Source of the DNA: Eledone cirrhosa
Lineage: Eukaryota
DNA: 64,000 nucleotides
Direction of reading: 5' to 3'
Assembly: GCA_964016885.1 (NCBI GenBank)
Contig: CAXHJY010001352.1
Location: forward strand, 1 to 64,000
The notes beneath the pieces were generated by a model that searched no databases, had not been told where the DNA came from, and was given only the letters and a program-made list of their open reading frames with translations. This document shows, one piece after another, positions 1 to 64,000 of this stretch. Within the stretch, counting starts at the first letter, position 1; each line of letters starts with the position of its first letter. Both the position numbers and the translations under genes were made by a program.

Positions 1-44
1 AGTGTGTAAAGTATGAAAATATTTATGTCTCATTGAAAGAAGCC

Positions 45-103
45 ACCACACCACCACACCACACCACACCACACCACACCACACCACAACCACAACCACA
101 ACC

Positions 104-146
<43 letters not shown>

Positions 147-147
147 C
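45..147 (+). repeat. Compound (CACCA)n/(CAACCA)n/(CAA)n microsatellite flanked by a ~45-bp direct duplication
   Basis: tgtgtaaagtatgaaaatatttatgtctca(ta)ttgaaagaagcca occurs at 3-45 and 148-192 on either side of the simple repeat. Confidence 0.85.
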
Positions 148-167
148 TGTGTAAAGTATGAAAATAT

Positions 168-3100
168 TTATGTCTCATATTGAAAGAAGCCAAAATGTTC
201 CTCTGTAAAAAGATGTCCAAAAACTGAGATAAACTTGTCAGAGATTTGGAGGCCATTAACGCAGGAAACTCCAGAATCTTCTCCACTGAGAATTACTTGG
301 AGGTTACTGTCTACAGATACTTGGTAGATATTGGCAGGGTCTCCATAGTCTGGTGGTGGTGATATATAAATAGTTTCACCATGTGTTGTGAGATATAGTC
401 TGTCATATATACTATATGATAGTAGTAGTAGTTGTGGTGGTCGTAGTTGTGGTGGTCGTAGTTGTGGTGTTTCTAATGTCCTGACTAACTGTTCTTCTCT
501 GTACCAACAGATAGAACTGGACCACCTCCTCCACCTCCTCTCTGACTTGACAACAACAATGTCTTCACTTGATGTGACACCAACTGCTGAGACTCTCTCC
601 TCCACCACTACCTCCTCCCTTAACCTGTCTACCTCCTCCTCTAACCTGTCTACCTCCTTCTTTAACCTGTCTACCTCCTCCCTTAACCTGTCTACCTCCT
701 CCTCTAACCTGTCTTCCTCCTCCTCTAACCTGTCTTCCTCCTCCCTTAACCTGTCATGGACCTCCTTCATCTTCTCATTGTCCCTCCTCAACTCCTCCTC
801 CACCCTCTCCCTCTCCCCCACCACCCACTCCAACTCCGCTACCACCCACCCCAACTCCCCCTCCACCCTCTCCAACTCCGCCACCTTCTCATCTCTAACA
901 GACACTTCAACACTGTATTTCACTGTTCCACTGTAGATACAAACTATATCTAGATAAGGAGAGTCCCCAGGGTCATATTTAAACACATCACCACCACCAC
1001 CACCACCATATACCTCACTGTTATATATAAACATACGTCTATCACCATCAAAAGCACACACAAGTGGTAGCCATTCTTTTTATAGATACAGTTGTAATAT
1101 TTCTCAAGATTCACCTTTTAATGTGAGAAATATCTTCTCTGTAAATCACCATTTTATGATAGTAAAGGAGAATAAAACAATTATCTGACCATCTGCAAAT
1201 GTCTATTGGTGTTTCTGGTAATATTTTGCCATGGATTATTTTACCTTCTGTTGTTGTTACTGTGATAATATTCCTCAACATGAACACTGCCACATTGTCA
1301 TGTAACATAATTAGTTTACTGTAGTTGATGATGTCCCTCACATATTCCACAAAATATTCCCTCTCATCAACCTGACATCTCTCAGTATATTTAGATATGT
1401 CAGAATACATGGGATAGGAAAGATAAGACATGTTCATAACATGTGGTAAAAATCTCACTGATATTTCATCATTTCCTGAGATACACTCTGCCTTGTAATT
1501 ACCACGTCTCACCTCTAGTAAATTGTTAATTATTTCACCTGAAGTAGTAGTAGTACATCTTGCTTGAGGCAGATGACAATCCAGACGTAATGTCCCATGT
1601 TCCAGAACATTCAGTTTGTTGTCATCAATCTTTATCATATGATATTCTGTCAAGTTGATATGTCGACAGAAGTAAATATTTTCTTCTATCCTCGATATAC
1701 GACCATAAGGTAGAGAACTGGACCAAACATGATATTCTGTCAAATCTTCCTTCTCTAGTTGAATTAATTGATATTCATCAGGAAGTGTAACCATAATAAA
1801 ATCTCCTTCTTCTGTAAAACACACCCCCACCAACTAAAGTTTCAATATTTCTGTGACATAACAGTTCCCCATCTCTCTGAAATATTTTAACATTACCATA
1901 ATTGGTTATTTCATAGACAACTGTTTGTCCATCATCAGTGATGTCCATATCTTTTATTTCAACAGAGCTTTGGTCTGTTTTTACACGACAAACAGGGAAT
2001 GTTTCCCTATTAAGTTCATATAAACCTTCAACATATAAACACCTTCTCTCCCAGTCATATCCAACAAACCTTGGACCTTTACAGTTAATACTGGTGAAAT
2101 GTATGTCATGTCTATAATGTCTTTTATTTAAAAATATTTCCCTGTATTTACCAGTCTGTGACAAACAAACAATCTGGTAATCTCTGTCAGCCAAGTTATA
2201 TAATCTCCAGTGTCCATAAATGTACAAATAATTGTCATCTGTTGTTATACAGGTGTTTGGTGGTATGTCATAATAATATTGTCTGTGTGAATGTAAATAA
2301 CCAGTTTTATATCTGAAGAAAGTGATATATCTACCATTGTGAAATATAATCTCATTCTTAACATTAACTACAATATCAGAGGTGGGAGGACCATCTATAT
2401 ATTCTATGTCATTGATGAACTCAGGTATGTTTATTTCTTTCTTTACATCCACAGTTGAATGTATTTCATCAATATCAATGACAAACAATCTATGTCTACC
2501 TCTATATCTACCTATACCTCTATATCTATCTCTCTCTACACTACTACACACTAGTTGGTTGTCTAACAAAGAAGCTATACCATAATAGCTATGGTCTGTC
2601 TTATAACTTACCAAATACAATGGAAACTCCACTTCTAAAGTTAACAGCTTGTCAGTATCAGTGGTAATGACCAGTGTGTTTGACCCCCAACGACATATAT
2701 GTTTAGGGAGATTGTTATTTAATTTGATAAAGTCAACAATTTGACCATCAAATGTTAATATTTTAATGTTGTTGTTATTGTAGTCATATAATGCAATCAG
2801 GTTATTTTCAGTAACAACAACCAAACACTTCTCCTCCCCACCATAACCACGACCACCCACTGGTCTTGTGTCTACCAAACAAGGAGGAGGTAACAATTCC
2901 TTAGCTTTATCAGAAACTGTCAGATCCTGCAGATATAATGTAGAAGAAAACATTTCACTGACACAGATGTTTCTAGAAAATACATCTACCATGTCAATAA
3001 ACATGTTAGACTGTTTCCTTGTCACCAGATCTACCACCACAGAGTTATGCCTATTTATAGCCAACACACCATCTTTGTCTATCAGATAATGACAAGTGTT

Positions 3101-5476
3101 ATCAATACATCCACCATATAGATCAGAAAGTGGTTTAAAGTTGGGCTCCGAAATAGGGCTGGGACCACTTAAAATACCTCGTTGACCCTTTTTTGATATA
3201 GTTTCGTACATAAACATTTTTTTCTTAGCCACCATAAATATATTTAATGTATCATTGTCTATTGCTAATGAGTTTATTTGACATGGAATAGGGACCCTAG
3301 ACATTACTTCACCCTGGTTATGTTTTTGAACAGATACAATGTCTATATAGTTTGGTTTGTTGTCACAATAACCAACAATTCTACCCTCACCAAACTTCCG
3401 TATCTGTACATAAGGGTGCTTTAATGATATCATTCTAACTGTTTTTGATAGGTTTCCAATAAGCCTTAATTCTTTCTCTAGGGGTAATGTGACAGCCAAT
3501 TGACTAGAACCCCATCTACATATATCTGTAGCTACAGATGGCAGATATAATGTAGATAGCACTTTTATTTCTTCTCCTTCTTTCTTAGAAATGTATAATA
3601 AGCAAGAATTATTTATGTCAGACACCACCAACTGTCCGTTGGGTAGATAACATGTTTCAGCAATCGCAATTTTATTATCATCCTTTTCTTTGTGTCGTAT
3701 CGTTGGATTTCTGATATAAGGATTTAACTTTTTTAAATGACAAATGGATGATTCACAGTTGTAAACAAGAATACTCCCTAGGTTATGGTCAAATAGATAT
3801 ATAGTTCCTTCACAAATACCATTAGAGAAGCGAGAAGCTACCGGAAGTTTTAATTTCCATTTATATTCTCCATAAATATCATAACATGCCATAATAGAGA
3901 GTGTAGGGAAGATAACATACAAGTAAAAAGTGTCTGAGTAGATATGATTGGGACGGCTGTTAAAATCAAAATATGTTTCGAAAAGTTCTTCTTCACCTAA
4001 ACTAGAATGAAATATTAATTTACGATATTTCTTATCTAAAATAACAAAATAAGTTGGAGTTGTAGCTATACTGACATCACCATGTTCTAATGATTTTATT
4101 TTTTCACATTTTACCTTGTCTTCCTCAATCTTTAATTTATGGACCTCATTCATTCCACAAGTGGTCAAAGCCATAAACCTATCTAATACTACATGACATA
4201 TTTGAATGTAATTCTTATCTAAACAATAGAGATTACCTTCTTTTAGTTCAGGACATGTAATATGTTGTATATGTTGTGTAGTTCTAGTTTTATTGAATAG
4301 AACCAGAAATTTGCTGGAGTCTATTCTGCAAAATCTAGATGGTTTGGACTTAAATATTAATTCCTTACCTCTACACAATTCTGTCCCACTGTAAGTGTAT
4401 AGTATAGCTTTCAGATCCCTGTATACAACTAATACAGAAGATCGTGACATAGGTAGAATCTCATATATCTCGTTAGGGTACTCTATATTAATTTTGTCAT
4501 TCAAACAGGGTGTTTGGGTCTTTTGATAATAAGACATCTTTGGCCAAAACTTTTTTGTCTTAAAACGATATATCTGACCAGAAACATCAGATACAAACAT
4601 ATTATTTAAGTCAAATGTAATATATTGAGTGCTTATCCCAATATCCTTTTGAGAGATGCCACCTATTGAGGAGATCTTATAAATAAGCTGCCCTTGAAAT
4701 ACATAAAAATAATTCCTGAAAACGGTGATGTCAGCAGGAATGTCCTTAGAATGGAGGTGAAATTGAAATAATTTACGACCATTCAGATCATAACAGATTA
4801 TAACGGTTAAATTATAAAATATTACTAAAACATGATCGTCTGGCCCTATGGCTATACTTCTCGGCTCATGTTTCACCTCAAATTGCTCAGTATATGTTTT
4901 TTCAATCCAATTTACCATATATATTTTTTTTTCTAATAATTTAAAACCTAGGAATCTACTATCTTTATAATATGAAATTTTATGAAAGCCGACTTCAAGA
5001 GTTTTTATTGCAACACTAGAGGGTGAGAAGAACAGAATTTGATTGTCAAATGGTAATGTGGCAATTACCACATTTTGGTTAAACCTATCAATATCAGTGA
5101 CCAGTGATTTACAGTGTACCATACGACAACAGCCAGTTGGTGGTGTGTACTTTAGTGTTAATACACGTGGGATATAGCTCATAGTACCATCCTTTAAGGG
5201 TACAATATATTTTAATGGAAGAGAGTAATATTCTACAGGGTCTTCTACAGTAACTTTTACAGTGTCTACTACTGGAGGAACAGGTGTATATAATATTTGG
5301 TATGGTACTGTGATATCTTTCTCAAAGGGGATTTCAGTTAACACTTTTACCTTAGATTTATTTTCCCTAATAGTCTGTTGTAGTGGAATCACCAAATCCT
5401 CCCTGTCATATACTACTTGGGGTAACTGTCTACTTATAATTTGGTCTTCTACACTAACTATTTCTGCAGCCTCCAT
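168..5476 (-). CDS. Large intronless multi-beta-propeller (NHL/6-bladed-like) protein with a late coiled coil; split by about 3 single-base frameshifts (recent pseudogene or assembly indels), ~1770 aa if repaired
   Basis: ORFs 1778-5476 (1232 aa), 1111-1833 and 168-1061 are collinear. Recurrent blade motifs: DIDRFNQNVVIATLP, DICRWGSSQLAVTLP, HICRWGSNTLVIT, GVCFTEEGDFIMVTLP, DICRWSDNCFIL, LPNGQLVVSDINN. Removing one base from the C5 run at 1824-1828 gives TLVGGVCFTEEGD. Confidence 0.7.
610..757 (-). repeat. 21-bp coding minisatellite encoding heptads (RLEEEVD/RLREEVD), predicted coiled coil
   Basis: taacctgtctacctcctcct-type unit repeated about 7 times; translates to E/R-rich heptads. Confidence 0.85.
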
Positions 5477-6039
5477 TGTTTGTCTCTACTTCTACAACTG
5501 GTTATATATATGTATATATATGTGTGTGTGTATATGTGTTATGTGTATGAATGTAATTCCAAACACCTTCACAATTTCAAAATTTTCAGATAAATTTACC
5601 AAATCTAAAATGAAATATAGGAAAAAGAAATATTGATTAGTTTTGTGAAAATATTAGTTTTTCAAATAAATGGATTAATAAGAAAACATCATTTTCTCTA
5701 AATATATTAAATCCAGCTGTTTATTTGGCAAATATGATCAACAATGAGAATAATCACTAAAAATAAATGTTAACAAAGAAAAATATGATATTACATGTAT
5801 TGTATGAAGAAAGTCCTAGTGAGAAAATGTAGTTACACAGAATATAAGTATTGCCAATGAATATATATAAGAAGTATTGCCAACTTGGAGCACCCCCTGG
5901 TGCTCAAGTGGTCACACATGCCATTCAAACAAAGAAGGTGGCTTGGAAATAAGTCCTTCTTGCACTTGCAGGACAAGCAGTCATGAAAAGTCACAGCAGA
6001 GACGACAGTCAGGTGTCTAAAATTAAGACATGGGAAATA

Positions 6040-6850
6040 TTTGGGGTTAAGCTGGAATCCAACTTCAGATCAACAAATATTTATGGGCTCATGCACAGCC
6101 AAGTTGGAAGAGGTATCAAGACTGGTGAGTGTAAGATCAGTCGGCTGATTTTGCAGACGTCATCGTACTACTTAACTCAAGAGAAGGTGATCTCTGACAT
6201 GCATTTGACAGATTTGATGCCAAGTGCTGCACGGCAGGAATGAAAATCAGTGATGCAAAGACTGAGACACTCATCCTCTCAAGGAAGCCTGTTTAGTGCA
6301 CTCCACAAGTGAATGGAGTTACACCGAATGCTTCAGCATTCGGTCATTAGAAGAAAGGAGGTATGTGTGAAAGCTGAACTCGATATCTTCAATTTGTTTA
6401 GGTGCCAACCCTTAACTATCGTCATGAATCTTGTTTAATGATCGAAAGAATATGATTGCATATACTATTGGCTGAAATGGGGTTCCTTTGAAGGGTCTTT
6501 GGAGCAATGTTACTCAATAGAATGAGTAACTCGGAGATCAGAGAGTCACTCCAGGTAGAGCCGCTACTTCTCCGAATTGAGAGATCTCAACTCTGATACT
6601 ACAGACATGAGGTTAGAATGTCTCAGGAAAGAATTGTTGAAAAGATTTTATGAGCAAAGCCAACCATCAGGCGTACCTGGGGTAGACCCTGAGCAAGATG
6701 GTTGGATAACATCCATGAGCTTGGCTGGTTTCACTTGGGCATTCAGCTGGATCAGTTGGAGACAGTTGCTTCTGACAGGACCCATTGGAAGGAGTACTTG
6801 AGAAATATTCCCCCACTGCCCTCCTCCCAGGAATATATCAGCAAAGAAGA
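6040..6850 (+). mobile_element. Decayed RTE-like LINE, RT/3' part
   Basis: Degenerate FADVIVLL (YADD-like) and PTLNYxHES motifs; many stops; homologous to the inverted copy at 7045-8232. Confidence 0.6.
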
Positions 6851-7044
6851 ATATATATATTATAAACCCCATTTGTAAGCCAAGGCAGCTAATCAACACA
6901 AGTTTAGGTGCTGTGGCTTTGAAATTCTCATGAGTATAAAATATATTTATGAAGTTTTAGTATTTTAATCTTTAAAATGTTTTAAGTGTCTTTTAGAATA
7001 TAGTTTTTGTTACACAACTCCATTACGTAATGCTTTTTTACCAT

Positions 7045-8232
7045 TTCATCTGTTTTCTTCTTTGCCAACTTATTCCTGATAGGGTCAGGGTGTAGAGTCC
7101 TCAAACTCTCCTTCCAGTGGGTCCTGTCAGAAGCAACCATCTCCAACTGATCCAGCTGCATGCCCAAGCACGTCTTGTTCGGGATCTACCCCTGGGTCTT
7201 TTGCTGGTTGTTTTACCCGTAACATCTGTCCAGCGATTCTTTCCTGAGACATTCTAACCTCATGCCCAGAGTATTGGCGCTGTCATCTCTCAATTCAGAG
7301 AAGTAGTTGCTCTACCTGCAATGACTGATCTCTAAGCTATGCACTTTATCGAGTAACGTTATTCAAAAGACCCTTCGGAAGTATCCCATTCTAGCCCCAT
7401 GCCTATAGTATCGGAGCTGTGATCTCTCAATTCAGAGAAGTAGCAGCTCTACTCGGAGTGACTTTCTGATCTCTGAGCTACACACTCTATCGAGTAACAA
7501 TACTACAAAGACCCTTCGCAGGAACCTCATTCACGATTATATTTTTTGGGTCATTATCCAAGATTCATGACCCTAGGTAAGGGTTGGCATGAATGTCGAA
7601 TTGAAACAGTGAGTTTGGCTTTTACTCCTTCCTACCTTCTGATTAATGAAGCTGGCATATTACTGTACCAGTCTTTGTAATTCTTACACTTAATTTAGCC
7701 TCTTGCCAACCATCACTTGTGAACATGGCCCCAAGATACTTGAACTTCTCTACCTGCTTCAGTGGAACTCCATTCACATGTGGAGTACACTGCACTGGCT
7801 TCCATGAGAGGACAAGTGTCTCAGTTTTCACAGTACTGATTTTCATTCCAGCCATGCAGCACTCGGCAACAAACCTATCAAGTGCAAGTCAAATATCTTC
7901 TGTCGAGTTAAATAACACCATGTCATCATCAAATTCCAGCCAAGTGATTTTACAGCCGCCAGACATGATACCACTTCCAACCCAGCTGCGTATATCAATC
8001 CTGTTCATGTAAATAACAAACAGGAGAGTTGACAGTATACACCCTTGGTGGAGTCCAACTCCCATATTGAATGGTTTCTATTTAACACCATTTATCCCAA
8101 CATAGATACCCAGGCATTGATATAGAGACATCAGGGCAGCAAGAAGTTGACTATCAATCACATACTCCTGTACAGCCTACCACAGCAGGTGGCCAAGGAA
8201 CGTAGTCATATGCCTTCTCAAGGTCAACAAAA
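7045..8232 (-). mobile_element. Decayed RTE-like LINE, RT/3' part, with a small internal duplication
   Basis: Minus-strand FVDLEKAYD and MKISTVKTE...VEKFKYLG motifs; tctctcaattcagagaagtag repeated at ~7287 and ~7423. Confidence 0.7.
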
Positions 8233-8591
8233 TATATGAGTATATACAGTATATATAATATTGTATGGACCTAATAAAATAGTACATTTAACTTACGTAT
8301 TTTATAATCACTTTCGTCGATTTCATTGGTTTTGTATTAGAAACTGGTAATTGGGAATCTGAAATAATGGAATATTATTGATAAAAACATTTTTATTTTT
8401 ACATAAATGTAAGTAAAGTCTCAAAAATAAGTTTTAAATAATAAAAAAAGAAATTATGAATATAAAACTGATATTATCATCATCACCATCACCATCATAC
8501 ATGTGTATTTCTGTGCTGGATAGGTTGGATGGATTGTTACAGACCAACCCAATATTTAATAAAAGCTACTGTCTTCTTACAGACCGAATCA

Positions 8592-8625
<34 letters not shown>

Positions 8626-8656
8626 ATGTTATTATTTACTATCTCACACTTTTTAA

Positions 8657-8785
8657 TAATTGTTTCTACTTTAGGAACAAGGCCAGCAATTACCCCAGTG
8701 CATTACTGGTACTTTATTTTATCGACCACGTAAGGATGAAAGGCAAAGCTAGCCCCGATGGGATTTGAACTCAGACCATAAAGGA
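8657..8785 (-). mobile_element. tRNA-derived SINE, family 2 (MetaSINE-like central domain), 5'-truncated
   Basis: Reverse complement has B-box gagttcaaatccc followed by ctttgcctttcatccttacgtggtcgataaaataaagtaccag; same family as 39497, 40206, 53792. Confidence 0.65.
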
Positions 8786-8894
8786 ACAGTCAGCAAGGTT
8801 AAAATTAACAATAAATATTAACTGAAGAATTTAGCATAAAAGTAAGTGTTCATCAAAGCTCCGTCCATAGCCCCCTCCTGTTTGTTATTCCCCT

Positions 8895-9725
8895 TCAAGC
8901 TATAACAGAGGGGTTTAAGACTGGCTGCCCATGGGAACTTCTATATGCAAATTATCTAACTCTCATAGCTGAATCTATGGCTGAACTAGAGAACAAATTC
9001 CAAACATGGAAGCATGGCCTAGAATCAAAAGACCTTAAAGATAACTTATCTAAGACTAAAGTTCTGGTACGTAGAAAGGAAAATAGGGCACAGGTGCCCA
9101 CAGGGAAATGACCATGCTCAGTGTGTAGGAAAGGAGTAGGTAGAAATTCCATTCTGTGCCCCAAATGCAAACTATGGGTACATAAAGATATAGTGGGATC
9201 ACAGGCAACCTATCTAAGAATGTAGATGGTTCTATAGAGACATGGGCATTGTGTGCAGAGGACCTGCACAGATTGGAAAGGAACGAAGCATGCATGCTCC
9301 GTTGGAAGTGTAATAGTAATATACATGTACAGTAAAACATAAACTAACTAAGTGAGAAATTAGGATTAGAGGAATCAGATGCTGTTTACTTGAGAGAAGA
9401 CTACGTTGGTATGGTGATGTGATGCACATCAAAGATGACAGCTGTATAACAAAGTGCAGGGCGATCAAAATTGATAGAAGTTACGGAGTAGGTAACCCCA
9501 GAAAAACCTGGGACGACATGATCTGACCTTGCATATTTAGACCTCTCTAAGACAATGTCACTGGATCGAGATTTTGGCACCACACAGTAATACAGAAGAC
9601 CCACCTTCCCGATGTCCTATATGAGCAAGACACGGTCACCTGATCAATCTTGCCTTATGTGGGACAATTACCATCTAACCCATGCTAGCATGGAAGATCT
9701 ACGTTAAATGTTGGTGATGATGATG
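8895..9725 (+). mobile_element. Decayed, internally deleted RTE LINE 3' fragment (subfamily B) with (GAT)n tail
   Basis: Homologous to 30160-31530: [27 protein letters not shown], stops and indels. Confidence 0.85.
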
Positions 9726-10105
9726 ATATATGTGTGTATAGGATATATATATATATATATGTATGTAGAAAATATATGTGTGTCTATATATATGTATAGG
9801 ATATATATAGTGTGTATATAAAATGTATGTATGGTATATGTGTAAAAAAATATATATATGGTGTGTGTATACGATATATATATATATATGTATGTAGAAA
9901 ATAGATATGTGTATATGTGGTGTGTATATGTATGTATGTGTATGAAATTTATGTATATGTATGTATAGGAGTTTATATATATATATATGTATGCATATAA
10001 AATATATGTATGTGTGTATGTGATATATATATATATATATGTGTATGTACAAGATATGTATAATATATATGTATGTTTAGTGTGTATGTGTGTATATATA
10101 TATAC
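9726..10105. repeat. Degenerate (TA/TG)n microsatellite
   Basis: Low-complexity TA/TG sequence. Confidence 0.9.
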
Positions 10106-10277
10106 ACCCAAGTTAACCAGGAATCTATAAAATTCTTCCCACCGAAGTTAACAAAGAACCAACTCATATTATTATAATATTATAAAATTAAATCAAATAT
10201 TTTTTAACACTACATGTGAAGTCATTCTTTTCCTTTTCTTCAAATAAACCTAACAGTACCAAGGATCTCACACATGT

Positions 10278-10313
<36 letters not shown>

Positions 10314-10317
<4 letters not shown>

Positions 10318-10650
10318 TCCACGCTGTAATGTGGTCGTGTAGGTAAGACGGTAAAAAGTTCCCAGTTCCACACTGTAAATGTGGTTAGTCTTAGGAAGGG
10401 CATCCAGCCGTAGAAAACCTGCCAGATAGTCCTATATGAGCGACACATGGTCACCCGACCAACCTTCCCTCAAGTGGGACAACTCCTGTCTAACCCATGC
10501 TAGCGTGGAAAATGGACGTTAAACGAAGATGATGAGGTTGGTGTTAGGAAGGGCATCCAGCTGTAGAAATCAAGCCAAAATCAGTTACTATCCCACCCTT
10601 GCAAGCAGGGAAAAAGCGGACGTAAAATGAAATGATGATGATGATGAAAT
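10314..10650 (+). mobile_element. Two abutting retroposon 3' tails (RTE-B 3' UTR, then SINE/RTE-A tail)
   Basis: ttaggaagggcatccagc core twice, each followed by a ggacgt(t)aaa and (GAT)n terminus. Confidence 0.8.
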
Positions 10651-10769
10651 GACAAAGGTGAGTCAAAATATAATGCAATTTTTGTCATAGAAAACATCAT
10701 ACTTCGGGACTGGGCATATCAAAAGTTCGAAATAACAGAGGTAAACTTGTTTCCATCATTATCTTTTCC

Positions 10770-11080
10770 TGCTTATTTCAAGATTCACTTCTTTTAATAT
10801 TTTCAAATATCAATACTTCCGGCTAAGATATAATGGACGCTATATCACATTGCTTATATTTCCATCACTAAATTTCACCATGATGCAGTTTATATATAAT
10901 ATCATCTTTTTTAAATGTATCATGGATTACTTTACTGATTACAGAAGAAAGTGTAACACACTCTCTTCAATTTCTGTGGATAATGTCAATTACAATTTTA
11001 TTTGAGATATCATATCTACATGTATGTATATTTGTGTATAATATCAATATACACACTACACATGCCAGCAGAAAACCAAC
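10770..11080 (+). mobile_element. Diverged internal fragment of the Helitron-like family seen at 39837, 50868 and 53695
   Basis: Shares aagattcacttc, acttccgg, atgcagtttatatataatatc, tgtatcatggattac and tataatatcaatatacacactacacatg..gcagaaaacca blocks. Confidence 0.6.
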
Positions 11081-11459
11081 ACAACAGCAACAACAACAAA
11101 AAACAAGACAAAGATTACCAGGTAACTTACTTTTTAGTCTATTTTACATTGTTTAGTCTTATATTACTTTCCACATTTTACGTATATGTGTGTGTATATA
11201 TATATATATATGTATTGAGTGCCTTATATGCTGTGGTTATCCCGATTTCACTTGGGATCTCACACACACACACATATATATATGTATGTTTGTCTCATCT
11301 CACACACACACACATATATATATGTTTATCCCAGGTTCAATCTGGGGTAACCACAGTAAGTACGGTACTCAATACATAGCAGAGTATGAATATTTAATAT
11401 AGAAATGGCTTCTAATCAGGAAGCTTCCTGATGATTTCTCCCGAATGAATCAAGTCTAG

Positions 11460-12331
11460 TCCTGTAGAAGCCATGTCTATATTAAATATATTGAGGGTAG
11501 ACGGCCCTCGTGTTACCTCTGCGGAACCAGAGGTCACCTGAGGGCTGTCTGTCCCCAACTTAATAAGAAAACCCCAATCCTGCCTACACCACCAACAACT
11601 GCACAACCAACACAATCACCACAACTACCACTACAAAAACAACCACCACAGCTCAAACCAAAACAAAACAATGTCCAACCCATCCCCTCCACTCAAAAAA
11701 CAAAAACAATTTCCAAAACACCCGTACCGCAAACACAACCCGAAAATATACCCCTCCCCTCCAACGCGGAAGATGACCCTAGTTCGTCGTCAGACGAGGA
11801 GGAGCACTTCCACACAATCAAAAGAAAAAAAAGAAAACACACCTCAGACACACAATGAAAAAAACCCCTCCCCAAAACATAACACTGACACCAACACAAA
11901 AGAGCTCACAACAACAGCAAACAAAAAACACCACACAAAAACAAAAACATGCATACACATACATAAACACAAGAAACAAAAAACTGTTAAACATTGTGTA
12001 CAACAACAATCTAATAAAAACACAAGGGCCTAACTTCACCCAGGCAGGGGATTTCCCCCACCTCAAAATGATTAAGGCCCCACAGGACACCTATAAAACT
12101 TTAAAAAACAATTTTAAAGAGGACGTGGGTCCCCCCTGCGTCGGGCCCATTAACCGCGTCCTCCTAAAAAACTATCCCACCCCCTCCCCAAACACCCACA
12201 CAACTCCAAGCTCCCCAACCACACAACACACTGATGCCCCCACACTTCCACAAACCACCCCCCCACCCAACAACCCACCCCCCACCCTAATGGAAATTGT
12301 GCAGCCCGATACCCGGGACGCAGAGAGGTAA
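11460..12331 (+). pseudogene. Tx1 ORF1 (gag-like) C-terminal remnant, disrupted
   Basis: Frame starting at 11460 reads IEGRRPSCYLCGTRGHLRAVCP (CX2CX4HX4C knuckle, 11511-11552), then a P/Q/T-rich tract and SSSSDEEE...KRKKRK; frameshift near 11855. Confidence 0.75.
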
Positions 12332-12355
12332 GTGCCTTTTCTCTTCACCACCAAC

Positions 12356-15300
12356 ATGGCTATGCTAAGAGTAGGCTGTTTAAATGCGCGTGGCCTGGGC
12401 TCAACTTGGAAGCAAGCAATGCTTCTAAATGACCTCAGGTCACAACGTATAGATGTGATGGTTATTTGCGAGGCCCGGATCAGCAACGTGCGACAGCTGG
12501 CCCCCACCTTTGATGACTTTGAGATGCACGCATCTCTCTGTCAGCCCGGAGGTGGGGGTGGAGTTGTCGTTCTGCTGCAAAAACATCTGGGTCTCGCAAC
12601 ACAGATGGTACATTTGGACCCGGAGGGTCGACTAGTGGTTCTGGACCTTGGCAGTGGTAAAGGCGGAGCGTTTAGGTTGGTAGCCGCCTACGGCCCTTTC
12701 GGGTCAATGCGGCCGGACTTCTTCCATCGTCTGGAGACTTTTCTAGGGACGTCCCGCTCCTTGCTATTAGTGGGGGACTGGAATGGTATCCTAGATGCAC
12801 GCTGGGACTACGTAGGGGCCTGCCCCGATAGAGAGGGGTGTAATAGCCTCAAAGGGTTAATCGGTCGATTTGACCTGGCCGATAGATATCGACTAGATTT
12901 TCCGACTGCGCCAACCTGGACTTGGGCAAATCGTAGCGGATCATCTAGGTCGTACCTAGATAGGTTCTTAGTTAGAATTAAGGATAAGGACTTTTTAAGT
13001 TGTCCAAAAATGCGCATGGTTGGCTATTCAGACCACAAATTAGTGACCTGCATGGTCAACCTTGACAGAACTCATAGACAGGGCCCCGGTTACTGGAAGC
13101 TCAACTTGTCCTTGCCGGCAAGTAGAGCCTACAGGAATCGGATTAGTACGTTAGTTAAGGAACGGTTGACTGGAGCGATCGTCAACAGCAGGTGGTGGGT
13201 ATCTCTAAAGAGAGAGATTAGAGTAGTCTCGATAGAATTTAGTAAGGTTCTAGCTGCGGATAGGAATAGGAAGGAAAGGGAGCTAATAGATAGAGTAGAA
13301 GAGGCAATTAGAAGCAGCGACGTGGCCACAGTGCTAGCGTCGAGAACGGTTTTGAGCCAGTTTTTCGACGCGAAGCACGAAGGCTGCGTTGTCCGAAGTA
13401 AAATACGTGCTCTAGGGAACGAGGGGACCAAAGCTGTTAGCTGGGCCCGCGTGACAGAGGCCAACAGTGGAACTAAATCCACCATCCGGTCTTTGCGAGA
13501 CCTGGATGGACGGGCGATTCTTGAGCCTGAGCAGATGTGTGAGGCCTTTCAAAGGCACTTTGCCCGACTGTTCGGGAGGGGCGGGGAGCCGGTTGGGAAC
13601 GTGGACTTCGGTCCATACCTCGACGGCCTGCCGCGCCTCTCGGACAGGGAGGCGAAGTCCTGCGAGGAGCCGATTTCGGCCGCTGAGATAGAGGACGTGC
13701 TGAGCCAATGCGGCAAACGCAAATCCCCGGGTCTCGATGGTCTTCCTTACGAATTATATCTAGCTATGCCGGACTTGTTCCCCGATCTCCTCGAGGCGGT
13801 CTACTGCAACTGGCAACAGAACGGGAGAATTCCCTGTACTGTGACCAAGGGCGTAGTCACGCTAGTGAGGAAGGACGAGAACAAGGGGGACGAAATAAGT
13901 AACTTCAGGCCCATAACTCTGCTAAATACAGAGTTACAGATTTTGGCCAAGGTGCTAGCAAAGAGGTTGGCGCTTGTCGTGGGCAACCTGGTGGGAGATG
14001 CGCAGACATGCGCTATCCCGTCCAGGTCCATCCATGACAACCTCCACCTCATGCGATACATCATAGAGAGGGTTGGGAATGAACCCGGCTTTGGTGGGGC
14101 TCTGATCAACTTGGATCAATCTAAGGCGTTCGATAGGGTCGACCATGGTTACCTGGATGCGGTGCTAGCGGCGGCAGGCTTCGGACCCATTTTCAGGGGC
14201 TGGATCACTGCTATGCACAGCAGCCGCATCTGCTCTAGGGTCAAGGTGAACGGCTACCTCTCGGAGCCGTTCAAAATCGCGCGGTCCATCCGACAAGGGT
14301 GCCCTCTCTCCTCCCTTCTGTATGTGTTGACTCTCGAGCCACTACTGCGGAAGTTGGAGTTGTTGCAGGGCATCCCTTTGGAACCAGGATTGCGGAAAGC
14401 GGTGTCGGCCTACGCCGATGACGTGACAGTAATGGTGTCGACGGCCTCCGAAATCGAGGCGGTCGGCACCTTACTGGAGGAGTACGAAAAGTTCACAGGG
14501 GCTAAGCTGAACCGGGACAAGTCGATCGGTTTGCAACTCGGCACGTGGAGGGGCAGACCGATGCCCTCCGATGGCGTCGTCGGACGCTGGACGGAGGGCC
14601 CGGTGAAGTTGCTCGGGGTCTGGTTCGGACCGGACCTCCAGGTGGAGAAAAACTGGGCGGAGGTTACGAACAGGGTGTTTGCACTGACCAGAAGTGGGCC
14701 AGTTGCAAACTATCCCTGAAAGGTCGGGCGGAGGTGGCGAACACCTACATAGCGTCCGTCATCTACTACCGCCTGACCGTAGTGCCCTGCCCAAGGGAAA
14801 CCCTCACCAAGATGGAGCGCGCGCTCTTCCAATTCCTTTGGAAGAGGCGGGCTCCTATGGTGAGGAGATCCATCTGCTGTCAACACCCTTCGAAAGGAGG
14901 GCTGGGGATGCCGTGGCTAATGATGCGTAAACACGCATTAAGGCTACGGCACCTCTACGTATTCCTCACCGGACAACCGGTGTGGGCCTCGTTTGTGAGA
15001 CGAACCTTTCCCAGACTCGTCTCACTCACCGAGCTGCAATCCTGGGTCAAGCAAAGACCGAGAAAACTGGGCGCCTGGCACACTGAGTGTGCTCAGGCGC
15101 TCACTGCCCTCTGGCAGGCGGATCCGGTTATCAGTGGAGACTCCACCGCAACATTCTATAGAGGGCTGGTACGCAGCAGGTGCGACGACGCCCTCGGAGA
15201 AGCCCTAGACATGGAGGAGGACGAACTGGCGAGCCAGTTCGGTAGGACATTCAGCCCGGGACCTATGGACAACTTCCAGAAGTCCCTGGCCTGGCAGTGC

Positions 15301-15780
15301 TACCGAGGGGCTTTACCCGTTCGAGAAAGGCTCTACAGACACGGGCGCCCGGGTAGGGACCCCGCCAAAAAGATCTGTCCCAGATGCGTGTGCGACGAGG
15401 AAACCGTTGCACACGCATTGGTACACTGCTCGGGCGTAGCCGATCTGTGGGGCTATGTCGAACAACTGCTGTCAAGGGTGGGACCGATCCGGTTGACCAC
15501 CGAGTCTATTGTAATGATTAAGCCGCCTCCCCCCTTCAAAGATGAAGCAGAGGCAGTGTTTCTGTGCGTAATAGCCATGGCGAAAGAGGTTGTATGGCGG
15601 ACGCGTCTGAAAGGACTGAGGTCAGGCACCTTTCTCTCTGGCCAACAACTGGTCCGTTTCTTCCGTTATCATTTCGGAAGAAGGATCAGGATGGAGAGAG
15701 AGGTGCTGCACCCCAGCCGTTTCTATGAAAGATGGGTGAAAGTGGCGAGAATGGCCCGTGTGAATGGGCCTTCACCCTAA
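12356..15780 (+). CDS. Tx1/L1 ORF2: APE endonuclease, reverse transcriptase, C-terminal CCHC; one frameshift near 14688
   Basis: LNARGL, GDWN, SYLDRF, SDH (EN); GPGYWKLN; KSPGLDG, FRPITLLN, DQSKAFDRVDH, RQGCPLS, YADD (RT); CPRC-x8-H-x4-C. Adding one C at ~14688 gives ALTQKWASCKLSLKGR. Confidence 0.9.
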
Positions 15781-15790
15781 ATATATATAT

Positions 15791-16128
15791 CATCATCATC
15801 ATTTCATTTTACATCCACTTTTCCCTGCTTGCAAGGGTGGGACGGGAACTGATTCTGGCTTGATTTCTACACCTGGATGCCATTCCTAACACCAACCTCA
15901 TTTACAGTGTGGGCTGGGTGCTTTTTTTTGCCGTGGCACCTCCACGACTTTGCAGTGGAATGATAGGGACCCTAGTCCCTATCATCTCATTTCTACAGCT
16001 GAGTACGCTGGAGCAATGTGAAATAAAGTGTCTTGCTCAAGGAAACAACACATCACCTAGTCTGAGAAATGAGCTCACAACTTTTCGATTGCAAGGCCAA
16101 TGCTCTAACCACTAAGCCATGTGCCTCC
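15791..16128 (-). mobile_element. tRNA-derived CORE-type SINE (family 1) with RTE-derived tail
   Basis: Reverse complement: A-box tggcttagtgg, B-box-like segment, ccttgagcaagacact...cagctgtagaaatgag CORE-like block, (ATG)n tail. Confidence 0.85.
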
Positions 16129-16134
16129 ATCCAT

Positions 16135-16171
16135 CCATATATATATATATATATGTACGTACGTATGTATG

Positions 16172-16231
<60 letters not shown>

Positions 16232-16244
16232 CGTATATATATGT

Positions 16245-16278
<34 letters not shown>

Positions 16279-16297
16279 CACATACATATATATATGT

Positions 16298-16329
<32 letters not shown>

Positions 16330-16348
16330 CACATACATATATATATGT

Positions 16349-16380
<32 letters not shown>

Positions 16381-16747
16381 CACATACATATATATATATT
16401 ATATATATATATATGAAACATACATATATATATATATATATATATACATACGTACATATATATATATACATACATATATACATATACATACATACATATA
16501 TATATATACATACATACATACATATATATACATATATATATATATACATACATATATATATATATATACATACATATATATATATATATACATACATATA
16601 TATATATATATACATACATATATATATATATATACATACATATATATATACATACATATATATATACATACATATATATATATATACATACATATATATA
16701 TACATACATATATATATACATATATATATTATATATATATATATGAA

Positions 16748-16778
<31 letters not shown>

Positions 16779-16885
16779 CATACGTACATATATATATATA
16801 CATACATATATACATATACATACGTACATATATATATATACATACATATATACATATACATACATACATATATATATATACATAC

Positions 16886-16919
<34 letters not shown>

Positions 16920-17132
16920 ATACATACATATATATATATATATACATACATATATATATATATATACATACATATATATATATATATACATACATATATA
17001 TATATATATACATACATATATATATACATACATATATATATACATACATATATATATATATACATACATATATATATACATACATATATATATACATATA
17101 TATATTATATATATATATATGAAACATACATA
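16135..17132. repeat. (TA)n/(TACA)n microsatellite with higher-order repeats
   Basis: Marker atatgaaacatac recurs at ~16411, ~16741 and ~17117. Confidence 0.9.
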
Positions 17133-20100
17133 TTATGATGTTAATATGTATGTTAATATTATGATGTTCCCTGCTGTATTAGCGTTAAATTTTCCCTGCT
17201 GTATTAGCGATAAATTTTCGAGGGTTTCTCTTAGTAGCTTTTTTCATGACGTTATTATTGTTAATTTTACTGATGTAGTATTAACTTATTAACTTGGATA
17301 TTTACCATGCGGTATTCTAATCCTATTGTATCTCTCTTCAGTTATTTACCATGCGACCCTCAGTTCCTACCCCCCCCCCCCCCCTCTATGCACTTCTTTA
17401 AGGCTTACTACCCTGTCTTTAACCTAATTCATTCAATCTGAAAATATTGAAGAGATAAGACACTTTGCCATTCTTCTCTGCTAAAATGTACCAGTAGAGC
17501 TGATTCAAATTTTCCCAGCCAGCCATCCACCTAATCTACGAAGGTATTTTAGCCTACATATTGTCGTTAATATTATGATGTTCCCTGCTGTATTAGCGTT
17601 AAATTTTCCCTGCTGTATTAGCGATAAATTTTCGAGGGTTTCTCTTAGTAGCTTTTTCATGTCGTTAATATTATGATGTTCCCTGCTGTATTAGCGTTAA
17701 ATTTTCCCTGCTGTATTAGCGATAAATTTTCGAGGGTTTCTCTTAGTAGCTTTTTTCATGACGTTATTATTGTTAATTTTACTGATGTAGTATTAACTTA
17801 TTAACTTGGATATTTACCATGCGGTATTCTAATCCTATTGTATCTCTCTTCAGTTATTTACCATGCGACCCTCAGTTCCTACCCCCCCCCTCTATGCACT
17901 TCTTTAAGGCTTACTACCCTGTCTTTAACCTAATTCATTCAATCTGAAAATATTGAAGAGATAAGACACTTTGCCATTCTTCTCTGCTAAAATGTACCAG
18001 TAGAGCTGATTCAAATTTTCCCAGCCAGCCATCCACCTAATCTACGAAGGTATTTTAGCCTACATATTGTCGTTAATATTATGATGTTCCCTGCTGTATT
18101 AGCGTTAAATTTTCCCTGCTGTATTAGCGATAAATTTTCGAGGGTTTCTCTTAGTAGCTTTTTCATGTCGTTAATATTATGATGTTCCCTGCTGTATTAG
18201 CGTTAAATTTTCCCTGCTGTATTAGCGATAAATTTTCGAGGGTTTCTCTTAGTAGCTTTTTTCATGACGTTATTATTGTTAATTTTACTGATGTAGTATT
18301 AACTTATTAACTTGGATATTTACCATGCGGTATTCTAATCCTATTGTATCTCTCTTCAGTTATTTACCATGCGACCCTCAGTTCCTACCCCCCCCCCCCC
18401 TCTATGCACTTCTTTAAGGCTTACTACCCTGTCTTTAACCTAATTCATTCAATCTGAAAATATTGAAGAGATAAGACACTTTGCCATTCTTCTCTGCTAA
18501 AATGTACCAGTAGAGCTGATTCAAATTTTCCCAGCCAGCCATCCACCTAATCTACGAAGGTATTTTAGCCTACATATTGTCGTTAATATTATGATGTTCC
18601 CTGCTGTATTAGCGTTAAATTTTCCCTGCTGTATTAGCGATAAATTTTCGAGGGTTTCTCTTAGTAGCTTTTTCATGTCGTTAATATTATGATGTTCCCT
18701 GCTGTATTAGCGTTAAATTTTCCCTGCTGTATTAGCGATAAATTTTCGAGGGTTTCTCTTAGTAGCTTTTTTCATGACGTTATTATTGTTAATTTTACTG
18801 ATGTAGTATTAACTTATTAACTTGGATATTTACCATGCGGTATTCTAATCCTATTGTATCTCTCTTCAGTTATTTACCATGCGACCCTCAGTTCCTACCC
18901 CCCCCCCCTCTATGCACTTCTTTAAGGCTTACTACCCTGTCTTTAACCTAATTCATTCAATCTGAAAATATTGAAGAGATAAGACACTTTGCCATTCTTC
19001 TCTGCTAAAATGTACCAGTAGAGCTGATTCAAATTTTCCCAGCCAGCCATCCACCTAATCTACGAAGGTATTTTAGCCTACATATTGTCGTTAATATTAT
19101 GATGTTCCCTGCTGTATTAGCGTTAAATTTTCCCTGCTGTATTAGCGATAAATTTTCGAGGGTTTCTCTTAGTAGCTTTTTCATGTCGTTAATATTATGA
19201 TGTTCCCTGCTGTATTAGCGTTAAATTTTCCCTGCTGTATTAGCGATAAATTTTCGAGGGTTTCTCTTAGTAGCTTTTTTCATGACGTTATTATTGTTAA
19301 TTTTACTGATGTAGTATTAACTTGGATATTTACCATGCGGTATTCTAATCCTATTGTATCTCTCTTCAGTTATTTACCATGCGACCCTCAGTTCCTACCC
19401 CCCCCCCTCTATGCACTTCTTTAAGGCTTACTACCCTGTCTTTAACCTAATTCATTCAATCTGAAAATATTGAAGAGATAAGACACTTTGCCATTCTTCT
19501 CTGCTAAAATGTACCAGTAGAGCTGATTCAAATTTTCCCAGCCAGCCATCCACCTAATCTACGAAGGTATTTTAGCCTACATATTGTCGTTAATATTATG
19601 ATGTTCCCTGCTGTATTAGCGTTAAATTTTCCCTGCTGTATTAGCGATAAATTTTCGAGGGTTTCTCTTAGTAGCTTTTTCATGTCGTTAATATTATGAT
19701 GTTCCCTGCTGTATTAGCGTTAAATTTTCCCTGCTGTATTAGCGATAAATTTTCGAGGGTTTCTCTTAGTAGCTTTTTTCATGACGTTATTATTGTTAAT
19801 TTTACTGATGTAGTATTAACTTATTAACTTGGATATTTACCATGCGGTATTCTAATCCTATTGTATCTCTCTTCAGTTATTTACCATGCGACCCTCAGTT
19901 CCTACCCCCCCCCCCCCTCTATGCACTTCTTTAAGGCTTACTACCCTGTCTTTAACCTAATTCATTCAATCTGAAAATATTGAAGAGATAAGACACTTTG
20001 CCATTCTTCTCTGCTAAAATGTACCAGTAGAGCTGATTCAAATTTTCCCAGCCAGCCATCCACCTAATCTACGAAGGTATTTTAGCCTACATATTGTCGT

Positions 20101-20866
20101 TAATATTATGATGTTCCCTGCTGTATTAGCGTTAAATTTTCCCTGCTGTATTAGCGATAAATTTTCGAGGGTTTCTCTTAGTAGCTTTTTCATGTCGTTA
20201 ATATTATGATGTTCCCTGCTGTATTAGCGTTAAATTTTCCCTGCTGTATTAGCGATAAATTTTCGAGGGTTTCTCTTAGTAGCTTTTTTCATGACGTTAT
20301 TATTGTTAATTTTACTGATGTAGTATTAACTTGGATATTTACCATGCGGTATTCTAATCCTATTGTATCTCTCTTCAGTTATTTACCATGCGACCCTCAG
20401 TTCCTACCCCCCCCCCCTCTATGCACTTCTTTAAGGCTTACTACCCTGTCTTTAACCTAATTCATTCAATCTGAAAATATTGAAGAGATAAGACACTTTG
20501 CCATTCTTCTCTGCTAAAATGTACCAGTAGAGCTGATTCAAATTTTCCCAGCCAGCCATCCACCTAATCTACGAAGGTATTTTAGCCTACATATTGTCGT
20601 TAATATTATGATGTTCCCTGCTGTATTAGCGTTAAATTTTCCCTGCTGTATTAGCGATAAATTTTCGAGGGTTTCTCTTAGTAGCTTTTTCATGTCGTTA
20701 ATATTATGATGTTCCCTGCTGTATTAGCGTTAAATTTTCCCTGCTGTATTAGCGATAAATTTTCGAGGGTTTCTCTTAGTAGCTTTTTTCATGACGTTAT
20801 TATTGTTAAAATTTTACTGATGTAGTATTAACTTGGATATTTACCATGCGACCCTCAGTTCCTACC
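17133..20866 (+). repeat. Tandem array of ~505-bp near-identical monomers (about 7.3 copies), each a 98-bp block plus a ~410-bp block starting with the same 98 bp
   Basis: gttaatattatgatgttccctgctg starts at 17152, 17566/17664, 18072/18170, 18582/18680, 19090/19188, 19589/19687, 20099/20197, 20599/20697; differences mostly poly-C length and an 8-bp indel. Confidence 0.95.
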
Positions 20867-21106
20867 TCACAATTTCCCTCCCCCCCACCCCCACACACCA
20901 CCATAGTCTATTCGACCAATCAAACCTAGCATGCCATTTCCACTGCTGCTGCTACTACCTGCCTAACTAACTCTCTCCTCCTCTGGCGCATCCCAACACA
21001 CCCTGCCATTACCCCACCACCACTGTTCTTCTAGCCCTCAATTTTCCCACCGTTATGGATGGATGAGCTGGGAATACACGAGCAACTCTGAATCAATAGA
21101 TGAAAT

Positions 21107-24100
21107 ATGAATCTGCGAGCTACCAAGCACCCACGTGAGGCGCCAACCCAGAGACCCTCCCCTACGAGTGTCGACAAATGCCCAAAACTCCGAGTTGGTA
21201 CCATCAATGTAGGCTCAATGAAAGGAAGAGCAGGAGAAATCGTAGAAATGCTAGAGCGAAAGGAAGTTGATGTATGCTGTGTGCAAGAGACTAGATGGAG
21301 AGGAGGGTCTGCTAGAGTCCTTGTAGGAAAAAGCCAGTGCTACAAATTTTTCTGGGTGGGAAATGACGATGGGATGGGTGGTGTAGGTATACTATTAGCT
21401 GACAAGTGGGTAGATAAAGTAATCTCAGTGTACAGGGTAAATGCAAGAATCATTAAACTCAGACTAGTCCTGAATAAGACAATTACCACAATAATATCAG
21501 CTTACGCACCCCAATCGGGGCTGCCAGACGAACTTAAGGATAGGTTTTACGAGTCCCTAATACACACTACTGCTCTAACAGACGACAAGGACTTCCTAAT
21601 CATTGCAGGAGATTTTAACGGACACGTAGGTAAACACTGCGACGGCTTCAATAGAGTACATGGAGGCCATGGAGTTGGCACAAGGAATGAGGAAGGATTC
21701 AGACTTCTAGAATTCTGCGACGCCAATGACATGTCGATATGTAACACAAACTTTAAAAAACCCGACAACCACCTGATCACCTATAGATCAGGGGAGCACT
21801 CTAGTCAGTTAGATTTTATTCTCATCAGAGGACGTGACAGATGGACGGTCGTAAACACAAAAGCCTTCCCTAGTGAGGAATGTACATCCCAACATAGCTT
21901 AGTTGTCAGCGACCTCACGGTCAGAACTAGACGAGCCCTGAAACAGAGGCCAACCTGGAGAAGAAAGATCTGGAAGCTGAAAGTCCCCTCAACCAGTAAC
22001 AGATTTAAAGATATTTTACTCAACGCCTACGACAGTAAAGAAGAACAGATAGAGACATTTAACGTAGAAGAGAACTGGGAGTTCCTAAAAAATAACTTAC
22101 TAGAGGCGACGGATGAGGTTTGTGGCTGGAGTAAGACCTCAAGCAGGAGGAGAGTGACTTGGTGGTGGAACAATAAGGTAGATGAAGCAGTCAAGGCCAA
22201 GAGACAGGCATGGAAAGAATGGAAGAACGGGGGGAGCAGGGTACATTACATAGAGACCAAGAGGGAAGCTAGGCGACAAGTATACTTAGCTAGGAGGGAA
22301 GCAGAGGATAGAAAATTCAAGCATGTTTTACAACGTGAGGACCAGAAACAGGAGGTATTCAAGATTGCGAGGCAGTGTGTCAGAGATAGTTGTGATGTCA
22401 TTGGAGAGAAGTGTATCCGGAATGATAAAGGTGAGCTTGCCCTCACAAGTGCTGAGAAGAAAGATGCATGGAAGAGTCATTATGATAGATTACTAAATGA
22501 GGAGAATGCATGGGAAGAAGAGACCCTACCCCACGTAGACCCTATAGAGGGACCAGCAGTACAAGTCAGCGGCAGCGTAGTAAGTAAGGCAATCAGAGAT
22601 ATGAAGATAGGGAAGGCAACCGGTCCATCGGGTATAGCTGCCGAGATGCTGAAGGCATCTGGGTCTGTAGGTCACACTATAACCACACGTATCGTTAACC
22701 AGGTAATACTAGAGGGGGCCATACCAAAAGATTGGTGCAGTAGCATCATTGTCAACTGCTACAAAGGTAAAGGCGATGCACTAGATAGAGGAAACTATAG
22801 AGGTATAAAGTTGATGGACCAGGTCATGAAAGTAACAGAAAGAGTTATAGCACAGCTGATTAGGGACCGGGTGAATATAGACGAGATGCAATTTGGGTTT
22901 GTTCCAGGGAAAGGCACCACTGATGCGCTCTTCCTTGTGAGGCAATTACAGGAAAAGTACCTAGCTAAAAGTAAGCCACTCTACCTGGCATTTGTCGACC
23001 TTGAGAAAGCCTTTGACAGAGTTCCACGTGCAGTAATCTGGTGGGCTCTTAGAAAACTAGGAGTAGATGAATGGCTTGTGAAAGCGGTACAAGCCATGTA
23101 TAGGGGAGCAGTCAGCAAAGTTAGGATTGGCAATGAGTATAGCGAGGAATTTAGCGTACAGGTTGGGGTCCACCAGGGCTCTGTTCTTAGCCCTCTCCTG
23201 TTCATCATAGTCCTGCAGGCAATAACGGAGGAGTTTAAGACCGGATGCCCATGGGAACTCCTGTATGCTGATGACCTCGCACTCATAGCTGAATCTATGG
23301 TAGAACTAGAGAATAAATTCCAAACCTGGAAGCAGGGACTAGAGAGAAAGGGCCTCAAAGTCAACATGACAAAGACTAAGGTCCTTATAAGTAGACGAGA
23401 AAACAGAACCCAGATCCCCTCAGGGAAATGGCCTTGCTCAGTATGTAGGAAAGGTGTAGGTAGGAACTCCATTCTTTGCCCCAAATGCAAACAATGGGTA
23501 CACAAGAGATGTAGCGGGATCTCAGGAAGCTTAATTAAGAATGTAGGATTCACATGCAGCAGCTGTGCTGAAACAGCAAGCAAACAGCCACAGGAAACAA
23601 GTACCACCAATCTCTGGGAGGGCCCTGTAGAAACAGTAGACAGCTTCTGCTACCTAGGTGACCGAATTAGCAACGGAGGTGGGTGCTCAGAAAGTACAAT
23701 AACTAGGGTAAGAACGGGATGGAAGAAGTTTAGGGAACTACTACCACTGCTAGCTGCAAAAGGCTTCTCCCTCAGAATGAAAGGCAGACTGTATGATGCG
23801 TGTATCCGAACAGCGATGTTGCATGGTAGTGAGACCTGGGCGCTGAAGGTGGAAGACTTACGTAGATTAGAGAGAAACGAAGCCTGCATGCCCCGATGGA
23901 TGTGTAACAGTAATATACGTGAACGACAAAGCATAAATGAATTGAGAGAGAGACTGAGCATAAGAGGAATCAAATGCTGCGTGCAGGAGAGGCGGTTACG
24001 CTGGTATGGACATGTGATGCGTATGAAGGATGACAGCTGCATAAAAAGGTGCAGAGCACTAGAAGTTGATGGAAACCGCGGAGTGGGGAGACCCAAGATG

Positions 24101-24226
24101 ACTTGGGATGAGGTGATAAAAGCCGACCTTACCCAACTACACCTCTCAAAGTCAATGACACACGACCGTGACTTCTGGCGTCACGCAGTAATACAGGGTA
24201 CCCGACCTCCCATGGGTACATGCTGA
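21107..24226 (+). CDS. RTE LINE polyprotein (APE endonuclease, RT with embedded PHD-like finger), 1039 aa, intact
   Basis: GTINV, VQETRW, SAYAPQ, GDFNGHVG, SQH (EN); [65 protein letters not shown]. Confidence 0.97.
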   Translation: MNLRATKHPREAPTQRPSPTSVDKCPKLRVGTINVGSMKGRAGEIVEMLERKEVDVCCVQETRWRGGSARVLVGKSQCYKFFWVGNDDGMGGVGILLADKWVDKVISVYRVNARIIKLRLVLNKTITTIISAYAPQSGLPDELKDRFYESLIHTTALTDDKDFLIIAGDFNGHVGKHCDGFNRVHGGHGVGTRNEEGFRLLEFCDANDMSICNTNFKKPDNHLITYRSGEHSSQLDFILIRGRDRWTVVNTKAFPSEECTSQHSLVVSDLTVRTRRALKQRPTWRRKIWKLKVPSTSNRFKDILLNAYDSKEEQIETFNVEENWEFLKNNLLEATDEVCGWSKTSSRRRVTWWWNNKVDEAVKAKRQAWKEWKNGGSRVHYIETKREARRQVYLARREAEDRKFKHVLQREDQKQEVFKIARQCVRDSCDVIGEKCIRNDKGELALTSAEKKDAWKSHYDRLLNEENAWEEETLPHVDPIEGPAVQVSGSVVSKAIRDMKIGKATGPSGIAAEMLKASGSVGHTITTRIVNQVILEGAIPKDWCSSIIVNCYKGKGDALDRGNYRGIKLMDQVMKVTERVIAQLIRDRVNIDEMQFGFVPGKGTTDALFLVRQLQEKYLAKSKPLYLAFVDLEKAFDRVPRAVIWWALRKLGVDEWLVKAVQAMYRGAVSKVRIGNEYSEEFSVQVGVHQGSVLSPLLFIIVLQAITEEFKTGCPWELLYADDLALIAESMVELENKFQTWKQGLERKGLKVNMTKTKVLISRRENRTQIPSGKWPCSVCRKGVGRNSILCPKCKQWVHKRCSGISGSLIKNVGFTCSSCAETASKQPQETSTTNLWEGPVETVDSFCYLGDRISNGGGCSESTITRVRTGWKKFRELLPLLAAKGFSLRMKGRLYDACIRTAMLHGSETWALKVEDLRRLERNEACMPRWMCNSNIRERQSINELRERLSIRGIKCCVQERRLRWYGHVMRMKDDSCIKRCRALEVDGNRGVGRPKMTWDEVIKADLTQLHLSKSMTHDRDFWRHAVIQGTRPPMGTC

Positions 24227-24530
24227 AGCATATAAACAATATGCCCCCCCCCCCCCCCACCGCAAGGTGGTCGTGGAGGTGCCACGGCAAAAAAGCACCC
24301 AGCCCACACTGTAAAGTGGACGTGTAGGCGCCACGAAAAAGCACCCAGCACTCACTGTAAATGAGGTTGGTGTTAGGAAGGGCATCCAGCTGTAGAAATC
24401 AAGCCAGATCAGTTCCTGTATGAGCAAGGCATGGTCAGCCGACCAGACACTGCCCACAACAGGACAACCCGTCTAACCCATGCTAGCGTGGAAGAACGGA
24501 CGTAAAACGGTGATGATGATGATGATGATG

Positions 24531-24662
24531 ATATATATATATATATATATATATACATACGTACATATATATATATACATACATATATACATATACATAC
24601 GTACATATATATATATACATACATATATACATATACATACATACATATATATATATACATAC

Positions 24663-24696
<34 letters not shown>

Positions 24697-24876
24697 ATAC
24701 ATACATATATATATATATATACATACATATATATATATATATACATACATATATATATATATATACATACATATATATATATATATACATACATATATAT
24801 ATACATACATATATATATATATACATACATATATATATACATACATATATATATATATACATACATATATATATAC

Positions 24877-24911
<35 letters not shown>

Positions 24912-24978
24912 CATACATATATATATACATACATATATATATATATATATATACATACATATATATATATATACATAC

Positions 24979-25017
<39 letters not shown>

Positions 25018-25082
25018 CATACATACATATATATATATATACATACATACATACATATATATACATACATACATATATATAT

Positions 25083-25135
<53 letters not shown>

Positions 25136-25150
25136 TACATATATATATAT

Positions 25151-25191
<41 letters not shown>

Positions 25192-25324
25192 TACATATAT
25201 ATATACACATATATATATACACATACATATATATATATATATACATACATATATATATATATATACATACATATATATATATACATACGTACATATATAT
25301 ATATACATACATATATATATATAT

Positions 25325-25359
<35 letters not shown>

Positions 25360-25431
25360 CATACATATATATATATATATACATACATATATATATATAT
25401 ATACATACATATATATATATATATACATACA

Positions 25432-25465
<34 letters not shown>

Positions 25466-25682
25466 CATACATATATATGTATATATATACATATATATAT
25501 ATATACATACATATATATATATATACATACATATATATATACATACATACATATATATATACATACATACATATATATATATACATACATATATATATAT
25601 ATATATATACATACATACATATATATATATACATACATATATATATACATACATATATATATATACATACATACATATATAC

Positions 25683-25754
<72 letters not shown>

Positions 25755-25788
25755 ATATATACATACATACATATACATATATATATAT

Positions 25789-25875
<87 letters not shown>

Positions 25876-25970
25876 CATACATATATATACATATACATAC
25901 ATATATATACATATACATACATATATATACATATACATACATATATATACATACATACATATATATATAT

Positions 25971-26001
<31 letters not shown>

Positions 26002-26046
26002 CATACATATATATATATATACATACATATATATATATATATATAC

Positions 26047-26086
<40 letters not shown>

Positions 26087-26116
26087 ATATACATACATAT
26101 ATATATATATACATAC

Positions 26117-26167
<51 letters not shown>

Positions 26168-26361
26168 CATATATATACATACATATATATATATATATAC
26201 ATACATATATATATATATATACATACATATATATATATATATACATACATATATATATATATATACATACATATATATATATATATACATACATATATAT
26301 ATATATATACATACATATATATATATATATACATACATATATATATATATATACATACAGA

Positions 26362-26399
<38 letters not shown>

Positions 26400-26436
26400 C
26401 ATACATACATATATATATACATACATATATATATAT

Positions 26437-26479
<43 letters not shown>

Positions 26480-26688
26480 TACATATATATATATATATAT
26501 ATATACAGATACATATATATATATACACATATATATATACACATACATATATATATATATATACACATACATATATATATATACACATACATATATATAT
26601 ATACACATACATATATATATATATACACATACATATATATATATACACATACATATATATATATACACATACATATATATATATATAT

Positions 26689-26733
<45 letters not shown>

Positions 26734-26770
26734 TATATATATATATAAATACACACACATATATATATAT

Positions 26771-26807
<37 letters not shown>

Positions 26808-26888
26808 CATATATATATACACATACATATATATATATATACACATACACATATATATATATATATACATACATATATATATATATAT

Positions 26889-26919
<31 letters not shown>

Positions 26920-27028
26920 CATACATACATATATATATATACATACATATATATATATATACATACATATATATATATATACACATACACATATATATAT
27001 ATATATACATACATATATATACATATAT

Positions 27029-27071
<43 letters not shown>

Positions 27072-27140
27072 CATATATATATATATATACATACATATTA
27101 TATATATATACATACATATATATATATATATACATACATA
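24531..27140. repeat. 2.6-kb (TA)n/(TACA)n microsatellite
   Basis: Direct reading. Confidence 0.95.
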
Positions 27141-27750
27141 TGGTGGCTGCCAACTCGTTTTCGAGTACGGCCACTACTTTATATCCATGTAGGAGAACCC
27201 CTACTGATGCGCTGAACGAGTGTGACTTTTTAGTCCAGCCAGCGACTTGAAAGCTCTGGTACAAACACTACACTTGTGACAATTATTGACACATAGTGCT
27301 GGGCCCATGGTACCATGTGACGACAAATGCAGAGAGATCTCCAGATATAAAGCAATGCCTGTGCCGTGAAGCTTTTATAGTGAGCAAAGGCACTGCACAA
27401 AGCCAGTCCCACTCTCTTAACCAAGATGATATTTACCAAAAAGAAGAACAAGTCAACATCATTGGATACCATCAGGGTTGCAGGTGTTATATCAGAGTTT
27501 TCCTTCTCCTAGAATTCTGCCTTGACAAAGGCTAAGGGGTCATCTCTCCCGGTGATTTTGGATGGCCATTGACTCTTAAGAGCTCCTTTGCCTTTTGACA
27601 GGTTTTGTTTTTAGTCCTGCAGGATGTCCAAAGTCACCCTCCTCACCAAGAAACCTTGGTGGGGTTGCCAGTTTAGTCGCCAACGACCCGACCATGGGAC
27701 AGGTTGTACTGGAATACATGTTACCAGTAGCACCAACTGGTGACCTGACA
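27141..27750 (-). mobile_element. Probable 5' UTR fragment of another RTE-like LINE
   Basis: GC-richer island between microsatellites; minus strand has cccttagcc...aaggcagaattctaggagaaggaaaactctga, which resembles RTE 5' UTR motifs as I recall them. Confidence 0.4.
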
Positions 27751-27914
27751 TATATACATACATATATATATATATATACATACATACTCTTTTACTCTTT
27801 TACCTGTTTCAGCCATCCGGCTGAGGCCATGCTGGGGCACCGCCCTTGTTGCTACACATTTTATCTCCAGCCTGTATAGGTTGGCCACTGGTGTAGGAGG
27901 GAGTTTGTTGCTGC

Positions 27915-29910
<1,996 letters not shown>

Positions 29911-31532
29911 AAAGGTAAACCCCTCTACTTAGCTTTTGTTGACTTGGAGAAAGCCTTCGACAGAGTCCCCCGCTCCATTATCTGGTGGGCTCTTAGAAAA
30001 CTAGGTGTTGATGAATGGCTTGTGAGGGCTATACAAGCCATATATAAAGAAACAGTCAGCAAGGTTAGAATTAACAACGAATATAGTGAAGAGTTTAGCG
30101 TAAAAGTTGGTGTCCATCAGGGCTCTGTTCTCAGCCCCCTACTATTTATTATTGCCCTTCAGGCTATAACAGAGGAGTTCAAGACCGGCTGCCCATGGGA
30201 ACTCCTATACGCAGACGACCTAACACTCATAGCTGAATCAATGGCCGAGCTAGAGAAGAAATTCCAAACATAGAAGCACGGCCTAGAATCAAAAAGCCTT
30301 AAAATTAACCTGGCTAAGACTAAAGTTCTAGTTTGTAGGAAAGAAAATAAGGCGGCGGTCCCTTCCGGGAAATGGCCATGCTCAGTGTGTAGGAAAGGCG
30401 TAGGTAGAAACTCCATTTTATGTCCCAAATGCAAAGTATGGGTGCATAAAAGATGTAGTGGGAACACAGGTAAGCTAACTAAGAACTTAGATTTTACATG
30501 TGGGCGGTGCTCTGGTGCAATAAGTAGCAGCAAGTGCCCAATAAATACTAACTCTTTCAATTGCGCAGAGGGCTCTATAGAAATAGTGGACAGCTTCCGT
30601 TACCTGGGTGACAAAATCAGCAGTGGGGGAGGGTGCTCTGAAAGTACAGTAGCTAGAGTCAGAACTGGATGGAAAAAGTTCAGAGAGCTTATACCACTAT
30701 TAGCCGCTAAAGGGTTCTCCCTAAAAATGAAAGGCAGATTGTATGATGCTTGCATACGAACAGCAATGTTGCATGGCAGTGAGACCTGGGCATTGTGTGC
30801 AGAGGATATACGCAGACTAGAGGGGAACGAAGCTTGCATGCTCCGCTGGATGTGCAATAGTAATATACGTGAACGGCAAAGCATAAACGAACTAAGGAAA
30901 AAATTAGAAATAAGAGGGATCAGATGTTGTTTACTTGAGAGAAGGCTTCGTTGGTACGGACACGTGATGCGCATGAAAGATGACAGCTGCATAACAAAGT
31001 GCAGGGCAATAAAGATAGACGGTAGCCATGGAGTAGGCAGACCTAGAAAATCCTGGGACGAGCTGATAAACTCCGACCTCACACACTTACACCTCTCCAA
31101 GACAATGTCACTGGACCGAGACCTTTGGCGGTACTCAGTAATAGAGAAGACCCGCCTTACCTAAATACATAGGCATCTCTAACAAAATACACCCCCGTCC
31201 CACCACCCACACCCCATCCACACAACCCCCTTCTATGTAAAGTTATGTTGGTGCCACAACATCCAGGCCGAAACAAATGAGATCGTTTAGGTGTCACGAC
31301 AAAAAAACACACAGTCCACGCTGTAATGTGGCCGTGTAGGCAACACGGTAAAAACCTCCCAGCCCCACACTGTAAATGTGGTTGGTGTTAGGAAGGGCAT
31401 CCAACTGTAGAAAACCTGCCAGACAGTCCTATGCGAGCAAGACAACCACTCTTGCCTCAAGTGGGACTACCCCCGTCCAAACCCATGCAAGCGTGGAACA
31501 CGGTCGTTAAACGTTGATGATGATGATGATGA
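29911..31532 (+). mobile_element. 5'-truncated RTE LINE, subfamily B (RT, PHD-like insert, 3' UTR); nonsense codon at 30271
   Basis: ORFs 29944-30273 and 30385-31164 are in the same frame and align to the C-terminal ~40% of the 1039-aa protein; distinct 3' UTR; (GAT)n tail. Confidence 0.93.
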
Positions 31533-31605
31533 TACATACATATATATATATATACATACATATATATATATATATACATACATATATATATATATATATA
31601 CATAC

Positions 31606-31639
<34 letters not shown>

Positions 31640-31773
31640 ATATACATATATACATACATACATACACATACATACACATATATATATACATACATATACA
31701 TACATATATATATATACATACATATACATACATATATATATATACATACATATACATACATATATACATACAT

Positions 31774-31810
<37 letters not shown>

Positions 31811-31898
31811 CATACATATATATATATACATACATATATATATATACATACATATATATATATACATACATATATACATACATATATATATATACATG

Positions 31899-31929
<31 letters not shown>

Positions 31930-31944
31930 ATAAATACAAAGTAA

Positions 31945-32553
31945 AAACCTACTACAGTCAGTAGGCACCTCTATCAAAACACACCCCCGTCCCACCACCT
32001 CCACCCCATCCACACCGCCCCTTTCAATGTAAAGTTATGTTGGTCCCACAACATCCAGGCCGAAACAAATGAGATCGTGTAGGTGTCACGACAAAAAACA
32101 CACAGTCCACGCTGTAAATGTGGCCGTGTAGGCAACACGGTAAAAACCTCCCAGCCCCACACTGTAAATGTGGTTGGTGTTAGGAAGGGCATCCAGCCGT
32201 AGAAAACCCGCCAGACAGTCCACGCTGTAATGTGGCCGTGTAGGCAACACGGTAAAAACCTCCCAGCCCCACACTGTAAATGTGGTTGGTGTTAGGAAGG
32301 GCATCCAGCTGTAGAAAACCCGCCAGACAGTCCACGCTGTAATGTGGCCGTGTAGGCAACACGGTAAAAACCTCCCAGCCCCACACTGTAAATGTGGTTG
32401 GTGTTAGGAAGGGCATCCAACTGTAGAAAACCCGCCAGACAGTCCTATGCGAGCAAGACAACCACTCTTGCCTCAAGTGGGAAAACCCCCGTCCAAACCC
32501 ATGCAAGCGTGGAACACGGACGCTAAACCTGATGATGATGATGATGATGATGA
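31945..32553 (+). mobile_element. RTE-B 3' UTR copy with a triplicated ~112-bp segment
   Basis: cagtccacgctgtaa...agaaaacccgccaga units start at ~32103, 32216 and 32328. Confidence 0.85.
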
Positions 32554-32566
32554 TATATATATATGT

Positions 32567-32675
32567 ATGAGGTTGGTGTTAGGAAGGGCATCCAGCTGTA
32601 GAAATCAAGCCAGAATCAGTTCCTGTCCTACCCCTGCAAACAGGGAATAACGGACGTAAAAGGATGATGATGATG

Positions 32676-32677
<2 letters not shown>
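32567..32677 (+). mobile_element. SINE family 1 3' tail
   Basis: gaggttggtgttaggaagggcatccagc...cggacgtaaaaggatgatgatg. Confidence 0.75.
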
Positions 32678-32750
<73 letters not shown>

Positions 32751-32754
<4 letters not shown>

Positions 32755-33024
32755 GATGAAATCAAAAATGCAACTGGAGTCTTATTTTAAAAAAAATATA
32801 TATATTTATTTGGTTCCTTTACCGGTTTCGCAGTTCTTCTGCTTTTCAAAATTAGAGTTGAGATGGAGGTTCTGTGGTTTTCCTCACAAGAGAAAAACCA
32901 CAGACCCTCCATCTCAACTCTACTTTTGAAAAGCAGAAGAACTGCGAAACCGGTAAAGGAACCAAATAAATATATATATATTTTTTTAAATAAGACTCCA
33001 GTTGCATTTTCGATTTCATCTTTT
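32751..33024. repeat. Fold-back palindrome 1 (~135-bp arms, 4-nt loop at 32886-32889), probable Penelope-like remnant
   Basis: Arms are near-perfect reverse complements; flanked by (TA)n. Confidence 0.9.
32923..32958 (+). ncRNA. Minimal hammerhead ribozyme motif, U3-A8 core variant (mirror copy on the minus strand in the left arm)
   Basis: ctt-TTGAAAA-gcag aagaa ctgc-GAAA-ccgg-TA-aag: helix I, core, helix II, palindromic loop 3, GUA cleavage triplet. Confidence 0.55.
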
Positions 33025-33089
33025 TTTCTTTATACTTTCACTCGTGTAGGACACCTCGGTTATTTTTCATTTTGTAAAAAAAACCTCAC

Positions 33090-33130
<41 letters not shown>

Positions 33131-33442
33131 GGAGGTGAGTTTTATTGTAGTACAATAAAGCAATGCAGATATCGGATAAGAAGCACTCTACAGTTTGTAG
33201 GACTGGAGTATACATAATATATAAGATATGTTGATTTAAAACTGCACTATCCACAAGTGTTTTTTAACCTTCATATCATGTCTTCCTATTTTATCTTATG
33301 AAAACACAAATATTATTGCATGATGATGTTTGTTTTTGAAATGCACATAATAAAATACATGGAACTCTTTTAACCATCTTTTGATCTTATATATTATATA
33401 TATATATAGTTAAAAGAATAGAGGTGTAACACACAAGTTATT

Positions 33443-33826
33443 ATATATTGGTAAACGGAATAGAAAATGCTGACAAATTGTTCACAGTTGAAAAATGGTT
33501 TAATTAGGAATAAAAGAGTATTAGTGATTGTATGGGTTAGTATTCAGTTGTGGTTTTAAGTTTTTAAGTTTTTACCGGTTGCGCATTTCTAAATGCTTTT
33601 CAAAAATAATTTTGAGATAGAGTGTCCGTGTTGATCAGAGCAAACAACACGGACACTCTATCTCAAAATTATTTTTGAAAAGCATTTAGGAATGCGCAAC
33701 CGGTAAAAACTTAAAAACTTAAAACCACAACTGAATACTAACCCATACAATCACTAATACTCTTTTATTCCTAATTAAACCATTTTTCAACTGTGAATAA
33801 TTTGTCAGCATTTTCTATTCCGTTTA

Positions 33827-33835
<9 letters not shown>
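33443..33835. repeat. Fold-back palindrome 2 (~190-bp arms, 11-nt loop at 33634-33644), related to palindrome 1
   Basis: Near-perfect inverted arms; carries ttt-TTGAAAA-gcatt tagg aatgc-GCAA-ccgg-TA-aaa. Confidence 0.9.
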
Positions 33836-33864
<29 letters not shown>

Positions 33865-34515
33865 TATATATACACACACACACACACTCTCATGCATATA
33901 CACGTATACACACATTCATATTAATATATTTATATAGTAAAGCACTTTACTATTAGGATTATATATATCTATATATGTTGCCTTGGCTGCTATTTCTAGC
34001 GCTAAAATTAAAACCGGAAGTGGACAAGATGAAAAAGTTACCTAAAATTCAGTCTCAACTTTTTAAACAATAGATTTTTTTATGTCAACAAACGGAGAAT
34101 ATTTGGCAAGAAAGATAACTCTTGTCTTACTTAAAGCCGGAAATTGAGTTAAAAATTTTGCGGGTCTGCAGTTTATATAAACCTTCTTATTTGGTCTTGT
34201 TAACTGGCATTTGACTGCTATTTCTAGCATATATTAATAGACACTTTAGAAATAGCAGCCAAAAGTCAGCTAACAACACTATAGGAAACACCAGAAAGAA
34301 GGACTCATGCACACACACACACATATATATATATATAAATGTGTGTGTGAATTATTTTTCCCACATCTTACGTTAACTATTTTCCCATTTTGACGCTATA
34401 GTCACTTATATATTATGGAATACTGTTGGCTTCTGGCTACCATAATTTCTATACTTTTCATATATATATATATATATACATGTACATGTACACACACACA
34501 GACACGTGTGTGTGC

Positions 34516-34567
<52 letters not shown>

Positions 34568-34713
34568 GCGCACAAATATATTAAAATATGTGCGTATATA
34601 TATATAATATATGTATGTGTGTGTATATATGTGTATGTGTACTTATTCATACATACATATATATGTGTATATATATATATATACATATATATGTATATAT
34701 ATATATGTAAATA

Positions 34714-37700
34714 CATCATCATCATCATCATCATCACCGTTTTACGTCCGTTCTTCCACGCTAGCATGGGTTAGACGGGTTGTCCTGTTGTGGGCAGTGT
34801 CTGGTCGGCTGACCATGCCTTGCTCATACAGGAACTGATCTGGCTTGATTTCTACAGCTGGATGCCCTTCCTAACACCAACCTCATTTACAGTGAGTGCT
34901 GGGTGCTTTTTCGTGGCGCCTACACGTCCACTTTACAGTGTGGGCTGGGTGCTTTTTTGCCGTGGCACCTCCACGACCACCTTGCGGTGGGTGGGGGGGG
35001 GGCATATTGTTTATATGCTTCAGCATGTACCCATGGGAGGTCGGGTACCCTGTATTACTGCGTGACGCCAGAAGTCACGGTCGTGTGTCATTGACTTTGA
35101 GAGGTGTAGTTGGGTAAGGTCGGCTTTTATCACCTCATCCCAAGTCATCTTGGGTCTCCCCACTCCGCGGTTTCCATCAACTTCTAGTGCTCTGCACCTT
35201 TTTATGCAGCTGTCATCCTTCATACGCATCACATGTCCATACCAGCGTAACCGCCTCTCCTGCACACAGCATTTGATTCCTCTTATGCTCAGTCTCTCTC
35301 TCAATTCCTTTATGCTTTGTCGTTCACGTATATTACTGTTACACATCCATCGGAGCATGCAGGCTTCGTTTCTCTCTAATCTATGTAAGTCTTCCACCTT
35401 CAGCGCCCAGGTCTCACTACCATGCAACATCGCTGTTCGGATACACGCATCATACAGTCTGCCTTTCATTCTGAGGGAGAAGCCTTTTGCAGCTAGCAGT
35501 GGTAGTAGTTCCCTAAACTTCTTCCATCCCGTTCTTACCCTAGTTATTGTACTTTCTGAGCACCCACCTCCGTTGCTAATTCGGTCACCTAGGTAGCAGA
35601 AGCTGTCTACTGTTTCTACAGGGCCCTGCCAGAGATTGGTGGTACTTGTTTCCTGTGGCTGTTTGCTTGCTGTTTCAGCACAGCTGCTGCATGTGAATCC
35701 TACATTCTTAATTAAGCTTCCTGAGATCCCGCTACATCTCTTGTGTACCCATTGTTTGCATTTGGGGCAGAGAATGGAGTTCCTACCTACACCTTTCCTA
35801 CATACTGAGCAAGGCCATTTCCCTGAGGGGATCTGGGTTCTGTTTTCTCGTCTACTTATAAGGACCTTAGTCTTTGTCATGTTGACTTTGAGGCCCTTTC
35901 TCTCTAGTCCCTGATTCCAGGTTTGGAATTTATTCTCTAGTTCTACCATAGATTCAGCTATGAGTGCGAGGTCATCAGCATACAGGAATTCCCATGGGCA
36001 TCCGGTCTTAAACTCCTCCGTTATTGCCTGCAGGACTATGATGAACAGGAGAGGGCTAAGAACAGAGCCCTGGTGAACCCCAACCTGTACGCTAAATTCC
36101 TCGCTATACTCATTGCCAATCCTAACTTTGCTGACTGCTCCCCTATACATGGCTTGTACCGCTTTCACAAGCCATTCATCTACTCCTAGTTTTCTAAGAG
36201 CCCACCAGATTACTGCACGTGGAACTCTGTCAAAGGCTTTCTCAAGGTCGACAAATGCCAAGTAGAGTGGCTTACTTTTAGCTAGGTACTTTTCCTGTAA
36301 TTGCCTCACAAGGAAGAGGGCATCAGTGTTGCCTTTCCCTGGTACAAACCCAAATTGCATCTCGTCTATATTCACCCGGTCCCTAATCAGCTGTGCTATA
36401 ACTCTTTCTGTTACTTTCATGACCTGGTCCATCAACTTTATACCTCTATAGTTTCCTCTATCTAGTGCATCACCTTTACCTTTGTAGCAGTTGACAATGA
36501 TGCTACTGCACCAATCTTTTGGTATGGCCCCCTCTAGTATTACCTGGTTAACGATACGTGTGGTTATAGTGTGACCTACAGACCCAGATGCCTTCAGCAT
36601 CTCGGCAGCTATACCCGATGGACCGGTTGCCTTCCCTATCTTCATATCTCTGATTGCCTTACTTACTACGCTGCCGCAGACTTGTACTGCTGGTCCCTCT
36701 ATAGGGTCTACGTGGGGTAGGGTCTCTTCTTCCCATGCATTCTCCTCATTTAGTAATCTATCATAATGACTCTTCCATGCATCTTTCTTCTCAGCACTTG
36801 TGAGCGCAAGCTCACCTTTATCATTCCGGATACACTTCTCTCCAATGACATCACAACTATCTCTGACACACTGCCTCGCAATCTTGAATACCTCCTGTTT
36901 CTGGTCCTCACGTTGTAAAACATGCTTGAATTTTCTATCCTCTGCTTCCCTCCTAGCTAAGTATACTTGTCGCCTAGCTTCCCTCTTGGTCTCTATGTAA
37001 TGTACCCTGCTCCCCCCGTTCTTCCATTCTTTCCATGCCTGTCTCTTGGCCTTGACTGCTTCATCTACCTTATTGTTCCACCACCAAGTCACTCTCCTCC
37101 TGCTTGAGGTCTTACTCCAGCCACAAACCTCATCCGTCGCCTCTAGTAAGTTATTTTTTAGGAACTCCCAGTTCTCTTCTACGTTAAATGTCTCTATCTG
37201 TTCTTCTTTACTGTCGTAGGCGTTGAGTAAAATATCTTTAAGTCTGTTACTGGTTGAGGGGACTTTCAGCTTCCAGATCTTTCTTCTCCAGGTTGGCCTC
37301 TGTTTCAGGGCTCGTCTAGTTCTGACCGTGAGGTCACTGACAACTAAGCTATGTTGGGATGTACATTCCTCACTAGGGAAGGCTTTTGTGTTTACGACCG
37401 TCCATCTGTCACGTCCTCTGATGAGGATAAAATCTAACTGACTAGAGTGCTCCCCTGATCTATAGGTGATCAGGTGGTTGTCGGGTTTTTTAAAGTTTGT
37501 GTTACATATCGACATGTCATTGGCGTCGCAGAATTCTAGAAGTCTGAATCCTTCCTCATTTCTTGTGCCAACCCCATGGCCTCCATGTACTCTATTGAAG
37601 CCGTCGCAGTGTTTACCTACGTGTCCGTTAAAATCTCCTGCAATGATTAGGAAGTCCTTGTCGTCTGTTAGAGCAGTAGTGTGTATTAGGGACTCGTAAA

Positions 37701-38146
37701 ACCTATCCTTAAGTTCGTCTGGCAGCCCCGATTGGGGTGCGTAAGCTGATATTATTGTGGTAATTGTCTTATTCAGGACTAGTCTGAGTTTAATGATTCT
37801 TGCATTTACCCTGTACACTGAGATTACTTTATCTACCCACTTGTCAGCTAATAGTATACCTACACCACCCATCCCATCGTCATTTCCCACCCAGAAAAAT
37901 TTGTAGCACTGGCTTTTTCCTACAAGGACTCTAGCAGACCCTCCTCTCCATCTAGTCTCTTGCACACAGCATACATCAACTTCCTTTTGCTCTAGCATTT
38001 CTACGATTTCTCCTGCTCTTCCTTTCATTGAGCCTACATTGATGGTACCAACTCGGAGTTTTGGGCATTTGTCGACACTCGTAGGGGAGGGTCTCTGGGT
38101 TGGCGCTTCACATGGGTGCTTGGTAGCTCGCAGATTCATATTTCAT
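34714..38146 (-). mobile_element. Intact RTE-clade LINE, subfamily A copy 2, 5' end truncated about 7 bp before the ATG
   Basis: Reverse complement of 21100-24530 with scattered substitutions; (CAT)n tail at 34714-34736. Confidence 0.95.
35020..38139 (-). CDS. RTE LINE polyprotein, 1039 aa, intact
   Basis: About 11 aa differences from the 21107-24226 product. Confidence 0.97.
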   Translation of the reverse strand: MNLRATKHPCEAPTQRPSPTSVDKCPKLRVGTINVGSMKGRAGEIVEMLEQKEVDVCCVQETRWRGGSARVLVGKSQCYKFFWVGNDDGMGGVGILLADKWVDKVISVYRVNARIIKLRLVLNKTITTIISAYAPQSGLPDELKDRFYESLIHTTALTDDKDFLIIAGDFNGHVGKHCDGFNRVHGGHGVGTRNEEGFRLLEFCDANDMSICNTNFKKPDNHLITYRSGEHSSQLDFILIRGRDRWTVVNTKAFPSEECTSQHSLVVSDLTVRTRRALKQRPTWRRKIWKLKVPSTSNRLKDILLNAYDSKEEQIETFNVEENWEFLKNNLLEATDEVCGWSKTSSRRRVTWWWNNKVDEAVKAKRQAWKEWKNGGSRVHYIETKREARRQVYLARREAEDRKFKHVLQREDQKQEVFKIARQCVRDSCDVIGEKCIRNDKGELALTSAEKKDAWKSHYDRLLNEENAWEEETLPHVDPIEGPAVQVCGSVVSKAIRDMKIGKATGPSGIAAEMLKASGSVGHTITTRIVNQVILEGAIPKDWCSSIIVNCYKGKGDALDRGNYRGIKLMDQVMKVTERVIAQLIRDRVNIDEMQFGFVPGKGNTDALFLVRQLQEKYLAKSKPLYLAFVDLEKAFDRVPRAVIWWALRKLGVDEWLVKAVQAMYRGAVSKVRIGNEYSEEFSVQVGVHQGSVLSPLLFIIVLQAITEEFKTGCPWEFLYADDLALIAESMVELENKFQTWNQGLERKGLKVNMTKTKVLISRRENRTQIPSGKWPCSVCRKGVGRNSILCPKCKQWVHKRCSGISGSLIKNVGFTCSSCAETASKQPQETSTTNLWQGPVETVDSFCYLGDRISNGGGCSESTITRVRTGWKKFRELLPLLAAKGFSLRMKGRLYDACIRTAMLHGSETWALKVEDLHRLERNEACMLRWMCNSNIRERQSIKELRERLSIRGIKCCVQERRLRWYGHVMRMKDDSCIKRCRALEVDGNRGVGRPKMTWDEVIKADLTQLHLSKSMTHDRDFWRHAVIQGTRPPMGTC

Positions 38147-38180
38147 ATACATATATATATATATGTATATGTATGTATAT

Positions 38181-38568
38181 GGAGGCACATGGCTTAGTGG
38201 TTAGAGCATTGGGCTTGCAATCGAAAGGTTGTGAGTTGAATTCTCAGACCGTGTGATGTGTTGTTTCCTTGAGCAAGACACTTCATTTCACATTGCTCCA
38301 GTTTACTCAGCTGTAGAAACGAGATGATAGGACTGGGGTCCTTATCATTCCACTGCAAAGTGGTCGTGGAGGTGCCACGGCAAAAATAGCACCCAGCCCA
38401 CACTGTAAAGTGGACGTGTAGGCGCCACGGCAAAAAAGCACCCAGCACTCACTGTAAATGAGGTTGGTGTTAGGAAGGGCATCCAGCTGTAGAGATCAAG
38501 CCAGAATCAGTTCCCATCCCACCCTTGCAAGCAGGGAAAAGCGGATGTAAAATGATGATGATGATGAT
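38181..38568 (+). mobile_element. Full-length tRNA-derived CORE-type SINE (family 1)
   Basis: ggaggcacatggcttagtggttagagc head, gttgaattc B-box, CORE-like block, 3' half shared with the RTE-A 3' UTR, (ATG)n tail. Confidence 0.88.
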
Positions 38569-39496
38569 TGATGAACATTTATTATGGTGAAATATGTTGG
38601 AAATCATTCTCAGATGTTTTGTATTGTAATTAACAAATACATCCTGTAGAAAGTACCCCTTCATATTACTTGTCATTAAGGGCTATTACAGAGACACAAT
38701 CTCATTTCATTGTTGAGGGTGGTGGATTGGCAGAATCAGTAGAGTGTCAGACGATATGTCATATAGTTACATCCCTTTACATTCTGAATTAAAATCCTAC
38801 TGAGGTTAGCTTTAATTTTCTTCCTCACAGGTTCTGTAAAATAATTGTTTCTACTATTGGCACAAGGCCAGCAATTACCCAGTGCAATTCTGGTACTTTA
38901 TTTTATCGACCCCGTAAGGATGAGTTCATAGACTGACCAAGTTACTCTCATGGAATGAGACAATGTATACATACAAATATATACTATATATATGTATACA
39001 AACACATATATATTGTATAGTGAAGTCATACAACATATGGTAATATCATGTTTTCAATTGTCAGTTAGGGAGGTACATTGTGTCCTTAAGCAAGACACAT
39101 CATTCCACATGTCTCTAATCTCCACAGCTGAAAAAGACAAGTATCAGCTTTAGTTGGAGGTTTAGCATGGGTTGGATCATTCCCGGCCTCCAACATTTTC
39201 CCTGCAGCCACAAACCCAGGCTTTACTACCTGTAATATAAGAGAAGAGGGAGATAGTTAAATACCGGGGCCTGACAAACCACTTCCTCTTTGTCCCCACA
39301 CTGCTGATTTCCTCCTCAAAATTAGAAAGACAGCAGACTACTTGAGGAAGTAGTCCCATGAGGTGGGGTGGATGTTGTAGTGGGTGTCTCTGGCTATTCT
39401 CTGTGGTAACACCTTTGCCATTTTGTCTGTAGGGTGGGGCTGAATCACAGCTCAGACTGAAATATAAAGTCTGTCCCTCTCCCGTTATTTTCGTTG

Positions 39497-39678
39497 GATT
39501 GGCAGTGCCGGTAGAGCGTTGGACGCCATGCTTTGTAGCATAGAGTTTCCTCCCTTTATGATCTGAGTTCAAATCCCGCCGAGGTTAACTTTGCGTTTCA
39601 TCCTTACGAGGTCGATAAAATAAAGTACCAGTAATGCACTAGGATGATTGCTGGCCTTGTGCCAAAAGTAGAAACAAT
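39497..39678 (+). mobile_element. SINE family 2 with target-site duplication
   Basis: TSD ttattttcgttg on both sides; empty paralogous site at ~46383; counterpart at ~50551-50706. Confidence 0.8.
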
Positions 39679-39836
39679 TATTTTCGTTGCTTGATTCGTT
39701 GTTTTTTTTTCCAATACTTAAATATTTTATTACCTTTAATAATGTGTTTTGGTTTAATATGAACAGTTATATAAAATTAATAACGTTATTTATTCAAATC
39801 TGAATAAAGTACTAGCATATCTATTGAACGTATGAA

Positions 39837-40618
39837 TCTAAACTATAATAAAAGGATGAGTACGGGACTTGTACGGTTTATAATTGTTTATCCCATTAGT
39901 AAAATAAGTTGGATTACTTTGAATAAATAATTAATGAATATTACATAATTTATCTACTAAATTTCGTGGCCGTTGATTAAATATATTTTGTTTATTTAAA
40001 GATTCACTTCTTTAAAATTTCTGAAATGCCAACACTTCCGGTTGGCCATCACTTCAATAAACTATTAATTTTCTGTCACTAATTTTCTCCTAATGCAGTT
40101 TATATATAATATCGTCTTTTTTAATGTATCATGGATTACGTTACTGATTACATAAGACAGTGTAACACAGTCTTTGTTCAATTTCTGTGTATTATATATT
40201 GTCAAGGCGGTGGATTGGTAGAGGGTCGGACGCCATACTTTGACGCATAGAGTTACGGCCCTTGCCATTCTGAGTTCAAATCCCGCCGATGTTAACTTTG
40301 CCTTTCATCCTTACGGGGTCGATAAAATAAAGTACCAGTAATACACTGGTATTTGCTGGCCTTGTGCCTAACGTAGAAACAATTATATATTGTAAATTAC
40401 GATTTTATTTGCTGTATCATATCTACATGTATATATATATACTTGCGTATAATATCAATATACACACTACACATGCTATCAGAAAACCACCCGAAGGTAG
40501 CATGTGTAGTGTGTATATTGATATTATACGCAGGTATATATATACATGTATCATATATACCTGCGTATAATATCAATATACACACTACACATGCAACCTT
40601 CGGGTGGTTTTCTGGTAG
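39837..40618 (+). mobile_element. Non-autonomous Helitron-like element containing a SINE
   Basis: A|TCTAAACTATAATAAAAG start; end accttcgggtgg hairpin plus ttttctgGTAG|T (CTAG in the 50868 copy). Confidence 0.65.
40206..40382 (+). mobile_element. SINE family 2 nested in the Helitron-like element
   Basis: TSD attatatattgt(c/a)aa; empty site at ~54252; B-box gagttcaaatccc. Confidence 0.8.
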
Positions 40619-41583
40619 TTCATATAACGGAAGTTGTTTCTGAATGTATTAAATTGTGTGGGGGACTTTTAAGTCATGACACCGGTGTCAACTAGACGGT
40701 GAAATATTACCATTTATATCAGCTCCATTGTTACAACTTAAACCTCATCTAATTTTATCTTTTATGGTGATTATTTCATATTAAGGTGGACGTTAATGTT
40801 TGTAAATAACATAAGGTGACTTATTTACCTTATAGTTGTTGTTTTATCTCCTGTATTATTAAATATTGAAGTGGTTGTTCAACATTTTACAGGACAGGAA
40901 AATATTATTTTAATCAGAAATCAGTGATAATTTAGTTTTTACTAACTTTTCTTGACTTTATATTTGGTCTTGACAACTAAAGTACGTATTATTTCGTTTT
41001 CCACCACAACACAAACATCGTGAACTTTTCCATCTGAAGTGAAATATCTTGATTTATTACAACACCTACACACATATTTCTACACACACACACACACGTC
41101 TATTTCTCTCTCTCATACCTACACACTGTATGTCTGTATATATATATGTATATATATTAACCTTCATCTTTTGAAATTATGGATATTAATTCTCTTCTGA
41201 CCTGAACTGTCCCCAATAACAAGAACCTTAACTATAGAAGTCTTATTCGTCAGTTTTATGAGCTGAGGATTTTATTGTGAATAGAGCTCTCACCTTAACA
41301 AAAATAATAGGCGAATAATCCACAAGAATCATATATATATATATATATACATAAAAGCACTTGCCTTTTCTTCATCCAAGATCAGTCTTATACTGTCACA
41401 TGTCTTATTACTTGTACCAACTAAATGTTACATTACAACTTTGTAGAAGAAAGCGGACTTCTGCAGTCTTTTATGGACACTCTGTATATTAGAATAGATG
41501 GCATCTATTAACGATATCTACATTTCTTAATGTATCAGTAAAAGTAGTGAGAATCCTTTATGTAAAGATCCCTAGCTAGAAAT

Positions 41584-42346
<763 letters not shown>

Positions 42347-42444
42347 ACCCCATCACTGTGAAATGTGAAACACACAACTATACAGACACACTCTGGAAGG
42401 AAGAATATACAATGTGAAGCTTGAAAAATCCTTATCTTATACTT

Positions 42445-42937
42445 ATCATCATCACCGTTTTACCTCCATTCTTCCATGCTAGCATAATGTAGATGGGTTG
42501 TCCTGTTGTGGGCAATGCCAGGTCGGGTGACCCTGTCTTGCTCATATGGGAACTGATTTTGATTTGATTTCTACAGCTTGATGTCCTTCCTAACACAAAA
42601 CCTCATTTACTGTGAGGGCTAGGTGCTTTTTTTACTATGGTGCCTACACAGCCACTTTACAATGTGGGCTGGGTGATATTTTGTCAACCACTTTGCAGTG
42701 GGTGGGGATGGGTACATATTTGTCTATATGCTTCAGCTTCGGCTTGTAGTCGGGTCTTCTGTATTACTTCATGATGCCAGAGGGCACCGTCCTGCGTCAT
42801 CGCCTTTGAGAGGTGCAATTGGGCAAGGTTAGCTTTTATCACCTCATCCCGGGTCTTCTTTGATCTCCCCACTCCATGGCTTCCAGCGTCTTTTAGTGCT
42901 CTGCACCTTTTAATGCAGCTGTCATCCTTCATACACA
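42445..42937 (-). mobile_element. RTE-A 3' end fragment
   Basis: MKDDSCIKRCRAL... plus matching 3' UTR and (CAT)n; absent from duplication unit B. Confidence 0.85.
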
Positions 42938-42959
42938 TCTATATATATATATACTCTAT

Positions 42960-43190
42960 CAAATGGAAGAAGTATACTGCCATATATTGAAGATTACTAC
43001 AATAACTAGGGAGCGAAGGACAAGATATGCCAGACATTCCTACCGATGAATGGATGACCTGATGATCTGGCTCCTGTGGTGGATACCTAAACATAGTAAG
43101 ACCCTAGTGAGATGACTGAAAATGACCTACATGGATCAGATGTTTAGGGATGTTCAGGTAGGGATTAATGATCTCAAGAATGCCACGAAT
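42960..43190 (+). mobile_element. Old RTE-like LINE 3' fragment (paralogue at ~53415-53690)
   Basis: RERRTRYAGH-like motif; present in both duplication units. Confidence 0.55.
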
Positions 43191-44429
43191 TAATAATATA
43201 TATTAATGAACATTTATTATGGTGAAATATGTTGGAAATTATTCTCAGGTTTTGTATTGTAATCCACAAATACACTCTGTAGAAAGTTCTACTTCATATT
43301 TGTCATTAAGGTTTCTTATAGAGACACAATCTTATTTTATTGGTGATGGTGGTGGATTGACAGAATCAGTAGAGTGTCAGACGATATGCTTTGTGTCATA
43401 TAGTTACATCCCTTTACGTTCTGTATTAAAAACCTGCTGAGGTTAGCTTTACTCTTCTTCCTCAGGTTCAGTAAAATAAAGTACCAGTAATGCACTGGGG
43501 TTGAGTTAAAAGTAGAAACATTTATTTAAAGTCTATAAAACAATGGATGGAATGCTTTCTGCCATATTTGTTCTGGTTCTCTGCTCTGAGTTTAAATCCT
43601 GCTGAGGTCAACTTTGCCTTTCATCCATTCAAGGTTGATAACAAAAAAGTACCACTCTACCACTGGGGTCTGTTCTTCCTCCCTATATTTCTTTCTCACT
43701 TCCTCTCTCTCATTCTCTGGAAGAAATCACCTGTTCCAACCTGGTGAGTGAAGGGCTCCACCAAGCTTCAAATGTCCACAGTGACACCCCTATGACTCCA
43801 TCAGTGCAAGAAAAACAAAACAAGATTGATGTGTTTATATGTGTTATTTTACAAACACTAACTGGTTTATATTTATATTTATGACAAAATATCCACATTT
43901 ATGTGTAAATATAAACAATTTTATAACTTTAATATTTGTTGATGGTACTTTCATGACAGTTGAAATTATGACTTTTTTTTAGAAATAATTCACATTTGAA
44001 AATACTTTACAACTTTCTTCTCTTGCCAAACAAAGGTTTGGCAGGACCCTTCAGTTGTGTCAAAGGCATGACAACCTCTTTAGTACTGGTGCCACAATAA
44101 AATACACTCAGTAGAATGTGGGACCATATGTAAGAGAGATGTGGTCTCCCACTGCAACCTGGTTTGTAAAGACCTGTCCCACCCTTGCTAGCAGGGAAAG
44201 TAGACATTAAATGATGATCTATGATGTCATTGGTGCCAAGCTGTTTCAGCTATTCCCTTGGACAACATTATATATAATGTGTATGTAGTATATATATATA
44301 GTGTATATATTGTCTATATGTAGCATATACTCTATATATGCAGTATTTATATATAGTGTATATATTGTGTATATGTAGCACATACACTCTATACATAGTA
44401 TTTATATATATAGTGTATATTTTGTGTAT

Positions 44430-45010
44430 CATCATTACATCTGATATCCATGCTTGCATGGGTTGTACAGGTCCTTCTTAGCACGACATCTCTCCACTAG
44501 ATGCGTTCCAGTCTTCACGATTTGAGTTAAGCTCTCACAACATTTGGCCCTGATTTTCTTGGTCGTCCTCTACTGCAGCTTCCTTCCACTAGGATTTCCT
44601 CAGCTAGTCCAAGCTCTGTATTACTCTCACATATACCTTGCAGATCCAACAAAACATGGCTGCTTCATTTTTCTCCAGCATAATAGTATCATCTGCAGTC
44701 ACAGCCCATGTTTCTCTACCATGCAGTATTATACACTTCACACAGGCTTTATATACCCTTCCTTTTGTGTGTAGGGAGAAACCTTATGTTATCAGCAGTA
44801 GTAGTTCACTAAACTTCCATCCTATCCTTATTCAAGCCATCATACTCTTGGCACACCCTCCTCTGCTGCTGATTAGGTCACCTAGATAGCAGAAGCTATC
44901 AACCACATCTGTAGATCCTTCCTGTGACTGGAAACGGTTTATAACAGTAGCACTCTTCCTCTCAATTTCTGCTGTGCCTCGTCTACATGCAAAGTTCTCC
45001 CTTCCTGTTA
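44430..45010 (-). mobile_element. Decayed RTE LINE 3' fragment
   Basis: VVDSFCYLGDLISSRGGC and HGRETW-like motifs. Confidence 0.75.
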
Positions 45011-45431
45011 GAATACTCATTACATCTTTTGCGTACTATATATACTGTATATATACATATGTGTGTATATATATGTATATGTGTAGCGAAATCTATCTAC
45101 ACGTTGATACCTGGGTCAGATTTAACGGTCAATTTCTGGGTTATTTCGTTTTGGCCATCAACAGGTCTGAGATTGGGCGACCTCAAAAGGTCAGCCCTTT
45201 GTTCTCAAGCCTTGGAGACAGAGGACGTGACATAGATAAATAGCCTGCCTTAGATCAGGTCAAGCAGTTTTGAGCATTTCTTGATAGAGTAAACATGTAA
45301 ACTATTGCTTTCCACGGACCCCTTTGGTCTCAGTGACTCTTACTCTCTCTCTTTCACCCAATCTCTCTCAACCCAGCCACTGAAGTTCAGGAAGTTTTCT
45401 TGATAAATATATATATATATATATATGTAAA

Positions 45432-45845
45432 GACCTTCCTGCCCTACGTACAAAGCTAACCTACACTCAGTAGGCACCTCTTAACCAAATATACACCCCA
45501 ACCCACTACCCCTACTCCATTCTCCCACCAACACCACCCTTTCTCTGTAAAGCTATGTTGGTACCAGAACATCCCACCCAAACTAAAGTGGTCATGCAGG
45601 TGTCATGACTAAATAACACCCAGTCCACACTGTAAAGTGGTCGTGTAGGATACACGGTAAAAAGGTTCCCAGTCTATACTGTAAATGTGGTTAGTGTTAG
45701 AAAGGGCATCCAGCCCTAGAAAACCTACCAGATACAGTCCTATACAAGAGAGACAGGGTCACCCAATCAATCTTGCCACAAGTGGGACAATTCCCGTTTA
45801 ACCCTTCCTAGCGTGGAAGATAGACGTTGAACGATGATGATGATG
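45432..45845 (+). mobile_element. RTE-B 3' UTR fragment
   Basis: Homologous to 49400-49778; (GAT)n tail. Confidence 0.8.
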
Positions 45846-46589
45846 ATATATATATATATATATATATATAGATATAGATATGCATATGTACTCACACACA
45901 TATTTATAAATGTGTATACAAACGCATATATATAAATAGGGAAGTCATACATCCTATTATGTGTTCAATTCTCAGCTAGGGAGGTACTTTGTGTCCTTAA
46001 GCAAGACACATCATTCCACATGTCTCTAATCTCCACAGCTGAAAAAGACAAGTAGCAGAATTAGTTGGAGGTTTAGCATGGGTTGGATCATTCTCTGCCT
46101 CCAACATTTTTCCTGCAGCCACAAACCCAGGCTTTACTACCTGCAATAGAGAGAAGAGGAAGATAGTTAAATACCAGGGCCTGACAAACCACTTCCTCTT
46201 TGTCCCCACACTGCTGATTTCCTTCTCAAAATTAGAAAGACAGCAGCCCACTTGAGGAAGTAGTCCCATGAGGTGGGGTGGGTGTCTCTGGCTATTCTCT
46301 GTGGTAACACCTTTGCCATTTTGTCTGTAGGGTGGGGCTGAATCACAGCTCAGACTGAAATATAAAGTCTGTCCCTCTCCCATTATTTTCATTGCTTGAT
46401 TCGTTTTTTTTTCCATTACTTAAATATTTTATTACCTTTACTAATGTGTTTTGTTTTAATATGAGCAGTTATATAAAATAAATGTTATTTATACAAATCG
46501 GAAAAAAGACGACCAATCTTGCCATCTAAACCCATGCTAGCGTGGAAGATAAACGTTAAACGATGATGATGATGATATATATATATATA

Positions 46590-49500
46590 TTCAAGAGAGT
46601 AGGTGGAGGGGGTGTGGGTATAAACGATGCTATAAACTTTTCTGGGTGGAAAATGACAATGGGCTGGGTGGAGTAGGAATTGTTTTAGCAGAGAAATGGG
46701 TAGATAAGGTAATTGCCATAAATAGAGTGAACAACAGAATAATTAAAATAAGACTAGTTCTAAATATAACAACTGTGACAATGATATCCACTTATGCACC
46801 CCAATCTGGTCTACTTGACGTTATAAAAGACAGGTTCTATGATTTGCTAATGCTCACTTCCACCCAAATAACAGACAGTGACTACATAATTATTGCTGGT
46901 GACCTAAATGGTCACATTGGACAACATAGTGATGGCTATGATGGAATCCATGGAGGCTATGGGTTTGGTACTAGAAATGAGGAAGGTTCAGAATCCTGGA
47001 ATTCTGTGATGCTAATAACCTAACTATCTGTAACACAAACTTAAAAAAACGAGACAATGACTTGGTCACCTGTAGATCAGGGGAACATGCCAGCCAGATA
47101 GATTATAACCTTACTAGGTGTGACAGTGTCTGTTGTAAACACTAAGTCCCTCCCCTGTGAAGAATTCACCTCCCAACATAGCCTAGTAGTTAGTGACCTC
47201 ACAGTCAGGACTAGACGTTCTCGACGACAGAGGAGGACTACCTTGAGGAGAAGATGGAAGTTGAAGGACCCCACAGCCAGTGACAAATTTAAAAGCATAT
47301 TAGTTAATGCTTTTGACAGTAAAGAGGTGCAATTAGAGACATACAATATAGAGGAACAGTGGCAATTCTTGAAAGTTAACATACTGAAGGTGACAGATGA
47401 AATCTGTTGCTGGAGCAGACCTAAAGGCAGGAGGAGAGTAACTTGGAGGTGGAGGAGACAATCAGGCTTAGAAAGTATTGTGGGATGGGGAAAGTAGAGA
47501 ATACTATTAGGTGGCTAGGAGACAATTGTACTTTGCAAGAAGGGAAGCAGAGAATAGAAAGTTCAAGCATGTTCTACAACGTAAGGTGTTCAAGATTGCA
47601 AAACAAAGTGTCAAGGAAAACCGTGATATTGTCAGGGAGAAGTGTGTCTGTAATGATGATGGTGTACTTGCCCTCACTGATACTGATAAGAAGGTAGCTT
47701 GGAAGTGTCACTACGAGGGACTACTAAAAGAGGAGAATAAATGAGAAAAAAGATAGTCTACCCCAAATCGATCCAATAGAGGGACCAGCAGTGCAAGTTA
47801 ATGGTAGTATAATAAGTAAGGCAATCAAAGATATGAAGACGGGCAAGGCAGCTGGGCCTTTGGAGATAGTTGCCGAGATGTTGAAAGCATCTGGAATGGT
47901 GGGACATACTATGGACACCCAGATAGTAAACCAAGTAATACAGAATGGGGTCATACCAGATGACTGGCATAGAAGTATCATCGTTAACTGCTACAAGGGT
48001 AAAGGGGATGCTCTAGATAGGGGAAACTATAGAGGCATTAAGGTAGTTGACCAGGTCACAGAAAGAGTTATAACACAACTAATCAGAGACCAAATAGATC
48101 TAGATGAAATGTAGTTTGGGTTCGTGCCAGGTAAAAGTACCACAGATGCTATTTTCCTTGTTCAGCAACTACAGAAGTACCTAGCTAAAAGTAAACCCCT
48201 TATATTTAGCTTTTGTTGACTTGGAGAAAGCCTTTGACAGAGTCCCCCGCTCCATTATCTGGTGGGCCCTTAGAAATGTAAGAGTAGATGAATGGCTTGT
48301 GAGAGCTAGACAAGCCATGTATAAAGAAACAGTCAGTAAGGTTAGAATTAACAATGAACATAGTGAAGAATTTAGTGTAAAAGTAGGTGTTCAGCAAGGC
48401 CCCATCCTTAGCTTCCTCCTGTTTATTATTGCCCTTCAAGCTATAACAGAGGGGTTTAAGACCAGCTGCCCACGGGAACTTCTATATTCAGATGATCTAA
48501 CTCTCCTAGCCAAATCTATGGCTGAACTACACAAGAAATTCCCAAAATGGAGGCATAGCCTTGAATTAAAAGGCCTTAAAGTTAACTTGTCTAAGACTAA
48601 AGGTCTAGTATGTAGAAAAGAAAATAGGGCACTGGTGCCATGCTCTGTGTGTAGGAAAGGAGTAGGTAGAAATTCCATTCTATGTCCCAAATGCAAAATA
48701 TGGGTACATAAAAGATGTAGTGAGATCACAGGTAAGCTATCTAAGAATGTAGATGTTATATGTGGCCGATGCTGATGTGAAATAAGCAGCAAGTACCCAC
48801 AGGAGACTAGCACCTTCTACTGCCCAGATGGTTCTATAGAAATAATGGACACTTTCTGTTGCCTGGATGATAAAATCAGCAGTGGTGGAGGGTGCTCTGA
48901 AAGTGTAGTAGCCAGAGTTAGAATGGGAGGGGAAAAGCTCAGAGAGCTAATACCGCTGCTAGACACAAAAAAGTTTCTCTAAAAATGAAAGTCAGATTGT
49001 ATGATGCCTGCATACGAACAGCAATGCTACATGGCAGTGAGACATGGGCATTGTGTACAGAGGACCTGCGCAGATTGGAAAGGAATGAGGCATGCATGCT
49101 CTGTTGGATGTGTAATTGTAAGATACATGAACGGCAAAATATAAACGAACTAAGTGAGAATTAGGAATAAGAGGGATCAGATGCTGTTTACTTGAGAGAA
49201 TATTACGTTGGTATGGTCATGTGATGCGCATGAAAGATGACAGCTTTATAAAAATGTGCAGGGTGATCAAAATTGATGGAAGTTATGGAGTAGGTAGACC
49301 CAGAAAAACCTGGGATGACATAAAATCCAACCTTGCACACTTACACCTCTCTTAGACAATGTCACTGGATTGAGATCTATGGCACCACACAGTAACAGAG
49401 AAGACCTGCCTTCCCTACGTGCAAAGTTAACCTACAGTCAGTAGGCCCCTCCTAACCAAATATACACCCCAACCCACAACCCTTAATCCATCCTCCCACT

Positions 49501-49778
49501 CCCACCAACACCACCCTGTCTCTGTAAAGTTATGTTGGTGCCACAACATCCAGTCCAAACTAAAGAGGTAGTATAGGGGTCATCACGAAAAGACTCCCAG
49601 TCCACACTGGAAATGTGGTTGGTGTTAGGAAGGGCATCCAACTGTAGAAAACCTGCCAGATACAGTCCTATACGAGCGAGACATGGTCACCCGATCAATC
49701 TTGCCTCAAGTAGGACAATTCCCGTCTAACCCATGCTAGCGTGGAAGACAGACGTTAAATGATAATGATGATGATGAT
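46590..49778 (+). mobile_element. Near-full-length decayed RTE LINE (subfamily B-like), pseudogenised
   Basis: Successive ORF fragments match EN, RT, PHD-like insert and C-terminus; many stops and frameshifts; (GAT)n tail. Confidence 0.92.
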
Positions 49779-50867
49779 ATATAGTGTATATAATAGTTGT
49801 AATGTCACTGGTGCTGATCTATATCAGCCTTTCCCTTGGACAACATGACATATAGTCTATATATATTGGACAATATTATATATAGTGTATATGTGGTGTA
49901 TATAGTAGTTGTGACAATATTCTATATACATATGTACACACACACTGACAAACATGTATATACATATAGAAGGGTTGGATGAGGAGTTCAAAGGCTGACC
50001 AAGTTACTCTCATGGAATGAGACAATGTATACACAAATATATACTATATATATGTATACAAACATATAAATTGTATAGTGAAATCATACAACATATGGTA
50101 ATATCATGTTTTCAATTGTCAGTTAGGGAGGTACATTGTGTCCTTAAGCAAGACACATCATTCCACATGTCTCTAATCTCCACAGCTGACAAAGACAAGT
50201 ATCAGCTTTAGTTGGAGGTTTAGCATGGGTTGGATCATTCTCTGCCTCCAACATTTTCCCTGCGGCCACAAACCCAGGCTTTACTACCTGTAATAGAGAG
50301 AAGAGGGAGATAGTTAAATACTGGGGCCTGACAAACCACTTCCTCTTTGTCCCCACACTGCTGATATCCTTCTCAAAATTAGAAAGACAGCAGCCCATTT
50401 GAGGAAGTAGTCCCATGAGGTGGGGTGGATGTTGCAGTGAGTGTCTCTGGCTATTCTCTGTGGTAACACCTTTGCCATTTTGTCTGTAGGGTGGGGCTGA
50501 AGCACAGCTCAGACTGAAATATAAAGTCTGTCCCTCGCTGTTATTTTTATTGGATTGGCAGTGTAGGCAGAGTTACCTCCCTTTATGATCTGAGTTCAAA
50601 TCCCGCGAGGATTAACTTTGCCTTTCATCCTTACGAGGTCGACAAAATCAAGTACCAGTAATACACTGGATTTAATTGCTGGCCTTGTGCCAACAGCAGA
50701 AACAATTATTTTCGTTGTTTGGTTCGTTTTTTATTTATTTTCCATTACTTAAATATTTTATTACCTTTAATAATGTGTTTTGGTTTAATATGAACAGTTA
50801 TATAACATTAATAACGTTATTTATTCAAATCTGAATAAAGTACTAGCATATCTATTGAACGTATGAA

Positions 50868-51639
50868 TCTAAACTATAATAAAAGGAGGAGCGTTGGACT
50901 GCGTACGGTTTATAATTTGTTATCCCATTAATAACATAAGTTGGATTACTTTGAATAAATAATGAATGAATATTACATAATTTATCTACTAAATTTCGAG
51001 GCTGTTGATTAAATATATTTTGTTTATTTAAAGATTCCCTTCTTTAAAATTTCTGAAATGTCAACACTTCCGGTTGGCCATCGCTTCAATAAACTATTAA
51101 TTTTCTGTCACTAATTTTCTCCTAATGCAGTTTATATATAATATCGTCTTTTTTAATGTATCATGGATTACGTTACTGATTACATAAGACAGTGTAACAC
51201 AGTCTTCGTTCAATTTCTGTGTATTATATATTGTCAAGGCGGTGGATTGGCAGTATTGGTAGAGGGTCGGACGCCATGCTTTGACGCATAGAGTTACGGC
51301 CCTTGCCATTCTGAGTTCAAATCCCGCCGATGTTAACTTTGCCTTTCATCCTTACGGGGTCGATAAAATAAAGTACTAGTAATACACAGGGTATTTGCTG
51401 GACTTGTGCCTAACGTAGAAACAATTATATATTGTAAATTACGATTTTATTTGATATATATACTTGCGTATAATATCAATATACACACTACACATGCTAG
51501 CAGAAAACCACCCGAAGGTAGCATGTGTAGTTTGTATATTGATATTATACGCAGGTATATATATTCATGTATCATGTATACCTGTGTATAATATCAATAT
51601 ACACACTACACATGCTACCTTCGGGTGGTTTTCTGCTAG
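50868..51639 (+). mobile_element. Non-autonomous Helitron-like element with canonical termini; SINE family 2 nested at ~51238-51425
   Basis: A|TC start; ctacc-TTCG-ggtgg hairpin 11 nt before CTAG|T. Confidence 0.75.
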
Positions 51640-52486
51640 TTCATATAACGGAGTTGTTTCTGAATGTATTAAATTATGTGGGGGACATTTAAGTCATGAC
51701 ACCGGTGTCAACTGGACGGTGAAATATTACCATTTATATCAGCTCCATTGTTACAACTTAAACCTCATCTAATTTTATCTTTTATGGTGATTATTTCATA
51801 TTAAGGTGGACGTTAATGTTTGTAAATAACATAAGGTGACTTATTTACCTTATAGTTGTTGTTTTATCACCTGTATTATTAAATATTGAAGTGGTTGTTC
51901 AACATTTTACAGGACAGGAAAATATTATTTTAATCAGAAATCAATGAACATTTAGTTTTTACTAACATTTCTTGACTTTATATTTGGTCTTGACAACTAA
52001 AGTATATATTATTTCCTTTTCCACCACAACACAAACATTGTGTACTTTTCTATCTGAAGTGAAATATCTTGATTTATTACAACACTTACACACATATTTC
52101 TACACACACACACGTCTATTTCTCTCGCTCATACCTACACTGTATGTCTGTATATATATATATGTATATATATTAACCTTCATCTTTTGAAATTATGGAT
52201 ATTAATTCTCTTGTCACCTGAACTGTCCTCAATAACAAGAACCTTAACTATAGAAGTCTTATTCGTCTGTTTTATGAGCTGAGGATGTTATTGTGAATAG
52301 AGCTTCTCTCACCTTAACAAAAATAAAAGATACACACACACACACGGACATATATATATATATATTAGCACTTGCTTCTACTTCTTCCAAGATCAGTCTT
52401 ACGCTTTCATACATCTTATTACTTTACCAACTGAATGCTACATTTCTTAATATATGAGTGGAAGTGGTGAGATTCCTTTATGAAAT

Positions 52487-53243
52487 ATGTCTGAATATAG
52501 CTGTGAGATTTGCAGGAAAACTTTCTCTTCAAAACTGAAACTATACTCACACGAGAAAATACACAGAGATAAACCCTTCCACTGTGTAATATGTGGGAAA
52601 TCTTTTACTAATAATTCTGCTCTTGTCATCGACATACAGAGTCACACTGGAGAAAAACCCTTCCACTGTGAAATATGTGGGAAGTCTTTTACTAATAATT
52701 CTGCTCTTGTCGTCCACATACAGAGTCACACTGGAGAAAAACCCTTCCACTGTGAAATATGTGAGAAATCTTTTTCTCAGAGTTCTCATCTTTTACAACA
52801 CAAAAGAACACACACTGGTGAAAAACCCTTCCATTGTGAAATATGTGGGAAATCTTTTTCTAGTAATTCTGATCTTGTACGTCACAAAAGAACACACACT
52901 GGTGAAAAATCCTTCCACCGTGAAATATGTGGGAAATCCTTTTATCGTAGTTCTCATCTTGTACAACACAAAAGAACACACACTGGTGAAAAACCCTTCC
53001 ATTGTGAAATATGTGGTAAATCTTTTTCTCAGAGTTCTCCTCTTGTACATCACAAAAGAACACACACTGGTGAAAAACGCTTACATTGTGAAATATGTGG
53101 GGACTCTTTTTCTCGTAGTTCTCAACTTGAACCTCACAAAAGAATACATACTGGTGAAAGACCTTATTCATGTAAAATATGAGGTAAATATTTCACTGAG
53201 AATTCATCACTGGTTGTTCACCTACGTAGTCAACACTTGCGGT
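52487..53243 (+). pseudogene. C2H2 zinc-finger paralogue, 9 fingers, degenerating
   Basis: Finger 2 H>D, finger 6 C>R, TGT>TGA stop in finger 9 (53180-53182). Confidence 0.75.
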
Positions 53244-53351
53244 AAACCCCATCCCTGTGAAATATGAAAAACACAAATATTCAGACACACTTTGGAAGGC
53301 AGAATATAAAATGTGAAGCTTGAGAAATCTTATACATCTCAACATATATGT

Positions 53352-53382
<31 letters not shown>

Positions 53383-53694
53383 TATTATTTTTAGTTTTTA
53401 ATACGTTACTCAAATAGAAGAAATATACTGACATATATCAAAGATTACCACAATAACTAGGGAGCGGAGGACAAGATATGCTGGACATTGCTACTGAGGG
53501 TAGGATGAGCTGGCTATTGTGGTGGATACCTAAATATTGTAAGACCCTAGTGGGATGACTGAGATTGACCTACATAGATCAGATGTCTCAGGATGTCCAG
53601 CTGGAGATTAATGATCTCAGGAATGCCATGGAAGATCGTGACATCTAAAAAAGAAGAGTAGAATTGTTCTGGCCAATCCACCTGACCTAATAAA

Positions 53695-54354
53695 TCTAAA
53701 CTATAATAAAGTAAGGAGCGCGGGACTGTGTGCAGTTTATAATTTTTTTATCCCATTAGTAAAATAAGTTGCATTACTTTGAATAAATAATTGTTTCTAC
53801 TTTAGGCACAAGGCCAGCAATTACCCAGTGCATTACTGGTACTTTATTTTATCGACCTCGTAAGGATGAAAGGCAAAGTCAACCTCGGCGGGATTTGAAC
53901 TCAGATCGTAAAGGGACGTAACTATGCTGGAAAGCATGGCGTCCGACCCTCTACCGATACTGCCAATCCACCTTACTTTGAATAAATAATGAATGAATAT
54001 TGCATAATTTATCTATTAAATTCCGTGGCTGTTGATTAAATATATTTTGTTTATTTAAAGATTCACTTCTTTAAAATTTCTGAAATGTCAACACTTCCGG
54101 TTAGCCATCGCTTAAATAAACATTCATATATTTCCGTCACTAATTTTCTCCTAATGCAGTTTATATATAATATCGTCTTTTTTAATGTATCATGGATTAC
54201 GTTACTGATTACATAAGACAGTGTAACACAGTCTTTGTTCAATTTCTGTGTATTATATATTGTCAATTATGATTTTATTTGATGTATCATATCTACATGT
54301 ATATATATACCTGTGTATAATATCAATATACACACTACACATCCTAGCAGAAAA
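53695..54354 (+). mobile_element. Third Helitron-like copy at an independent site, 3'-truncated
   Basis: A|TCTAAACTATAATAAAG start with different flanks; absent from unit A. Confidence 0.7.
53792..53972 (-). mobile_element. SINE family 2, full length, 18-bp TSD
   Basis: ttactttgaataaataat at 53774-53791 and 53973-53990; empty site at ~39914. Confidence 0.88.
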
Positions 54355-55699
54355 TAATAATAATGTTAATATATATTGATGAACATTTATTAAGGTGAAA
54401 TATGTTGGAAATCATTCTCAGGGGTTTTGTATTGTAATTAACAAATACAGCCTGTAGAAAGTGCCCCTTCATATTATTTGTCATTAAGGGCTCCTACAGA
54501 GATACAATCTCATTTCATTGTTGAGGATGGTGGATTTGCAGAATCAGTAGAGTGTCAGATGATATGCTTTGTGTCATACTGTTACAGCCCTTTATGTTCT
54601 GGGTTTAAATCATGCCATGGTCAACTTTGACTTTCATCCATTCAAGGTTGATAAAAAACAGTAACAGTAATGCACTGGTCCTGATTTAATTGGCATTCCC
54701 CTTTCTCTTTAAATTTCTGGCCTTGAATCAAAAGTAGAAACGTTTATTTAAAGTCTATAAAACAATAGATAGAATGCTTTCTGCCATATTTATCCTGGTT
54801 CTCTGCTCTGAGTTTAAATCCTGCTGAGGTCAACTTTCTGTTCTCCATTCAAGGTTGATAAATAACAATACCAGTCTACCATTGGGGTCTGTTCTTCCTC
54901 TCTATATTTCTATCTCAGTTCCGCCCTCTTATTCTCTCTCCTTCTCTGGAAGAAATCAACTGTTCAAACCTGGAGAGTGAAGGGCTCCACCAAGCTTCAA
55001 ATGTCCACAGTGACACCCCTATGACTACATCATTTAAAAAAAAAACATCGATGTGTTTGTATATGTTTATTCTTTATACAAAATATCCACATGTGTAAAT
55101 AAAAACATTTGCATAACTTTAATATTTGTTGGATGGTACTTTCATGACAGTTGAAATTTTGACTTTTTAAAAAAATAATTCACATATGAAAATACTTTAC
55201 AACTTTCTTCTCTTACACACTTTCTTCATACTACACACCACACCACAACACAACAGACACATACAAGCCAGGTAGTTATACCAATCCAGTATCTTTAATT
55301 TAGTGATTTTTTTGTAATAAATAATCTCATCTCAGTTCTTACCAAGTGGAGTGTAACTCATCAGATTGGACCAAGGAAACAATGTTTCCATTGGTCTTTC
55401 CAATTGATGATATTGAATCAGATTAGAAAGAAAGAAAAAAAAAAATAGAATATATTTATTTGCCGTTGTGTTGCCAAACGATGCCAAAAGCCATTGACCT
55501 GCATCTTTGGTCAAGAAGGCCATTGGAGCGTCACTCAGAGAAGCTGATACAGCAGCCAGCTTGACAGCCGATATAGGTAGCACCAACAATTATCACTACC
55601 ATTAACAAGAGGAAGGCAGTGATAGCAGCGGTTACATTAACAACAACAACAACAACATGTGTTTACACCAACAACTTACCAGCAAACACTACTAGTACC

Positions 55700-56226
55700 A
55701 TTAACTAATTCTCTCCAATGATTTCAGTTGGTGACAACTTGTTGACATCCATGCCAGCTGATGTTGACAGTTTGTGGGTCATTTTGGAATGTGATCCACC
55801 AGGTCATCTTCGGTCGGCCTCTTTTCCACTTGCCTTCAAGGGGAATCCATGTCATCGCTGTTTTGGACAGGTGATCTGGGAGGTGCAGAATGTGACCTGT
55901 AAAATGGAACCAACATTCCATGATGATCTGCAGTGTATGTGACCCTGCTCTCCACAGGATCTCACCAGCTGACCTTTAGAATCTTATGCAGGCTCTTTTA
56001 ATGGAAGGTTTTTAGACACCAATCCATCTTCACAGTGTGTTTCCATTTTTTACAGTCAGAGACGGGCTTAGGAAGTACAACGCTAGTGTACAAGTGCAGC
56101 TTGAAATACAAGCTGGGGCTCTGTTTGACCAGATGGAGTGCATCCATTGGAACACCGCAGTCACCTTTACAACCCTGCAGTTGATGTTCAGCTCAAAGTT
56201 GCCACTGTGGCTCAGGATACTGCCAA
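55700..56226 (-). mobile_element. Decayed RTE-like LINE 3' fragment
   Basis: WHFTGHILHL...TWIPLEGKWKRGRPKMTW. Confidence 0.7.
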
Positions 56227-56237
56227 GTGTGTATAGA

Positions 56238-56255
56238 AGATATATATGTATATTG

Positions 56256-56291
<36 letters not shown>

Positions 56292-56885
56292 ATATATATT
56301 ATATATATATATATATTATATATATATATATTATATAAATATATATATATATCTTGTATATATATATATATATTATATATATATATATATTATATATATA
56401 TATTATATAAATATATATATATATATCTTGCAATATTAAATAAATGGAAAACTATATTTATAAAACCATATTTATTTCATTATATATATTTCGGGGATAT
56501 CATATTAACAATATGCTATGCCTTCATCAGACAAAATACAATATAAACAGTTTTATAGATAAATATATTCGACATACCGTAATAAACATCAACTTCATTT
56601 GGAGAGGTTTACGCCTTGTATATATATATATATATTGTATATATATATATATTATATATATATATATATTGTATATATATATATATATTGTATATATATA
56701 TATATATTGTATATATATATATATTGTATATATATATATATATTGTATATATATATATATATTGTATATATATATATATATTGTATATATATATATATTG
56801 TATATATATATATATATTATATATATATATATATTATATATATATATATATTATATATATATATATTATATATATATATATATTG

Positions 56886-56918
<33 letters not shown>

Positions 56919-56984
56919 GTATATATATATATATTGTATATATATTATATATATATATTGTATATATATTATATATATATCTTG

Positions 56985-57016
<32 letters not shown>

Positions 57017-57147
57017 ATATATATCTTGTATATATATATATATATTGTATATATATACAATATATATATATATATATATTGTATATATATATATATATAT
57101 ATACAATATATATATATACAATATATATATATATACAATATATATAT

Positions 57148-57208
<61 letters not shown>

Positions 57209-57892
57209 TGTATATATATATATATTATATATATATATATATATATATCTTGTATATATATATATATATTATATATATATATATATCTTGTATATATATA
57301 TATATATATATATCTTGTATATATATATATATTATATATATATATATATCTTGTATATATATATATATATTATATATATATATATATATATCTTGTATAT
57401 ATATATATATTATATATATATATATATATCTTGTATATATATATATATATATTATATATATATATTTATATCTTGTATATATATTGTATATATATATATA
57501 TATATATATTGTATATATATATATACATATTGTATATATGTATATATATATATATATATATTGTATATATATATATACATCTTGTATATATATATATATA
57601 TTATATATATATATATATTGTATATATATATATATATATTGTATATATATATATACATCTTGTATATATATATATTATATATATATATATCTTGTATATA
57701 TATATATTATATATATATATATCTTGTATATATATATATTATATATATATATATCTTGTATATATATATATTATATATATATATATCTTGTATATATATA
57801 TATTATATATATATATATATATCTTGTATATATATATATATATATATCTTGTATATATATATATTTATATATATCTTGTATATATATATATA
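56238..57892. repeat. (TA)n microsatellite punctuated by TTG/CTTG, with a short unique island at ~56430-56615
   Basis: Direct reading. Confidence 0.92.
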
Positions 57893-57981
57893 ACTCTTGC
57901 CTCAAGTGGGAAAACCCCCGTCCAAACCCATGCAAGCGTGGAACACGGACGCTAAACCTGATGATGATGATGATGATGATG
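57893..57981 (+). mobile_element. RTE-B terminal 3' fragment
   Basis: Matches 32465-32552. Confidence 0.8.
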
Positions 57982-57994
57982 ATATATATATATA

Positions 57995-58430
57995 TTCTCC
58001 AACAGACCAGTGTCTGTCCTTAGGGCATCAACATATGTTAACCTTGGTCTTCCTCTTCTAGTGTGTCCATGTAGGGGCTCCCAAAGGAGCACTGAGTGCA
58101 ATGTCAACTCTGGATGTCGGTGAGTATGTCCAGTTAACCTCAGTCTCCTCTGTGTCACTTTTGAACTGATTTTTGGGAGGCTCCCATACAGCTCTGAGTT
58201 TTTCATCCTCAGTGTATACTGATTAATGTTCAGAGCCATCCTCAGCATTCTCGTGTAGCACCCACCCACCATCTGAGTGAGTCTCTTGGTCAGTGTCCAA
58301 GTCTCAGACCCATACAGCAGCACAGACTCCACTACACCAATATGGCAGCGATAATGAGGGACAGAGACCGCTGGAGAGAACTCGTCTATGGATCTCGGGA
58401 ATTTTACCCGCCTTAGATAGATAGATAGAT
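57995..58430. mobile_element. RTE-like LINE 3' end with 5' inversion and (TAGA)n tail
   Basis: 57995-58335 minus strand reads VESVLLYGSETW...RGRPRLTYVDALRTDTGLLE; 58336-58430 plus strand reads MAAIMRDRDRWRELVYGSREFYPP* then (TAGA)n. Confidence 0.8.
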
Positions 58431-58733
58431 ATATATATATATTGTATATATATATATTTATATATATCTTGTATATATATATATATATTGTATATATATA
58501 TATATATATCTTGTATATATATATATATATATCTTGTATATATATATATATATATATATATATTGTATATATATATATATATTGTATATATATATATTTA
58601 TTGTATATATATATATATATATTTATTGTATATATATATATACATATTGTATATATATATATATATATATATTGTATATATATATATATATATATTGTAT
58701 ATATATATACAATATATATATATATATATATAT

Positions 58734-58780
<47 letters not shown>

Positions 58781-58879
58781 TATATATTAGTGTATCGATA
58801 ATTGATCGACATTAGTGAAATTGGACCAAGAAAACAATGTTTCCATTGGTCTTTCCAATTGCTAATACTATCTGTCAGT

Positions 58880-59010
58880 CACAACTCCAGGTAGAAGGAG
58901 CAACGTGAAATAAAGTGTCTTGCTCAAGGACAACGCATCACCCAGTCCGGGAATCAATCTCACAACCGCACGATTGCGAATCCAACTCTCTAACCACTCA
59001 GCCACACACC
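58880..59010 (-). mobile_element. CORE-type SINE head fragment
   Basis: gtgaaataaagtgtcttgctcaagg...ctctaaccactcagccac. Confidence 0.7.
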
Positions 59011-59104
59011 TGTATATAGGGTATATATTAGTTGTGATGGCACTGGCACCAAGTTATATCAGCCATTGACCTCACTTTGGATAACATCATATATTGTATG
59101 TAGA

Positions 59105-59160
<56 letters not shown>

Positions 59161-59167
<7 letters not shown>

Positions 59168-59480
59168 AATTGTGTAATCTTGAGATTTATTACATAATCA
59201 CACACAAGAAGAAATTGCTTAATAACAGAATTGAACGAACATTATTCTGCCGTCACCGAACTAAAACCCTTTTTTTTTCCCACTACAAGCTGAATATTAC
59301 ATAAAAGAGGGACATCCCCCCAACTATATAAACCTCAATCTAGTTAGAAAACTATAAAACCAGTCTCTTCTCAACATATATATGTATATTAATAACCTTA
59401 AATTACCACACTAACAATGGATAGATAGGCTGATGAGAATAGGTGCGAATATGCTATAATGAATGTGTCTAAAAGCGACC
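59161..59480 (+). mobile_element. Penelope-like element 3' ORF end with a degenerate hammerhead box
   Basis: 59161-59304 reads ICKLCNLEIYYIITHKKKLLNNRIERTLFCRHRTK..*, resembling the CxLCxxE...LLNxRxE...CRH C-terminus of PLE proteins; CTGATGA at 59430. Confidence 0.6.
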
Positions 59481-59578
59481 ATATGTATGTATATATGTGT
59501 GAAAATGTATATAAATAAGTAAATATATATATATGTTTGATGTGTATAGTTAATGTATGTGTATTCATGTATTAACGT

Positions 59579-59619
<41 letters not shown>

Positions 59620-59934
59620 GACAGGAGTATGTATGTATATATGTGTGTGTCTATACGTGTGTATATAAAGATAAGTCTGAGTATGAAAATGTATACACAT
59701 GAATGCGTATGTATGTACATATATATATGTATATATATGTATATATATATATGTGCATGTATATATGTATGTAAGTATGAGCATGTAAGTATGTGTATGT
59801 GAGTATATGTATTTTGTAGAGGTGTGCATATATGTTTGTGTGTGAATGCGTGGGCGAAATGATACGTACACTTGAAAGAAAAATTTAAGTCTGAATGTTA
59901 ATTAAGTGCAAACACAAAACCAACCACGCATATC

Positions 59935-60410
59935 TTTACTATCTCTAATCCTTCTATAGATTTAGAAAAATAACCAATAATATATTCTATAAAAATGTCA
60001 AAACAACAGATGGGAATCTAATTACTCACTGCCACCAAAAATTCTCACTGCTATCGAAAAACCACTCCTTCAACTATTCTTCTAACAACTTCACCCCTCC
60101 CTCCTAATATTCTCTATAAAAACCAAACAGGTTCTCAATAAAATTATTCTGATGAAATGACAGTTGATAATAACATTGAAATATTGAATGTCTGCATAAC
60201 TAATACTTTGTAGATAATAGCTGTTTTCAGGGTATGTAACTGTTATTGAAACACGTGTCAATAAATTCATTTTAACTGAACTGTATCCATTTAAACCCTT
60301 CTATTTTCTCCGGATTACTTTTGAAACTACAACTGGAACCGTCGAGCAAACTCTACATGAGCTGTCCATCTACTGTGTGTAATATTCATATTACAACACT
60401 ACGGAAAATA
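59935..60410 (+). mobile_element. Second, more decayed Penelope-like pLTR fragment with hammerhead-like motif
   Basis: att-CTGATGA-aatg..catt-GAAA-tat-TG-aat at 60146-60189; downstream AATAAA. Confidence 0.4.
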
Positions 60411-60411
60411 C

Positions 60412-60657
<246 letters not shown>

Positions 60658-60704
60658 CACCAAATTGTGTATGGTGGAAATGGTATATATTTTATTTCCT
60701 AATA

Positions 60705-61040
60705 AGGCACATGGCTTAGTGGTTACAGCATTGGCCTTGCAATCGAAAGGTTGTGAGTTCAATTCTCAGACCGGGTGATGTGTTGTTTCCTTGAGCAAGA
60801 CACTTTATTTCACATTGCTCCAGTTTACTCAGCTGTAGAAATGAGATGATAGGGACTGGGTCTATATCATTCCACTGCATAGTGGCCGTGGAGGTGCCAC
60901 GGCAAAAAAGCACCCAGCACTCACTGTAAATGAGGTTGGTGTTAGGAAGGGCATCCAGCCGTAGAAATCGAGCCATAATCAGTTCCCGTCCCACCCTTGC
61001 AAGCAGGGAAAAGCGGACGTAAAATGATGATGATGATGAT
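60705..61040 (+). mobile_element. CORE-type SINE family 1
   Basis: Homologous to 38181-38568; gttcaattc B-box; (ATG)n tail. Confidence 0.88.
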
Positions 61041-61054
61041 ATATATATATTGGT

Positions 61055-61352
61055 AGAAATTCCAGAAAACATAACCGAGATCCTCTCAGGGAAATAGCCT
61101 TGTCCAGTATGTTGGAAAGGCATTGGTAGACATTCCATCCTCTGCCCCATATGGAGACTCAGCTGTTGGAAGCCTTGGAGCGGGGACACCTTGGAAGACC
61201 TGGGGTGAGGTGATACAAGCTGACCTTGCCCAATTGTACCTCTCAGAGGAGATGACACGTGGCCGGGATCTCTGGCGATGTGCAGTAATACAGAAGACCC
61301 GACTTCCCAGGAACACAAGCTGAAGCATATGTACAGCATGCCCCCCCCCCTC
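61055..61352 (+). mobile_element. Internally deleted RTE-A 3' fragment leading into the minisatellite
   Basis: PHD-region remnant joined to KTWGEVIQADLAQL..., then the start of the 3' UTR with its poly-C run. Confidence 0.8.
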
Positions 61353-64000
61353 CCAGCCCACACTGTAATGTGGACATGTGAAAGACACAGCAAGAAGCAC
61401 CTAGCCCACACTGTAAAGTGGACATGTGAAAGACACAGCAAAAACCATCCAGCCCATGCTGTAAAGTGAACATGTGAAAGACACAGCAAAAAGCACCCAG
61501 CCCATGCTGTAAAGTGGACATGTGAAAGACACAGCAAAAAGCACCTAGCCCATGCTGTAAAGTGGACATGTGAAAGACACATCAAAAAGCACCCAGCCCA
61601 TGATGTACAGTGGACATGTGAAAGACACAGCAAAAAGCATCCAGCCCATGCTGTAAAGTGGACATGTGAAAGACACAGCAAAAAGTACCCAGCCCATGCT
61701 GTAAAGTGGACGTGTGAAAGACACAGCAAAAAGCACCGAGCCCATGCTGTAAAGTGGACATGTGAAAGACACAGCAAAAAGCACCCAACCCATGCTGTAA
61801 AGTGGACATGTGAAAGACAGCAAAAAGCATCCAGCCCATGCTGTAAAGTGGACATGTGAAAGACACAGCAAAAAGCATCCAGCCCATGCTGTAAAGTCGA
61901 CATGCCAAAGACACAGCAAAAAGCACCCAGCCCATGCTGTAAAGTGGACATGTGAAAGACACACCAAAAAGCACCCAGCCCACATTGTAAAGGGGGCATG
62001 TGAAAGACACAGCAAAAAGCACCCAGCCCATGCTGTAAAGTGGACATGTGAAAGACACAGCAAAAAGCACCCAGCCCATGATGTAAAGTGGACATGTGAA
62101 AGACACAGCAAAAAGCACCCAGCCCACATTGTAAAGTGGACATGTGAAAGACACAGCAAAAAGCACCCAGCCCATGCTGTAAAGTGGACATGTGAAAGAC
62201 ACAGCAAAAAGCACCCAGCCCATGCTGTAAAGTGGACATGTGAAAGACACAGCAAAAAGCATCCAGCCCATGCTGTAAAGTGGACATGTGAAAGACACAG
62301 CAAAAAGCACCCAGCCCATGCTGTAAAGTGGACGTGTGAAAGACACAGCAAAATCACCCAGCCCATGCTGTAAAGTGGATGTGTGAAAGACACAGCAAAA
62401 AGCACCCAGCCCATGCTGTAAAGTGGACACTGAAAGACACAACAAAAAGCACCCAGCCCATGCTGTAAAGTGGACGTGTGAAAGACACAGCAAAAAGCAC
62501 CCAGCCCATGCTGTAAAGTGGACGTGTGAAAGACACAGCAAAAAGCATCCAGCCCATGCTGTAAAGTGGACACGTGAAAGACACAGCAAAAAGCACCCAG
62601 CCCATGCTGTAAAGTGGACATGTGAAAGACACAGCAAAACGCACCCAGCCCATGCTGTAAAGTGGACGTGTGAAAGACACAGCAAAAAGCACCTAGTCCA
62701 TGCTGTAAAGTGGACATGTGAAAGACACAGCAAAAAGCACCCAGCCCATGCTGTAAAGTAGACACGTGAAAGACACAGCAAAACGCACCTAGCCCATGCT
62801 GTAAAGTGGACGTGAGAAAGACATGGCAAAAAGCACCCAGCCCATGCTGTAAAGTGGACGTGAGAAAGACATGGCAAAAAGCACCCAGCCCATGCTGTAA
62901 AGTGGATGTGTGTAAGACACAGCAAAAAGCACCCAGCCCATGCTGTAAAGTGGACGTGTGAAAGACATGGCAAAAAGCACCCAGCCCATGCTGTAAAGTG
63001 GACATGTGAAAGACACAGCAAAAAGCACCCAGCCCATGCTGTAAAGTGGACGTGTGAAAGACACAGCAAAATCACCCAGCCCATGCTGTAAAGTGGATGT
63101 GTGAAAGACACAGCAAAAAGCACCCAGCCCATGCTGTAAAGTGGACACTGAAAGACACAACAAAAAGCACCCAGCCCATGCTGTAAAGTGGACGTGTGAA
63201 AGACACAGCAAAAAGCATCCAGCCCATGCTGTAAAGTGGACGTGTGAAAGACACAGCAAAAAGCATCCAGCCCATGCTGTAAAGTGGACACGTGAAAGAC
63301 ACAGCAAAAAGCACCCAGCCCATGCTGTAAAGTGGATGTGTGAAAGACACAGCAAAAAGCACCCAGCCCATGCTGTAAAGTAGACACGTGAAAGACACAG
63401 CAAAACGCACCCAGCCCATGCTGTAAAGTGGACGTGTGAAAGACACAGCAAAAAGCACCCAGCCCATGCTGTAAAGTGGACATGTGAAAGACACAGCAAA
63501 ACGCACCCAGCCCATGCTGTAAAGTGGACGTGTGAAAGACACAGCAAAAAGCACCCAGCCCATGCTGTAAAGTGGACATGTGAAAGACACAGCAAAACGC
63601 ACCCAGCCCATGCTGTAAAGTGGACGTGTGAAAGACACAGCAAAAAGCACCTAGTCCATGCTGTAAAGTGGACATGTGAAAGACACAGCAAAAAGCACCC
63701 AGCCCATGCTGTAAAGTAGACACGTGAAAGACACAGCAAAACGCACCCAGCCCATGCTGTAAAGTGGACGTGTGAAAGACACAGCAAAAAGCACCCAGCC
63801 CATGCTGTAAAGTGGATGTGTGAAAGACACACCAAAAAGCACCTAGTCCATGCTGTAAAGTGGACATGTGAAAGACACAGCAAAAAGCACCCAGCCCATG
63901 ATGTAAAGTGGACGTGAGAAAGACATGGCAAAAAGCACCCAGCCCATGCTGTAAAGTGGATGTGTGTAAGACACAGCAAAAAGCACCCAGCCCATGCTGT
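61353..64000 (+). repeat. 48-bp minisatellite (about 55 copies, runs off the window), derived from the RTE 3' UTR
   Basis: Unit agcccatgctgtaaagtggacatgtgaaagacacagcaaaaagcaccc; compare 24290-24345. Confidence 0.95.

Follow-up and report, generated by a model that had tools for sequence, protein, structure and literature searches.

Architecture of the locus and its insertion

The window that we analysed, 64,000 nucleotides of DNA from Eledone cirrhosa, contains an intact single-ORF LINE, which is preceded by a 3.7-kb array of about 7.3 tandem monomers (17133-20859) and set in a microsatellite of the host. The features are listed below by position, strand and description.

16137..17132, no strand: microsatellite of the host, (TA/CATA)n, whose higher-order units begin at 16415, 16745 and 17121; counterpart loci lack the insertion
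17133..17151, + strand: 5' junction, 19 bases of a short extra copy, monomer-like, ahead of the first aligned monomer base
17152..17561, + strand: distal monomer, 5'-truncated, 410 bp
17562..20594, + strand: six full monomers of 499-510 bp each, a 408-bp unit with a 98-bp sub-repeat doubled
20595..20859, + strand: proximal partial monomer, continuing straight into the leader
20860..21096, + strand: leader (tether), 237 bp, non-repeated, C-rich
20876..20922, + strand: CACCC-rich tract and GACCAATCA (CCAAT-box-like), common to the leader of a sister family; candidate core promoter
21104..24226, + strand: open frame from stop to stop, 1040 aa, intact, first ATG at 21107
24227..24512, + strand: 3' UTR
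24513..24531, + strand: (TGA)n / (ATG)n tail, ending at about 24531
24532..24900, no strand: host microsatellite unit resumed, where the flank is rejoined
34717..38149, - strand: second copy of the same LINE family, 99.2% identical, with its 5' end at the ORF start and without leader or array

The six full units are 506, 510, 508, 499, 510 and 500 bp long in array order and show no substitution over their 15 pairs, the differences being limited to the length of a poly-C run (9-13) and the loss of 8 bp from two units. The near-identity of the monomers described in the initial annotation therefore stands, but its basic unit of about 505 bp does not: the unit is 408 bp, and the 506-bp form is that of a subfamily in which the 98-bp sub-repeat is doubled. 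The unique leader, which had been put at about 240 bp, is 237 bp long and non-repeated.

The 1040-aa frame matches PF03372/PF14529 and PF00078, with an endonuclease at aa 33-267, RT at aa 558-762 and a PHD finger at aa 778-821. No frame of at least 150 aa that could be a second ORF (ORF1) was found in the leader or the array interior. The single ORF with AP-type endonuclease and RT, the lack of ORF1 and a short tandem-repeat 3' tail in place of poly(A) are RTE-type features, and the LINE is presumably an RTE, a label that we take from its architecture and motifs. The homologue search gave 1146 relatives with the EN-RT-PHD layout, none of which was named RTE among the 120 listed, and comparison of the RT with the PDB gave only L1 and R2 matches. 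A ribozyme-processed LINE or retrozyme, or a structured RNA, found no support in the Rfam and folding results: the monomer and leader had no Rfam match, only three sub-threshold hits to unrelated families, and no stable fold (z of +0.80 for the leader and -0.36 for the monomer).

The monomers, leader, ORF and (TGA)n tail are a single insertion. When 17121-17132 is joined to 24532 onward, the preceding host unit (16745-17120) is reproduced over 37 consecutive run-length tokens, the sole mismatch being one TA run longer by 2 bases; it is the third host unit, starting at 17121, that was broken by the LINE. Moreover, the array and the LINE are both absent from two of two counterpart loci, and alleles with the array and without the LINE, which were looked for, were found at neither of these empty loci (0/2). 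These results bear out the earlier reading that array, leader, ORF and tail were inserted as one into a microsatellite that was interrupted and then resumed. A TSD at this locus, if present, is hidden because the target is a (TA)n run.

The array as a family-wide feature

The array belongs to the LINE family, which is young and abundant, numbering some 600-750 copies, and not to this locus alone. The direct joint between the last monomer and the leader at 20860, already recognised in the initial annotation, recurs as an exact array-leader junction 589 times genome-wide, and monomer DNA lies directly upstream of the leader in all 39 other leader-bearing stretches. The first 100 exact monomer matches on C1 fell into 32 clusters, 28 of which had an exact junction downstream, and the remaining four also ran into leader and ORF. 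Monomers unlinked to the LINE were thus found in none of the 32 clusters and in none of seven long arrays. Among 81 consecutive copies with the ORF start, 53 extend into the array, and 28 stop in the leader or in the first bases of the ORF with unrelated flanks; no different 5' region common to full-length copies was found (0/81). The array ahead of the 237-bp leader varies from 0.03 to 34.7 kb, so that monomers lie 5' of the LINE ORFs in variable number, as had been envisaged. An independent run has raw reads with monomers joined head to tail, and one contig of run X1 spans the last monomer bases, the leader and the junction into the ORF. Contigs of runs X6, X7, X8 and X9 hit pieces of monomer and ORF and not the whole leader, and are therefore uninformative on linkage.

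Monomer type is inherited together with ORF subfamily. All 13 copies with ORF 364T have type X, versus 1 of 58 others, and type W separates the ORF subfamilies likewise (31/32 versus 4/39 copies), counts which represent two lineage events and not 71 independent ones, since kin share labels. In an older subfamily the ORF is 98% identical and the monomers only 75-85%, with the tandem layout kept, and the monomers change faster than the ORF. A search for 5' ends of the older relative at 46628-49395 yielded chiefly duplicated segments that contain truncated copies, and is uninformative. The sister family, whose ORF is 72-76% identical, carries a 5' repeat with a period of about 540-600 bp in 3 of 12 full-ORF copies, and four tandem pairs were seen among 45 motif matches. 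Its monomer is unalignable with the present one (43 of 300 shuffles score equally well), and the CACCC/CCAAT leader motif is conserved (score 60, reached by 0/300 shuffles); the one motif that both families conserve is thus a leader motif.

Length, probable renewal and possible role of the array

Array length was determined on an unbiased set of 41 consecutive C1 loci, which stops short of 20 further junction loci at C1 252-400 Mb. Dropped before counting were L099 (a tandem duplicate of L082), L280 (an inverted duplicate of L279) and L246, whose array is split by a nested LINE; three 5' ends wrongly mapped to phase 1 were left out of the 5'-end counts. The lengths (mean 1787 bp, median 1107 bp) are compatible with an exponential distribution (KS p 0.54). 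The drop-off rate is 1/1558 nt in arrays versus 1/1581 nt over the ORF, where it rests on exact-match counts and ranges from 1/1877 to 1/1377 nt depending on the interval. No single monomer phase is preferred by the 5' ends (a 21-nt window holds 11/76 at most, p 0.44). Their phase is mildly uneven (p 0.003 with 12 bins, p 0.07 with 8 bins), which fits AT microhomology, as 34 of 73 5' ends begin with TA or AT against a background of 21%. Given the exponential lengths, the ORF-like drop-off and the lack of a sharp phase peak, most arrays seem to have been copied from long templates and truncated.

On the other hand, 5' ends are over-represented in the leader and ORF start (28/81 versus 14 expected, p 1e-4), and 11 of 80 lie within 37 nt of the ATG versus 1.9 expected. 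A flank string of at least 10 bp is shared in 11 of 70 loci (17-47 bp; control 0.3%), most targets being (TA)n with the TSD unreadable; TSDs of the RTE clade are about 7-15 bp in the available text of PMC6007223. Several of these 11 loci lie in repetitive targets. An (ATG)n tail of 1-10 units, mostly 5-6, is present in all 75 loci where the 3' end motif was found.

Truncation only would yield the longest array, of 34,652 bp, an expected 3e-6 times among 700 copies. This array carries an 8-unit block duplication, which together with its length points to later growth at the DNA level, and periods of 2, 4 and 8 units are also present at other loci. An array at C2:403.8 Mb apparently has 60 units. 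In a larger set, arrays are more uniform than ORFs (29/76,950 versus 95/109,043 bases), and at the present locus two private ORF changes stand against no monomer substitution, so that even here the array may have grown or been homogenised to some extent once it was inserted. Private changes in arrays and ORFs are correlated (rho 0.59, p 0.0002, 36 loci). Of the three mechanisms raised in the initial annotation, namely a monomer-array promoter, repeated template jumping and amplification after insertion, a mixture is therefore favoured, in which a long source array is truncated and DNA-level growth follows at some loci. Post-insertion amplification survives as such growth, to which the 34.7-kb array and its block duplication point, whereas the arrays in general cannot have arisen from one monomer amplified after insertion.

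With regard to a regulatory role, the monomer lacks the mouse-type promoter marks that were looked for: it has no CpG island (GC 36%, 8 CpG in 408 bp), its two GCCAT words are neither of them within the YY1 core GCCATCTT, and no TATA or CCAAT boxes were found. Each 408-bp unit contains eight ATGs and would therefore be ill suited as the 5' UTR of an RNA that is translated. We infer that the array is probably upstream promoter or enhancer DNA of the LINE and that the CACCC/CCAAT module of the leader is a candidate core promoter. The best conserved promoter-like motif is in the leader rather than in the monomer.

The account that we consider fairly probable is that of a young single-ORF LINE family with a built-in array of monomers of about 400-600 bp, which is inserted with the LINE, would be randomly truncated and regrown, and would serve as promoter or enhancer DNA. 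Reverse transcription would copy long array-bearing transcripts and cut the arrays short at random, so that source copies with long arrays would give daughters in which some 1-2 kb of it is left. A few of these might lengthen their arrays again, by slippage or unequal exchange, and act as sources in turn. The bottleneck of this putative truncate-and-regrow cycle would leave monomers uniform within a locus, yet evolving much faster than the ORF. The monomers may drive or boost transcription with the CACCC/CCAAT module as a putative proximal promoter, and a truncated copy could thus still retain its regulatory DNA.

The array may instead be a neutral unstable VNTR that hitch-hikes with the LINE, with transcription starting from the leader CACCC/CCAAT or by read-through from the flank and with monomers of no regulatory role. 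This would agree with the confinement of the motif shared with the sister family to the leader, with the absence of known promoter motifs from the fast-changing monomers, and with the 5'-end excess at the leader and ORF start, which would suit shorter transcripts. That excess may, however, reflect AT microhomology with (TA)n targets, and array DNA in 53 of the 81 ORF-complete copies indicates that many templates begin upstream of the leader. The tandem layout was also kept in the older subfamily and the sister family despite replacement of the monomer sequence, and we regard a mere hitch-hiker as rather unlikely.

We attach a somewhat lower probability still to reiterative reverse transcription, whereby the RNA would have only one to a few monomers, the RT would re-anneal to this 5' repeat again and again, and each array would be made during insertion. 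It predicts the constant drop-off, the absent phase peak and the uniformity within a locus, and it agrees with the locus-private variant fixed across all units in 3 of 36 loci and with unit structure already varying among copies with 0-2 private ORF changes. However, the higher-order periods (2, 4 and 8 units) and the mixture of unit types within arrays call for templates of several units or for DNA exchange, and the 34.7-kb array is far above what the measured drop-off rate allows. To our knowledge, non-LTR RTs have not been established to re-anneal internally when RNase H is lacking. Finally, the monomers here, identical save for homopolymer length and one indel, might suggest an independent satellite beside the LINE, an assembly artefact, or growth of every array from one monomer after insertion. 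As a general account this is very improbable and largely refuted by the linkage (0/32 clusters unlinked), the empty counterpart loci without array and the match of monomer type to ORF subfamily, besides the 5' ends at all phases and the head-to-tail joints in independent raw reads.

Relation to known systems

Most copying events deprive a LINE of its 5' regulatory DNA, a loss for which rodent L1, the textbook example, compensates with a repeated promoter. In Dictyostelium, the non-LTR element TRE5-A carries A-modules, which are repeated in tandem at its 5' end and have promoter activity; it is of the L1 group, is targeted to tRNA genes and has short arrays. According to the available text of PMC5381506 and PMC10620060, mouse L1Md TF/A/GF and rat L1 have, like the present LINE, variable tandem monomers before a non-repeated tether of about 240-250 bp, with arrays that move along with the element and are shorter in its daughters, and monomers that turn over faster than the ORF. 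Unlike rodent L1, the present LINE is a single-ORF EN-RT-PHD element without ORF1, and its monomers are AT-rich and lack a CpG island and YY1 core. In mouse L1, 12 of 20 5' ends were within or near a YY1 motif (available text of the same two papers), whereas the 5' ends here are not clustered at one phase and the arrays reach 14-35 kb.

Octopus RTE-2_OV (PMC9115989) and tobacco SolRTE (bioRxiv 10.1101/2022.11.04.512097), as far as their available text describes them, resemble the present LINE in the single EN-RT ORF, the microsatellite 3' tail, the frequent 5' truncation and the fast-changing 5' region. RTE-2_OV has a 3327-nt ORF with a C2H2 finger and UTRs of about 600 nt there, against a 3120-nt frame with a PHD finger here, and SolRTE is described as swapping non-homologous 5' UTRs and not as repeating one; the word 'tandem' has no occurrence in the main text of either paper. 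In Lathyrus, short internal tandem arrays of LTR retrotransposons sometimes expand to satellite length (PMC7004042, available text), and those arrays, like ours, are dispersed by a retroelement. The present case differs in that the carrier is non-LTR and has the array as its 5' terminus, and in that arrays which have expanded remain joined to a LINE body of full length with hardly any mutations. No 5' monomer array was described for an RTE or a cephalopod LINE in the literature searched, which took in few subscription papers or Repbase/Dfam entries.

More broadly, and tentatively, a lineage of single-ORF LINEs might have acquired, in an origin separate from that of rodent L1, a 5' regulatory array that renews itself, is proof against truncation and lacks a fixed 5' end, a possibility that we place somewhat short of an even chance. 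Each retrotransposition would trim such an array at random, DNA-level expansion could take it to tens of kilobases, and the monomer would be replaced far faster than the ORF while the CACCC/CCAAT core stayed constant; satellites may thereby be seeded that stay joined to a full-length LINE. Since very young copies number in the hundreds (the 589 exact junctions), array length, monomer turnover and satellite birth become measurable per locus, and regeneration of monomer arrays after truncation becomes testable in a different type of LINE. For annotation, consensus-based repeat libraries would list array and LINE apart and overlook where the element really starts. This LINE family may be present in the repeat libraries of PMC13282606 and PMC9115989.

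The array and the LINE at the window locus

The main LINE occupies 17133-24531 on the + strand, and its ORF has endonuclease, RT and PHD finger domains (Pfam). It is laid out as follows.

17133-17151, + strand: sequence of the 5' junction, 19 nt
+ strand: array, consisting of a partial unit of 410 bp, six full units of 499-510 bp and a proximal partial unit
+ strand, after the array: 237-bp non-repeated leader (20860-21096), 1040-aa open frame, 3' UTR and (TGA)n tail

When the flanks of the LINE were joined, the preceding host microsatellite unit was restored: 37 run-length tokens agree, apart from one additional TA. In the 3.0-Gb genome searched, both array and LINE are missing from the counterparts of the left flank on the sequences C1650 (99%) and C18 (97%), which are either alleles or duplicates, and C1650 retains an intact GAAACATACATA-(TA)n-CATAC unit. 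These results bear out the initial annotation, which took array and LINE for one insertion. Its near-identical monomers were likewise confirmed, with no substitution among the six full units (15 pairs). Its monomer length of about 505 bp holds for the full units here, but the basic unit is 408 bp, a 98-bp part of which is present two or more times in the main LINE subfamily. At least three versions of the neighbourhood (window 15650-31534) are present in the genome (the others at G000:C1650 and C18 near 7.36 Mb), and the AT microsatellite stretch of C1650 is about 20 kb longer than that of the window between the same anchors.

Distribution of the array in the LINE family

The 5' array is real and is a property of the family, not peculiar to the window locus; it is a known design with a new variation on it. 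An exact motif from near the ORF end matched the genome 5109 times; the corresponding counts were 2336 for mid-ORF, 751 for the ORF start, 589 for the array-leader junction and 1286 for the monomer interior. Monomer DNA lay immediately 5' of the leader in all 39 other leader-bearing stretches among the best 40 leader matches, and at one monomer-match locus. The first 100 monomer matches on sequence C1 were grouped by hand into 32 clusters, of which 28 had the exact junction and the remaining four also ran into leader and ORF, so that no cluster stood apart from the LINE. Among 81 consecutive C1 ORF-start copies, 37 had the exact junction, four were the clusters without it, 12 had variant monomers, and 28, whose flanks are unrelated, reached no further 5' than the leader or the first bases of the ORF; no alternative common 5' region was found among them. 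An independent reduced-representation run also showed head-to-tail monomer joints in its raw reads. Array length varies between copies, from 34 to 7049 bp at the C1 junction loci measured.

Seven copies of an older subfamily (ORF about 98% identical) have the same layout with monomers 75-85% identical. In two older copies (L155 and L156) there are fresh short tandem duplications: one, with a 38-bp unit, lies where array and leader meet, and the other, with a 34-bp unit, lies within the monomer. A 5'-truncated copy of the sister family (window 29911-31533, 76% identical) served as query for its full-length relatives. The sister family (ORF 72-76% identical, 407 leader-motif matches) has 5' repeats with a period of about 540-600 bp in 3/12 full-ORF copies, the rest being shorter, and four tandem pairs among 45 motif matches. 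Its monomer aligned with the main-family monomer no better than chance, and the leaders of both families have in common a CACCC-rich tract and GACCAATCA (0/300 shuffles). These may represent KLF/Sp and NF-Y boxes, though the motif could act in RNA instead. Searches of monomer and leader for ribozymes and stable folds gave none.

Several single loci differ in detail. The second full-frame copy in the window (38149-34717, - strand; 99.2% identical, differences mostly C>T and G>A) has its 5' end at the ORF start, within an AT run. At L026 (G000:C2:238646140-238649430) the leader is absent and a monomer almost directly abuts the ORF start, and at L246 (G000:C1:8877764-8887664) the array is interrupted by the 3' end of a nested LINE, which has a tail of its own. 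L279 and L280 (C1 near 248.09 and 249.02 Mb), some 0.93 Mb from each other, share insertion and flanks but are oppositely oriented, and so represent either an inverted duplication or a duplicate made in assembly.

Array length, inheritance and growth

How arrays change in length is fairly well constrained. At 41 of 43 consecutive C1 junction loci (two dropped), array length (mean 1787 bp) is consistent with an exponential (KS p 0.54). The 76 mapped 5' ends give a drop-off of 1 per 1558 nt in arrays, and the value for ORFs is 1 per 1581 nt (1377-1877 by interval). In the simplest reading, RT would continue into a long array and detach at its usual rate. The 5' ends show no sharp phase peak in the monomer, all phases being represented (p 0.44), and their slight excess in AT-rich stretches is in keeping with microhomology to the (TA)n targets, which adjoin 57/83 5' ends. 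The leader and ATG vicinity is enriched for 5' ends (28/81 versus 14 expected), for which shorter transcripts starting at the leader module, or microhomology alone, may account. Within 37 nt around the ATG, 11/80 ends pile up versus 1.9 expected (C1 ORF-start copies, L121-L160); a start site, an RT pause or microhomology may be the cause.

Monomer type tracks ORF subfamily (type X with ORF 364T, 13/13 versus 1/58; type W with its subfamily, 31/32 versus 4/39), these counts representing two lineage events, and private changes of array and ORF correlate (rho 0.55 at 15 loci, 0.59 at 36). Variation is lower in arrays than in ORFs (0.090% versus 0.119% in the first set, 0.038% versus 0.087% in the larger), which counts against pure co-insertion. 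Arrays of 14.4 kb and 34.7 kb likewise run into leader and ORF. We infer that some arrays expand or homogenise at the DNA level, because the 34.7-kb array lies far beyond the exponential, four of its variants recur at 8-unit spacing, and further arrays have 2-, 4- and 8-unit periods. The 34.7-kb array and its LINE (L105-L110, G000:C2:403805980-403844300) are embedded in a minisatellite of about 44 bp continuing on both sides. We consider it probable that the array is truncated and regrown, likely supplying putative upstream promoter or enhancer activity. That it is a neutral hitch-hiker seems unlikely, and its production by reiterative RT is quite improbable.

Known systems and other features of the window

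In rodent L1, monomers lie 5' of a tether of about 250 bp and raise promoter strength, with transcription starting near YY1 sites (PMC5381506; PMC10620060). The main LINE is similar in having monomers and then a leader of 237 bp, but it lies outside the rodent L1 type because it lacks ORF1, CpG island, YY1 core and clustered 5' ends. Judged by architecture and tail, its coding part fits the RTE type (PMC6007223). Octopus RTE-2_OV has an ORF of another length, a different type of finger and different UTRs (PMC9115989). The O. vulgaris repeat study reports recently active RTE families, with no description of 5' arrays on them in the parts available (PMC13282606), and our literature search found no published account of a 5' monomer array in an RTE. 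Satellite growth out of arrays within LTR retroelements is already known (PMC7004042).

The window also carries, on the - strand at 168-5485, open frames as long as 1235, 240 and 303 aa, and two C2H2 zinc-finger arrays with an 84-bp period (41636-42346 and 52484-53205). Together with the AT microsatellites, the zinc-finger arrays suggest an octopod host. A further LINE-like element at 12332-15780, presumably L1/Tx1-like by its motifs, consists of a 795-aa and a 424-aa frame that overlap and contain motifs resembling those of endonuclease and RT. A 48-bp satellite (61352-64000, 55 copies) continues past the window end, and its units resemble the 3' UTR repeat of the main LINE (24290-24361) at about 78-82%.
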